A stretch of 63,255 bases of DNA, filler included, from Stramenopiles sp. TOSAG23-2 (lineage: Eukaryota), in NCBI GenBank assembly GCA_900128395.1. It is 3 parts of 3 records of this genome, joined end to end, with 100 filler letters (N's around TTAATTAATTAA, not from the genome) between each part and the next. Parts side by side here need not be neighbours in the genome. Positions count along the whole stretch, not along the records: positions 30,868 to 61,537 come from LT649380.1; 2 more parts are not named here. One strand, written 5' to 3'. Shown here piece by piece: positions 1 through 63,255 of the stretch (positions are counted from its first letter, which is position 1; each line of letters opens with the position of its first letter). The notes below the pieces were generated by a model. The model was not told the origin of the DNA, did not search any database, and saw only the letters and a list, made by a program, of their open reading frames with translations. The position numbers were made by a program, and so were the translations under genes.

Positions 1-342
1 ATTTTTTGGGCTCTAACCCTAAACTAACCCGATCCTGAAAATCACATATCGGTGTCAAGCTCGGCTTATATTTGATGTATGGACAGGAGAACGGTCGGGA
101 ATTGTTCAGGTGATCAGTATACGACTTTTAGGTGTTGGTTTCAGCTTTGTATATAATGGGAAAGTGTAGAAATGGCATTCGTGTGAGTGTATGTTGGTGC
201 TGAAAAATAGAGTGAGAGGTCCCGTCATGTACGGGTATGACCCCGCAGTGCTGAGTAGTGCTAGCATCTCTAACCCTAACGTAAATGATCAAAATGCACG
301 ATATTTTTAGTAAGCAAGGTTCTAACTGTAAACTCCCAAGAC

Positions 343-2410
343 CACGACCTACAGATAATCTATATACAATAGGTAACGGATATACAACGTTTCAAAGTCT
401 AATATGAATAACTTCAATGAAAGTTTTCAACCTTTCAGATTTTCACCATTTCGATGGAAAAGTGCTCTAATACTAACTCCATGCTAACATACGATTAAAA
501 TTTTTTTTTCAGGACTTTTCTTTAAAAACACGACCTACAGATATTGTATATGTAATAGGTAACGGATATACAACGTTTCAAAGTCTAATATGAATAACTT
601 CAATGAAAGTTTTCAACCTTTCATGATTTTCACCATTTCCATGCAAAAGTGCTCTAATACTAACTCCATGCTAACGTGCGATTAAAAAAAAAATCTCAGC
701 ACTTTTTGTTAAAAACATAATTATACTTGTAAACTCTCGGAGAAAAGTTAAATATATCACCTACCATATAGAATCTACGATATTTTATCAAAATTTTTTA
801 TGTTGCATGTTCAAAATGAAGATTTCTAGCTCCTGTTAAAATTGTTGTGAATGAAAATCGATTTGGAATTCTAGGCCTTTTTCAAGCATGTGGAAATGCA
901 TTGTAAAATGGGGTATAGTTAATACAATATATCTCAAGTCAATCAAAATATTAATACAAAAGTAGGTTCGATTCTCATTAATACATGTATAGAGCCAAAC
1001 CGAGAAAAGTTAAATATATCACCTACCATATAGAATCTACGATATTTTATCAAAATTTTTTATGTTGCATGTTCAAAATGAAGATTTCTAGCTTCCGTTC
1101 AAATTGTTGTGAATGAAAATCAATCTGGAATTCTAGGCCTTTTTCAGGCATGTGAAAATACATTGCAAAATGGGGTATAATCAATACAATATATCTCAAG
1201 TCGATAAAAATATTAATACAAAAATAGGTTCGATTCTCATTTATACATGTATCGAGCCAAACCTAAGAGTAAGTTGATGACAACTGAGTGTCAGGAACAT
1301 ACTTTTCTAACAACGTTTCAATTGCATGTCAAAGTACCCTTACTATGAAATAGGCTTGTAAAACCTTAATAGGAATTCTAGGCCTTTTTCAGGCATGTGA
1401 AAATACATTGCAAAATGGGGTATAATCGACACAATATATCGCGAGCCAATCAAAATACAAATACAAAAATAGGTTCGATTCTCATTTATACATGTATCAA
1501 GCCAAACTTAAGAGTAAGTTGATGACAACTGAGTGTCAGGAAGATACTTTACTAACGACGTTTCAATTGCATGTTAAAGTACCCTTACTATGGAATAGGC
1601 TTGTAAAACCTTAATAAAAGTGTCCAAAAATGTGCATTTTTTAGTGAAAATTCACTTTGGGTCTAGCGTTTCATGTAAATGTAATATTTATTTTGGTTGG
1701 AGTTTAGAGATACAAGTAATATATATAAAGAAAGGATGCGGAAGTTTATATGAGTTAAAAATGTTTGAAATGATGTTGTGAGACATAATGCAAATTTTAT
1801 ATATCTCATTAAATTTCTCAATTTTCTAGCTATATATATAAAGAAAGGATGTGGTAGTTTATATGACTTCAAAATGTTGGGAATGATGTTTGGAGACGTA
1901 ATGCAAATTTGATATATCTGATAAAATTTCTCAATTTTTGTACCCACTTTGGCGGAAGTTCTCAAATTGAAAATAAAATTGGCAAAAATATTCGTGTTTG
2001 AGGTGTTATAGAAATGTAGTATAAAGTTGGTAGTCTAATTTACATAATTTTGGCAATATACTTAAAACTTAAGTATGGAGATTTTTTGTTAATTGATATT
2101 GTCGTGAAAATGGTCCCTATGAAGTTTTTTTGAATTAGTGCTGTGTCTATAATAATAATTAGCATAGATACAGCACTTGCAACAAAAAGTTTATGTATTA
2201 TTGAAAATAAAATTGGCAAAAATATTCGTGTTTGAGGTGTTATAGAAATGTAGTATAAATTTGGTAGTCTAATTTACATATTTTTGTTAGAGTACTTAAA
2301 ACTGTAGTATGGAGATTTTTTGTCAATTGATATTGTCATATTAATTTTCCCCTATAAAGTGTTTTTAACATATGGAAATAGCATTATAAAATTAGCATGG
2401 ACACAGGCCT
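343..2410. repeat. Patchwork of diverged tandem direct duplications (periods about 186, 262, 245, 113 and 234 bp)
   Basis: Copies start at 343/529, 740/1002, 1127/1372, 1721/1834 and 1967/2201. Copies differ by substitutions and indels. No credible ORF in the region. Confidence 0.85.
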
Positions 2411-3294
2411 TTCAACATTTTACTATTGAAAATTGTGTTTTTCTGCCACATTTTCTGTTTTTCATTTCCTATCATATTTATACTTAATATAGTCCTTTTC
2501 ATATACTCAGTAGATTTGTAGTGTTTGATATATTTGATAGGATATATTAGGTATTTTTTGTACTTGAGGTGCAAAAATATTTGCCGATCGTATCATTAAT
2601 TTGCACATTTTCAGCCGTGGGTGGAAATTTTTATGTTGAACTTCTTCTAGAAAAAGTTTTGTTAATATTGAACATTTATTATAAATGAAATAAATACATG
2701 TATGTTGAATGTGGAAGTCCTGAAAGTAACAACATAAATAAATTATATGCATATAATAATAATAATAATAATATACGAAAAGTAAATTAGAAAGATGGAT
2801 TTACCCAGATACATACGAGTTGCAGAAAGAGCTAACTTAATAGAAAAAAATGACTTAATAAACCAACCTGAAAATTCCCCTCCTCTCTCAAAAAAAGTTG
2901 TACATGTCCTCCAATATTTTCCCAAAAAGGTCACAGAAATGGGAATATGGTGGAACACATTTTATATCTTATTATTTTTTTTTTGTTATTTTTCGCGAGG
3001 AGAACCGCATAATTTTAGATATTTTTTTCCTGTTGCTTGGTTCCTTCAAGTATGTTTTGGTGGATGGTGTGTCGTCATAAGTTTGGTTGTGTGTATCCCG
3101 CTTTTTTTTTTGTTCATGTATCTACTAACTGCTTATGTGGCGGGGAGAGCGATTAGTCGCATTCTTTGAATGTATTTGTCTAGCTTTGATTCAGCAGAAC
3201 AATTGCGATAACGTATATGGACACTCCGATTTCGGTTAAAAAACGTATTGAAGTAATAAACCATTACTAAGACTCACGTCTTCATTACATTACC

Positions 3295-3555
3295 ATGAGT
3301 TCCAGTGGATTTAAAGTTCAAGTTTTAAGAGCACCACGTAAAAATGCAGACGGTGCATCGGCTAAAAAAAAATCAACAGCTAAAAAAAAATCTGCATTAA
3401 AGAAAAGAAAAGATCCTCCAGCTCGTCGTGTTACAGCAACGAAAGCTAAAAGAAATTATTTAGAGATGAAGAAACGTCATAAGAAAGGTTTAAATAAACT
3501 CAAACATTGGAGCCTGTGTTTCTTCTCATTACAAGTCAAGTATTGTGCTTTGTAA
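3295..3555 (+). CDS. Small Lys/Arg-rich hypothetical protein (C-terminus uncertain)
   Basis: ATG-initiated 86-aa ORF with coding-like composition in an AT-rich background. Very basic; no family recognised. Confidence 0.45.
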   Translation: MSSSGFKVQVLRAPRKNADGASAKKKSTAKKKSALKKRKDPPARRVTATKAKRNYLEMKKRHKKGLNKLKHWSLCFFSLQVKYCAL

Positions 3556-3648
3556 AATATACGAGAGATGTTAAAAAGCTCTAAAATTATAAAATATTCT
3601 TTTTTTTTGATGAAAATAATACGTATAATTTAAAATATATTTCATTTT

Positions 3649-5018
3649 TTACTTTTTTACAAAAAAGGAGTCATTATATAAACGTAACGAATCAAGATAT
3701 CTTCCAATAACTACAATCCTAGATATACGTTCTTCTTCTTTTCTCCACATACCCTCTGTTTCATCATCCAATGGTTCACATTCAAATAAATCATTTACTG
3801 CTTGTAAAATGAATCAAGATATCTTCCAATAACTACAATCCTAGATATACGTTCTTCTTCTTTTCTCCACATACCCTCTGTTTCATCATCCAATGGTTCA
3901 CATTCAAATAAATCATTTACTGCTTGTAAAATATATTTTTTATCATCATTTACAACTGATATAATACCTTTCATTCTAAATATTTGTGGTGTTGGTTTTG
4001 AACCATTCGTATCGTTATCTGTTGATGTCATCTTCTTATCTTCTTCATTTTCCTCCTCCTCATCGTCCGGTTCAATCCAAATAATTTCACCTAACCATTG
4101 ATTAAATGTTGGAAGATCTACAGGTATTTTTGATATTAATGTAATGGTAGTTACATTTGAATGTTTTACATGAGAGTTATTATTATCATGGTGATGATGT
4201 TCATGATGCTCTTCTTCGCCATGATGATGATGATGTTCATGCTCATCATGTTTATGATGGTCATGTTCTTCATTATCATACGTAAGATTCAATGCATCTT
4301 CTTTCACTTGTTTTGCATGAAATGCTTTTACATTCAATATTAAATCTAAATCAATTTCCGATTTTGTTGTTTTGTAGATATTTGCTACATTATTAATTTG
4401 TTTGATTTCTGAGATAACATTTGTAATTTCTTTCGCATCAGTTACTAAATCCATTTTATTTAACATTAAAATATCAGCATATGCTATTTGTAATGTAGCT
4501 TCATTACATGCTTTACCACTTTTCTTCGCCTTCTCTGATATGCGTCTTAATATATTTTTCGAATCAACAATAGTAATAACACCATCAAGATGCATTTGAC
4601 TCTCCAATTCATCATCTAACCAAAACGTACTTGCTAGTGGTCCAGGATTAGCCATTCCAGTTGTTTCAATTAAAATATAATCAAATTTATCTTTACGCTC
4701 TAATAAACGTTCTAATGTATTTACAAGATCATCCTTCACAGAACAACATATACAACCATTTCCTAGCGAAAAAAACTCATCAAACCATTCACCATTAGCA
4801 CCATCTTTTGCTATTAAACTTTCGACACCAATCTCATCACCAAATTCATTTTCTATAACAGCGATACGTTTCCCATGTTTTGCTGTTAATATATAATTTA
4901 AAAGTGTGGTTTTACCACTACCTAAAAAACCAGTAACAATGGTAATTGGAACGGATGATTTTTTTTTTTGTACCATCGTCGCCGTCGCATTTTCATTGAC
5001 ATCCTTTACAATCTCCAT
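3649..5018 (-). CDS. ZNG1: COG0523/CobW-family (ZNG1/CBWD-like) zinc metallochaperone GTPase; 3' end disrupted by a 122-bp tandem duplication
   Basis: GFLGSGKTT Walker A, ENEFG, GCICC metal motif, ETTG, NKMD, His-rich linker and CobW_C (RMKG...LQAV...VVIGR). As assembled the ORF stops at 3795; removing one duplicate copy gives ...GRYLDSLRLYNDSFFVKK* ending at 3649. Confidence 0.92.
3689..3932. repeat. Exact 122-bp tandem duplication (3689-3810 / 3811-3932)
   Basis: Direct comparison: both copies run gaatcaagatatc...cttgtaaaat. Confidence 0.95.
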
Positions 5019-5471
5019 ATTATTATTTTATTACGCAGTAGTATACTTCAACTGATTTATATATAAGAATATACTATAGCAATGTTTCATTTATATATCG
5101 TATACATATATATATATATATCTTCCTCGTACAGTCTATAACAAAATGAAATTCACATTATTTATTATTTTATTTTTATTTTTATTTATTATAATAAATA
5201 ATTTTTTATAATCGGAGGGTATTTAATTAGTGCTATGGACCTGCTATTAATATTAATATTTTTTAGTCACCCGCGCCGGTACTTCTTACTGTACTCATCT
5301 CCATTCATCAATCAATTTTAATAAATAATAATAAAATTATACGGAGAGTAAATTTCATATCCTTCTATGTATATATATATTTTTGTATAAATTATAAATA
5401 AGATTGTGAATTAGAAATATCTGATAGAGAGAAGGAGAAGAAGCACAAGGAAAAAAATATATCAACATACG

Positions 5472-6728
5472 ATGGCAACCGTGACGACGCAACGGATCAA
5501 TAAAACCATGTTGAAAAAAATTATTTATTTAAATTTTGATTTAAATCGCACCGTATTAATGTCAGATGCAGCAGGTGGACGAAGTATGGATGATACTGTT
5601 AATTATTTATTATCAGAAATATCTTATGGCAAAGTGGAGAAGAACGACGAAAATACTGCACGATGGATTGCAACTGGTGAAGCAAAACCATATCCAGGTA
5701 ATGAGGTCCCAGATGATCGCACATTAATAACGTATAAAGCATTTGGTGATAATTTATATAAATATAAAACTAGTGGAAGTGTGGAAGATGTTGCACATAA
5801 TAAAACGATGAAAAAACATCGTAAAAAATTACAAAGTTCATTTACAAATGAAAATAACCCAGGTGAAAAATTTCGGCCCTATTTAGTACAAGTAATGAAT
5901 GCATTAGAGATGAAAGATGAAGCGACGAAAACATTGGCAAAAAATGCTGCAAAGACAATTGAACCTGGTTTATTAAAAGAATTTTGGGAAGATGGGAAAT
6001 ATTTTTTATTACCATCATTTTTAAATTTATTAATATATTTGCAATCAGATCCAGCATTACTTGCAAACGTTCGTATTATATATCGTACATTTGGATCAGA
6101 TTTAGAAGAAGTCGCAAAAGAATTAGATGTATTTCATCAAGGTAAACATCCATTATATCCAGGTATTAAATTAAATGATAAATTATTATTAAAAGAGCCA
6201 TATGGTGTTTTTTTCCGTAATAGTGATCAAAGTGATGGAACATCATTAATTGTAGGTACGATTGATAAAGCACCAAAAGATTGTACGGATTTAAAAGGTT
6301 TTTATGATACAAGTAAAATCCAAATTGAAAACGGATTCCAAAATTGTAGCAATACTATCACTGCAATGCTCTTAAATAATAATAATAATCAAGACAATCA
6401 ACAAACGCTTGGATTACGTGATTATTGGGAATGGTGGCATGCACATGGTGAAAGTGATGATTCTGGAAAAATATTAATTCTCGATAGTACTAAAATAGAT
6501 GCTGAACATCATTGTTTCATTGATGATCATGTCGAAGCTGATCATGCTCATATTGTAGATGTACGAGATGGAGCAACTGGTTCAAAAATACCATTTGAAA
6601 AATCAATCAATGCAAATATTTTCCGTTCAGAACCGTTTTTAGCTATTACGGATAATAATTATTTTATAAATATGTTTGAAAATATTGTTACCATTAGTAA
6701 TAAGGATGAAGAAGGATCAAATTTGTAA
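5472..6728 (+). CDS. Conserved hypothetical protein, HAD-superfamily-like
   Basis: 418-aa ORF. N-terminal hydrophobic strand followed by FDLNRT (DxD/NxT-like), a YRTFG motif and C-terminal FIDD resemble HAD motifs I, II and IV. Confidence 0.7.
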   Translation: MATVTTQRINKTMLKKIIYLNFDLNRTVLMSDAAGGRSMDDTVNYLLSEISYGKVEKNDENTARWIATGEAKPYPGNEVPDDRTLITYKAFGDNLYKYKTSGSVEDVAHNKTMKKHRKKLQSSFTNENNPGEKFRPYLVQVMNALEMKDEATKTLAKNAAKTIEPGLLKEFWEDGKYFLLPSFLNLLIYLQSDPALLANVRIIYRTFGSDLEEVAKELDVFHQGKHPLYPGIKLNDKLLLKEPYGVFFRNSDQSDGTSLIVGTIDKAPKDCTDLKGFYDTSKIQIENGFQNCSNTITAMLLNNNNNQDNQQTLGLRDYWEWWHAHGESDDSGKILILDSTKIDAEHHCFIDDHVEADHAHIVDVRDGATGSKIPFEKSINANIFRSEPFLAITDNNYFINMFENIVTISNKDEEGSNL

Positions 6729-6970
6729 CAATGCATATTAATAATAATAAAAATATTATGATACTGTATATATGTGAATGAATAATAATAATTATAATTA
6801 TGGAAATACCACGTATATTACAAGGCCTCGTATAATACAATGTAAAAAGATGAGTATTTTTTAATACGATACGAGTATATTTTTTGTTTATAAAAATGAT
6901 AATCGTCTATATGTGCACTCTAATACACGCATATAATATAATGTTTTAGCGCCTGCAAAAAATGTAGTTT

Positions 6971-7441
6971 TTAATTCAAAACAATCATTTCGCAAACAGT
7001 TTTGTTTATCAAATCTTCAACAACATTTTCAATTTGCATTTTTTCAAATATTTTTTCATATTTTTCAATTGTATCATGAATTTCTTTGTCTTTCATGTCA
7101 ATGGTTTTTGCATCATTCTCACGTAAATGTTTCATCGTATTGATGTCATTTTCATATTCATGTAATAAATCTTTAAAGCTGTTAACATTATTTTGCGTTT
7201 TCTTTTGCATTTTCAAGACATATTCTAACGTTTTGTTGTTATTATTCACCTCCACTTGAAGTTTTCTGTTAATTGCATCTTTTTGTTTAATCTCTTGCAT
7301 TAAATTTTCATTTACTATTATAAAATGATATGAATATAATAATTTCAACTGTAAATATGATATATAAAAAAGCAATAATACCAATAACAATATTGCAACG
7401 ACAGATGTAATCCTAATACTAGTAATAACGTTTTGTTCCAT
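6971..7441 (-). CDS. Hypothetical protein with N-terminal TM helix and coiled coil
   Basis: 156-aa ATG ORF with a hydrophobic segment (VVAILLLVLLLFYI) then an E/K/Q-rich helical region. Confidence 0.6.
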   Translation of the reverse strand: MEQNVITSIRITSVVAILLLVLLLFYISYLQLKLLYSYHFIIVNENLMQEIKQKDAINRKLQVEVNNNNKTLEYVLKMQKKTQNNVNSFKDLLHEYENDINTMKHLRENDAKTIDMKDKEIHDTIEKYEKIFEKMQIENVVEDLINKTVCEMIVLN

Positions 7442-8005
7442 GTAATACGTCTAATGTTTATCTTTTCTTTTCTTACTTTCTATCTATCATGTTTATCGTC
7501 ACATCAATCAATCTATCTATATATATAAATGTGTCAGACGACCTCCAAATGTTTTTTTTTTGGTAGTTTTTGATTTACTCTTGATGTGTAATGAAGAGTA
7601 CCCAATTAAGTATACTAAATTTCCCCATTCAAGTATAATTACCTCCAGGTGGTAGACTGCTCGTATATCACACGTGATAGGGAGATATATAAACTAAACA
7701 AAACGTTAGTAATTTTTATCACATATATTTTATATTAGATTTCCACAACTATATACATGTACATATATAGATTGTACATTTGTAGAAATATTTTAAAGGA
7801 TATAGTAATTTAAAATTAAAAATTGATTAGACATATATTATAACAAGATTTTAAAAAGGTATATTTAGTTTTATTTCGTCTTTGTCTATCTTTTTCTTTT
7901 TTATGTACTAGACGCGTTATAATATTTTTGGCATTTCCCCCTCTTCCTCCTTTTGTATGTATGTAATAATATTTATGATATAAAAAAAAAGATTTAAATC
8001 AAAAG

Positions 8006-9676
8006 ATGAAAATTATTGTGATCATATTATTGGTAATAATAATAACAACATCGTTTTTTCATGTAAAAGCAACAATGTTAAAAGAGAATCAGGATAATGT
8101 TATAAAGATTATATTACAAAATGTAGAGGCAACGTTAGATTTTAGTGTATTATTGGATAATATATTAAGTATGCAAAATAATATTATAATCTTTCAAGGT
8201 ATGAAACCTAAATTTATTCAGGATTTAAAAGCTAATAAAGAATATAAGAACATATATAATATATATCAAGTTGGACAAATTGCTATATTGAATCATAAAG
8301 AGACGATAATATGCGAGAAAACAGTTGCATATCAAACGTTACAAAAATATGATCCTAATCAGCAACAAAACAATAAAATAGAAACATTACTTTCAACAAG
8401 TTGCCAACCATTGGATGTGGTCAATATTAATCGAGTACACAAAAAAATTAATATTTTCACTTTTAATTCGCAACCGTATAATATTACAAAGGCATATTGC
8501 AAATTATTTAGAGGGTTATTAAATAAAGAAAATATAATTGTAGCAGGGAATGTGAGAAACAATATTCAATTACAAAATGAATGTTTTAGAGATAAATTAC
8601 ATTTATTTGATGCATGGGAATTGATGAAAGATAGTGAAGGTAACACATTTGATATCGAAAATAATGACGTCGCAAAATATGTTGATGATCAGAATTCAGA
8701 TTATAATTATAATAAGAGACGAGATCGAATATATATTAAAAATTGGAATTATAATATCTTTTATATTGAAATTTTTAGCGGTAAACGGCGTCGAAAATTT
8801 ATAAAAAATGTAAAATATTATCAAAGTGCAGATTATGGATTGTTGATTGGTATTGGTGGATTACGCAAAAATATTAAAACGCAAAATCTCAAGTCATTTT
8901 GCCAAGTGCAAAAAGAAATCACAAATGCACAAAAAGAGTTACTTTGGTTGGAAGAATTTATAATCAACAATACAACATTTTTTTATGATAATGATGATGA
9001 TAATAAATTTAAAAAACAATTACCAGCATTAAAGTCATCATTCAATTTGATAAAACAATTCAAAAGCCTCTCGTTCAATTTGATAAAACATATGCAAAAA
9101 TATATTCAATATTTTAGTACTAAAAATAAGAAAGAAGATATTACTAGGGAAATGTTACATAATAGAAAGATAAAAAGCAGAAATCCATCATTACAATTAC
9201 ATGACCCAACAAGTCTCGAAGCAATTTTTGATAATAATAATAATAATAATCAGAATAATGATGTGAAAACAAGTAATCGTGATGTTCATGACAAAATAAA
9301 TACGAATCGCAACAATGATAATGATGAAAATAATGATGGTAGTATGAAAAAATTGAAGATGAAAGATCCAACAAATTTAAATGCATTATTTAATGATGAT
9401 GATAACCAAGACATTTCTTCAAAAAATGATGTGAAGAAGGATAAACAATCACAAAGAAGTACCATCAACGTCGGTAGTACAAACACAATCGTTGATAAAA
9501 GTGACAATGATGATCCGTTGATGGATAAAACTTTGAAAACATTACAAAAGCTTCGTCATAAAATATTATTAAAAAGAAACAAGAAGAAATTATTTGATAA
9601 TCAATATAATCCATTAAAGGTGAATTGGAACAAAAAACGAGATGATGAAGCTTTGAAAGCTTTAATCCGAGTATAA
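8006..9676 (+). CDS. Secreted protein with a degenerate endonuclease/exonuclease/phosphatase (EEP, TDP2-like) domain and Asn/Asp-rich tail
   Basis: Signal-peptide-like N-terminus. EEP-like motifs appear in order: IIFQG, IIVAGNVRN, LFDAW, GNTFD, RRDRIY, SADYGL. Confidence 0.65.
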   Translation: MKIIVIILLVIIITTSFFHVKATMLKENQDNVIKIILQNVEATLDFSVLLDNILSMQNNIIIFQGMKPKFIQDLKANKEYKNIYNIYQVGQIAILNHKETIICEKTVAYQTLQKYDPNQQQNNKIETLLSTSCQPLDVVNINRVHKKINIFTFNSQPYNITKAYCKLFRGLLNKENIIVAGNVRNNIQLQNECFRDKLHLFDAWELMKDSEGNTFDIENNDVAKYVDDQNSDYNYNKRRDRIYIKNWNYNIFYIEIFSGKRRRKFIKNVKYYQSADYGLLIGIGGLRKNIKTQNLKSFCQVQKEITNAQKELLWLEEFIINNTTFFYDNDDDNKFKKQLPALKSSFNLIKQFKSLSFNLIKHMQKYIQYFSTKNKKEDITREMLHNRKIKSRNPSLQLHDPTSLEAIFDNNNNNNQNNDVKTSNRDVHDKINTNRNNDNDENNDGSMKKLKMKDPTNLNALFNDDDNQDISSKNDVKKDKQSQRSTINVGSTNTIVDKSDNDDPLMDKTLKTLQKLRHKILLKRNKKKLFDNQYNPLKVNWNKKRDDEALKALIRV

Positions 9677-9744
9677 ATGTTTTTGAAGTACTCGTATTAG
9701 TATATATTTCTTTTTATTTTTTTTAAATAATAATTATATAAAAA

Positions 9745-10018
9745 TCATATATTTTTTTTATTGATTTTAATAAATTTATTTTCATGTATTGTTGTTGTCT
9801 CATTCGGTATTATTCCACCATGTTCTTCTTTTGCTAAATCTAAATCTGCTTTCCGTTTAATCATTAAACCTACTGTAATCACACCTTGCACCCCAATCAA
9901 TAATTTCCATTTATGTTTTGCCTATGTTATTGAGTGAACGAAATAATACGAAAGGTTAGAAAAGATGATTGAAGTAATAAATCAATATAATACTTACCAG
10001 AAATTGTGGAAAACTCAT
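9745..10018 (-). CDS. Two-exon 65-aa single-TM microprotein (exons 10018-9998 and 9921-9745)
   Basis: ATG, then a phase-0 76-nt intron with GTAAGT donor, TCTAAC branch point and TAG acceptor. Spliced product: MSFPQFLAKHKWKLLIGVQGVITVGLMIKRKADLDLAKEEHGGIIPNETTTIHENKFIKINKKNI*. Confidence 0.7.
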
Positions 10019-10906
10019 TTTATTAATAATGCGTCAACAAATATTTATTTATAATATACAATATCTTTCCTTTAATTTACAATTTTTTGCACGTAGATTA
10101 ACTTAATTACTATACCGCTGGTGGTATACACGTATGTATAAAATATCAATTCTTTTACGTCATCTATTTTATACATTGCCTTTCTGACATTGTATACATA
10201 GTTTCAATATATGATTTTCTACATACAGTATTATTAATATATGCCTTGAAAAAAACTTGTTGATAAAAAACCAGAAGAGAGAACCAAGAAAACCAACACG
10301 TCGTTTTCACCTTAACCTTTTGGGTTTTTCTGTTGATGTTTTAGTTTTATTATAGTCTGCGTCGTCAGTCTTTAGTTTTAGTGTATTATACCACAGACCA
10401 CAGTCTTTACTTTTGTAAAACTTCCAAACTTTAACTTGCACGCACGCACGCACAGGGGAAAATTTAGATTACTTATAGCATAGACATATCATTGTAATAG
10501 ATTTGCTTTCTTTCTTGATCCTACAACATCATCATCATCATCATCATCATCATAATTTTTTTTTATCATTAGTCAGTCTTAGTAAAATATATTTATATCT
10601 ATGAATATTGTAAGTTTGGTATTTACAGTCATAATAACAATAGACACAAAAGGAATTAGAATAATTATTCGAAAAGTCACCTCCATTTATCCTATTCATT
10701 GTTAACATAAATTATACATAAAGTATTCTAAATATTATACTGATAAAGGTAGTAGTAGAAAGCAAAAGAATACTGAAACAAGATAAAAATAGATAGCAAT
10801 TAATTAAATGTTTTTAAAGAAAAAAGTAACTATTGATACAATGTATGTCTCTGTTTAATATTGTCGTCAATACAATTAATTGTAATATTCATTACACAGG
10901 TCCAAT

Positions 10907-13900
10907 ATGATTGGAGTATTTTTAAGCGCCATATCTATTATCTCCGTGCTAACGTTTTTTGGCAGCCTTGCTGCATTGTTTGCTCTTAATATGATTGGAA
11001 AATATGAAAATCAACGTCGCTATGATCATAAAGTCGAACTTATACGTCGACTAAGTGTAAGTTCGAAGAAAGCAAGACGTAGCAGTAAAGCAAGAAGTGT
11101 TATGCTTAATAGGAGACCTTCCATGAAACCTCCTACGCCAAAGTCCAAGTCCAGTCCTAAAGTGCGTGATGTCAGTCGTAGAGCAAAGTTTCGCCGTGCC
11201 TTTAAATTGTCTATTGTAATCCCAGATGATGATGAAAGTGATAACGATACTATTTTAGATTTTAATGGCAATAAGACAAACATTACTAAAATCCCGTCTC
11301 CAATACCGAAATGGTCACCTTCGTCGTTAGAAGTTGCTGTACAAAAAGTTGTAAAAAAGAATTTTGATGATATTTTTGTAAAAATTGGTTCTCCAACCAA
11401 CAGATCATTGCCTAAAAATAAAAAAACATGGCCAGGCTCACCTACCTACAGACCTCAAGGTCCAGATGGTAAAAAATGGCAATTTTTCGATGATACAGCT
11501 TATGATGATATTTTTGGAAAGAATGAACGAAAGCTGTTAAAAGATTCTTTATTTTACTCACACGAGGAAACTTTAGGAACATGGATGGTAGAAACTTTTT
11601 CAATGCAGTCACCGTATGGTATAAAATACACAACAAATTCTTTTACTATTGGGTGGGATAGCATGGTAAACAAAGACAAAGCAAGTGTAATCGAATATGA
11701 CTTGCAGTGTCGAGTTGCAAAGTTGGATAATGGCGATTTAAGTGATAGCCCACGGAATGCTGAATTTTTTGTTGATATTGATGGAAATAAAAACAATAGA
11801 GTGTACCATGATTGTTTAGAGATATTTACATCACTACCAAAAGATGCGTTCCGCAAAAATTTTAATAAATTAAAAATACAAGGATTGACTGGCTCATCGC
11901 CACCCATAGAATATAGGGTTCGTTTAAAATCATTTGCGGGATGGGGTCCATATACCAAGCCTAGCGAACCATTTAGACCATTAGCGTCGACCACATTTGC
12001 ACCTGAAACAAGGGCTATAACGTCTAGGGGTGTTGAAATCAGATGGCACCCGTTGAAAGATGTACGGTACGGTCGAACGATACGCTACACGCTTACAGGC
12101 AAGAAAGCTGGACAAAATCGATTCTCAACAATTTTTATTGGTAAAGGAACCTCATGCGTCGTTCAAGCTATTCAAAATAAAGCATTGAAACCTAATACAA
12201 CTTACGTGTTCCAACTATTAATTAGAACAGATGCTGGTGATGTATTGAGTCAAGTCTTGCCAATAACAACCCTGGCAGCACCACCAGATCCACCAGCACA
12301 ACCTACAGTTGGCATTGTTACCTCGGGATCGGTAGAATTGTCATGGACTCGACCATGCGACAACGGAGCTCAAATTGAAAAATACGTTTTATATGGGCGT
12401 AGGTCACGTTCAAACCGGTTTAAACGTCTTTTTACTGGAAATGCTCTTACTTACCACGTCGGTGGTACTGAGGGACAAGGACAGCTTGCACCAGATACTG
12501 TATATATATTTAAAGTGAAAGCATGTAATGCACATGGTGATGGTGCTACTAGCTCCACAGTTAGCGTAACGACTCTTTCTTTGACTGCATCTCCAATTAG
12601 AAGAGAAGGAAGTGGGGATGGACAAACAAGTCCGATTGCTTCGTCTCCTGTGCCAATAGGACGACGTCGTTCGTCTACAACCGATAATCGACGCGGTTCG
12701 TTTATTTCACCAAATTCACCAGCATTTAGAAATCCAGATCGTAGAAATTCCTCAACTTCTCCAACCAACACATCCATGTCAGTAACGCCAGCAAGGGTCT
12801 CGGAGCTACCAAATGGCTGGGTGGAATGTTGGGACCCGGAGCGAGAAAATTGCTATTATTATAATAGTGTGACTGGCATTACGCAATGGATGCATCCTAC
12901 GAAGGGAGATCATAAAGATCCTGAATTGCCATTTCGCAAAAAGCGATTTAAACTTTTGTATTCGTTACGAGAAAGAGATTGGCCGAAGGGTGGAAGAAAA
13001 ATTATTAAAATTACTTTACGAAGGTCTCATTTAGTACAAGATTCATTTACAACACTAGAACGATTGGGCGTTGAAAAACTAAAATTGAAAACTAAAATTG
13101 TATTTGAGAATGAAGAAGGAATTGATTCCGGTGGATTGACGAAGGATTGGTTTTTAGAACTTTCTCGTGGCTTATTTAATCCTCTATTTTGTTTATTGAA
13201 AAAGCATGAAGCAAGAGTTTACCATATAGACCCTAGATCTGGTGTAAATGAAGAGCATTTGAGATACTTTCATTTTTTCGGTAACTTCTTAGCAAAAGCA
13301 ATATATGATAGACAATTGGTTGATGTACAATTTTGTCGAGTCATATATAAGCATTTATTAGGATTGCCACCAACCATAGATGATCTGGGAGATATTGATA
13401 GCGTATACTTTACTAGTTTGAAATGGATATTAAATAATGATATTGATGATATTATATATGAGACATTTAGCGTTACTATTGATAATTTTGGTGAGAAGAA
13501 AATAATTGATTTAATTCCAAATGGAAGTAAAATTGAAGTTACAAATAAAAATAAAGAACAATATGTATCAGCAATTGTGAAATGGACCATGTGTGATGCT
13601 ATGAAAGAACAAATTGAACATCTAAAAAAAGGCTTCTATGAAATTGTACCTTTAAAGGAAATAAAAGATTTTACTCCGACGGAATTGAGTTTATTACTAA
13701 ATGGTAAGAAAGATATCAATGTCGACGAGATGGCAAATCAAACAAAATATACTGGTGGATATTCAAGATCCAGTGTACCAGTGCAATTTTTCTGGGTTGC
13801 AATGAAATCTTTCTCAAAAGAAGAACGGGGCGAATTGTTGCAATATGCAACTGGTACCAATAAGGCACCATTAGATGGATTTGATCCAGCATTTACAATA

Positions 13901-14053
13901 ACGTTAGCAGAAGGGGCAGATGTAGAAAATGCATTACCAACAGCTCATACATGTTTCAATCAACTTGTTTTGCCAGAATATAAGTCTGTCGAAACATTGA
14001 TGCAGAAATTACGGTATGCATTCAAGAATTCATCAGGATTTCAATTGACTTAA
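10907..14053 (+). CDS. HECT E3 ubiquitin ligase with N-terminal TM helix, fibronectin type III repeats and one WW domain
   Basis: FN3 motifs (LSWTRP..NG..I..Y, L.P.T.Y.F.V.A.N..G), WW (LPNGWVECWD...YYYNSVTGITQWMHP), HECT (EEGIDSGGLTKDWF; catalytic LPTAHTCFNQL). Confidence 0.93.
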   Translation: MIGVFLSAISIISVLTFFGSLAALFALNMIGKYENQRRYDHKVELIRRLSVSSKKARRSSKARSVMLNRRPSMKPPTPKSKSSPKVRDVSRRAKFRRAFKLSIVIPDDDESDNDTILDFNGNKTNITKIPSPIPKWSPSSLEVAVQKVVKKNFDDIFVKIGSPTNRSLPKNKKTWPGSPTYRPQGPDGKKWQFFDDTAYDDIFGKNERKLLKDSLFYSHEETLGTWMVETFSMQSPYGIKYTTNSFTIGWDSMVNKDKASVIEYDLQCRVAKLDNGDLSDSPRNAEFFVDIDGNKNNRVYHDCLEIFTSLPKDAFRKNFNKLKIQGLTGSSPPIEYRVRLKSFAGWGPYTKPSEPFRPLASTTFAPETRAITSRGVEIRWHPLKDVRYGRTIRYTLTGKKAGQNRFSTIFIGKGTSCVVQAIQNKALKPNTTYVFQLLIRTDAGDVLSQVLPITTLAAPPDPPAQPTVGIVTSGSVELSWTRPCDNGAQIEKYVLYGRRSRSNRFKRLFTGNALTYHVGGTEGQGQLAPDTVYIFKVKACNAHGDGATSSTVSVTTLSLTASPIRREGSGDGQTSPIASSPVPIGRRRSSTTDNRRGSFISPNSPAFRNPDRRNSSTSPTNTSMSVTPARVSELPNGWVECWDPERENCYYYNSVTGITQWMHPTKGDHKDPELPFRKKRFKLLYSLRERDWPKGGRKIIKITLRRSHLVQDSFTTLERLGVEKLKLKTKIVFENEEGIDSGGLTKDWFLELSRGLFNPLFCLLKKHEARVYHIDPRSGVNEEHLRYFHFFGNFLAKAIYDRQLVDVQFCRVIYKHLLGLPPTIDDLGDIDSVYFTSLKWILNNDIDDIIYETFSVTIDNFGEKKIIDLIPNGSKIEVTNKNKEQYVSAIVKWTMCDAMKEQIEHLKKGFYEIVPLKEIKDFTPTELSLLLNGKKDINVDEMANQTKYTGGYSRSSVPVQFFWVAMKSFSKEERGELLQYATGTNKAPLDGFDPAFTITLAEGADVENALPTAHTCFNQLVLPEYKSVETLMQKLRYAFKNSSGFQLT

Positions 14054-14236
14054 AAAGTGAAGGTAAATATGATATACGGGACGTACGAGTGTGTTCTTTT
14101 AATTTTAAAAATTACGAATCTTAATGTTCTTTTATTCTTATATATAGGCAATAATATTAAATTGATATGATATGCATATATGCCTCATATCGTAATTAAA
14201 AACACAAACTATGACACAGATATGATACAAATAATT

Positions 14237-17200
14237 TTATGCTGATTTTCCCTCTCGTATAATATCCTCCTCTAGCATATTCTGTATACGCAGCATTTCG
14301 CCCCATTTCATTATGTAGTAAAACATATGTGGTATCCAATCTTTCATTAACATTTCCGAAAGAATTATAATTAGTGGCTGTATGATAAAGAAAATGAAAA
14401 AGGAAGTCCACAAATAAGTTTTGCTCCATAGTATTTCTCTATCAAAATCAAATTTGATTCCATAAGTAAACATAAGAAAGCTACAATAAGCATGTAGCAC
14501 TATCAACAAAAACATGTAACCAAAAACTGGCAGCAAGTCTATACTTGTGTTCCTTTTTATATGGGCAATTTCCAAATACCGTACTTGGCGGGTTTTTCCT
14601 AAATAGCGCCGTACGAGAGACTGAATCGTACATGCGGCACCATCATACACAGTTTTAGTTAATTGGATCGAAGATGCAACAACTTTGCCATTATTTTCTA
14701 AAAATAGCAACTCTTTTAATAAATTTACTTTGTCTTTTTCTCCTTTTGTAACATAATCATCCTCTTCTAGATTCGTTGGTAGATATCGCATCAAAAACAG
14801 CGACAAGAATAATGATATCGCTTGTATTGTAATCATTACATATGAAATGCTTCCCATTAATTCTGTATGATCAACAAGATCAGAAATAATATAAGAATAA
14901 CAACCATCTCCTCTATATAACACAGTCGAATTATTATATTTGCATTCTTCGACAGGATAATCTAATTTATCACCAAAACCGCAGCATTCACCATCATTTT
15001 GAATTTTTGCAAGATCATCAGATGTACCGTCATTTTTAGCTGCATCTATCCATATTGTACGTATGTCATCCCAGTTACTTTTGCTTAAAGCTTTCACGTT
15101 TACAATTTCCATATTGTACGAAGCTAATACGACTAGAAGAAGCAACATTACACTTGGAAAAATAAATAAGATTTTACCGGATGTAAATTTGAGTAAATAA
15201 ATGCCAAAACTTGCTCCATTTGCTACAAAAAAGCCTAATATAAGACTTGCGGATGCATAAGGGGTTAAAAATATGTATTGGTAACTGTATAAACTATATA
15301 CGAGAAGAGCAAACGATATCGAAGTTAACAAACTTTGTAACAACAAAATTACCGTTTTAATATTTTGTGGAAATGCAGGCAAGAAAAATTTTTCATTAAT
15401 CGTTTCTTGTGCCTTCAAGATATTATAATAATGGGCTTCAAATATTCTTCGCCTCAGTCGAACACTGTATCCACGCCACATGGCCTGTACTGTTGTGGCA
15501 CAATTATAAATTTCTCTCGACAATGGTGTACTTCCATGCATGATAGCATCAACGACATAACGTTCATAGGAATGTGTTGTGCCATGCAAGGGATTATTTG
15601 CATCGCCACTTTTTAAACGTCGCTTCGCAACATCTTTTCTGGTTGCATATTTTAATGCTCGAATATGCAAGACTTCAAAGTTTCTCCATCGTTTTGCTGA
15701 CGATGGCCCTGCTTTGTATAATGATAACCCTTGTATTAGATCATATGAAGTTGCTAATCTTCGATGTACTTTGGACGAACCGAAAAGAAGATAACGAATC
15801 ATTTTAAAAACAATCTCCCAGACAAAAGTGGCAGATCCACTTGACACATTTATAACCCGACCAAAATTTGAACGGGTTGTCGATATGTGATTTTTCACTG
15901 ACATCAAAACATAAATAGCAATTACAGCAGCAATAGTTGTATTGATGATTGGTACATGTGGATCTAAGTTTGTATAAGAGACTCCTGGATCTATGGTTTT
16001 AGTTTCAATTGTCCCTATTGTATATGCTGACAAGCACATTATTAAAAAAGCGGCTCCAGTAAAAGTCATTAAACTTAATATACTTAACGCTCGTCTCATA
16101 ATAAGATCGTTAATACATGCGAATAACAGATGATTCGTCTTAAATCCATGCTTCACGCGTTTACAAAAATTAACAGGTGTACGATTATAAAGATACACCA
16201 ATGGCCTCCTCTGTGCTACCTTTGTTGACCCAAACAGAAGAAAGGACTTTAGATCTCTATGACTTGTCATTTTGTATGATTTTCTTGTTATGTATATTGC
16301 AGCAACGCAAGTCAATACTAACAATCCGCTATAAACTATCATGACTATTGTTGTATCCCAATTAAAAGTGTCATATGTGTAAAGTCCTATTTTGATATCT
16401 CCGACGTATTTTTTAAATGTTGGTGTCGATGGAATAATTCTGCTCATCAGTGCAAACTGCGACAAATGAGTTGACTGACAAATGTATGTATTACCAGCAG
16501 CTGATTTACCCTCTGTAAATATACCATCTACCACCCAAGCTTTTTCCTTGTTGTCCCAATACGAACATAAGGCCTTTTCATCTTTAACTGTTCCATTAAA
16601 TAATGGACTTACTGGTATACTCAATGTTACAGGAACTTGGAGCTCCTTCCATTCCACTGCACCACTATCGACTTTATCACCATCAAAAATTTCAATTGAA
16701 ACAATAGCATTACCTACACTGTTTCGATAATGTAAATTAAGTGCAGCAGCACATATATCTATTTTATTCAAAGACATGGCATAGGTACTAGTATCAATAT
16801 TTATCGAAGCAGCCTCGACGCTGCCTAAGTTTCTGTCTAAATTAATATTATACGATCCACCAAAAGCTTCCCTTTTTGCCCACATGGTTATGTCATCAGA
16901 TTTTAAAGTCAAATGGAATTCTCCTGATACGTGATGATTCAACAGAGCCCTTGATACGGATGCTGTGAGATTCAAAATTAATCCAGCTACGTGCGATCGA
17001 TCTCCTAAATATCCTGAGTGACTTTTATTCGACAGAATATCTGCGTTTCTTCCAGGAAGCTTTGCGCTAGTAACAATAGTTTGCAACGTTTTTACAACAA
17101 TTGGTGCTGCGTCTATAACACTGATGAATTCACGTGGTGCAAATAAATTATGTAAATGTGATATCCCGTCATCAACAATACTCAAATCTATTTCGGATGG

Positions 17201-20200
17201 TGTATCCATTATACTATTTATGCAAAGAACTTGTTGTTGGATAACAGCCTCAGTCACCAATAAATCTTCAAATCTGGATGTTAAAACCGTCATTAAATCT
17301 TTTCTGACTTTCACACGTCGATCTACCTCATTCTTTTTTAAATGACAATATTTGCCAGTCCAAGCGGCTTTACATTGACACGGCGATAGTCTTAATTTAG
17401 AGTATTTTCCGTAGTTACTGTTATGATCCATGTTCCTTTGAAATCCTTCACTACAAGTTGAATTGACATAGTGCCTTTCGGTTTGATTGTTACATTTTTG
17501 AATGTCATCATCGCAAGCCTTATTTGAACTCAGTGTTTCTGCTAGTGATATAACTTTAAAACTTAAATCATTATGATTTAGTTCATCCAGCATTGATAAA
17601 TATTGATCGGACTCGCGCATACCTATGTACCAAGAATGATCCCAAGCATTCGCTGATATCACTTTTACAATCATAGTTGAACCGTCCTTCCGTTTGCTGG
17701 TTGAAAAAGAAGCACCTAAATTATCAGTAACAGTCACCACCATTTTATATAATTTTACACCTTTCAAATATGGCAGTAAGTGCTTAATCTCAGTGGAAAA
17801 ACTGGGCCCAGTAGATATTGGAATTATTGTATCATTATTGTCTACATCTATAAATGAAAATAAATACGTAAAAGGCAAGTCTTCAATATCATCCGCCCAG
17901 GAATTTGTGTATGTAACAAACTGCGTTGTACTGCTTGTTGCAATCTCAGGATATGTTTCTATATAACCTGATGATGGTGGTTTATTTGTTCTAATACTTA
18001 CTTCCGCATAATTAGTACCTTCTGTATTAGTTGCGGATAATCTAAAGCTATAGCTACGCCCAGGAAGAAATGAATTTGGTAAAATTACGAGTGAGATTCT
18101 ATCTAATGGAGACCCGTATACGGATTGAATTTCTTTTTGCTCATTCAAATATCCAGATGTTTCTTCCCAGTGCAAGACATAGTTTTTTCCACCTACTTTG
18201 CCATCTTCTAATATTCCATTTAAAACAAATCTTTTATCTGTATTTATTTTATTCATTATTGGAGATTTAATGTCTACAGATGGACCCTTTATTTCAACAA
18301 ATTGTACTGCAACAGTTTTCATCGCACTGTTTCCGAGGAATTCAACATTTACCGAGAAAAGATATGGTTCTGAAACATCCGTAAATGTAAACGCAGGAAA
18401 ATTTAGTGCACTCCCATCCTCAGAGGCATAGGTATTTATACCATATGAAATAGCACAGCCATGCCCAGATCTGCGAGAACAACTCCATACAAATTTCAAT
18501 TTATTACCAAAGGACCCGTACTGATCCGGCGATATATCATCAGAAATTGACCTAGAGGCATCCAATGAAAATGTATTGTAAACTGACTGCTGTCGTTGCA
18601 ATGCCCCAACATCTACATGTATCGAAGATAGTAGTACAATTATTGTCCGAAACGCAGATTGACTATAACCTTCTTTATTTATTTGCAATTCTATTGTGTA
18701 TTTCATATTGGACTCGAAAAAAAAAGCTGGAATCTTTATTACTTTACTACCGTCAAATCTATCTATTGTAGATGTGTCTACCACATTGACTTTTCCATTT
18801 GCAGCATTTTTTGTAATATACCAATTAAACTTTACATCTATAATGGAGTCTGTACCACAAGTAGGCAATACAGCACCATTGACAATGAATTGTTCGCTTC
18901 GTCTAATTTTTGTAGTATCGTTCATCAATATGATAGGATAAAAATTATCCGAATCAGACATTGCAATCTTTAAGCTTTTGCTAGAATGTTCACCTAATAT
19001 ATTTTCTATTGTTAATGCGACAGCAATTTCCCTGATTCCCCCATTAAACCCAACCACTAAAACATCTCGAGGAATCGATAGACGAAGTGCTTGTACACTT
19101 GAAGCAGCATTTGATATATTGTTCAAGGATTCTGTAAAGTACGTACGATAATCCGAGCCAGCGGAGCCTTGGGCTGTGTATATAGAAGCGACAGACCATG
19201 TTACATCGTCTCTACCTCCGCCACTTGTTATCGAATTAGTGCCATCAATTGTTAAATCATTGCATATACTAGCGTGTGGTAATGCAATAATAGAAGCCGT
19301 CGGTTCAACAACATTTGGTGGCACATCAATTTTAATGCAACCACTAGCTGAAAGAATACTATGTCTTATAGGTTTTACAGCATCTGGAATCAGTCTCAAA
19401 GAACGCCCTTCAGGGCATAAAACTTCCTTTGAAATATCTGAAGAAACGCTGCAATAACAAAATTCGTCGGTGCATGCATATTCAGAAGTTGAACATTTTG
19501 TAGCGTACCCGTAATAATTAACGTACGCTGGTGTAGGAAGGCACGACTGACATTCACAAGTACCACATCGATTTAAACCAAACGCAGGCTGGATAGATGA
19601 ACCAAATCCTAAACTGATTCGCAATAAACATGGCGAAATCCATGAGCATGATGCAGCACCACCTAATTTATCCGAATTTGCAAAAACATTTGTGCACAAA
19701 GTTGCTCCAGCAACATCATGAAATCCACCATAGCAATAGCCAGTAAAATTAACAAATAATTCTGTACCAGTATCACCGTAATACGCATAGGTCATTTCTG
19801 GTGGTGGAAGACGTGGCTGCAAAACATACGTGCCTTCCGAAAAAATAACACTGGTTAATGTAGATCTTACAACCCCACCTAAAAGAGCTAGCTTAGAACC
19901 CGGTACTACATGCTTCTCTAGTGGGGTACCTTCTCTTACCCTTAGTTGTGTACGACTATGCCAATAGCAAAAAGCACCAGTTCCAAATAATTTTGCAGTC
20001 CGAGTACTAAAAAATTCATTACAATCTTCACTGTGCTCGATTCCTATAAGCTCCACGTACGCTGGTCGATCGAAGGTTACATGGATTTCGTTAATATTAT
20101 CAGCCTGCACCATAGATAGGACACTGGGAGGTGGTGAAGTGTCAACAACTGCGGAGGCATCGATAATACGCAAATTTGTGGCTTCTAAAACTATCTTCTG

Positions 20201-23200
20201 AAATAACTTATCATCAGTAGTAATTTCGTACACTAACTTGTCAAAATGAACTTGTGTTTCTAAGATTCCGTCATCAAACGCAGAAACATTTACTTTTTGT
20301 TGAATCATGTAATTGAAACTTGTGAAAGTAATTTGGGATGGCGAAACAACGACCTGATTCTTCAAAGATTTGATTTGTATGACAACAATGGATCTAGGAG
20401 CAGACTCTAATTCAACAAAAAATATATCAGCTCGTGTTCCATCTTCAGTTACCACTAAATTTTTTCTCGAGAGAAGTATTCCTGCAACATCGTTATCGTT
20501 AATGGATACATTAAAAACGGGCGTAATCAAGTCGCTGCATGGCTCGCAGTTATACGTTGCATCATCACTGATAGCAACATGTTGAATCAAAGTATTATAT
20601 GTCACTCCTAGATCAGTGTCATCGTCGTCGATGTTCAAAGTAAATGTTTTTGGATCCATCCAATTTTCCTTTCCCACATCAAAAAGCAAGGCAGCAGGTA
20701 AAACGGCAATATCACCATTCGGACGAACTATAACAGAAGTCGAAAATGACAAGGAAGATTCGTTACCAATGTATTGGGATGGAGTTTTTGCTAACATACC
20801 ATCTGAAGCAGGATTGAGGGAGATTAATATCAAAACTGGCGTTCGAGGCTGTGCAGTTAGTTTAATATCGTAGGTGACACGGCCACCTTCATCAACCCCA
20901 TAAAATATGTTTGGCGTCAATACGACTCCTGCAGTATCTTCATCAATAACAGTAACGGAAACATCCGGTATATGTATGTTGTAATAATTTGAATCATCGG
21001 TTGAAGATGTATGCGTGATAATGCTAGTGGAAACAAGAGGATCATCATAATCGTCTGGCCTTGCAGTCACATTTACCGTATGATTTACACGATAATCAAA
21101 AATACTATTTCGAAAAATAATAGTTTCTGGATGGATAAAGATATCTTCTCCACTATTCATGGTAAAAGCAACATCGTGCAACGGCCTAGACCTCAACTGT
21201 ACTTCATAACTGCCTTTAAGACCGACCTCGGAGGTAATGACACTTGTATTCCATATTAGTACACCGGAGTAGTCATTATCTTTTATTTCTATTGTAATGT
21301 TTCTCTTTGGTATGTAATCTTGATATAAATCATATACAACATCCTGCGTTTTGATGGAATGAACAAGATTTGATGTCAACGTTTCAACATCATCATAATC
21401 GTCATTCAAAGCTAGTACATTTATATCCACAGGAACTGACCAATTACTCTTGTCGAAGATAATTTTTCTCCTCATGTTTTCTAATTCATCAGCTACTCCA
21501 TCGATGTACAATGCAATTGGTGAAGATGGCCGCGAATTAAGGACTACACTATACGTATCATTTTCCTTGCCTTCAACAACGCACTGCTTACTTTCGGAAA
21601 GTAGTATCTGCGGCATTGGAGCAATTGGTATTCCAATAGAAACGTTTAAACCGCAACCGGCACTGTTGCATGCTGAAATTCTTAAGAAATAACGATGATT
21701 GGGTTCAAGCGAAGTTATCAAACTATTTGCTCGTATACCAACAAATTCGCTGCGAGGTTTTCTTTGCTTACACTTTGGGATCTGCTTTCCAATGTTCAAT
21801 ATTGAATCCCATTTACAAGCAGGATCATTTGGTGCTATTATAGAACAGTAGGTCAAAATATATTGAATACAACTTTGGCGTGGTATCGTACTATTATGGT
21901 AACCGATTTTTTTGCTACGAATCCAGGAATAGCTGAAATCCTCTATGACGCATGGTGGAGACGACACATTTTTTTGCAACATAATAGAACACGGGGATAG
22001 TTTATTTAATGTATCAAATGGACACCTTACTTCACAAAACATATCAGACGAACACATGTTTTCGGAGACACTTTGAACAATAGGATCCATATGGCAGTCA
22101 GCAACTGTAGAGCACAAAGCAGTACAATAACCTAGGCCCGGATGACATACGTTTGACTGACAATCACTATTATCACAGCAACATCCACCGTAACTTACGT
22201 TATTCTTAGTTGTTTCTAAACAAGAGCAATTTTCGTAGTACTTTCGTGCGGTAGTTTCCTCGTAGTTTTTAAATAGCGTAGGTGTGACAATTTCATGCAC
22301 ACCATTTAGAAACTGGTATCTTTTTGCAATTTCCAAGGTATTCATTGTCGAATTTGTCGAATTTGTCTCGTTAGTGCTATTTAATTTCCTGTATTTGATA
22401 TCTGTAAATATTTCCGCCCAAGCAATAAAATATGATGAAATTGCATCCCCCCCATTACTAACTGGAGGCGAATATAAAATTGACAGCGTCGAATAATTAT
22501 GAATAGCTTGTTCCACTCTCGTTGGAATTTCTGGAGGTTGCATTGTTTTAACTGGATTATGACTACTTGTTAGACCACACCCGATAGCATTGCAAGCAGT
22601 AATGTTTACATTGTAAAATACCCCCATCTTCAACCTAGTTATTTCGACTATGTGTGTTGTGGTAGAATCTACGGCATGTTCAACCTTTGTAAAATTATAC
22701 ACAATTTCACCACATCTATCGTTGGAATAGTTTAATTCACAACTGCAATTGTTGATGCTAGAGCAATTAAAAGGGCTTACCTGTCTATATTCCACCCGAT
22801 ATTTCCTAATCTTTGAACCCCCATCGAAATCAGGCACTTTCCAAGATACAAACAAACTACTTCCATTTATATGAGTCACATATAAATCAATTGGGGCATT
22901 AGGCGTTTGAATCGGAGGAATTATGCTGAGAGGATCACTAAGGCGTGATCTACCTCTTCTGTTTGCAATGACAGTATATACACGAAAGAAATACTCTTTA
23001 CCTGGGATAAGATTGTATAATATACGCTCATACATGTAGGTAGCATTTGCATCGGCGCGTTGAGAATACGTGGCTAAAGTGGACTCAATGGTTACACAAC
23101 TTAAACTTGCATTGTGCGCCTGTTCACAATTGACATACTCTATAACGTTCTTCAGTGATACATGACCAAACTCTATGTCAAAAGAATCAGTCCATTGTCG

Positions 23201-26200
23201 ATCTTCGAAAGAAGGTTCAAATTGGATAATTAAAGACGTTGAATATGCTTCCCGTGTTGAAGTCGTGTGTAGCATAACATGATTATAAATCGGTTTAGAT
23301 GGAATCATCAAAGCAGGCAAAGCAATTGACATACGTGTTATACCACGACCTACGTCATTTACGCTTGATACCCTAACTCTGTAAGCTGTTCGCTTTTCCA
23401 ATGAAGATATTCGATAATTGAATGAATCACCATCAGCAGCAATCACAATGCTTCCATCTGGTACATAATCTAAATCTTTCGAAAAATCATATCTGCTACA
23501 TCCCATATCAAATGGATTTTGGCATTTACAGTAAGTTCGAACAGCTGCAACACAGCTGCTTGTTAGAGTTTCTGTACTGTTTCTCGGTTCGTGGGTATAA
23601 GCTAAATTTAAACAATTTCTATTATCATGATACAATGGGCAAGAAGATTGTAAAAATACATAATATTCAATAGCCATTGAAGCTTGTGAAAAATGTATTT
23701 CTTTTTCGACAGTTTGCTGAAGAAACGATGGACCAGTTGTTAAAGTCACAATTTTTTTAGATGTACGCGCTAGACTTGCAGAAATATTCTGGAAGAATTT
23801 TCCAATACTGTCTGAACAACATGGAAAATCTTGCAAAGATTGACAGTTCAATGACATAGATTGCAAGCTACTTTTATAAGAACTTAAAATATTTGTGCAA
23901 GATTGACCACCCTCATCCCTATCACATAAAAATGACGTAGCAGAACGGTCAAGTGCAGTAGAAATATATCGAACATCACCGCTTCTTTCACAATTTAAGC
24001 GTTCAACATTAGCAAAAACATATGTCATATTTTTCATGCATGGAGACGTACATGATATTACTGGAATATCTCCAAATGGATCTGAAATATAATTACGAAT
24101 AGTTTCAATTTCAGTACGACAACTGCCACTAACATCTAATAAGTCGCGCTCTACTTCTTTCAAAGAAGCACAAGTAATATCAGAGTCATGGTATCTACTA
24201 CCAACTTCATCATTTGTTACATTGTTGCAAGCAGCACAAACGTCATTTCCACCACCTTCACTCGATAAAGGGCATTGATCCAACACTGAACACGACCCAA
24301 TCGTGCCATCACAATTAGATGAGCATTTCCCATATGATGTTTCACCACTGATACTAGGATTGTAATTTTCATTGCAAAGGTATTTTGCTTGACTACCAGT
24401 CGAACCACTATCAAATTGAATGCGTCGATCATACTCCAATAAATATGAAACAATAGAATTACCGTTGTCAAACGAAGGAGCGATAAATTCGACATCTAAG
24501 CTTTCTTTAGCTAATTCCAAAGTGACATTGTTACCTTCATCAGGCTCAACCTGTTTGACTGTAAGTGCTGCTGGTGGAGGAGGTAATGCTCTTGGAACTT
24601 CGAAAGACGGCATAGAAAATGTCGGTCGGCTGTATCCTATTTCATTTAAAGCATACATACCAAAATAATATTTCATGCCAGCGCTTAAATTTGCAATCGC
24701 AACAATTGACTTCCCATCGACTAATGACGAAGTTGAAATTTTTTTATATCCGGTTAGACCTAGTGACAAACGCACATTTTCCAGATGACACGCTATATTA
24801 AGAGTATTTTGTTGTGCACAATAGTCACGAACAACATCTGCACAACAAGGAGAACTTTGCAAATATTTTACTACGCCATTTGTAAATTTACCAATCAACC
24901 CACCTTTGCATGACGGATGATGACATGTGGCATTATCCGCAAATATACAATTTCCAATTGCTTGTGTCGGATCTTCATCCACTATGCTTGTATTATAGCA
25001 AACATCAGCACATAATTTAGCTGGCGAAGAATCATCAATCGCATTTCTGCTAGTATCACAAGCATATTTCGGATAATGTATAGAAGTCTTTAACCAATCA
25101 ACTTTCCTACATGTTGCATTTTGCTTCCCAGTAGCTTCAGCGCACTGCGAGTTTGATGTACATCGAAGTGTACATGAAAATGTTTGCTGGTCACATAAGT
25201 TTGACATACATTCTTTATTAAACATGCAACAAGAACCTAGAACTTTGTTCGCGGTGATGTTGTAATTATTAAAACAAATTGCTTGTTGAGGCGCTTTGAC
25301 ATCGTATTCGATCAAATAGTATAAGATAGGGGAAAAATTATCTGAATCCGATAAACGAAAGATGTTAGTTAGACTACTACGTGAAACCGCTACACTAGTA
25401 TCAAGATTTTCTTGGACTGTTGTAACGACAAGAGACTTAGGCGAGCTTGGAACTTCTACAAGGTATCCTTCATCATACTGATATGGGTTTTCAGGATCCA
25501 AACGCATAGTTTTTGGTGGAGGTGAGCACCATCCAATCGGAGGTATCAACACACTAATCTTGTTCCGATCCATTCTTTTAGCAAGGGTTCTAAAAATTCT
25601 TCCATTCCAAGATGATGGAAAATAATATGCTATATCTAATCGAATCGTGAAATCTTGAATTGAAATAGACTTGCATGTTATCTCTGCAACAGCCGTCGTT
25701 GTATTTGTTAGCTTATTATATAGTAGATTTTCCTCTATGACCCATTTCGTTGACGTTGTTGTCCCATCCGCATTGTTATTGAAAAATTTCCAGTGGCCTT
25801 GTAACCATATTGGGCAATTTTCCGTTGTTAATGGTGTAGCACACGTCCCATTTGCTTGTCTAGTTGTATCTAAGCTATCCTTTTTTTCTTTCCCAGAAGA
25901 ATAACGAGGTCGTTGACACCAGTTATACGGTGAAAAATCCATTTTTATTTCAGAGCGTGGGTCCGTGTCATCTAGAAATATTAACCCACGCTCAATAGCA
26001 TCTATACCAACGTTATATTTAATATCAACTGAAATTGTTGTACCTATATAATTTATTTCATTAAAACTTGAAGCACGACAAAAAATTGATTCAATACGGT
26101 CATTATGGCCACTAATGTTATTGATGGAACTTCTCGTCCCATTGACGATCATTGTGTAACTATTTTCAATGTTACTAAAAGTATTTATTAGAGGCAAGTA

Positions 26201-28591
26201 TTTGTTACCCATCACCGACCACTGCCCATCAATCCATGGAGGACATTTTTCCAGCATTTTAAGTACACTACAACTAAAATATACAGTAGAAAAAGGACCG
26301 TTGTCTAGTGGAGATGAGATGTCTGGTCGTATACACCATCCATATGGACCAAAAGTCATTTCCATGGTACCATTTTCTTGATAGAATTTTGCAATGCCCC
26401 GACGAGTATGCCCCAACAACGACGTTGGTTTGTTAGGTGTTATATCAAAACTTACGGAATGCTTATCATTCGTAGCTTCTTTGTTTGCATCATGATTGCA
26501 ACTTAATTTACCATATACAACATTATTTACAACAACATCTCTGCCATGAATTGCTAACTTATTGACATTATACTCAGATCCACCGATGCTACTTATATAA
26601 GTCCAATTTCCTTCAAACCAACCTGGACATGATGCAGTTAGTAGTGGTGTGTTACATCTATACACAGTGCTTGTGAAAGGATGTGGTGCACCACTTGATA
26701 AAGTAATATCAAAAGTTGAAAATTCAGGTCTTCCACAAAATCCTGCCGGCGCCTCAACAACATGTATAGTCCCCTTTTCGTCCATTTTTTTAACAATAAA
26801 TCGCTTTACCCAATTTTCAAAATGAGTTGGCGAAAGACCTTCGATATCTAACATCAGCTCGTACGAATTTGTGGCCATAGAACATTTCATAGAACCATGA
26901 ATGTATTCTGTAGATTTTATGGTACCTAAATTTCTAGAATCGGTTACATTAAATCCCAGCACAACACTTTTCAAACTGTCACTGCCACTTGTATTGTTCA
27001 ATGAAATTCTAGGCCCAGCTAACCAATCTGGACATGGAATGGATAACAAAGACATTGAGCAAAAAAATTCATATGTATCAAACCCATTAGGGGTTGAAGT
27101 ACCAATTGCCACTGGCTTAGCACATTTTCCAGGCAGACTAACTGTAATTTTAAATGATACGTATGTTCGACTAAATTTAAATTTAGTATGACTACTCCAA
27201 TTCGTTACCGTGCTCGGTGATTGAAAAACGATATCTAGGTATGACTCTGGCCAATTTGCCATAGCTGTGTCACCAGGTATAGAATACGATTCAAGCTGTT
27301 GATCACATCTAATGCTTCCACTATACATAATACCATTTTTATCAATAAATTCTACTGCGTTTCTAGTGGAGTTAAAATAAACATCTACATCATTATTAGT
27401 CGTATGATCATTACTATTCAATAAATGACCACGCCAATTACCGTGAAGAAAAGTATTACATAAATTTTCTTCATTTGGCACTGTGCAATGTAGGCTCGTT
27501 CTTCTATAGGGAACCCGTTCATCAGTTTCAAAATTATATATGGAGGGGGTTGAAACATTATGTGGCCGTTGGCACCAATTGAATGGCGCACCAACATGTT
27601 CAAGGAGACTTGGATACTGCGTTACACGAAAGACACCCCTTAATTTATGTGCTGGATCAGTTTCCGTAAAATCAATTCTCCATTGTCCATAATCCCCTTC
27701 GCTCTGCGTTGACATTTGTTGGCATGTGACACTATATTGAAATTCAACTCCATTTGAAGTCGATAAAGATATTGTATTTCCATTATCCGCTATAGTCAAA
27801 ATCCAATTATCTAAATAAACGCCTGTCTCATGTATACTTGCCATAGATCCATTCCATGACCCGTGTAACCAATGAGGGCAGATATCGCTTAAAGCGGTTG
27901 AAGTACAACCTAAAGAGTCGTAATAATATTTTCCAGACGGGACATTCTCTTTACCATCGTCATACGAAGTAAGTTTCAATGTAGAAAAACTTGGGTATCT
28001 TGTATCTTGCTGACCATCTACATAGCAACTAGCTTGCCAACCATATGTAATTAAAACATCGATCGACGAGGACGTTCGACTACTTATACTTTCCGCAGCG
28101 ATTGTAGGTAATGTTTGTAAATTAGTCCTACCTAAACGTATGACACCACGTATAAATGGATATGTTTCAGACATCCAAGTCGGGGAATCAGGCATTACAT
28201 CCCATTCTATAGCCACGTTTAAATCATCTGAAGACTCTTCTTGCGATAGAATATCCCATTCTCTACCAACATTTAAAGCAGTAGTAGCCTTGCTAAGGTT
28301 TAAACCACAGCGCATTGTCCCACTAAACGGTTGAGTCAATATAACGGCTGATACATGATCTCCCACAACTGTTAATTCCCAGTTTTTAGCACTTTTCCAT
28401 TGACCTTGCAACCAAGGCGGACATAGCCTTGGTGCAGCACATGTTCCTTCGCATATGGGGTCGCATAATTCGTTGTTTGTGACTGGATCACAATCACAAT
28501 GTGAAGTTTGCCATGATTGGGAAAAAGGTATGCAAATTACTAGTATGGTCGTCAATAGTAAAATTAATACTAGTTCGAAATATTTTATCAT
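14237..28591 (-). CDS. Giant (4784 aa) polycystin-1/REJ-like receptor: signal peptide, 7 N-terminal repeats, FN3, Calx-beta-like repeats, REJ, EGF-like, GAIN/GPS, multi-TM region with IQ motifs and a tetraspanin-like module
   Basis: Uninterrupted 14.3-kb ORF. GPS: CSYWD...W...G...CQSTHLSQFA. REJ motifs: LDASRS, FVWSC, NKPPSSG, WADDIEDLPFTY. IQ motifs: VQAMWRG, IQSLVRR. CCG loop: IQNDGECCGF. Confidence 0.85.
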   Translation of the reverse strand: MIKYFELVLILLLTTILVICIPFSQSWQTSHCDCDPVTNNELCDPICEGTCAAPRLCPPWLQGQWKSAKNWELTVVGDHVSAVILTQPFSGTMRCGLNLSKATTALNVGREWDILSQEESSDDLNVAIEWDVMPDSPTWMSETYPFIRGVIRLGRTNLQTLPTIAAESISSRTSSSIDVLITYGWQASCYVDGQQDTRYPSFSTLKLTSYDDGKENVPSGKYYYDSLGCTSTALSDICPHWLHGSWNGSMASIHETGVYLDNWILTIADNGNTISLSTSNGVEFQYSVTCQQMSTQSEGDYGQWRIDFTETDPAHKLRGVFRVTQYPSLLEHVGAPFNWCQRPHNVSTPSIYNFETDERVPYRRTSLHCTVPNEENLCNTFLHGNWRGHLLNSNDHTTNNDVDVYFNSTRNAVEFIDKNGIMYSGSIRCDQQLESYSIPGDTAMANWPESYLDIVFQSPSTVTNWSSHTKFKFSRTYVSFKITVSLPGKCAKPVAIGTSTPNGFDTYEFFCSMSLLSIPCPDWLAGPRISLNNTSGSDSLKSVVLGFNVTDSRNLGTIKSTEYIHGSMKCSMATNSYELMLDIEGLSPTHFENWVKRFIVKKMDEKGTIHVVEAPAGFCGRPEFSTFDITLSSGAPHPFTSTVYRCNTPLLTASCPGWFEGNWTYISSIGGSEYNVNKLAIHGRDVVVNNVVYGKLSCNHDANKEATNDKHSVSFDITPNKPTSLLGHTRRGIAKFYQENGTMEMTFGPYGWCIRPDISSPLDNGPFSTVYFSCSVLKMLEKCPPWIDGQWSVMGNKYLPLINTFSNIENSYTMIVNGTRSSINNISGHNDRIESIFCRASSFNEINYIGTTISVDIKYNVGIDAIERGLIFLDDTDPRSEIKMDFSPYNWCQRPRYSSGKEKKDSLDTTRQANGTCATPLTTENCPIWLQGHWKFFNNNADGTTTSTKWVIEENLLYNKLTNTTTAVAEITCKSISIQDFTIRLDIAYYFPSSWNGRIFRTLAKRMDRNKISVLIPPIGWCSPPPKTMRLDPENPYQYDEGYLVEVPSSPKSLVVTTVQENLDTSVAVSRSSLTNIFRLSDSDNFSPILYYLIEYDVKAPQQAICFNNYNITANKVLGSCCMFNKECMSNLCDQQTFSCTLRCTSNSQCAEATGKQNATCRKVDWLKTSIHYPKYACDTSRNAIDDSSPAKLCADVCYNTSIVDEDPTQAIGNCIFADNATCHHPSCKGGLIGKFTNGVVKYLQSSPCCADVVRDYCAQQNTLNIACHLENVRLSLGLTGYKKISTSSLVDGKSIVAIANLSAGMKYYFGMYALNEIGYSRPTFSMPSFEVPRALPPPPAALTVKQVEPDEGNNVTLELAKESLDVEFIAPSFDNGNSIVSYLLEYDRRIQFDSGSTGSQAKYLCNENYNPSISGETSYGKCSSNCDGTIGSCSVLDQCPLSSEGGGNDVCAACNNVTNDEVGSRYHDSDITCASLKEVERDLLDVSGSCRTEIETIRNYISDPFGDIPVISCTSPCMKNMTYVFANVERLNCERSGDVRYISTALDRSATSFLCDRDEGGQSCTNILSSYKSSLQSMSLNCQSLQDFPCCSDSIGKFFQNISASLARTSKKIVTLTTGPSFLQQTVEKEIHFSQASMAIEYYVFLQSSCPLYHDNRNCLNLAYTHEPRNSTETLTSSCVAAVRTYCKCQNPFDMGCSRYDFSKDLDYVPDGSIVIAADGDSFNYRISSLEKRTAYRVRVSSVNDVGRGITRMSIALPALMIPSKPIYNHVMLHTTSTREAYSTSLIIQFEPSFEDRQWTDSFDIEFGHVSLKNVIEYVNCEQAHNASLSCVTIESTLATYSQRADANATYMYERILYNLIPGKEYFFRVYTVIANRRGRSRLSDPLSIIPPIQTPNAPIDLYVTHINGSSLFVSWKVPDFDGGSKIRKYRVEYRQVSPFNCSSINNCSCELNYSNDRCGEIVYNFTKVEHAVDSTTTHIVEITRLKMGVFYNVNITACNAIGCGLTSSHNPVKTMQPPEIPTRVEQAIHNYSTLSILYSPPVSNGGDAISSYFIAWAEIFTDIKYRKLNSTNETNSTNSTMNTLEIAKRYQFLNGVHEIVTPTLFKNYEETTARKYYENCSCLETTKNNVSYGGCCCDNSDCQSNVCHPGLGYCTALCSTVADCHMDPIVQSVSENMCSSDMFCEVRCPFDTLNKLSPCSIMLQKNVSSPPCVIEDFSYSWIRSKKIGYHNSTIPRQSCIQYILTYCSIIAPNDPACKWDSILNIGKQIPKCKQRKPRSEFVGIRANSLITSLEPNHRYFLRISACNSAGCGLNVSIGIPIAPMPQILLSESKQCVVEGKENDTYSVVLNSRPSSPIALYIDGVADELENMRRKIIFDKSNWSVPVDINVLALNDDYDDVETLTSNLVHSIKTQDVVYDLYQDYIPKRNITIEIKDNDYSGVLIWNTSVITSEVGLKGSYEVQLRSRPLHDVAFTMNSGEDIFIHPETIIFRNSIFDYRVNHTVNVTARPDDYDDPLVSTSIITHTSSTDDSNYYNIHIPDVSVTVIDEDTAGVVLTPNIFYGVDEGGRVTYDIKLTAQPRTPVLILISLNPASDGMLAKTPSQYIGNESSLSFSTSVIVRPNGDIAVLPAALLFDVGKENWMDPKTFTLNIDDDDTDLGVTYNTLIQHVAISDDATYNCEPCSDLITPVFNVSINDNDVAGILLSRKNLVVTEDGTRADIFFVELESAPRSIVVIQIKSLKNQVVVSPSQITFTSFNYMIQQKVNVSAFDDGILETQVHFDKLVYEITTDDKLFQKIVLEATNLRIIDASAVVDTSPPPSVLSMVQADNINEIHVTFDRPAYVELIGIEHSEDCNEFFSTRTAKLFGTGAFCYWHSRTQLRVREGTPLEKHVVPGSKLALLGGVVRSTLTSVIFSEGTYVLQPRLPPPEMTYAYYGDTGTELFVNFTGYCYGGFHDVAGATLCTNVFANSDKLGGAASCSWISPCLLRISLGFGSSIQPAFGLNRCGTCECQSCLPTPAYVNYYGYATKCSTSEYACTDEFCYCSVSSDISKEVLCPEGRSLRLIPDAVKPIRHSILSASGCIKIDVPPNVVEPTASIIALPHASICNDLTIDGTNSITSGGGRDDVTWSVASIYTAQGSAGSDYRTYFTESLNNISNAASSVQALRLSIPRDVLVVGFNGGIREIAVALTIENILGEHSSKSLKIAMSDSDNFYPIILMNDTTKIRRSEQFIVNGAVLPTCGTDSIIDVKFNWYITKNAANGKVNVVDTSTIDRFDGSKVIKIPAFFFESNMKYTIELQINKEGYSQSAFRTIIVLLSSIHVDVGALQRQQSVYNTFSLDASRSISDDISPDQYGSFGNKLKFVWSCSRRSGHGCAISYGINTYASEDGSALNFPAFTFTDVSEPYLFSVNVEFLGNSAMKTVAVQFVEIKGPSVDIKSPIMNKINTDKRFVLNGILEDGKVGGKNYVLHWEETSGYLNEQKEIQSVYGSPLDRISLVILPNSFLPGRSYSFRLSATNTEGTNYAEVSIRTNKPPSSGYIETYPEIATSSTTQFVTYTNSWADDIEDLPFTYLFSFIDVDNNDTIIPISTGPSFSTEIKHLLPYLKGVKLYKMVVTVTDNLGASFSTSKRKDGSTMIVKVISANAWDHSWYIGMRESDQYLSMLDELNHNDLSFKVISLAETLSSNKACDDDIQKCNNQTERHYVNSTCSEGFQRNMDHNSNYGKYSKLRLSPCQCKAAWTGKYCHLKKNEVDRRVKVRKDLMTVLTSRFEDLLVTEAVIQQQVLCINSIMDTPSEIDLSIVDDGISHLHNLFAPREFISVIDAAPIVVKTLQTIVTSAKLPGRNADILSNKSHSGYLGDRSHVAGLILNLTASVSRALLNHHVSGEFHLTLKSDDITMWAKREAFGGSYNINLDRNLGSVEAASINIDTSTYAMSLNKIDICAAALNLHYRNSVGNAIVSIEIFDGDKVDSGAVEWKELQVPVTLSIPVSPLFNGTVKDEKALCSYWDNKEKAWVVDGIFTEGKSAAGNTYICQSTHLSQFALMSRIIPSTPTFKKYVGDIKIGLYTYDTFNWDTTIVMIVYSGLLVLTCVAAIYITRKSYKMTSHRDLKSFLLFGSTKVAQRRPLVYLYNRTPVNFCKRVKHGFKTNHLLFACINDLIMRRALSILSLMTFTGAAFLIMCLSAYTIGTIETKTIDPGVSYTNLDPHVPIINTTIAAVIAIYVLMSVKNHISTTRSNFGRVINVSSGSATFVWEIVFKMIRYLLFGSSKVHRRLATSYDLIQGLSLYKAGPSSAKRWRNFEVLHIRALKYATRKDVAKRRLKSGDANNPLHGTTHSYERYVVDAIMHGSTPLSREIYNCATTVQAMWRGYSVRLRRRIFEAHYYNILKAQETINEKFFLPAFPQNIKTVILLLQSLLTSISFALLVYSLYSYQYIFLTPYASASLILGFFVANGASFGIYLLKFTSGKILFIFPSVMLLLLVVLASYNMEIVNVKALSKSNWDDIRTIWIDAAKNDGTSDDLAKIQNDGECCGFGDKLDYPVEECKYNNSTVLYRGDGCYSYIISDLVDHTELMGSISYVMITIQAISLFLSLFLMRYLPTNLEEDDYVTKGEKDKVNLLKELLFLENNGKVVASSIQLTKTVYDGAACTIQSLVRRYLGKTRQVRYLEIAHIKRNTSIDLLPVFGYMFLLIVLHAYCSFLMFTYGIKFDFDREILWSKTYLWTSFFIFFIIQPLIIILSEMLMKDWIPHMFYYIMKWGEMLRIQNMLEEDIIREGKSA

Positions 28592-29203
28592 TTTTATACA
28601 ATGTAAAAATATAGAAAAATAATTTTATTTACAAAAATTTTAGATTGATATTTTATTAGCTGATATCCATTGCAAAATGTAAAAATATAGAAAAATAATT
28701 TTATTTACAAAAATTTTAGATTGATATTTTATTAGCTGATATCCATTGCAAGAATATGTTGCTTATTATATAACGTATATACTATATTAATGGGTAAAAA
28801 GCTGAAGGTTTTTATATGTATCAATTGTTTCAAAATATGTCTCTATATATTATTTATTGTATATTATTGTTTATGCAAGTTAATTAATTAATATACTAGT
28901 ATTATTATAGGTATCAATCATGTATGTATTATTAGAAAAAGCTGTGTTCTACTCTTTACAATAAATTAAAATTAATAAAAAATCAATAGTAATACGTTTT
29001 ATTTTATTTTTAGTCATGCGGCCTGGCTGGCACGCCGACATCACAGGCATTATAGTTTCATTAATATCATCCATAGAAATTTGCTAAAATTTTAAATTTA
29101 AAAGAACGTACGATTCTTCGTACCATTAATATCTTTTTTATGCACATCATATTCAATATATTTTATATAATATAATATTTGAACAGATCTCTCTTGTTTT
29201 TTT

Positions 29204-30514
29204 TTAATCATCCTCCTCATCTGATGTATTAATACCTTCTTCTAGTCTTAATACTTCCAATTCTTCATCATCTAAAGCTGCTTCTGCACGACGGATTCTT
29301 TGATACATGTAACACGATCCACACGTATTAAACAATAAAACAACAACAACTATGGCAGCAGCAATGCCTAATTTATACATATGATGCGACATAATAATTT
29401 CAACATCTTCTTCCGTGTAACCAGGTGCAATTTTATCTTCTAATACAGACCATTCAGCTTTTACCACAGTTCGCATTTGTGTTGCATAATGAAATGACAA
29501 AACGCTTGATACGAAAAATAAAATAATTAATATTATTAATGAGCAAAAATAACATCTCATTAATGCACTGCTTTCTTTTCGTACAGCACAATATCCAATA
29601 CCACTTAATGTAGACATCAAAGAACCTAACACAGCAAGAAAATATGGAATCCACAAACCAGTCAAATGTTCTAACCCAGTAATTACACTTAATAATATAA
29701 CTAAAATACCAATAATAAATGTTGCACTATTAACAACTAACATAAAGTTACGAAATGTATATAAATGTCCTAGCAATTGAGATGTTGCACACATCGATAC
29801 AAACAATAAAATTGCTGAGATTAAACAAACAACTCCAGCAACGGCCATATGTTGTTCAATCCATTTTACCGTACTATTGTCAGGCATTCCATCACTTAAA
29901 TAATTCCAATAATATTCTACCAATGCTTCTGCATTCTGTAATTATATGTATGATGTATGCGTGCGTATTGTTAGAGGAGGATAATAGATATATTATACTT
30001 ATGTATAGGTTTAGGGGAATATTAAAAATTCACTTACATCTGAAAAAAAAAAGCAATAAAATGCACTAAACAATAAACCAGATGCAAATACCATTAATAG
30101 AACTAAATATGTGAATAAAAAGTATGACCGTTTTCTACCTGTTGCAAACGAACCAGCGAGTCCATTAAAACTAATAACTAACAGTGCAACACCCATGAAC
30201 ACGACAGTAGCCCAAGCGTTTTCAAAAAGAGATGTTGCACCTTTTGCAGATGCCCCAAGCGAACTTTCATTTGGCATGACATTTGCTGTTTTATTAATAT
30301 TCATATCTGCAGTACGGTTTGCCGCAGCTTGAATTGTTTTGTTTCGATTTGTTATTGTTATAGTAGTTGCACCATAATATATTAAAACGCATGCCAAAAT
30401 CATAGTCAATGTATTAATGACTACTAAATAACATTTTGCATAGCAACGTGCACAACAATCTTTCTTTTCATTATTTGTCGATAGAGCTGAACGATGCTTG
30501 GATAATTTTGCCAT
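29204..30514 (-). CDS. Two-exon tandem tetraspanin-like membrane protein, about 402 aa and about 8 TM (exons 30514-30038 and 29935-29204)
   Basis: Two track ORFs are joined in frame by a 102-nt phase-0 intron (GTAAGT at 30037, CTAAC branch point, TACAG at 29936). Two tetraspanin-like units: N.L..ILA / G..G... / Y..LL pattern, and LGSLMSTLSGIGYCAVRKESSALMRCYF. Confidence 0.8.
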
Positions 30515-30767
30515 ATTTATTTTTTCTCTCTCTCTCTGTACCTATATATATATGTATTGTATTTTGACAAGAGAGATATACTTTGATGATGATGGATGGA
30601 CTGTTTATGAAATTATGTATTGTCGTCTCTATTATTAGTTGAAATTGAGGTAAAATAATAATATAATAATAATGATTTTCTATACACAAACAATATTTTA
30701 GAAATATAGTACTATAATTCCCACTAATATATATGATATCATATATATTTATATGTGCATATATAAC

Positions 30768-30867
30768 NNNNNNNNNNNNNNNNNNNNNNNNNNNNNNNNN
30801 NNNNNNNNNNNTTAATTAATTAANNNNNNNNNNNNNNNNNNNNNNNNNNNNNNNNNNNNNNNNNNNN
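30768..30867. other. Artificial contig linker N44-TTAATTAATTAA-N44
   Basis: Symmetric 100-nt spacer whose 12-mer gives stops in all six frames; identical to the one at 61538. Confidence 0.97.
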
Positions 30868-31067
30868 GTACAACAGAGGAGGGTAACCATAGTATAAATC
30901 GTACATGGGCACCAAATCCATTGGAAAATGCAATGCAGAATGAAGAAAGCAGAATTACAAGTACAGAAAGACGTGCAAGTGATATTGAAATGGTTGTTGA
31001 TGGTCTTGGCGAGTTTCATTTAGATGCATTGAAGAAGAAGAAGCCGAAGAATGGAGAAAGACGATGA
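30868..31067 (+). CDS. 3' fragment of a CDS truncated by the contig start
   Basis: Open frame from the contig edge, TTEEGNHSINRTWAPNPLENAMQ...KKKKPKNGERR, ending TGA TAA. Coding-like GC content. Confidence 0.6.
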
Positions 31068-31632
31068 TAAATATTACGGTGTGACGTGTGACGGTGTGCA
31101 AAAATTTTATATTTTTAGTATTCTAATTCCCATTCAAGTATACATTATTGGACATTTGATAGTAGATTTATAAATAGGACATATTCCGGTAAATACACTA
31201 CAGAAAACCACCCCGTTTAGTACACACACTTTACAACTTGAATTAGTCAACTCTCTCAGCAAAACAATCCGACCTAGTTTTTTTATTAATACACTACAGA
31301 AAACCACCCCGTTTAGTACACACACTTTACAACTTGAATTAATCAACTCTCTCAGCAAAACAATCCGACCTAGTTTTTTTATTACAAGTTTGTACCTGGG
31401 TACAGGTATACCTGTGGTAATGCTATTTGTGCAAATCTAATATTTGTATAATTGAATTTATTATATAAGGATCTATATTTAAGCTTAATGAAATGAATAC
31501 ATACAGAGGGAAATGAAGATGTGGTATATATATATAAGAAAAAATTGATACAATTATATATAATAGATTTAAAAAAAAGAAATAAGATTATTATTCGTAA
31601 TAAATATAAATACATTTAAATACAAAAAAAAA

Positions 31633-33909
31633 ATGAAAATAATAATATTAATATTATCAATACTAATAATAGTACTTATTAATATAACAACAACAACTAA
31701 TGCATTAACGCCAACATATCATGGTTGTGTAACAGAAAAAGCAAAGACATTTAAATATTGTGATACAAGTTTATCATATGAAGAACGTCTTGAAAGTTTG
31801 ATATCGGAATTAACGCTTGAAGAAAAAGTTAATTTAATTGCACCTGATTCTGCACTTGGTTCTACATGTAACGACCATACCCATGGTGTCGAACGTTTAG
31901 ATGTACCACCATATATGTGGTTAGTGGAAACAAATACTGCTGCTGCTTCAAAATGTTATGCAGAAAATGTTTGTGCAACAACATTTAATGGTCCAATAGG
32001 TTTAGGTGCTACATTCAATCGTACTGTTTGGTTTCAAAAAGGACAAGTTATTTCCACAGAAATACGAGCATTTAATAATAAGAATTGGCCTCGTGGTACT
32101 GGAGATAAAGATTTTATTGGTATAACTGGATACGGGCCGAATATTAATATTGCACGAGATCCAAGGTTTGGCAGAACCTCGGAATTACCTGGTGAAGATC
32201 CTTATTTATCCGGTCATTATGCAAAACATATGGTGCATGGAACAATGGAAACAGATAAAAATGGACATCCACGTATGTTAACATATTTGAAACATTTTAC
32301 TGCATATAGTACAGAAACAAATCGTGGACATGATACCTATAATATTTCCATGCATGATTTTTTCGATACATATTTAGCCCAATATAAAATAGCATTTACG
32401 GAAGGCAAACCAGTTGGTGCAATGTGTTCTTACAATGCGGAAAATGGACATCCTAGTTGTGCAAATGATTTCATATTAAATAAAGTTGTACGTGAAATGT
32501 GGAAGCAACCAGATGCACATATCACAACAGATTGTGGTGCGGTAAGCAACATGCTTGGGGCACCAGTACATGCGCCATCTAATTTATATGCAACGGCATG
32601 GACAATTGGTAATGGAACAGATTTGGAGATGGGAACCACATTATGGAATCAAACATTAGTTGAAGCTGTGAAAACAAATGTGGTTAGTGTTAAGACAGTC
32701 GAAGAAAGTATACGGCGTGGTTATATTCATCATTTTAGAGCAGGAAGATTTGATCCAATTGAATCTGTTGAATGGAGTAATATTGACATTGATGTTGTCA
32801 ATTCAACGGAACATCGTGCAATCCAATACGATGCTGGATTACAAGCTGTCGTATTATTGAAAAATGAGGAGAAATTATTGCCATTGGAAAAAGGTAAAAA
32901 AATTGCAGTAGTAGGACCAATGGGAATTACACATAGTGGTTTATTATCCGATTATGCAGGAGATCAACAATGTTACAATGATCCAAATAATAATTGCATT
33001 CCAACAATTGCACAAGCAATTGAGGAATATAACGTTGGAGGCACTACTATGAGTGCCAGTGGTGTAGATGTAAACAGTACATCCACGTCTGGTATTGCAG
33101 ATGCATTGAAGTTAGTAAATGATGCAGATATTGTCATTTTAGCACTAGGTATTGATAAGACAATTGAACATGAAGGTCATGATAGGCCATCGATTGGATT
33201 ACCAGGTCAACAAGAAAATTTTGCAAAACAAGTTCTTGCTACGAAGAAACCTGTTGTGTTAATTTTAAATAATGGTGGTCCATTGGCTATTGATGATTTA
33301 ATAGAACCATCAAAAACAATTGTTGAAGCATTTAATTTAGGTGGATTAGGTAGTAAACCATTGGCATCCTTAATATTTGGGGATGCAAATAAATGGGGGA
33401 AAATGCCATATACAACATATCCAAAAAATTATATCAATGAGCAAAGTATGACAAATTATGATATGGCAAAAGCTCCTGGTCGTACATACCGTTATTATAC
33501 TGGTACACCTTTGTTTAAATTTGGTCAAGGGGAAAGTTACACAACTTTTGATATGGAATGTAAACATGATGGTTTGACAAAAGATAATGGTGTAACTTTA
33601 AAATGTCATTTGAAAAATACGGGTGATATGGATGGTGATGAAGTGATTCAAGTATATCATACGGTTGGTGAAGAAATCCGTTCAAAAGCAAATCATCCAA
33701 TTGCTATTAAACAATTAGTAGAATTTGAAAGGGTTAGTGTTGCAAAAGGTGCAGATGTTGATGTTGAAATATCTTTAACAAACGATTCTTTTGAATTAGT
33801 GAATGAACATGGTATGAGTGTTATTTATCCTGGGGAACATACGATAATGTTGGAACGAGGTGTAGAAGGGGAAACGCCTGTCAAATTTACGTTTGAATTG
33901 TCAAGTTAA
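31633..33909 (+). CDS. Secreted glycoside hydrolase family 3 (beta-xylosidase/BXL-like)
   Basis: Signal peptide; LTLEEK, PNINIARDPRFGRTSELPGEDP, KHF, MCSYN, nucleophile region TTDCG, LLKN, EGHDR, GRTYRYY and a C-terminal Fn3-like domain. Confidence 0.95.
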   Translation: MKIIILILSILIIVLINITTTTNALTPTYHGCVTEKAKTFKYCDTSLSYEERLESLISELTLEEKVNLIAPDSALGSTCNDHTHGVERLDVPPYMWLVETNTAAASKCYAENVCATTFNGPIGLGATFNRTVWFQKGQVISTEIRAFNNKNWPRGTGDKDFIGITGYGPNINIARDPRFGRTSELPGEDPYLSGHYAKHMVHGTMETDKNGHPRMLTYLKHFTAYSTETNRGHDTYNISMHDFFDTYLAQYKIAFTEGKPVGAMCSYNAENGHPSCANDFILNKVVREMWKQPDAHITTDCGAVSNMLGAPVHAPSNLYATAWTIGNGTDLEMGTTLWNQTLVEAVKTNVVSVKTVEESIRRGYIHHFRAGRFDPIESVEWSNIDIDVVNSTEHRAIQYDAGLQAVVLLKNEEKLLPLEKGKKIAVVGPMGITHSGLLSDYAGDQQCYNDPNNNCIPTIAQAIEEYNVGGTTMSASGVDVNSTSTSGIADALKLVNDADIVILALGIDKTIEHEGHDRPSIGLPGQQENFAKQVLATKKPVVLILNNGGPLAIDDLIEPSKTIVEAFNLGGLGSKPLASLIFGDANKWGKMPYTTYPKNYINEQSMTNYDMAKAPGRTYRYYTGTPLFKFGQGESYTTFDMECKHDGLTKDNGVTLKCHLKNTGDMDGDEVIQVYHTVGEEIRSKANHPIAIKQLVEFERVSVAKGADVDVEISLTNDSFELVNEHGMSVIYPGEHTIMLERGVEGETPVKFTFELSS

Positions 33910-34749
33910 AAAATAATGTGTCGTGAATTAATAAAATATTTCATTATACGTATTTTATTTATTCAAAAATATATAGTACTAAAAAAGAAAAGGACGCGAA
34001 AACCCGTACTGTAGACTTTGAAACCCTATATATACCTGTATACTTTTATTATAACAATTTAAAGTTAAAGTTAAAATCCTTTTCCTGGCCTAATTTCTTT
34101 TAAGGTCTCGACGAAAAAATTGGAAAGAGTCTGACGACGCATACTAGTAGCATTTTAATTTAGTAATAGTCTGCGTCGTCAGACTTTCTTTCGGCATTAT
34201 TATTAATAATAGCATAGCATCAGCATCCTCAAATCACCACCAGCGAGGCGAACTTAAACAAAAGTACTGTATTAATTAATAGCTTGGGAAGTTTACATTT
34301 GTGTTTTAGTGCTATTGCATGCTAACCGATCTAACTTTCTTTCGGCATTATTATTAATAATAGCATAGCATCAGCATCCTCAAATCACCACCAGCAGAGG
34401 CGAACTTAAACTATATAATACAAAAGTACTGTATTAATACCTGGTAGTCGTCATAATATTCTAAATATAAATAGAAGAAATATTCTAATTATAGATAACT
34501 TCTTGTATATTTACATTTTCTGTTTATACAATTGAGAAAAAAGCAATTCGATATATAAGAATAGAACACATCAAACAACAACAATCCAATTTATGTGAAG
34601 ATATCAAATAGAAGAAATATTCTAATTATAGATAACTTCTTGTATATTTACATTTTCTGTTTATACAATTGAGAAAAAAGCAATTCGATATATAAGAATA
34701 GAACACATCAAACAACAACAATCCAATTTATGTGAAGATATCATACAAC

Positions 34750-35412
34750 ATGAGGAATAATAATCATTTGAAATTTCCTGTAAAGAAAAAAGTTAATAAA
34801 AGGAAACCAAATGTAGCAACTTTAAAGCGGTTGCAAATGAGAAGATGGAGTAAAGTTATAGAAAAAAGAGTGGAAGCAGAAAAAAATAAAATAAACAAGG
34901 ATAAAACTATAGAAACTTTCAATGTACAAATGAATCTAGAAAAATTGTTAGAAAATATAGTAGTAACAAATGCTCCACCACCACCACCACCAACTCCACC
35001 TCCTCCAACACCATTAGAGGCAAGAAAAAGCTTAAGAAGAAAAAGTCAAATGTATAATAATAATAAAATACAATCGTCAATAACAAATGATAATAATAAA
35101 GACAGGAAGAAAAGTATTGCAAGACGACGTAGCCTGAAAATAGATTCATCTATGATAACCAATAATAATCATAAAAAACTTTCATCACCTATCTCGCATT
35201 CTGCTTCAAAATCGAATCGGGTTAACATAGATAATAAGGTCATGTACCTTACCAAAAAGAAAATTTTGCAACCATCAGATTATGAGAAATTGCTTGAAGT
35301 GCTACAAACAATTCATCCAACTGCGATCATAAATCAAAAAGGTATAATTAATACAACCTTTATAAACTGGAGAAAAGTCCAACAGTATATACGAGAAGAG
35401 TACATACATTAG
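34750..35412 (+). CDS. Hypothetical basic protein with poly-proline tract
   Basis: About 220-aa ORF from the first ATG; PPPPPPTPPPPTP and RRKS/RRRS motifs; no family recognised. Confidence 0.55.
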   Translation: MRNNNHLKFPVKKKVNKRKPNVATLKRLQMRRWSKVIEKRVEAEKNKINKDKTIETFNVQMNLEKLLENIVVTNAPPPPPPTPPPPTPLEARKSLRRKSQMYNNNKIQSSITNDNNKDRKKSIARRRSLKIDSSMITNNNHKKLSSPISHSASKSNRVNIDNKVMYLTKKKILQPSDYEKLLEVLQTIHPTAIINQKGIINTTFINWRKVQQYIREEYIH

Positions 35413-35853
35413 TTAAAAACTTACGGTAAAACATACGTAATTATTTTTACAAAAGTCTTAATACAACCTTTATAAACTGGAGAAAAGTCCAACAGTATAT
35501 ACGAGAAGAGTACATACATTAGTTAAAAACTTACGGTAAAACATACGTAATTATTTTTACAAAAGTCTGCGTAGAATTTAGTCAAATAGCGATATACTGA
35601 TTAATATATATACACTCGTAGAAGATATTTTAAATAAAATTATAAAACAAGCGTATCATATGATATATGATAAGACACACACAGAAAATATCATATTTTA
35701 CCGCCTCGTATTATATCATGTACACAATTATGATACACTATTTATTTTTCATATAATCATATATGATATATGATATATATATATATATATATATATTATA
35801 TGATACTTCGTATTATATCATACGTCGTATGGTGTAAAATCTGTTCCAGCATT

Positions 35854-38800
35854 TTACTGTGTACTATGACGAATTCGTACCAACGGAATTTGAGCTTCAT
35901 CTTCATCACTATCATCATCATCATCGTCGCTTTCATCATCACTTTCAACGTCTACATCAATTGATAACAATAAATAGTTACCTTTCAAATCTTCTCCTGT
36001 AATATCTTTAACCAAGTTAGATAATAATACTCCATTTCTGCTTTCAATCAATTCATCATCTAAGAAATCGTTGTAAATAGTTATTGGGTTACTACCATGC
36101 GTAGATATCAAACTAAGACTAGTATTATCAGAGCCTTTTAAAAAATCATTTTCAAACCAATCTCGGAATTCTTCCAACGTCATATCATGGTCAATATCAA
36201 TAGTATCCCATGTTGTGTAAGTCTTCCCGTTGAACTCATATGCATCCGCTGGTGCAGGTTCAAATTGATAATAAGCATTGATTGCTAAATTGAAATTTGA
36301 ACTTTTATATAAATTTATTAACTCTTCCTTTTTATTACTATTATTATTAGAAACTTCATTGAGGTAGTTATCATGATTTAAATATTTATATATTTCTAAC
36401 ATTACTGCACCTGTTGTCAATGCTGTCGTAGTTGCTACTGCTGGAATAATACGTCCAACTATTTGAGCAGATCTCATTTTATCTGCCTCTGGTATGTGAT
36501 ATGAATTAGCACGTATGTTTGAAGTAGCAGTAATGAAATCCATATGGTAATTCGTATCATCATCTTTCTCAAATTCTTCTAATTGGTAATTATTGTATTG
36601 GTCGGCACCTTCAACATATTCAATCAATTCAAGGAATAAAGTCTCTACATTGTTGCTATCAAGTGCTTCCGCTTCTGCTCCGCCTAATTCTTTTGCTTCT
36701 TTTTCATTAGCTGCAATTTTTAAATTTTTATCTGCTGTAAACTCAGGCACGGTTACGTTATATGCAATATTCATAATAATATCTATCTCTGTTATATTAT
36801 TATTATCTTCATTGTTTGTTTTATTGATATGAAATATATTAGCACGTAAATTTGCTGCCGCGATTATAAACATTCGGTGATTAGCATTGCTCATATCAAA
36901 ATTAATTATCGTTGGACATTTCTTTTTCCCTGCCCAGAATGAAGTACCATCATTAGTAAGTTTATCAGCAGGATAATTGGATAACAGCTGGACAATGGTA
37001 TGATTAAAGTAGACATCAAATTGTATCCTGGCCCAAGCAATACAATCTTCAAACGATTTTGGTACATTACTACCAACCATATCTTTAACATAACGTAAAT
37101 ATTTTAATTTTGAATTTTTTTTGCTTTGTAATTTAGATATATACAAAGCCCTATCTTTCATGTATGTAAGCGATTGAAGTGGTTTTTCATAAAATTCAGT
37201 GAAAAATTTTTCTTTCGCCCATGCTAATGTATGTTCAATCATGTATGGAAATGATTTTAACGTACATACGGGTATGTCAACTTCTGGCTGGTCGTTTGGA
37301 CCATCACTATAACCTTCCGTTAATGATGGTATAATTGGTTGAACATTTGCTTTCGTCCCTAATGTGCCAGATTCAAACAATGGTTTCCGATAGAACGAAC
37401 AACGAGAATCAACATATTTGCGTGCTTCAACATTATCCAAAGCATTGACTACTATATCTATTTCTTCCCAAAACGTATCGTTAAACATATTCTCCGTTTC
37501 CGGTGCTACTTTTACGACATGAGGGATGGCATTGGTATTTTTATTTATATTTGATATAGACTTTACGGCAACTGTACTTTTCATTTGTCCAACATCATAA
37601 TCACGAAACAAAAATTGACGATTTAAATTAGAGACTTCAACTGTATCCATATCTGTTACATGAATTTTGCCGTTATTTCCATTGTTATTTTTACATCCTA
37701 TTCCTATCATTGCAAAGTTTTTCATGAATTCACAACCTAATGCACCCGATCCAACGAGAAAAATGGAACTATTTGCTAGTTTATTTTGAAAATCTTTTCC
37801 GAAAACTGCAATTTGACCATCATAACGCGAGCCTGTCGGTTTAACTTGTTCTTCTGTATAAACAACACCTTCCTCTTTGGACCATAAACGGGGTAACGAT
37901 GTGGAAGATTCAAAATGTAACCATTGATTTAATGGTACATATTTGCCACTACATGCTTTAACTACTTCTTGTCCAACAATACCACCAAAAAATGCTGCCA
38001 TAGGGGATAATTGGCCACTTGCACCTAATGCTAATGACATGTATAATTTTTCAGTCTTCTTCTTCTCCACTACGTCGTTGTCATCATTATTATTTATATT
38101 CTCATCGTATTTTTTAAATTCCTCCATTGCAAGAGTTGTTATTTTCCTCGCATCTTCAACATTACCAGGTATACTACAGCGGTTGTATTTTGTTTCAAAT
38201 ATTAATAGTGCTTTTAAAAAAGAATGTAATTTCATTGGTTTTGAAAAATCAATCAAATCTGTTTGTACAAATGATGGGAGTTGTTGTTGTGATGATGGTT
38301 GATCAGATTCTTCAATTGCATCGTTGAAGGATTGATGTTTAATTATCTCATGTTGTTTCACTTCATTCCAATATCCACCAGATGTATTTTTTACCCACGT
38401 CTCATTTGGTTCAATGTTGTAACTTGTAATATCAATTTTAAAGGATGTTTGTGATATTATTTTACGTTCCACTTCACCCGTATCAGCATTTTTCATTTCA
38501 TTTACAATTGGTATGATGGAAAAAATGTTTTTATCATCCTTTTGAGAATCGTGCTGTCGTTGTGGTAATCCATTTAAACATTTAATACCAGACAATGTGA
38601 TTTTATCTGATTCATTTAAACCATGTTTCACATCTGGATCTGTATCAATTTGTAAATATATTTTATCATCAACAACGTTGTCGTTGTTTTTCAAAAGTTG
38701 CAAACCACAAATAATCCCAGAACGTGGATTTTCACCAGTTGTATCTGATATTTTAAATTGCTCGCCGAAATCAGAAAATGCATACCCATATAAACCATAT

Positions 38801-39546
38801 GTACTTGTTGCTATAAAACATATATTATTTATATGGCAATAATTACTAACTCGTTTCAATTCTTCTAATGTGCCATCAACATAAACACAGACACTATATT
38901 GTCCAAGTCCATCTTTCGTACATGCTAGATTATCAAAAGAATAAATATCTACTGGTGTTAATGGGTTTAATTCCCGTAGTTTTTCAATACAGACATCTGT
39001 CCTTTTTTTACCAATATTATTTACACCAGTATTATCATTATTATTGTTATTGTTGTCATTATCATCTTGAGTCGTGTAAAAATTAGAAGCCAAATCTTGC
39101 GACGTAATTAATTTATTGTCATAAATAGTAAATGATTTTACACCAGCTAAAATGACATTTTTTGCTATTTCAATACCAAGTCCAGATAATCCACATAAAA
39201 GTACGTTGGAATTCATCATTTTTGCCATGGCAGCAATACCAAAAACATAAATTTGCCTGCTGTAACGTTGTAAACAAGATTTTGATATTGTATATTCAAC
39301 ATTATCTGTCCCTCTTAATATAACTAATTCAGCAACGTCAGTAGGTGCTTTTACACCTGATAATACACATGTACCATTTTCACATGTACGAACTGCAAAT
39401 GATGTTGGATTAGATGGTGTATCTTCAGTAGCATTTGGATCATTGTTGTTAAGAGCATTATTATTATTATTATTACTATTATTATTATTACGCTCTGTAT
39501 TAATTTTAGTTTCACTTAGAATTTCAACATTAACTAAAGCGCTCAT
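35854..39546 (-). CDS. UBA1: Ubiquitin-activating enzyme E1
   Basis: YSRQIY, GLSGLGIEIAKNVILAGVKS, SRYDGQIAVFG, VGSGALGCE, SNLNRQFLFR, ESGTLGTKAN, catalytic PVCTLKSFP, FEKDDDTNYH, GRIIPAVATTT. Confidence 0.97.
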   Translation of the reverse strand: MSALVNVEILSETKINTERNNNNSNNNNNNALNNNDPNATEDTPSNPTSFAVRTCENGTCVLSGVKAPTDVAELVILRGTDNVEYTISKSCLQRYSRQIYVFGIAAMAKMMNSNVLLCGLSGLGIEIAKNVILAGVKSFTIYDNKLITSQDLASNFYTTQDDNDNNNNNNDNTGVNNIGKKRTDVCIEKLRELNPLTPVDIYSFDNLACTKDGLGQYSVCVYVDGTLEELKRVSNYCHINNICFIATSTYGLYGYAFSDFGEQFKISDTTGENPRSGIICGLQLLKNNDNVVDDKIYLQIDTDPDVKHGLNESDKITLSGIKCLNGLPQRQHDSQKDDKNIFSIIPIVNEMKNADTGEVERKIISQTSFKIDITSYNIEPNETWVKNTSGGYWNEVKQHEIIKHQSFNDAIEESDQPSSQQQLPSFVQTDLIDFSKPMKLHSFLKALLIFETKYNRCSIPGNVEDARKITTLAMEEFKKYDENINNNDDNDVVEKKKTEKLYMSLALGASGQLSPMAAFFGGIVGQEVVKACSGKYVPLNQWLHFESSTSLPRLWSKEEGVVYTEEQVKPTGSRYDGQIAVFGKDFQNKLANSSIFLVGSGALGCEFMKNFAMIGIGCKNNNGNNGKIHVTDMDTVEVSNLNRQFLFRDYDVGQMKSTVAVKSISNINKNTNAIPHVVKVAPETENMFNDTFWEEIDIVVNALDNVEARKYVDSRCSFYRKPLFESGTLGTKANVQPIIPSLTEGYSDGPNDQPEVDIPVCTLKSFPYMIEHTLAWAKEKFFTEFYEKPLQSLTYMKDRALYISKLQSKKNSKLKYLRYVKDMVGSNVPKSFEDCIAWARIQFDVYFNHTIVQLLSNYPADKLTNDGTSFWAGKKKCPTIINFDMSNANHRMFIIAAANLRANIFHINKTNNEDNNNITEIDIIMNIAYNVTVPEFTADKNLKIAANEKEAKELGGAEAEALDSNNVETLFLELIEYVEGADQYNNYQLEEFEKDDDTNYHMDFITATSNIRANSYHIPEADKMRSAQIVGRIIPAVATTTALTTGAVMLEIYKYLNHDNYLNEVSNNNSNKKEELINLYKSSNFNLAINAYYQFEPAPADAYEFNGKTYTTWDTIDIDHDMTLEEFRDWFENDFLKGSDNTSLSLISTHGSNPITIYNDFLDDELIESRNGVLLSNLVKDITGEDLKGNYLLLSIDVDVESDDESDDDDDDSDEDEAQIPLVRIRHSTQ

Positions 39547-40073
39547 TATTCAAAATATTAGTAGTAATAAATGTTATTTTTTAAATAAAATGTAATAATA
39601 TTATTGATGTTATAAAAATAACTGGTTTCTATAGAGTTGAATTCGATAGTGTTTGATGTATGTATGTGAGTGTTGTTTCTTTGGGGGATAATGGAAGAGT
39701 ATATTGTAATTGTATGTCTTGTTGCGTATTATATAAAATATTGAGTTTTGTTTTGCACTGCTTTTGTTTGTATTTTTTTTTTGTTTATTATTTTTTTTTC
39801 TTTTTTTTTTTTGAGACGTGTTTTTTTTTGAATCAATACTAGTAATACCTATTAATTAATAATTTATTCCCATTTATTATTAGTTTTAGGAAACTGCTGC
39901 TATGTCCATGCCAAGTGAACCCTACAAAGAACACGAACGTAAACGGCCTCCATGTGATTCACGTATAGGCGAATGCCTTGGATAATGCACTATGTGTGCC
40001 CCTTTGTAAATCGGAAGGATTTTAAAAAATACATCTTTTGATGTCAAATTTAATTTTACTATTATTATTCACA

Positions 40074-40781
40074 TCAACTCTTGATTTCTTTTTCATTTGA
40101 TATAATGTTCCAGGTGTATCTTGTCGATTTGGCATTTGCGAATTCTACAAAACGCTTGAAACATGCACTATCTCCATCCTGGCTACTCCAGTCTAAAGTA
40201 ATCGTTGAAATTGTCATCAGTCTTTGTGTCAATGTAAACTCTCTATATGTTTCATGAGATACTACTTTATTTTTCTTCCAACCTTCTAGTAACTCCCTAA
40301 CATCCTTGTATGTTTGTATCTTCTTGCAACTTTCTATGGTTAACTTTTCCATATACTCTTTCACTGATAAATTATGGTTGTAAGCTGTTGCACTGATAAT
40401 GGCTAATGCTACAAGCAATATGGATTTCAAATTTTCCCTCCTTGCTGATGCTCCAATTCATCATGATTCTTGTTAGTTTGTTCTAAACATTTTCTTAACT
40501 CTGTTACAGACATGGTTTTTAATGACTCATAATTCATGCTGTAGCAGGGCCTAAAAAGCTGTAACACAGATAACTTTCCATGCCTCCATCTTCTCATCAG
40601 CTGATAAAATATGGGCCCTGATTTGGCACCTGATTTCTTCATCTTCACCATCTTCTTCTTTTTTGTGATGGTTGATGGTGTTCCAGGTGTTCTAGTTGTT
40701 TTTCTTTTCTTTTTTTGAGGTAATCCCCCTCTTAATACAACTTTATTACTTCTTCTTCCTTCCATTTTCCTTTTACTCATA
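40074..40781 (-). pseudogene. Two overlapping frame-shifted ORFs of unknown family; possible degraded gene or inserted element
   Basis: The upstream ORF ends at TGA 40427 while an ORF in the -1 frame continues to 40074. No CG dinucleotide between 40205 and 40847. Confidence 0.35.
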
Positions 40782-40844
40782 TAGGTGGATTTAAATATGC
40801 ACTTGTCAGGATAATGCCAGGACAGCAAAAAGAAAAAGAAAGGT

Positions 40845-40917
40845 TGTCGAACCTCGGACTCGAACCGAGAATCTTCCGATTAGGAGTCGGACGCGGTAAC
40901 CATTTCGCCAGACCGAC
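40845..40917 (-). tRNA. tRNA-Arg (anticodon CCT), 73 nt, intronless
   Basis: GTCGGTCTGGCGAAATGGTTACCGCGTCCGACTCCTAATCGGAAGATTCTCGGTTCGAGTCCGAGGTTCGACA folds as a cloverleaf with A box TGGCGAAATGG, B box GGTTCGAGTCC, anticodon stem TCCGA/TCGGA and one U-U acceptor mismatch. T-runs (Pol III terminator) follow downstream. Confidence 0.95.
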
Positions 40918-41233
40918 AAATCTGTAAATTTGTACAAAGCATACCATTAAAGTACACTTGACGTTTTATAGGGTTACATATTATAGTAAATGTTGATTTT
41001 TATGTATTTATACTAATATTCAATTTACTATGGAAATAGCATTAAACAGCAACATAGCATAGCTCGTTGAAGCCAAAAAAAGATATTATATAATATTGGA
41101 GGAAGATATACATACTGGCATACATGTTTACACCATCCACGTGGACCAAAAGATAGATAACCATTTTCATGACAATCACAATCCATCAAAACAAAAACAA
41201 AAGAGTGTGTGTAAAATTCATTTATATAAAAGA

Positions 41234-42103
41234 ATGGTTACCACTACAACTACCATTAAAACCATGTCGAAAACATGGTTAATGATATGTTGCATCATTA
41301 CCATGTCAACCATAATAAATACGGAAGCACAATTATCAAGTAATATTATTCAATTAAATTCTAAAAATTGGAAAGATTTAGAAAAATCCCCTCATACTTG
41401 GTTCGTCAATTTTTGTCGCCAAGGATGAGGTTATTGTCAAATGTTAAATCCAGAGTGGGAAAAACTCGCTGCAAAAACGAAAAATGTTGTAAAAGTTGCA
41501 TATTGGGATACTACTTCATCAGGTCCAACTCCTCGTATTGTTGGTCAAATTCAAGGAACACCCACAATTAAAATATTTACACCGGTAATGAAGAAGAATA
41601 AAAAAAATCGTAAAAAGGTAGTGTTGGACTATCAATATGAAAGAAAAGCAAAGCCATTGATTAATTTTGCTTATAGTAAGATGAATTCTTTTGTTGAAAT
41701 CATAACATCGCCACAGAAATTTGATAAGTACATTGAAAAAAGTGAAAAGTTTGGCTTACCCCAAGCATTATTATTTACCAAAGGTACATCAACAAAACCA
41801 TTGTTAAAATATATGTCTGCTGAATTTCGACGTAGATTATTAATTGGTGAAGTTAGGATGACGAAAACAAATAAAGAAATACTTGCGAAATATAATGTTG
41901 ATGCTAGTGCTGGTACAACTTTATTACTTGTAAAAAATGGTGAAGGGGAAGAAAATATAATTTATAATAAAGGAAAATTTACATTTAATAAAGTAAGAAA
42001 TTTCTTACAAAAACATGCATTAAAAGAAGCAGTCACAGGTCCTGTGAAAAAAGTGAAAAAAGAAACAACTGAAGAAAATACGGAAACAAAAAAAGAATTG
42101 TAA
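41234..42103 (+). CDS. ER protein-disulfide-isomerase-like selenoprotein, 289 aa, Sec at TGA 41426-41428 (UGYC)
   Basis: Track ORFs 41096-41428 and 41441-42103 are in the same frame. Read-through gives WFVNFCRQG-U-GYCQMLNPEWEKLA, the thioredoxin active-site helix, then cis-Pro motif IQGTPTIK. Signal peptide, C-terminal KKEL and a downstream SECIS-like hairpin. Confidence 0.9.
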
Positions 42104-42408
42104 AAAAAAAAGAAAATGAAAGAAAGTATTTATTATACATATATGTATATATATAAAGTATATATAGTATACATTTGCATATGCAGGTCTATAAAATTGT
42201 ATGTGGCGTTTAATAACATGATATATATATATATAGGAAAAGATATATTTAGAATATGTATATGGATTTAACATTTGACAATAATATAATTAATATAATT
42301 AAAAACATATGATAAATAATGAAAAATCATCTTTTTCAATCAATAAACGCATGCAACACACATACAGAAAATCAGTATATGGATTTGCATATATATTGTG
42401 CATACTTT

Positions 42409-42478
42409 TTCTTGTGAATGATATAATCTCCTGTTGAAATACAAATATAAAAATAACAGGAAATATTGAGAACAAGAA
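42409..42478 (+). promoter_or_regulatory. Putative eukaryotic SECIS element (3' UTR of the PDI-like selenoprotein)
   Basis: Helix I TTCTTGT/ACAAGAA. Core ATGAT (42418) with TGAG (42467). Helix II ATAATCTCCTGTTG/TAACAGGAAATAT. Unpaired AAA at 42437-42439. Confidence 0.8.
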
Positions 42479-42731
42479 TAATTAAAAAACTTTTAAAAAT
42501 ATAACAGACAAAATATATAATATGCTTTTTTTTATAAAAAATACCAAAATAATTTTATTGTTTTTTTGAAATTTTTTTATACAAATACACCTCTTCTTCT
42601 TCGTATACTCTCTGTGGTATAATCATCTTTCTAATAGAAGAAGACATAAAAATAAAAATATGCATATATGTAAAATAAGAAAGCAATATATATAAATTTC
42701 AAATACAATCAAAATAAAATATACATTCACA

Positions 42732-43616
42732 ATGAAAGCAACTATCAATTATTACTTTCCATATGAAATTGATGACAATGGAACAGCGTTAAATGGCACA
42801 TTAGTAGGATATAATACAACAATACATGATGCTAGAACTATAAACACATTCTCATCACAACGTCCGCATTTAAATACCTTTGGATTTGATTTAGTTAAGT
42901 GTAAACCAATATCTGAATTTAAGTCTATTGAATCTTGTGTAAAAAATAAAAAAGATATTTATCAATACATCGTTCGTACTTTAAAAGAAATGACTGGTGC
43001 TATAGACGTTATTCCAGGTGCGATGATTACAAGAATATCAACTGTAAAAAAGAATTTGCGAAATTTAATGAATGTTCACAACGATGCACATTGTGATTTC
43101 GCACCTGGCACGGAACAAAAACAACAACTCATCGACTATTTAAATAATAAACGAAAAATTCAAGCATTTGACGACTATACAGGAAAACACTACAATGTAA
43201 ATAAATTAAATGATATGGACATAAAATGTATTAATTGGTGGCATCCAATAAAACCAGTTGAATCAAATCCATTATGTGTAATTGATAGGCGATCATTGAA
43301 TTTAAATGAAATATTTTCTATTGACTTTCCTGAGTACAACGAAGAAATATTATCAAAAAATACAAAGTTTTGCAGTTCGAAACATAATGATCAACATAAA
43401 TGGTATTATTACAGTAATATGAATCCTAATGAAAATTTATTATTTGTAACATATTCATCAGAAGATAATTGGAAACCAAATTTACATTCATCATTTGATT
43501 TAAATACAAATAATCTTCAAAATAATAATAATAAACGAATAACATCTTCATCACCACGTGAAAGTTTCGAAGTACGTTGTATATGTTTGTTTGATAAAAA
43601 GGTTAGTCGTTTGTGA
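42732..43616 (+). CDS. CmcJ/NvfI/AsaB-family (Fe/2-oxoglutarate-type) oxidoreductase with PTS1
   Basis: IHDAR, FGFDLV, AHCDF (HxD), INWWHPI..VESNPLCVID, HKWYYYSNM.P.E.L.F, HSSF, PRESFEVR; C-terminal SRL. Confidence 0.8.
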   Translation: MKATINYYFPYEIDDNGTALNGTLVGYNTTIHDARTINTFSSQRPHLNTFGFDLVKCKPISEFKSIESCVKNKKDIYQYIVRTLKEMTGAIDVIPGAMITRISTVKKNLRNLMNVHNDAHCDFAPGTEQKQQLIDYLNNKRKIQAFDDYTGKHYNVNKLNDMDIKCINWWHPIKPVESNPLCVIDRRSLNLNEIFSIDFPEYNEEILSKNTKFCSSKHNDQHKWYYYSNMNPNENLLFVTYSSEDNWKPNLHSSFDLNTNNLQNNNNKRITSSSPRESFEVRCICLFDKKVSRL

Positions 43617-44015
43617 GAGAGATGTTTTATATTTTCATTATTATGTCTGTATGTCTGCTTGTATATATTATATAGGTAGCTTGCTTGTATATACGCTTCG
43701 TATAATTTTCTCTCACTCATATACTCGTATTAATATACGTATCATTGGAGAAAAAGAAAGTGTGTGCGTGTGTGGGAGTTTGCGTGTGTTTTTCGTAAAT
43801 TATATATATTAATATACGCACATTTTTATATTACGTATGTTTTTTCTTTTTTTTTATATTATTTTTAAAATACGTGTAAACTTTTTTAATATTTTTTCAA
43901 TTTTGTCGCATACGAACGGTTCGTACACGAACGCAACTTTTTTGAAGTTGTACACGTACGTTTTTAAACGTTCGTTCCTCATCATTTTTTGTTTGATACT
44001 ATGATATCCCTTCTT

Positions 44016-45494
44016 TTAAAGTTTACTTTTGACGGCAACTTTTTGTTTACTTGCAACTGTTGATAACGCTCTTACGGAAGATTTTTTCTTGATGTTCAAT
44101 GTAAATGGTTCAAGGAATGCACTTAATCCCCATTTACCATTTTCACGTCCAATTCCTGACCATTTACTGCCTCCAAATGGTGTTACAGGAGTAATTGCCA
44201 AATGTTGATTCACCCAAGACGTACCTACTTCAAGACGAGCAGCAACTTCTGCTGCTTTCTCTGCATCTGGTCCCCAAACGGAACCACTCAAACCATAGTT
44301 TGTATCATTTGCACGATCAACTGCTTCATCAACTGTTTTGTATTTCATGATAGGGACAGCAGGTCCAAATTGTTCCTCTGATACAATTTTGAAACTTTCA
44401 TCGACATCAGCAATAATAGTTGGTTCGTAGATGTAACCTTGACCACGTGCTTTGCCACCAGTAGTAATTCTTGCACCATTTTTACGTGCATCTTCAACAT
44501 ATGCAGCAACTTTCTCAAATTGCATTTTATTATTTAATGGACCATATTGACTGCCTTCTGCCATACCATCGCCAAACGTAGTATCCTTAGCAATTTTCGT
44601 CATTTCTTGTACAAACGATTCGTATTTATCTTCATGAACATAAATACGTTTAATTGCACTACATACTTGTCCAGAATTTGCAAAGGCACCAGCAAAAATA
44701 TCAGGTGCAGCACTGACTGGATCAGCCTCTGGAAGAATAATAGCAGCGTCGTTCCCACCTAATTCCAACGTAACACGTTTTAAATCATCTGCACATACTT
44801 CTTGAATTTTTTTACCAGTTTCAATGGATCCAGTGAAAGATACTTTTGCAAATCTTGGATCGGTTGTCATCCATGCACCCAAATCATTGCCACCAGCTAC
44901 GATGTTAACGACACCAGGTGGGAATGTATCACGATATACTTCACCTAATAATAAAGAGGTAAGAGGTGTATGTGGACTTGGCTTTAATACAATAGTATTG
45001 CCCGCATATACAGCAGGGCAAATTTTCCATTGTGCCAATGTTACTGGGAAATTCCATGGGCAAATCGCAGCTACAACACCTAATGGTTTGTAATGTACTT
45101 CCATTCTACTTTCATCATTTTCAGCAATGACTTCAACTGGTGGCATTTCCAAATTAATGGTTGCATCTATCCATGCAGCTGCACCACCAATTTCACCAGT
45201 AGCATCAGCAATAGTTTTGCCTTGTTCAAGCGTTAATAAATGTGCAAATTCTTTCAAGCGTGCCATTAACTTAGCTTGTGCTGCTTTTAAATATTCTTTG
45301 CGCTCAACAAGGGATGTTTTGCTCCATGATTTAAATGCTCTTTTTGCACCTGCAATTGCTTCATTTAGTTGTGCTTTTGTAGCATCTGGACATTTCGCAA
45401 AGACTTGACCAGTTGCTGGATTCAAAACGTCAAAAAAACGTTCCCCTTTCACAGCTTTGCCGTTAATAGTATGTGTAAATTCGTAATTTGCCAT
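44016..45494 (-). CDS. NAD(P)+-dependent aldehyde dehydrogenase with PTS1
   Basis: NPATG, EQGK, PWNFP, LKPSP, FTGSIETG, LELGGND (catalytic Glu), NSGQVCSA (catalytic Cys), EEQFGP, PFGGSKWSGIGRE; C-terminal extension ending SKL. Confidence 0.96.
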   Translation of the reverse strand: MANYEFTHTINGKAVKGERFFDVLNPATGQVFAKCPDATKAQLNEAIAGAKRAFKSWSKTSLVERKEYLKAAQAKLMARLKEFAHLLTLEQGKTIADATGEIGGAAAWIDATINLEMPPVEVIAENDESRMEVHYKPLGVVAAICPWNFPVTLAQWKICPAVYAGNTIVLKPSPHTPLTSLLLGEVYRDTFPPGVVNIVAGGNDLGAWMTTDPRFAKVSFTGSIETGKKIQEVCADDLKRVTLELGGNDAAIILPEADPVSAAPDIFAGAFANSGQVCSAIKRIYVHEDKYESFVQEMTKIAKDTTFGDGMAEGSQYGPLNNKMQFEKVAAYVEDARKNGARITTGGKARGQGYIYEPTIIADVDESFKIVSEEQFGPAVPIMKYKTVDEAVDRANDTNYGLSGSVWGPDAEKAAEVAARLEVGTSWVNQHLAITPVTPFGGSKWSGIGRENGKWGLSAFLEPFTLNIKKKSSVRALSTVASKQKVAVKSKL

Positions 45495-46461
45495 GGTGTT
45501 TATATATATATATGTTTTTTGTTTGGTTCTTATATAATTGTAATATTATAATTGTTTTTTAATTATTTTTAATATATCTGCAGTTTTTGTTTTTAATAAT
45601 AATAATATTGATCGTGTGTATAGTATATTTAATACTAACTTGAATTATTTAGATATTTTTTAATATATATATAGTTGTATATCGTATCTTTTCTTAATTC
45701 ATAAGACTGACAAAGGTTGCAAAGTAGGTTGTTGTGTCGATTTTTCTCAGGCCTATTCACCTGCTATAATTATATAAATATCTATTTTTTTTTGCGCAAT
45801 TGTCCATCAAGCAGTATAAAAGCGTACTGTATACAGCATCATTGTAATCATGATGCATTGTGACATTTGGTTTCATTCATTTTAATCAAAAGAGATCCCA
45901 GAGATTTGCAACACATTTGCAACTTTTAGATTTAGATTCTCTATATTCTCCCTGGCTGGAATCTCTGTCTCTCCGTTTATCCTTAAACTTTATATCTTTA
46001 AACACTTAACATTAACATGATAATGAGATTAAGATAATACTTCTAAATTTTGTCGTAGTAGAACAATAAAGAATGATTCCCTATCACACATGATGCTATA
46101 TAATGATAATGCTAAAACCTTACTAATTCTAATAGTCGTCTAATATTAGTCCTTTCTTCGCAATTACTTTTTTGTCTAACCACAGCTTAAGCTCTTGCCA
46201 CACTAACACTCGCCTGAACACCCTTAAATAACATCAAAAAATCAAAAAAATATTTTTTATTATAAGTATGTAATATTTATATCTCCCATCATCACAGACG
46301 ACACATAGACGACACGCAAGCACGCACAAAATAAAATTGGTGAATTTCTACATAGATGCAAACCTACCTCTTCTACGTAGAGTAGTCGGCTCCCTATTTT
46401 TTTAGCATACACAAATAGATTTTCTGTTGAGGTTATATATATATATATAAATACGTACCTT

Positions 46462-48231
46462 ATGTCAAATCAACAAACAAACGCATTTATTACTGGCGCC
46501 ATTGCAGCATTTGGAACAACAGCTGTTGCATTTTATATCCTCAATAAATATAATAATAATAATAATAATAATAAATCAAAACCAACACGTCCACCACCAC
46601 CTATACGTAAAAATATCACTGGATGTGTTGGCAATACGCCAATGGTGAAACTCAATCCATCTCATCTTGGTATCACAGATTGCCTTGCAAATATTTATGC
46701 AAAACTAGAATTTCAAAATCCTGGTGGATCAGTTAAAGATAGGATTGCTGTTTCCATGATTGATGAAGCAGAACGTTCTGGTCTTATCACACCAGGAAAG
46801 ACGACGTTAGTAGAAGCAACTTCTGGTAATACGGGTATTGCAATTGCAATGGTAGGAGCAGCACGTGGATATAAAGTAGTAGTAGCGATGCCTCGTCTAC
46901 AAGCAATGTTGGAGAGGTATATACTCATTCGAAGTTTTGGTGGTCAAGTCTTGCTGTCTGAACCGGAAACGAAATCACAAGGATTTTTAGACTTGGCGGA
47001 ATCATATGCAAAAAAACATCCAAATTGTTACTTGATGCGACAATTTACCAATGATGCTAATCCAGATGCTCATTATAAAGCTACAGGTCCAGAAATATGG
47101 GAACAAATGGAACAGCGTGTCGATGCCGTTGTCATGGGTGCTGGAACTGGTGGTACGGCAGTTGGTGTTGGTCGATATATGAAAGAACAAAATTCAAATA
47201 TTAAAATATGCGTTGTAGAACCAACAGAATCACGTGTCATGCAAGGCTCTGTCCATCGAGTACATTCAATTGTTGGTATTGGCACAGGTTTACATGTTCC
47301 TATGCTTGAAGGTTTGGACCCAGGTGCAGATTTCATACCAGGAAAAGGGCGTGGTATTGTTGATGAATTTTTATCGACAGATACACCGGATTCTTTGGAT
47401 TGTTCATTATTATTGGCAACATCACATGGTCTTTTAGTAGGTCCATCCACAGGTGCTGCTGTACATGCTGCTCTAGAGCTGGGACGTCGTGAAGATATGC
47501 GTGGTAAAAATATTGTTGTTATTGCGCCATCGTCTGGTGTTAGGTATTTACAACATCCAATGTTCAAATCGTTAAGAAGGGAAGCATTTAGTGCTCTATC
47601 CGTATCTGTAGAATCTTCAGCTGTAATCACAAAAACCGTTGGATCTCCAGAGACATCTTCTTTCAATTCACTGAATAAAACTGATGTAGTCAATCGTGTT
47701 GAAGGTTGCATTCTTGCATTGGTACGACAATTAATGGATTTACCTAATATTGGTTTAAATGATAATTTAATTGATCATGGAGCAACAAGTATGACAGCAA
47801 TGCTGCTTTTAGGAAAATTACGTAGTTCACTTGAAGGTATGTTAGAAGGCAAAGAGCTGCATGGTTTGAAACTTGCAATTGTAAAAGAACGTTTGTGGGG
47901 CACGACACGAGATCTTGCTCGTGGTGTAGTAGGTGTTGATGAAGATTGTAATCTTCTCCCATTTTCTTCATTTTTGGAGGCAAATATTTTAATTGAATAT
48001 TGTGGTGGATGAGATCCAGCGTTCGAGGCACATTTTAAAATGTTACGTTCACTGCTTGAACAGCAGTTTCCACGTATCGTTATAAAAGGTGTTGCGGACG
48101 CTGAAAACACTGGAAATTTCATTGTACAAGATCAAAAAGATATGGAACTTTTGTCACCATATGGATTTCTTTCAACCACTGAACGCCAAAGTAAACTTTT
48201 GAAAAGAATTTATGAAAAGTATGAAAAGTAA
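46462..48231 (+). CDS. cysK: Selenoprotein fusion, 589 aa: N-terminal anchor, PLP cysteine synthase (CysK-like), phosphopantetheine carrier domain, SelW/Rdx domain (CGGU; Sec at TGA 48010-48012)
   Basis: NPGGSVKDR (PLP Lys92), EATSGNTG, GAGTGGT, GPSTGA. Carrier-like DNLIDHGATSMTAM (Ser443). ORF 48040-48231 is in frame: IEYCGG-U-DPAFEAHFKMLRSLLEQQFP...TGNFIV...GFLST, which has the SelW/Rdx pattern. SECIS-like hairpin about 120 nt after the TAA. Confidence 0.9.
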
Positions 48232-48352
48232 TTATTATATATATATTTATGCATATATGTATACATAATGATAAAATATGTAAAAAAAAAAGAAAAAGAT
48301 CACAAACAAATAAAAAAAGATGGGAATTGTATTTTAAATTTTCAATATTATA

Positions 48353-48423
48353 ATGATAGTCTCAATTACAAAAATAGTAATGCATTTTATCAAAAGATAA
48401 TAATGTGTGATTGGTGACTTGAG
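48353..48423 (+). promoter_or_regulatory. Putative type-2 SECIS element (3' UTR of the CysK-carrier-SelW fusion)
   Basis: Core ATGAT (48353) with TGAG (48420). 12-nt helix II AGTCTCAATTAC pairs with GTGATTGGTGACT (one bulge). AAAAA at 48370-48374. Apical mini-stem CATTTTATC-AAAA-GATAATAATG. Helix I is weak. Confidence 0.78.
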
Positions 48424-49184
48424 AAGCAATTTTGTATTTCAGAGATTTTGTATCTCTAGTAAAAATTTTGATTTTATATATATACACGCAATCCATCACG
48501 TCTATTTAATAGAATTATAATGTGTTATTATAAAGACACAAAACAAATTTTGGTACTGTAGAGTGTAAAAAAGAGTGTTTATATATATATATGTGGTTTT
48601 ATATCGTGTTTTTTTTTCTTCGAGTATTAATTTTACGTACGTTCGTACGTGCGTACTTGTATTTAAAATATTTATATTTATTATAATATTTTTTATTTTT
48701 TTATTTTTTATAAAAAAATATTATATTTTATTTTAAAAAAATGAATATTATTTTTTAATTTTTTTAATTACATGAAACAGAAGTGTTACAAACTCTCTTC
48801 TGGTTATCAGATGTACATGAAAATGAAAATAAATTTGTATAGCACTCGGACAATAATATATGTATTTAATAAAACGTAGGTTTGAATTCAATTTTCACCG
48901 TTTTGTCCTCATTGTGTTGTCTTTTTATTTTGTTTCTCGTTTCGTATCCGATAATGATCTGGAAATAAATTAATGAAACGACGTTGAGCACTCGTCATTT
49001 GTCAGATTATGTTGTTATTAATTATCTTGTTTCCCCGTCATTGTTTAAGAAGGTAATTGAACTTCTTTTCTTTTTGTTTTTCATGTTGTTTTGATTGATC
49101 ATCTTGATTTTCAGTGTTTGATCTGTTGCTGTTATTTTCTTGATCGTATTGAATACTAGAACAAAAAAGGAAGCAATTATTCAC

Positions 49185-50234
49185 TCATTTTTTTTCACTT
49201 GGGCGTTTCCAAGACAAATTGACTGGAGTGGATGTTTTGAAAGTGTCTACGAGCGGACAGTGTGCATCAACAGCTTCTTTCAATTTCTCTAGCTCTTCTT
49301 GTGAAGCGGAAGATTCGATTGTGATAGTACCGGTCATACTTTTTAACCCAACTGCATCGTCTGCTAATCCAACAAGTCCGCCAAGATCAATAGGTGCTTC
49401 TACTTTGCAAGATATAGACTGAATATCAACTCCCATGACTTGTCCATAATACTTGTAAGTAATTTCTTGGCACGTACCAAAACTTGCACAAAAAAGATCC
49501 AATGGATTTGTACCTTTATTTGTTCCCCCTGGCATTGTTGTCGGCTCATCAACAACAATGGTGTGTCCACCAGTAAGAGTGGCAGTGGTAAGAAGGCCAT
49601 CGCCATTCAAAACGGAGGAACTGCTGTATTTGCTTTGCAATGCTATATCGTCCTCTTTTGCTGCACCAATAAGTGCCATGACACCTTCCACCAAATTTTT
49701 CTGTGGGATCTCAGTGGAACCTGTTGGTTCAGCTTTGACAACTTTTGTTGTAAGATCAAGTGGGTTAACAAGTGTAGCAACAAGTGGGCAATGGGCATCG
49801 ACGGCACCTTTAAGCGCATCAAGCTGCTCATCTGATGCATCTGGGGCGTCAATGGTAATGTCGACATTGATCCCGCTGAAACCGACTTTTTCACCTACGC
49901 CAACAAAACCTGAAAGATTGATATCAGCATCAACAGAAGCTGAAACGGATTTCAAATCAATATCCATGACGGTAGCATATAACTTGTATGTGATTTCTTG
50001 GCAAGTACCTAATGAAGCGCACATAACATCCAATGGATTTGGTCCAGCGTTTGAACCTCCTGGGAATGCTTCTGGTTCATCAATTGTGAAATCAAAACCA
50101 CCTGGCAATGTAACTTTTGTTGATACACCATCTCCAGCTAATTTACTTTCAGAGCTGTATGTAAATGTAAGACAAGATTCATCTTCTTGGCGGGCACCAA
50201 TAAGTCCCATAATATCTTCTTTTTTCGTAGTCAT
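49185..50234 (-). CDS. osmC: Tandem (two-domain) OsmC/Ohr-family protein
   Basis: Two homologous halves, each with DEP...GG.N.G.NPLD..CAS.GTCQEITYK and AVDAHCPLV (both catalytic Cys present). Confidence 0.9.
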   Translation of the reverse strand: MTTKKEDIMGLIGARQEDESCLTFTYSSESKLAGDGVSTKVTLPGGFDFTIDEPEAFPGGSNAGPNPLDVMCASLGTCQEITYKLYATVMDIDLKSVSASVDADINLSGFVGVGEKVGFSGINVDITIDAPDASDEQLDALKGAVDAHCPLVATLVNPLDLTTKVVKAEPTGSTEIPQKNLVEGVMALIGAAKEDDIALQSKYSSSSVLNGDGLLTTATLTGGHTIVVDEPTTMPGGTNKGTNPLDLFCASFGTCQEITYKYYGQVMGVDIQSISCKVEAPIDLGGLVGLADDAVGLKSMTGTITIESSASQEELEKLKEAVDAHCPLVDTFKTSTPVNLSWKRPSEKK

Positions 50235-50949
50235 TGTTTTAAACTTTGTTTGTTTATTTTTCTTTTTGATTCAAATATTCTTAATATAGTTTGTCGTTTT
50301 ATCTTTAATAATATTGATATTTATATATATCTTGTATTTGTACATATATAGATATATATATGTTTATATTTAATAATGTGTGGATATCAAAGATAGCTGC
50401 TTATTTTGTCGTATCTTTTTCGAAACATTTCCCTGCTATTTGCCTGTTGTTAATCTGTATTTTCCGCGTTTTTAGTTTTTTTTGTGTTGTGCGTTGCTTT
50501 TGCATGTGGCGGACTGAACGAATATTCTATATATAAGGTTAAGGTATATAGTGCTATATACTATTTAGTTTTTTTATAAAGTACATATATATACTTACTA
50601 GTATAATACCATTTGCATTAAGCATTATCAGGTATCAGGTTTATTATAGGAGGTATTAGTATTACGGTATTACAGTCGTCTAGTCTAGCTGGCTAGACTG
50701 AAAAGTCTAGGACCTAGGACCTACCACCTACCACCAGGTGGTAGATCTGGTAGATGATGATTAAGTCTAGACTCCTCGTAGAGAGGATCCGACTACGTAG
50801 ACACTACTACCACCTGGTGGTATTAATACAAGCTAAAGCACTGGCAAGCTGCTATATTGACACTCACACATCACATTATATTATTTTAATAATATATATT
50901 ATATAAACACACATAAATATAAAATATTGTGTTTTAAAATGTACGCAAT

Positions 50950-52905
50950 TTACAACATTGTACCGGACGATGGACCTAAAGCTAGCTCTTCAGAGTTTAA
51001 ACTTTTTAATACTAATTTTTTCCCTTCCTCACTTAATTGGCGTCTCAATGCTAATGCTGGAGCGCGGAGAATAGTTGAAGAAGATGATGATGATGCACTC
51101 TTTGATACATCATCATCACTTTTTTTTTTCCATTTGCTATTACTTTTTACTTTACCATTTTCCCACACTTCTTCTCGATATTTACCATTTTTAGAAGTAA
51201 AAACACCTGGTCCGTGCATTTGCGAATTCTTATATTCTCCAACATAGATTCCACCATCTTTATCAATATAAGTGCCGTGTCCCTCTCGTTTTCCATTTTT
51301 CCAACCACCTGTATAATTTGCACCATCTGGATACCAAGTATATGTTCCTTCGCCATCCATGTGGCCATCTACATAATCACCTTGGTACACATCCTTGTTT
51401 TCATAAACTTTTTTTCCTTTTCCATGTTCTTTCCCATTTTGCCATTCTCCAACATAAATTGCACCACTTTTATAATGGTATACCCCAAATCCTTGTCTAA
51501 AGCCATCCTTTAATTCGCCTTCATATGTACCTCCTGTTTTGTATGTATATTTTCCATGTCCATCCGCTTTATTTTGTTTGTACTCCCCTTCATATACGGT
51601 ACCGTTTGCATAAGTATATCGGCCTTTGCCCTCTCTATTGCTCATTACGAAATCACCTATGTAAATATCACCATTATCACCAAATACACGTTTACCATGA
51701 CCATGCATTTTCCCATCTTTCCATGGACCTTCGTACGTCCCGCCACTTTTACCCCATGTATATTTCCCGTTACCCACTCTTCTTCCATCAATAAAGTTAC
51801 CATCGTATACATCACCATATTGAGCATAAAACTTTCGGCCTTTGCCGGTCATCTTCCCTTTAATCCAGTCACCTTCATATATATCTCCATCTTCCTTGCC
51901 GCCCTTCCAAACATATTTCCCTTTTCCATGTCGTTGACCACTTACAAAATCTCCAGTATAAATATCACCATGTTTGGAATATTTTCTAGTGCCTTTACCT
52001 GTCATTTTACCATCTTTCCAATCACCAATATAGAAATCGCCGTCATGTGTACCACCTTTCCATATATATTTGCCTTTACCATGTCTAACATTCCCTCGCA
52101 TCTGGCCTTCATATACATCTTTAACCGACCCATACGTTTGCTTTTGGATTTGAGCACCATATTTAACTTTTAAATCAATTAGAAAATTTTTATCATTTTC
52201 CCATTCCCCTTCATACACTTTTCCATTCACAGTCATTTTACCTTTACCATGCCTTAAATCATTTTTAAATTGACCTTCATAAAAATTGCCATTGGAATAT
52301 GTATATTTACCTTTGCCATTGATTTTATTATTTTCCCACTCGCCAATGTAAACATCACCATTTGGATAGTATTTCTTTACAACACCATGTCCGCCACCAT
52401 TTTCTGAAATTTCCTTTATAATTGCATCTTTAATTGGATACGGGCTTGCATGTGCGTTATCCAATGGTGTTTCTCCATCATTATCTTTTTGATTAATTAT
52501 TTCAAACGGCAAATTTTGTTGCATTAAATAATGAACTACATCTGGTGTCTTTTTACTATAATATGCAGCAATATGTAAAACATTCCAACCTTCACGCTTT
52601 GTACGAATACTAGTATCAGCATTATTTTCCAATAAAAATCTCACGACATTTAATCTTTCATACCTTGCGGCTGCACCTAATGGTGTGAATGTAATATTAC
52701 GACTAGTTTTTCCTTCTTTGTTAATATTAAAATATATATTAGATTTTTCTGATGTCACCATTTTTTGCACATCTTCAATATTTCCTTTTTCACAAGCTAC
52801 AATTAATGGGTCACCTTTTGGAAAATCTTTTTTATATTTTTCATGCAGCGGTGTCCATGTAATATCTTTATCGCCATTGCTATATTGTCTCGTCAACGTT
52901 GTCAT
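50950..52905 (-). CDS. Ankyrin-repeat plus multiple MORN-repeat protein
   Basis: Ankyrin motifs (PLIVACEKG, TPLGAAAR, GETPLD) followed by many Y.G.W..GK..G.G MORN units. First ATG is at 52905. Confidence 0.9.
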   Translation of the reverse strand: MTTLTRQYSNGDKDITWTPLHEKYKKDFPKGDPLIVACEKGNIEDVQKMVTSEKSNIYFNINKEGKTSRNITFTPLGAAARYERLNVVRFLLENNADTSIRTKREGWNVLHIAAYYSKKTPDVVHYLMQQNLPFEIINQKDNDGETPLDNAHASPYPIKDAIIKEISENGGGHGVVKKYYPNGDVYIGEWENNKINGKGKYTYSNGNFYEGQFKNDLRHGKGKMTVNGKVYEGEWENDKNFLIDLKVKYGAQIQKQTYGSVKDVYEGQMRGNVRHGKGKYIWKGGTHDGDFYIGDWKDGKMTGKGTRKYSKHGDIYTGDFVSGQRHGKGKYVWKGGKEDGDIYEGDWIKGKMTGKGRKFYAQYGDVYDGNFIDGRRVGNGKYTWGKSGGTYEGPWKDGKMHGHGKRVFGDNGDIYIGDFVMSNREGKGRYTYANGTVYEGEYKQNKADGHGKYTYKTGGTYEGELKDGFRQGFGVYHYKSGAIYVGEWQNGKEHGKGKKVYENKDVYQGDYVDGHMDGEGTYTWYPDGANYTGGWKNGKREGHGTYIDKDGGIYVGEYKNSQMHGPGVFTSKNGKYREEVWENGKVKSNSKWKKKSDDDVSKSASSSSSSTILRAPALALRRQLSEEGKKLVLKSLNSEELALGPSSGTML

Positions 52906-53406
52906 GTTGTCCAATCTTTGTTCAACATATATGTATATATGTGTATAACTATTTCTACACATAATATAATATATATATATATAATATATATATTAATATA
53001 TATAAAAAGATCAGAGGGAGAGAAGAAAAGATATATTATTAATTATTACTATATTATATATTTTATAATACCTGGTATTAAAGTAGACGACTATTTTACA
53101 GCCTAGCGGGCTAGGTATTAATAAGGCCATTCGCGTGTAAAATTATTTTCGGCATTATAAAGCATGTGCATGTGCATGTCATTTGTAGTCTCAAAGTCTC
53201 AAAATCTCAAAAAATCACACTTTTTTTTTAAACACCGATCTCCTTAAAAATCAAATTCAAATATTTATATTATATTTTTATTACTGTATATTCTTTATTC
53301 AATATACAATTATGTTATAAGCTTTAATAATGTAAAATAGAGAAACGTTTACATCCTTCATCTCCCCTTTCTACCAAACCTTGGTTCTACCAGAATTCAT
53401 ACCACT

Positions 53407-54951
53407 ATGGCGTCACTCCTGACAACATCAACAACAACGATAGTAAAACCGACTAAACCGCCTAAACCACCAAACTTATTCAAGGAACCACTACGCGTAT
53501 GTATTGATGTAGAAATTACAGATACAAGTTCACGTGATATCGACGATACTTTATTATTAATGTTAGTTGCTAGTGATCCCAGGTTTGATATTGCTTGTGT
53601 GACAGTAACTCCCGGATCAAGGGAGCAAATACAAGTAGTTCGTTGCATACTTCACCTTGCTGGAAAATCTACTCCTCTACCACCCATAGGAGCAACAGAT
53701 TGGGGCAATAAAAAACCGGAAAAAGTTAAATTATGCAAAAATGCGAGATATCTTTTAGATTTGAATGAAGAATATGCAATTCAAGCCAGTGCAGATTTTA
53801 GTGATATTCAAGATGCTGGAGAACTTTTGGCTAAACATTGTGGAAAGAACACGACCGTAATAACAGGGTCTACGCTTGAAAACTTAGCTTCTGCTCTCTC
53901 GTGGTGGGAGTTGAAACAAGAAGGTGATATATTTTGCAAACGTTGGATCGGCCAAGGTGGATTTGTGTCCGATACCCATGTCCCTAACAATTTTCGCGGT
54001 GGTACACTTGGGGGTGATACGTGCACTTCTTATAATTTACAGAAATTACAGGCAACTAATGGTGTTTTAAAGGCTGTAAAAGATGGGCGGATTCTGGAAG
54101 GTCTGCTCGTCTCCTCAAAACGCCACCGATTGCCAGCCAATGAGTGGGGCAATGGATGGAAGGTACGGATGGCAATGGCATCAAATCCAAAAAAAGGAAA
54201 AACAGAAAAAAATTACAACGAAAAATTTTACAACAAAGAACGTCGAGATACCCTGAAAGCAATACTGAGTTTAAATATCCAACCGAACAAAGCTGTTCAT
54301 GATTTAATGTTACTTGCTGTTTCTATTTTTCCTGGAGTATGTTCCTGGACAAACATGGTTTCCTTGAAAAGGAAAAAAACAGGGGCCGGCGATGATGGTG
54401 GTGGTGGTGGTGATGATGATGAAAAAGAAGAAGAAGAAGAAGAAGAGCAGCAAGAAGAAAAGGAAGTTATTAAAAATTTAAAAGGAATATTGAAAATAAC
54501 GTCAAATCCGAATGTACAGAAGAAAAAGGAAGACGATGTTTCGATTCAAAAAAATATTCAATGGAAAACAGAATCAATACCTCCTCCTGCACTTAATGAG
54601 GATTCTAAAAATGTCGATAAAAGAGGTGTAAGAATGGCGTACATGCACAATGGCATTGATTATTATACGCTGGTCTTGCCTCTCTCAGAGAAAGCCGAAA
54701 CAGAATTTCAAGAACAAGTAAGTGAGAAGGAAATTAACTTTAACGAAGCAGAATATTCAAGGAAAGGTAAAAAATACAAATATTTTGATTGCTTTAAAGA
54801 TGAAAAATATAAATATTTCAAACCCATTGTCGTAAAAGGCGCAAAAAAAGATTATCCAAATGGCAAAAAGAATAGTAAAAAAAAGACTGGGAATGAAAAA
54901 GTAAGGGGGAAGAAAAAAAGGGCCAGGAATAGAGGACCAAAACATCGTTAA
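53407..54951 (+). CDS. Inosine/uridine-preferring nucleoside hydrolase-like protein with acidic and basic low-complexity inserts
   Basis: N-terminal CIDVE...DIDDTLLL Asp cluster, CVTVTPG, QGG, YNL and VHDL motifs. Confidence 0.65.
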   Translation: MASLLTTSTTTIVKPTKPPKPPNLFKEPLRVCIDVEITDTSSRDIDDTLLLMLVASDPRFDIACVTVTPGSREQIQVVRCILHLAGKSTPLPPIGATDWGNKKPEKVKLCKNARYLLDLNEEYAIQASADFSDIQDAGELLAKHCGKNTTVITGSTLENLASALSWWELKQEGDIFCKRWIGQGGFVSDTHVPNNFRGGTLGGDTCTSYNLQKLQATNGVLKAVKDGRILEGLLVSSKRHRLPANEWGNGWKVRMAMASNPKKGKTEKNYNEKFYNKERRDTLKAILSLNIQPNKAVHDLMLLAVSIFPGVCSWTNMVSLKRKKTGAGDDGGGGGDDDEKEEEEEEEQQEEKEVIKNLKGILKITSNPNVQKKKEDDVSIQKNIQWKTESIPPPALNEDSKNVDKRGVRMAYMHNGIDYYTLVLPLSEKAETEFQEQVSEKEINFNEAEYSRKGKKYKYFDCFKDEKYKYFKPIVVKGAKKDYPNGKKNSKKKTGNEKVRGKKKRARNRGPKHR

Positions 54952-55699
54952 ACAACACGGTGTGTGAAATTGTTAATGTATATCACATATCATATATCAT
55001 ATATAATATTTTGTGTTTTAATTCAATTATGGTGGTTCGTAACTAATCATACCGTTTGGCTTTTTAAAATGTGCACAAGTGAATATAGATAAATTATGTG
55101 TGTGTAAAATAATGTGTATAAAGTATGATATTGACTTTCACTTATCATATTCATATATAAAAAATTCTCTTATTTATAAGTTAAAGATTTTATTTACTCA
55201 TAATGTTATATTCACTATATAAGCCAAGTTTCAAATTCATCATTGTGAAACTTGGCTTGAAGCCAAGTTTCAAAAGTAGAGGGATATGTGTAGTTACCAG
55301 AAATAATTAATACTATTACCTAACCTGCATACAATAAATATATATATATATGATTTATATATATCATATAGTGAGTAAGAGAAATATATATATATCATAT
55401 AGAGAGATATATCATAATATGATTAGAGGTCAAATATAGAATGTTATGATATGCATATCATACATAATTATAATGCGTATCATATGCATACATACATCAT
55501 ATCTTATTGACACGCACACATTGTGAGAGATAGACACATTTAATATTTTGACTCTGGTTAAAGTTATTCTTTTGAGAGTCAGGAATTATTACGAAGTGTA
55601 AGGTGTATGATATATGCATATAAAAAATAAAAAATACGCGTACATAATATCATATCATACTCTATGATAAAATCACATATATATGTGTTTTTCTCTTAC

Positions 55700-55739
<40 letters not shown>

Positions 55740-55903
55740 TATTGAGCATATTACTCGTATTTACCATGAGAAGTAAAACTATTATTAACTTATTCGTACG
55801 TAGATTTTAACACCATCTTTATCAAATTATCTCTCTGTATCATATACTTCTCTCACTGATACTTCGTATTAGAGTGATATATCTGAGATATAAAATTAAC
55901 AAT

Positions 55904-57106
55904 TTACCCTGGTGGTCCGTATCGTCCATCCCATTCATCATAATCAAATACGTTTGTTAACATGAAAAAATGAATTAAGGCAGCCAATTCACCTTCGTCT
56001 TCAAAACCATCTGATTCAAAGACTTTTATACTTGCACGTTTAGCTACTTTACCTAATGCTGTTCTTGGCCAATTATTAGTGCTTTTTCCATCTTTATATA
56101 TATCCACTAATTCATCTGCTAAGCCACCAGTACCTTCTAAAACTATGATTGGGTAACCAAGTTCAGTTGCAGCCTTTACATGTGGTAAATCCAATTCTTC
56201 CGCACCGCCAATTACTACAACGACACATTTACATTTTCGAACATGTGTTATTGCATCTACTACATTCAATGTTGCCTTAGGAAAGTCGTCGTCATGGCAA
56301 TTAAATATAACATGTTGATCGTGACCCCAATGCAAACCTTCCGGTGGAGTATGATCTTTTTGACTATTTGAAACACCTATTAATGGAAATGCTGTCCTTA
56401 TTTCCTTTGGAAATTTAACATCACCAGCACACCAATCTATTCCTCCATCTAATAAAACTCCATCCCCAAATTGCACTGCAGTCGCAATACCTCTACTCAT
56501 AAATTTCATAGCCCGAAAGCGTTTTTCTGGAGTTAAAGTATTGTAACGCCCAATGCACCAGATCACTGGCCGTGGTAAAGTTCCCTGTAAACATCGAAAG
56601 TCATTAACAAGACTTTGAACTTTATTCATTTTTTTAGCTGGTATGTAACAAATGTCTTCGGGGTGTACAGTTGGTTTCGCTTCCCATTTTGATCGTTTTC
56701 TATGTGTAGAATATTCATTTTTTTCCATAAGCAATTTAGTATTCATACTAGCGTTTGAATTTATAGATGGTCGTGGTGTTTTTTGAGCAACAGGTGGAGG
56801 TGAAGGTTTTATTTCAGCTTTTTTCTCAACTTCTTTTTTAGATCTACTAAAAAACGATTTTTTCTTTTTCGGTTTAGGTTCTGCTTTCGGTTTTTCAGGC
56901 TCTTTTGGCTTTGGTTCTTCCACGTCTTCCGACTCAGATACTACTGTTTCCTTTTCTTTCCCCTGTTTATTGTCTTCTTTTTCTACTTCTACAACTTCCT
57001 CGTTTGGAACAGGTGGAGCTTCTTCCTCACCTACATCGACTTCCTCTCCTTTTGTTTTATCACCATCATCTTCGCCAAATAGTGCACCATCATCTTTATC
57101 TGCCAT
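55904..57106 (-). CDS. SLOG (LSDAT/TRPM N-terminal-like) domain protein with charged disordered N-terminus
   Basis: VLLDGG, FPLIGV, HDQHVIF, VVVVIGG and PIIVLEGTGGLADEL motifs. Confidence 0.75.
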   Translation of the reverse strand: MADKDDGALFGEDDGDKTKGEEVDVGEEEAPPVPNEEVVEVEKEDNKQGKEKETVVSESEDVEEPKPKEPEKPKAEPKPKKKKSFFSRSKKEVEKKAEIKPSPPPVAQKTPRPSINSNASMNTKLLMEKNEYSTHRKRSKWEAKPTVHPEDICYIPAKKMNKVQSLVNDFRCLQGTLPRPVIWCIGRYNTLTPEKRFRAMKFMSRGIATAVQFGDGVLLDGGIDWCAGDVKFPKEIRTAFPLIGVSNSQKDHTPPEGLHWGHDQHVIFNCHDDDFPKATLNVVDAITHVRKCKCVVVVIGGAEELDLPHVKAATELGYPIIVLEGTGGLADELVDIYKDGKSTNNWPRTALGKVAKRASIKVFESDGFEDEGELAALIHFFMLTNVFDYDEWDGRYGPPG

Positions 57107-57821
57107 ATTTTTACAATGTGTAAATTATATATATATATATATATATAAACTACGCGTGAGAGAATTTTAAACAATAATTATTTGTATATAATTAAACGTA
57201 TTATTATTGTATAATTACGTTGTTCGTTTATTTTTCCAGTATTTATTATTTACTGTATATAGATGTATACAGTCGTATGTATTATATCTGTAAGATTTAC
57301 CATAATAGTATTCAATGCTAATTTTATTATTAGAAGTTATAACTGACAATAATTATAAAATATTCTTAAATAAATATTTAATACTATAATAATATTAATA
57401 TTAATACTCCGGAAAAAAGAACCTGATGTGGTTCTACTAAATTCGAACTATTAATACCCGGTATTCATATAATACAGTAAAAGGCTGGGAAAATAAAAAA
57501 AAAGTCTGTGTTTTCTCCCTGGTTTTGTGTTGGGGACACCTCCTTAAAATATAATAGAAATAAAAAAATGTCCGAAAAAAATAAAAAAAAAAAAAAAAAA
57601 AAGCAGTTTTTTTAGTAGTGTAGTAACTTTCAACTTTCAATACTGTGTTTAATAGATTTTGGATAAATGATATAATATTCGCGACACTAATTAGAAAGTT
57701 ATAGGGTTTATACGGGTATTATGCGTTTAGCAAAATTTTTATATACAAACAGAGCAATAAAAACATAATTAATTTAATAATATATATAACAATAGAGGAA
57801 ACCAAGTATAATTGTACAAAG

Positions 57822-59150
57822 ATGACAAATGGTACTAGCAAACAGGAAAAAACAGAAGAAAAATATACATTGGGTCATACAAAATTAATTTTTCAATTAT
57901 GGTCTTCGTATATGACTATGATGGCTTCGCGTGCAGTAGTGACGCAAGGTTTAGCCATGGCAATACAAAATAAAGATTTAATGACGACATCAGCATTTGA
58001 TACAATGTCAACATATGCACAATTAGCCTCTACGTTTGCCAAGTTAATTGGGGGTACGTTGGCTGATTATGTTGGTGGTAAAAATACTTTTACATTTGTT
58101 TTAGGTTCATATGTATTGGCTATTTTAGCAATAGCAAGAGCAAAAGCAACAAGTACAATAATATTTGCATGGACTTGTATCTTAGGTGCCGGTGCACTTG
58201 CATGGCCATCCCATGCTATTATTTCAAAACCTTGGGTCCAAAATCTATCGCCATCCGATAAGCAATTTTCTATTAGTATGTTGAGCACATCCAGTCGTAG
58301 TGGTGCTTTTCTTGGTAGCGCAATTGGTGCATGGTTATTAACAAAATTGAATAATGATTGGCGTCGACTTTCATATATAACAGCATTTTGGTGTTTAGGT
58401 ATGTCTTGTTTAACCTATTTCAATATTGTAGAACGTAATAATGGTAGTGGTGGGAAAAAGAATAATGCTACTGCGAGTATTATTAGTTTGAAGAAAGATA
58501 CGGAAAGAAAAACAAAGGGAAAAAAAGAACTATCTGGTGGCGAAATTTTGAAAATTGCATTGGGTGAACGTAAAATATGGTTAGTATACTTGGGAAGTGC
58601 ATTAACATTCGCTCCGTATTGTATTGCAAATGGTTTACCTGTAATATTATTAGAATTTTTTAATATGCCATCTTCACAAATAGGCTTCGTTAGTGGATTA
58701 TTCCCATTAGTAATGGTACCAAGTGTTGTCATCGGGGGCGCAATACTTGGACGTTTAGATGAATATAAAAAAGGTGTATTTAACTTAATAACTTGTGGTA
58801 TTTCCGGTGCAGCATTTTTGTTTTTGGCTACAAAACCACGTTTATCATTAGTTGGTCCAACATTAGCCGTTGCTGCAGCTACGATGGTTACTCCGTTCTT
58901 TATGACTCCGGGAAATTTTTGCCCTGTATATGGTGGCAAATATGCTGGAACATTTACTGGATTAGTTGATCTTCCAGGAAATATATTAACTACTATAACA
59001 TTGGCATTATATCCAACAATGAAACGTATTGGTGGATACCCATTAATATTTCGTGTTTACGCATTGATGATGTTTGGAACAGCAATTTGTGAATATGAAT
59101 TTCATCGACTTGAATCTATCAATCCAACAGTTGAAAGTCCATTTGATTAA
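57822..59150 (+). CDS. Major facilitator superfamily transporter (organophosphate:Pi antiporter-like)
   Basis: About 12 hydrophobic segments, KLIGGTLADYVGGK (MFS motif A), AWP and STSSRSG. Confidence 0.85.
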   Translation: MTNGTSKQEKTEEKYTLGHTKLIFQLWSSYMTMMASRAVVTQGLAMAIQNKDLMTTSAFDTMSTYAQLASTFAKLIGGTLADYVGGKNTFTFVLGSYVLAILAIARAKATSTIIFAWTCILGAGALAWPSHAIISKPWVQNLSPSDKQFSISMLSTSSRSGAFLGSAIGAWLLTKLNNDWRRLSYITAFWCLGMSCLTYFNIVERNNGSGGKKNNATASIISLKKDTERKTKGKKELSGGEILKIALGERKIWLVYLGSALTFAPYCIANGLPVILLEFFNMPSSQIGFVSGLFPLVMVPSVVIGGAILGRLDEYKKGVFNLITCGISGAAFLFLATKPRLSLVGPTLAVAAATMVTPFFMTPGNFCPVYGGKYAGTFTGLVDLPGNILTTITLALYPTMKRIGGYPLIFRVYALMMFGTAICEYEFHRLESINPTVESPFD

Positions 59151-59560
59151 AACCCCCAAAAAAATACAAACATCATTTTTTTATAAATCGGGTGTGTGCC
59201 AGAGGTGTACCAGTGTGCAGTTCTTTTTGAAATACTGTATCAGAGTATTGTTATATTTCTTTTTATAATTTTTTAACTGTCCAACAAAAATACAAAAGAG
59301 TTCGTAAAATTAATACGGAGACCTCATTACCGAAAATATAATACACTGTGGGTAATATATAATTTCAGGGTGTCACATAATGATACAGTATAATTGACTA
59401 ATATTTTATATATGATACTTTTTATTTACGAATTTACTGCGCTCCAAATTTTTACGAAAATTTAAAATGTTCCCGAGCTTTAAAATTTTATTCTCGCTAA
59501 TGCCCTTTATCCAGATGAAGAATCAAATTGTTGTTGTTGTGCCTGTCATTTTCACCGAGT

Positions 59561-60439
59561 TTATACACCACCACGATAAAATTCTTTAGTATCGTTTCCA
59601 CGTTTTGCATTATCTTGCTCGGAGGTACCATCAAAAACCATTAAGAGATAATTTAACACATTCTTGCGATTTCTTTTTTTCGCCCATTCGATGGCATTTA
59701 AATTAAAAGTATTATCCTTATGATATAAATCAGTTTTGCTATATTCGCAAAGTAGCTTGCAGCTTTCAAAATGCCCACGTTCTGCTGCCAATATCAATGC
59801 CGTCTTACCAGTTGTTGTAATAGCATTTACGTTTGCTGGGTGTTCTAACAAAAGGGCTACACACTTGGATTCATTGTGTCTTGCTGCATACATAATTGGT
59901 GTCCATCCAACACGATCATAAATTTCTGTATCAGCACCTTTTTCTTTAAGCAATGTTTGTAAAACATTAAAATGACCATTAATAACACAAGCATGCAATG
60001 GAGTGAACATGTTAATTTCTTCCACAAAATTGACGTCTGCATCTTCATGCTTTAACATTGTGCGAACTTTATCAAGTTGACCACGTGTACATGCAAGTAC
60101 TAAATTAGTATTATGTAAAGATTTCCTTCTTTTTATAATATTTGCATCGTCTTCATTCTGTTTTTCTGTACTCGTTTGCGGCAGCTTTCCTGGCTGGGCC
60201 TCATTGACTTTGCTTGCAAAGTATCCATCTTCATCTTCATCATAATCAAGCGATAATTTACGTGTAATGGAACCTTCCAAATCAACCTTTCCTTCATAAA
60301 TTTCATCAACTGGAAGATCATCATCATTGATCGTATTGTTATTAAGTAAATCTTCCAAATTTGTTATATTATTATTATTATTATTATTACTGCCATCATC
60401 ATTGCTTTCCAATGAATTGGAACGGGATAAACTTGTCAT
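59561..60439 (-). CDS. Ankyrin-repeat protein
   Basis: TPLHACVINGH, GWTPIMYAARHN and GKTALILAAERGH after an acidic/Asn-rich N-terminus. Confidence 0.9.
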   Translation of the reverse strand: MTSLSRSNSLESNDDGSNNNNNNNITNLEDLLNNNTINDDDLPVDEIYEGKVDLEGSITRKLSLDYDEDEDGYFASKVNEAQPGKLPQTSTEKQNEDDANIIKRRKSLHNTNLVLACTRGQLDKVRTMLKHEDADVNFVEEINMFTPLHACVINGHFNVLQTLLKEKGADTEIYDRVGWTPIMYAARHNESKCVALLLEHPANVNAITTTGKTALILAAERGHFESCKLLCEYSKTDLYHKDNTFNLNAIEWAKKRNRKNVLNYLLMVFDGTSEQDNAKRGNDTKEFYRGGV

Positions 60440-61537
60440 CTTTTTGAGGTTTTACGTATTTGTTTATATATGTTTGCTTAAAATAGATGTAATCTATTTC
60501 TTTACACTAATTACTGTTTTTGTTTTTATATTGTATGTTCATTATCTATATCGAGCGAGTGGATGTTGCATTAATATATTTTATTTATCACATTTTTCGA
60601 CCCAAATATGGCCATTATTATGGTGCTTATCATCAGAATTAGAAAAGAAGAATATTTTAGAATTGCAACAATTATTGAAATAGATGTGTACATTCTAATT
60701 TCTAATTCATATTATTATTATAGTTAACTGTGTAGTATACTGTACACATCTCCTATATGTTCACAACAGGCTTTTAGGCCATGCTGTGTCCATGTGTCCA
60801 TGTTCAAAAATCCAGTTTTCGAGCCTATGCTGTGTCGCTGTGTTTTTTTCCATGCTATTCTTATGCTACTATTCTGAACCCTACTACACAACTCTATAAC
60901 ATTGCCCCTTCACGGCGTGGCCAAAACATTCAAATTTAGACATAGGAGTTTTGGTGTACTTCCACAGGAAAACTAGTAGTCTTTTATGGTTTTTGGCAGA
61001 AATGGAAGTAATGTTTTTCAGTTTACCTATCACTTTTTATTATACTTTGTTGTATACTACCGGCAAAGGTGTCCATCATAATAAAAAATGATAATTTTTT
61101 GATTTATTATTATTATATTATAGCAGCTATACGCACTACACCTACAAATATATATATTGATTAAAATATTATACACATAATCATATCTACAACTATAAAT
61201 ATATATATATATATAGTTATCAAACGTACACATTTATATATTTATCTATATTAACAAAATCATGACAAAAGCGACAAATAGTAAAGCATATCAAACACGA
61301 CCTAAAAAGAAATTTTATAATTGCAAATCATACATCTACTTCTATATTTCTTTCTTGTATATATATAAATGTTTTTATGGAACATAAAATAAAACTTCTG
61401 AAGTTTAAGTGGAAAGCTGGATGCAATTATTAATAATATGGAAATAGCATTACACCATACCTCTCATTTTACATAATTTCAATCGTTTTCAATGCTATCC
61501 CATGCTAATTCATATAAAGTATGCCATTATATTTTCA

Positions 61538-61637
61538 NNNNNNNNNNNNNNNNNNNNNNNNNNNNNNNNNNNNNNNNNNNNTTAATTAATTAANNNNNNN
61601 NNNNNNNNNNNNNNNNNNNNNNNNNNNNNNNNNNNNN
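61538..61637. other. Artificial contig linker N44-TTAATTAATTAA-N44
   Basis: Same 100-nt spacer as at 30768. Confidence 0.97.
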
Positions 61638-63255
61638 TTTTCATTTAAATTACTTTTTGATGGTATTTTTTCAATTTTTGTCAGCGATTGACTTTGCTTC
61701 TCATAAAGCTTATTTCTTTCTGAATCTAGTATTTGCCTTTCATCCAATTCTGTAGTCCACATACTATGATAAAGTCCATATTGTACCGGTTTATCAACAA
61801 TTCCAACAAATAATTTTGCACGTGTAATAGCACGATATAAAGATGCTTTCTTCCTATCTAGTACCGCCTCTTCAATACCATCATCTATTGTCTCATCAAA
61901 GCCTACAACAATTGCTGCATCATATTCTAAACCATCTTGATTCGAAATTGTATCAACCACTATTTGTACTGATTTATGTACTAATTGAGGGAACATACCA
62001 AACATTTTTTCTGCATTTACAATGTTAAACTTGTAACGATCATTTTCCCCATTTAATAAACTGCTAATTTGTTTAGAAAATTTAACAATTTGTAGATTTT
62101 CGTTATCATCAGGTAAAATTATTACAACATGGCCATCACTTAAACCATTCCATCCACCATCATAATTGTTGCTAGAGGTTTTAAAATGAATTAATGCATC
62201 TACCGTTTTTAAAGCAAATTGTTTATATAAATCATTAGCTTTATTATCAAAATTACTTATTAAAAATGGTTCAACGAGACTCCCAAATTTCTTATTTTTA
62301 CATGATGGTCGATCTACATTTTTTCTAAATAAATGCGATAACAATGTAATTGCTTGTGTTGAACGGACAACGTCATGAAGTATGATATCATAAATTTCTG
62401 CTTCTTGTTTGCGTCTCTTTTTATCAAATTTTATTACATCCTCTATTCTATCGTTAATATCTTTGATCACATTGGAGCCTTGATTATTGTCAGAAAGTAC
62501 CACACGAATAGTGGCATACTTAAAATAATCATATAAATTTTCCCATATTTCATCATCTTCTCGAATAATATGATGCGCTTCATCTATTATGACTAAATTA
62601 TACTTCTCTACCACCGTTGCTGCCTCCAATGTTGATATAAATTTCAAATATACGTTACCTTGTTCATCTCGTTGAAGTACTGCTTTGTGTGGATTTTTTC
62701 CAGTCTTTCGTGTACAAAAATGTACTCGATTCAAAATCGAGTCTGGATCATGTTGTATTTGAGATGTGTCATTATTATTATTATCATCTTCTCCTTTGGT
62801 CTCATCATCGTTGTCTTCTTTAGTTTTCCTACTTAACATACGTATTAATATCCATCGTACAAAAAAATATGCAAATGCATTTTGTGTACATACAAAAAGT
62901 ATATTTGCATTTAAGTTTTCATTTAACATTTTACAAACAAAGTGTAAACCAAAAAACGTTTTACCTGTGCCAGCAAATCCTTTTATATGAATACAGCCAA
63001 TGTTGCGTTTTTCGTTTATGGCAGTCATGTATTTGTTGTATTTTTTTTCTTGCTCTTTTGTAAAATCATCTTGTGCTAATAATTTTGATTCACAAATTTT
63101 CCGAAGCTTCATAATCATTTCAGATGGAACGTTTTCAACTGATACATTTCTTTCAACTGATACACCATTCAATTCCATTGCTTGTTTAATGCGCTCTATC
63201 TCCATCCCATCATTTTTGTTTAGAGCAGCAATAACTTTTGAAAAGTTTTCTTGGT
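61638..63255 (-). CDS. Partial superfamily-1 helicase-like protein (Schlafen C-terminal/DUF2075-like), truncated at both ends
   Basis: GFAGTGKT, IIDEAH, LSDNNQ, VVRST, DGLEYD and LYRAITRA motifs. The frame is open from the window edge to the linker. Confidence 0.8.

What the first reader, a model, noticed from the sequence alone, without database searches (positions are those of the whole stretch)
41234..42478. Second cryptic selenoprotein: ER PDI-like protein with C-R-Q-G-U-G-Y-C active site
Seen: an in-frame TGA occupies the first Cys position of the thioredoxin CxxC, giving UGYC in place of CGHC, with an additional Cys four residues upstream. There is a signal peptide, a second non-catalytic thioredoxin-like domain, a KKEL C-terminus and a well-formed SECIS-like hairpin about 300 nt downstream. 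Established: Sec-containing PDI-like proteins occur in algae (e.g. Emiliania huxleyi EhSEP2). Inference: an ER-retained Sec oxidoreductase; the CxxxUxxC arrangement may define a distinct subfamily.
Basis: partly seen in the sequence, partly recalled or inferred. Interest (0 to 1): 0.75.

Follow-up and report, generated by a model that had tools for sequence, protein, structure and literature searches.

The report
Selenocysteine-containing ER disulfide isomerase gene
This gene most likely encodes an ER protein-folding enzyme whose catalytic cysteine is replaced by selenocysteine, a kind of protein already known from algae, so it is a sound annotation fix rather than a new principle.

Summary
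A single uninterrupted frame (ATG 41234 to TAA 42101-42103, + strand, 289 codons) carries one in-frame TGA at 41426-41428. That codon aligns without gaps to the first Cys of the thioredoxin CxxC motif, giving C-R-Q-G-U-G-Y-C.

Selenocysteine is the best reading:
- Of 91 related protein clusters, 66 begin just after this codon.
- Two N-terminal fragments end exactly before it, one of them from another species.
- Four records show Trp there, as expected if TGA was read by code 4. Others show Cys.
- 12,345 codons of Pfam-supported frames in the window hold no TGA.
- A second gene in the window has TGA in a SelW/Rdx-like CxxU motif.

The predicted fold (pLDDT 87.6) has two thioredoxin-fold domains and is closest to yeast Mpd1p.

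The hairpin at 42409-42478 has SECIS anatomy, and shares a 7+7-nt core with a hairpin behind the second TGA gene. It gets no Rfam SECIS match and departs from the classical spacing and 3' core consensus.

Sec-containing PDI-like proteins are known (EhSEP2 with UGHC; algal PDI_a to PDI_e, with PDI_e GUGUU). I file this as a new member of a known kind. The organism was not identified, and no orthologous DNA or Sec machinery could be examined.

The parts
41234..42103 (+). Coding sequence of the PDI-family selenoprotein candidate (289 codons plus TAA), with no intron needed.
   Evidence: Searches show a single frame, open except for TGA at codon 65. Homologues align along the whole length.
41234..41329 (+). 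Probable signal peptide, residues 1-32, with a possible alternative start at M11 (41264).
   Evidence: Hydrophobic core WLMICCIITMSTII seen in the sequence. Model confidence is low here (pLDDT 53-55). Full-length relatives have similar hydrophobic N-termini. The cleavage site is inferred by eye; no predictor was run.
41330..41650 (+). Catalytic thioredoxin-fold 'a' domain, about residues 33-139.
   Evidence: Pfam PF00085 matches residues 38-120 at E 2.2e-14. PDB sequence matches include PDIA6, TXNDC5 and Mpd1p a domains. Secondary structure is given.
41414..41416 (+). Cys61 codon (TGT), four residues before the Sec codon and a hallmark of the subfamily.
   Evidence: Among proteins spanning the site, Cys is present here in the close family. 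That covers P0005, P0006, P0008, P0045, P0046, P0080, P0100, P0115, P0123, P0151 and P0156. PDIA6-like hits have Y or F instead.
41426..41428 (+). In-frame TGA, the proposed Sec65, at the N-terminal (nucleophilic) position of the CxxC motif.
   Evidence: Searches show the codon. It aligns to Cys in P0006, P0008 and P0045, and to W in P0005, P0041, P0046 and P0143. Fragments P0042 and P0043 end at codon 64.
41435..41437 (+). Cys68 codon (TGT), the resolving Cys of the U-G-Y-C motif.
41651..42028 (+). Second, non-catalytic thioredoxin-fold 'b' domain, about residues 140-265. This is the family-specific part.
   Evidence: The AlphaFold2 model has pLDDT 92-98 here. Foldseek's best hit is Mpd1p 3ed3, TM 0.66/0.71 over 243 columns. 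Pfam gives only a weak ERp29_N match (E 0.017).
42089..42103 (+). C-terminal K-K-E-L followed by the TAA stop, a probable ER-retrieval signal.
   Evidence: An ...EL end is nearly invariant in the family: E288 is conserved in at least 90% of rows. Its function is inferred.
42409..42478 (+). SECIS-like hairpin with four parts. Helix I pairs 42409-42415 with 42472-42478 (7 bp). The core is A-UGA-U at 42418-42422 against U-GA-G at 42467-42470. Helix II is 3 bp, a 3x2 internal loop, then 8 bp. The apical loop starts with AAA at 42437-42439.
   Evidence: Folds are. The core is shared with 48352-48425. No Rfam SECIS match was found.

Best explanation
The gene encodes a secreted-pathway, ER-retained member of the protein disulfide isomerase family. 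It has one catalytic thioredoxin domain and one non-catalytic thioredoxin-fold domain, an a-b layout like yeast Mpd1p.

The UGA at codon 65 is decoded as selenocysteine. The active site is therefore U-G-Y-C, and it cycles between a selenolate/thiol and a selenylsulfide with Cys68. Sec sits at the solvent-exposed nucleophilic position that attacks substrate disulfides.

Recoding is directed by a SECIS element in the 3' UTR, most likely the hairpin at 42409-42478.

What is shown:
- The frame, the motif alignment and the fold.
- Conservation of the stop codon and of both its flanks in other species.
- The existence of Cys homologues.

What is inferred:
- Actual Sec insertion.
- ER residence.
- The catalytic consequence of Sec.
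- A role for the conserved Cys61, for example as a third redox partner near the selenylsulfide.
- That this particular hairpin is the functional SECIS.
For: 1. Frame and motif. There is one in-frame TGA in a 289-codon frame. It aligns without gaps to the first Cys of CGHC or CGYC.

2. The stop is conserved in relatives.
- Of 91 cluster representatives with at least 35% identity over the C-terminal domain, 66 begin at query residues 70-106.
- 8 begin later, 5 have unrelated N-termini, and 12 span the site.
- Of 70 more distant hits, 63 span the site.

3. N-terminal fragments end exactly at codon 64. P0042 is 100% identical over residues 1-64 but differs upstream of the ATG. P0043 is 73% identical and ends ...FCRAG.

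4. Trp at the site. P0005, P0041, P0046 and P0143 carry W at the catalytic position. This is what TGA gives under code 4 (inference).

5. Shifted-frame evidence. The N-terminus of P0108 is compatible at 52 of 66 positions with a shifted-frame reading of ...CRAG-U-GYCQQL.... The best of 500 shuffled peptides reached 30. This reading implies YGA at the site.

6. Cys forms exist. CR.GCGYC occurs in P0006, P0008 and P0045, and a clade of five has CGFC. These sit at two or more places in the family tree.

7. TGA is not a general sense codon. Fourteen Pfam-supported frames total 12,345 codons with 253 Cys and 152 Trp codons and no TGA. The tandem OsmC gene ends in TGA.

8. A second recoding candidate lies in the same window. 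TGA at 48010-48012 sits in ...IEYCGG-U-..., with a sub-threshold Pfam Rdx match (18.8 bits against a 22.6 cut-off).

9. The hairpin.
- It has helix I, the AUGA/GA core, helix II and apical AAA.
- My descriptor gives 7 hits on both strands of the window, and this one has the longest helix I.
- 145 of 2000 dinucleotide shuffles of the 628-nt intergenic region give any hit, and 5 of 2000 give one as good.
- The motif pair AATGATA...TTGAGAA occurs only twice in the window, once behind each of the two TGA-containing genes. The expected count is 0.13. This pattern was chosen after seeing both sites.

10. Fold. pLDDT is 87.6 and pTM 0.80. The best PDB match is Mpd1p 3ed3 (E 3e-15, TM 0.66/0.71).
Against: - No Rfam SECIS family matches at E <= 10, either in 41000-43000 or in the 121-nt hairpin alone.
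- The AUGA-to-AA spacing is 15 nt. The classical SECISearch pattern asks for 10-13 (PMC2375036, methods passage).
- The 3' core reads U-GA-G. The published consensus is KGAW (PMC3753652, introduction passage).
- My descriptor and the shared-core pattern were designed after seeing the candidate, so their statistics are optimistic.
- An AATAAA at 42342-42347 lies upstream of the hairpin. If it were used as a poly(A) signal, the mRNA would lack the hairpin.
- No Sec machinery gene and no tRNA-Sec lie in the window. The only tRNA found is tRNA-Arg.
- Only 1-2 other genes in the window end in TGA, so direct evidence that TGA terminates here is thin.
- No transcript, no orthologous DNA and no protein-level evidence could be examined.
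- K-K-E-L does not fit the classical [KRHQSA]-[DENQ]-E-L pattern. I recall this pattern from memory; it came from no call.
Confidence: 0.85

Rival explanations
1. The gene is a selenoprotein, but the hairpin at 42409-42478 is not its SECIS. It would be a chance hairpin or another K-turn RNA, and the real element would lie elsewhere in the 3' UTR or be of a divergent type.
For: - No Rfam SECIS hit.
- The 15-nt spacing and the UGAG core depart from the published consensus (PMC2375036 and PMC3753652, passages).
- 145 of 2000 shuffles satisfy the loose descriptor.
- An AATAAA lies upstream of the hairpin at 42342-42347.
- A second match to the pattern, resting on a (TA)n run, exists at 42218-42266.
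- In fungi, only 5 of 16 selenoprotein genes had a detectable SECIS (bioRxiv 10.1101/314781, passage), so divergent elements are a real possibility.
Against: - Only 5 of 2000 shuffles give a hit as good as this one.
- It is the only descriptor hit in the intergenic region.
- Its 7+7-nt core recurs only behind the other TGA-containing gene.
- The fold persists when the whole intergenic region is folded.
Confidence: 0.25
2. UGA at codon 65 is read through or reassigned to a standard amino acid (Trp or Cys), not Sec. This could be a variant genetic code or near-cognate suppression.
For: - Several database records show W at the site.
- Only 1-2 other genes in the window end in TGA, while 12 of 14 Pfam-supported frames end in TAA.
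- No Sec machinery is visible in the window.
Against: - 12,345 codons of Pfam-supported frames hold 253 Cys and 152 Trp codons and no TGA.
- The only two in-frame TGAs flanked by coding-like sequence sit at redox-Cys positions of thioredoxin-fold motifs.
- Trp at a catalytic Cys position would abolish activity.
- The tandem OsmC gene ends at TGA, with non-coding-looking sequence after it.
Confidence: 0.04
3. The TGA is a true stop. The locus would be a pseudogene, or carry a base-call error, or be two separate products: a 64-residue peptide and a 220-residue protein starting at Met70.
For: Gene callers split it this way. P0002 is 220 aa starting MLNPEW, and P0042 ends at ...FCRQG.
Against: - The same stop is seen in independent records and in another species (P0042, P0041, P0043).
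- It is implied in 66 of 91 family clusters, so it is neither an error nor a recent nonsense mutation.
- Both flanks are conserved.
- The thioredoxin fold needs strand 56-61 before the TGA and helix 66-81 after it. The model has pLDDT 94-97 across the junction.
- The downstream piece alone would lack both a signal peptide and an active site.
Confidence: 0.04
4. An intron removes the TGA from the mRNA.
For: GT dinucleotides lie upstream of the TGA at 41401, 41405 and 41415.
Against:
- Homologues align without gaps through FVNFCRQG-U-GYCQMLNPEW, so any intron would delete conserved active-site residues.
- The neighbouring genes are long uninterrupted frames, one of them 4795 codons.
Confidence: 0.02

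Closest known systems
EhSEP2, the PDI-like selenoprotein of Emiliania huxleyi (Obata & Shiraiwa 2005, as described in PMC6254913; passages read)
   Same: It has a single catalytic thioredoxin domain. Sec is at the first position of the CxxC motif (UGHC there, UGYC here). It is homologous to PDI, and Sec is encoded by UGA.
   Different: The motif differs: UGHC, presumably preceded by W as in PDI, against C-R-Q-G-U-G-Y-C here. The EhSEP2 sequence was not on hand, so direct homology, the b domain and the Cys at -4 could not be compared.
Algal PDI selenoprotein subfamilies PDI_a to PDI_e (Jiang et al. 2020, PMC7539508; section 7 and passages read). PDI_e has a G-U-G-U-U motif.
   Same: These are thioredoxin-fold, PDI-like proteins with Sec in the active-site motif. 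G-U-G-Y-C here is colinear with G-U-G-U-U of PDI_e. PDI_e is reported from haptophytes and SAR, and relatives of the window protein include MMETSP records.
   Different: There is only one TGA here, with Tyr and Cys at the other two positions. Which subfamily, if any, holds the C-x3-U-G-Y-C proteins is shown in Figure S3 of that paper, which I could not open. That paper states PDI_e occurs only in single-celled algae. The window's organism is unknown.
Yeast Mpd1p (PDB 3ed3) and the PDIA6/P5 a domains
   Same: Mpd1p is the best structural match (E 3e-15, TM 0.66/0.71 over 243 columns) and has the same a-b two-domain layout. The best sequence matches in the PDB are the TXNDC5 and PDIA6 a domains (E 8e-16 to 8e-12).
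   Different: These proteins use Cys, not Sec. Identity to Mpd1p is only 19%. In the tree, the family is separated from PDIA6-like proteins by a branch with 97% SH-aLRT support.
Eukaryotic SECIS elements (Rfam SECIS families; SECISearch pattern)
   Same: The hairpin lies in the 3' UTR. It has helix I, an internal loop, an A-UGA / GA core, helix II and unpaired AAA in the apical loop. The 29 nt between AA and GA fall within the 15-39 range (PMC2375036, methods passage).
   Different: There is no Rfam match at E <= 10. The spacing from the core to AA is 15 nt against 10-13. The 3' core is UGAG against KGAW (PMC3753652, passage).

Membership tests
Eukaryotic selenoprotein gene | In-frame UGA aligned with Cys (or Sec) in homologues | tested here: met
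   U65 aligns with Cys in P0006, P0008, P0045 and all PDIA6-like hits. It aligns with W in 4 records, which fits TGA read by code 4.
Eukaryotic selenoprotein gene | Sequence conservation on both sides of the UGA across species | tested here: met
   Upstream: P0043 matches 32 of 44 residues and ends at codon 64. Downstream: identities of 82%, 81% and 57% and lower in P0003, P0004, P0007 and others.
Eukaryotic selenoprotein gene | SECIS element in the 3' UTR | tested here: inconclusive
   A hairpin with SECIS anatomy lies at 42409-42478. It has no Rfam match and two departures from consensus (PMC2375036 and PMC3753652, passages).
Eukaryotic selenoprotein gene | Sec machinery in the genome (tRNA-Sec, SBP2, eEFSec, PSTK, SepSecS, SPS) | not testable with these tools
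   Only this 63-kb window is available. It holds one tRNA, tRNA-Arg, and no machinery gene among the Pfam-scanned frames.
Eukaryotic selenoprotein gene | Selenium in the protein (75Se labelling or mass spectrometry) | not testable with these tools
   This requires an experiment.
Protein disulfide isomerase family (thioredoxin superfamily) | Thioredoxin-fold domain with a CxxC-type active site at the start of helix 2 | tested here: met
   Pfam PF00085 scores 53.8 bits against a 23.5 cut-off. In the model, strand 56-61 is followed by U65 and helix 66-81. PDB matches include PDIA6, TXNDC5, PDIA3 and Mpd1p.
Protein disulfide isomerase family (thioredoxin superfamily) | Additional non-catalytic thioredoxin-fold (b-type) domain | tested here: met
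   The model covers residues 155-261 at pLDDT 92-98. Foldseek aligns both domains to Mpd1p 3ed3.
Protein disulfide isomerase family (thioredoxin superfamily) | ER targeting: signal peptide and a C-terminal KDEL-type signal | tested here: inconclusive
   There is a hydrophobic N-terminus and a conserved ...EL end in the family. No signal-peptide predictor was available, and KKEL is a non-classical variant.
PDI_e (Jiang et al. 2020) | Three neighbouring Sec residues forming a G-U-G-U-U motif | tested here: not met
   The window has G-U-G-Y-C with a single TGA. No held protein shows a G[WCU]G[WCU][WCU] pattern.
EhSEP2-type PDI selenoprotein | One thioredoxin domain with Sec at the first position of the CxxC motif (UGHC) | tested here: inconclusive
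   The position of Sec and the single catalytic domain agree (PMC6254913, passage). The motif residue differs (Y in place of H), and sequence homology to EhSEP2 itself was not tested because that sequence was not on hand.
Rfam SECIS families | Score at or above the family's gathering threshold | tested here: not met
   No SECIS family was listed even at E <= 10.

The most novel reading that the evidence does not exclude
The C-x3-U-G-Y-C proteins may be a separate, mostly Sec-containing and so far uncatalogued PDI subfamily, spread widely among microbial eukaryotes and not only algae. In this reading the conserved Cys at -4 acts as a third redox partner of the selenylsulfide. The lineage would also use a SECIS variant that current covariance models miss: a core of A-AUGA-UA against U-UGA-GAA, with a long helix II.
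Probability: 0.3. Interest if true: 0.55.

Novelty: new member of a known kind. Interest (0 to 1): 0.4.

Why it matters
- Annotation. Automatic gene callers split this gene at the UGA. Of 91 related clusters in public protein sets, 66 are N-terminally truncated and so lack both the signal peptide and the active site. Reading the UGA as Sec restores a complete ER oxidoreductase.
- Organism. Together with the second candidate in the window, it shows that this organism uses selenocysteine.
- Selenoprotein biology. It adds a Sec-dominant PDI clade with an extra conserved Cys. It also adds two SECIS-like elements that standard models miss, which could help widen SECIS models for AT-rich protist genomes.
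- Limits. It does not change the known picture that PDI-like selenoproteins exist.

Tried and rejected
- Rfam scans of 41000-43000, 48230-48700 and the hairpin alone found no SECIS family. They gave only weak chance-level matches such as SNORD70 (20 bits against a gathering score of 50). I considered a C/D-box snoRNA reading of the hairpin and set it aside. The internal region is a stable helix, and the boxes deviate from the C and D consensus as I recall it.
- My first descriptor script found nothing because unconstrained folding dropped the three A-U pairs next to the core. It was rewritten with the closing pair enforced.
- The descriptor does not pick up the second candidate at 48353, even with helix I relaxed to 3.5. 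Its helix I is poor and its fold is unremarkable (z -0.64).
- A scan of genome contigs for relatives found 19 pattern matches, none confirmed by tblastn. No orthologous DNA was obtained.
I did not resend it in another form.
- A literature search for the string UGYC gave 22 papers, none relevant. A search for phrases such as 'Sec-containing PDI' gave only PMC7539508. These searches cover main texts of the open library only.
- The tandem OsmC gene (50235-49185, - strand) was checked as a possible selenoprotein and rejected. It has ordinary Cys codons and its TGA is a normal stop.
- The organism could not be identified.
Full report
**1. The observation**

On the + strand a frame runs from ATG 41234 to TAA 42101-42103. 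It is interrupted by one TGA at 41426-41428. Read through, it gives a 289-residue protein.

- The N-terminus is hydrophobic: MSKTWLMICCIITMSTIINTEA.
- The active-site region reads ...TWFVNF-C-R-Q-G-U-G-Y-C-QMLNPEWEKL....
- The C-terminus is ...TKKEL.

Pfam places a thioredoxin domain at residues 38-120 (E 2.2e-14, 53.8 bits against a cut-off of 23.5). The TGA codon aligns, without gaps, to the first Cys of FYAPW-C-GHC-K.L.PEW in PDIA6-like proteins. It also aligns to the first Cys of CR.G-C-GYC in closer relatives. Cys61 lies four residues upstream, and Cys68 is the second Cys of the motif.

One detail is wrong. The GT at 41430-41431 lies after the TGA, so it could not serve as a donor that removes it.

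**2. Is the TGA translated?**

The comparative evidence is the strongest part of the case.

I gathered 210 related proteins. Of these, 91 have at least 35% identity to the window protein over the family-specific C-terminal domain (residues 125-265). They split as follows:

| Class | Count of 91 |
|---|---|
| Begin at query residues 70-106, i.e. at the first usable start after codon 65 | 66 |
| Begin later | 8 |
| Carry unrelated N-termini | 5 |
| Span the site | 12 |

Of 70 more distant, PDIA6-like hits with the C-terminal region aligned, 63 span the site. All of those have Cys there except two, which have Ala or Ser. The pile-up of truncated gene models is thus specific to this family.

Two N-terminal fragments end exactly at codon 64.
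- P0042 is identical over residues 1-64. It differs from the window upstream of the ATG by a 3-residue insertion and two substitutions in the read-through 5' leader, so it is an independent record.
- P0043 comes from a different species. It matches 32 of 44 residues and ends ...FVNFCRAG.

Four records have Trp at the catalytic position: P0005, P0041, P0046 and P0143. Trp makes no sense chemically at that position, but it is what a gene caller using code 4 would print for TGA. This is my inference, since the DNA was not seen.

One record, P0108, has an N-terminus that is a wrong-frame reading of the same region. It is compatible at 52 of 66 positions with ...ICRAG-U-GYCQQLSPEWEKLAK...GTPTIRLF.... 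Across 500 shuffled peptides the mean was 23.6 and the maximum 30. In that reading the codon at the site is TGA or CGA.

True Cys forms also exist. P0006, P0008 and P0045 have CR[QV]G-C-GYC, and a clade of five proteins has CGFC. In a quick maximum-likelihood tree of 54 rows chosen from the 210 held, the family (38 rows) lies on one side of a branch with 97% SH-aLRT support. PDIA6-like and FYREG-CGYC proteins (16 rows) lie on the other. Cys forms appear at two or more places among the truncated, Sec-implied forms.

This is the usual signature of a selenoprotein family: Sec in most members and Cys in some.

**3. Alternatives to Sec**

- Variant code. This is unlikely. Fourteen Pfam-supported frames in the window total 12,345 codons with 253 Cys and 152 Trp codons and no TGA. 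A scan for frames joined by TGA found only two cases with coding-like sequence on both sides that also sit in a recognisable motif. The tandem OsmC gene (50235-49185, - strand) ends in TGA, with non-coding-looking sequence after it. The caveat is that TAA is the usual stop here (12 of 14 frames), so direct examples of TGA as a stop are few.
- Pseudogene or base-call error. This is excluded by the same stop occurring in independent records and other species.
- Two separate products. This is implausible because the thioredoxin fold needs strand 56-61 before the TGA and helix 66-81 after it. The model is confident across the junction, with pLDDT 94-97.
- Intron. An intron would delete residues that align without gaps in all homologues.

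**4. A second recoding candidate in the window**

The frame 46381-48231 (+) encodes a pyridoxal-phosphate enzyme (PALP, E 3e-66). It continues through a TGA at 48010-48012 in the context ...ILIEYCGG-U-DPAFEAHF.... This gives a sub-threshold match to the Rdx (SelW/SelT/SelH) family covering the CxxU position (18.8 bits against a cut-off of 22.6, E 0.0019). This supports, but does not prove, that the organism uses Sec.

**5. The hairpin**

The hairpin at 42409-42478 folds, alone and within the whole intergenic region, into four parts:
- Helix I: a 7-bp helix, 42409-42415 paired with 42472-42478.
- Core: an internal loop with A-UGA-U at 42418-42422 opposite U-GA-G at 42467-42470.
- Helix II: 3 bp, a 3x2 internal loop, then 8 bp.
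- Apical loop: 17 nt, beginning with AAA at 42437-42439.

The free energy is -14.5 kcal/mol with z -2.9, and 3 of 200 shuffles fold as well.

I wrote a descriptor requiring ATGA, a closing pair, at least 8 helix II pairs, unpaired AA 10-16 nt from the core, GA, and helix I of at least 5 bp.
- It gives 7 hits on both strands of the window. This hit has the longest helix I.
- In 2000 dinucleotide shuffles of the 628-nt intergenic region, 145 gave any hit and 5 gave one as good.

The hairpin behind the second TGA gene has ATGA at 48353, AAAAA 13 nt later, and TGA at 48420. It shares the extended core AATGATA...TTGAGAA with the first hairpin. That pair of motifs occurs only at these two places in the window, on either strand, against 0.13 expected. 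Lineage-specific conservation of sequence around the SECIS core has been described for Dictyostelium (PMC2375036, passage).

Against the SECIS reading:
- No Rfam SECIS family matches at E <= 10.
- The 15-nt spacing exceeds the 10-13 nt of the SECISearch pattern (PMC2375036, methods passage).
- The 3' core UGAG departs from KGAW (PMC3753652, passage).
- My descriptor range and the shared-core pattern were both set after seeing the candidates.
- The second hairpin has a poor helix I and an unremarkable fold.
- An AATAAA at 42342-42347 precedes the hairpin.

I put the probability that this hairpin is the functional SECIS at about 0.65-0.75.

**6. What the protein is**

The AlphaFold2 model was built on a 40-row alignment and has mean pLDDT 87.6 and pTM 0.80. 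It shows two thioredoxin-fold domains.

Foldseek's best PDB match is yeast Mpd1p (3ed3; E 3e-15, TM 0.66/0.71, 243 columns, 19% identity). Mpd1p is an a-b member of the PDI family. Next come PDI, the OsPDIL2-3 a-b fragment, ERp44, ERp57 and ERdj5. By sequence, the nearest solved chains are the TXNDC5 and PDIA6 a domains, and the nearest named database proteins are PDIA6 homologues.

The family keeps a C-terminal ...EL ending, with variants such as KKEL, VKVEL, VKTEL, KEEL, KDEL and DDEL, and hydrophobic N-termini. The most likely function is an ER-resident thiol-disulfide oxidoreductase or isomerase. Its attacking residue would be a selenolate, resolved by Cys68.

Cys61 is conserved in both the Sec and the Cys forms of the clade, whereas PDIA6-like proteins have Tyr or Phe there. 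By position it lies at the end of the strand leading into the active site. A role as a third redox partner is speculation on my part.

**7. Comparison with what is known**

- EhSEP2 of Emiliania huxleyi is a PDI-like selenoprotein with one thioredoxin domain and a UGHC motif (PMC6254913, passages).
- PDI selenoproteins were reported in Ostreococcus (three) and Thalassiosira (two) (PMC2375036, passages).
- Jiang et al. 2020 divide algal PDI selenoproteins into PDI_a to PDI_d, with one Sec each, and PDI_e, with a G-U-G-U-U motif. PDI_e is found mainly in haptophytes and SAR, and they state it is restricted to single-celled algae (PMC7539508, section 7 read in full).

G-U-G-Y-C here is colinear with G-U-G-U-U but has a single TGA, so the defining feature of PDI_e is not met. 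Which of PDI_a to PDI_d, if any, holds this clade is shown in a supplementary figure that I could not open.

The preprint on fungal selenoproteins lists seven families. It contains no occurrence of 'PDI' and one of 'disulfide', the latter in a passage about thioredoxin reductase (10.1101/314781, term search and passages).

Searches of the open library for 'UGYC' and for phrases such as 'Sec-containing PDI' found nothing further.

I therefore file the gene as a new member of a known kind. It may belong to an already named subfamily.

**8. Limits**

The organism was not identified. It has an AT-rich genome of about 25-38% GC that is gene-dense and intron-poor. No orthologous DNA, transcripts or Sec machinery could be examined.

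Noticed in passing
window 46381-48231 (+), TGA at 48010-48012; hairpin 48352-48425: A second candidate selenoprotein. It is a PALP (cysteine-synthase-like) enzyme whose frame continues through a TGA in ...IEYCGG-U-DPAF.... This gives a sub-threshold Rdx/SelW-like match (18.8 bits against a 22.6 cut-off). About 120 nt after its TAA lies a type-2-like SECIS candidate sharing the AATGATA...TTGAGAA core. Its helix I is poor and its fold z-score is only -0.64.
   Followed up: partly
window 49185-50235 (-): A tandem two-domain OsmC-like protein with ordinary Cys codons that ends in TGA. It is one of very few genes in the window that use TGA as a stop.
   Followed up: partly
window 14237-28624 (-): A single uninterrupted 4795-codon frame combining fibronectin type III, REJ, IQ and a C-terminal tetraspanin domain. 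This is an unusual giant membrane protein.
   Followed up: no
proteins P0011 (an MMETSP/EukProt record) and P0108: In P0011 the 12 residues replacing the active site (VVKDEDTASFSP) are compatible at 12 of 12 positions with a shifted-frame reading of ...RQG-U-GYCQLLT..., while both flanks stay in frame. This may be a loss of the Sec site by compensating frameshifts, or an assembly artefact. The first 66 or so residues of P0108 are likewise a wrong-frame reading. No DNA was seen for either.
   Followed up: partly
window 42218-42266 (+): A second match to the loose NTGA..AA..GA pattern in the same 3' UTR. Its pairing comes from a (TA)n run, and I judge it a low-complexity artefact.
   Followed up: partly
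window 40842-40918 (-): A tRNA-Arg (anticodon CCT) lies about 300 nt upstream of the gene, inside the stop-to-stop frame 40427-40879. That frame is therefore probably not coding at its 5' end.
   Followed up: no
window 30768-30811, 30824-30867, 61538-61581, 61594-61637: Four runs of exactly 44 N, in two pairs separated by 12 bases. They look like masked stretches rather than assembly gaps.
   Followed up: no
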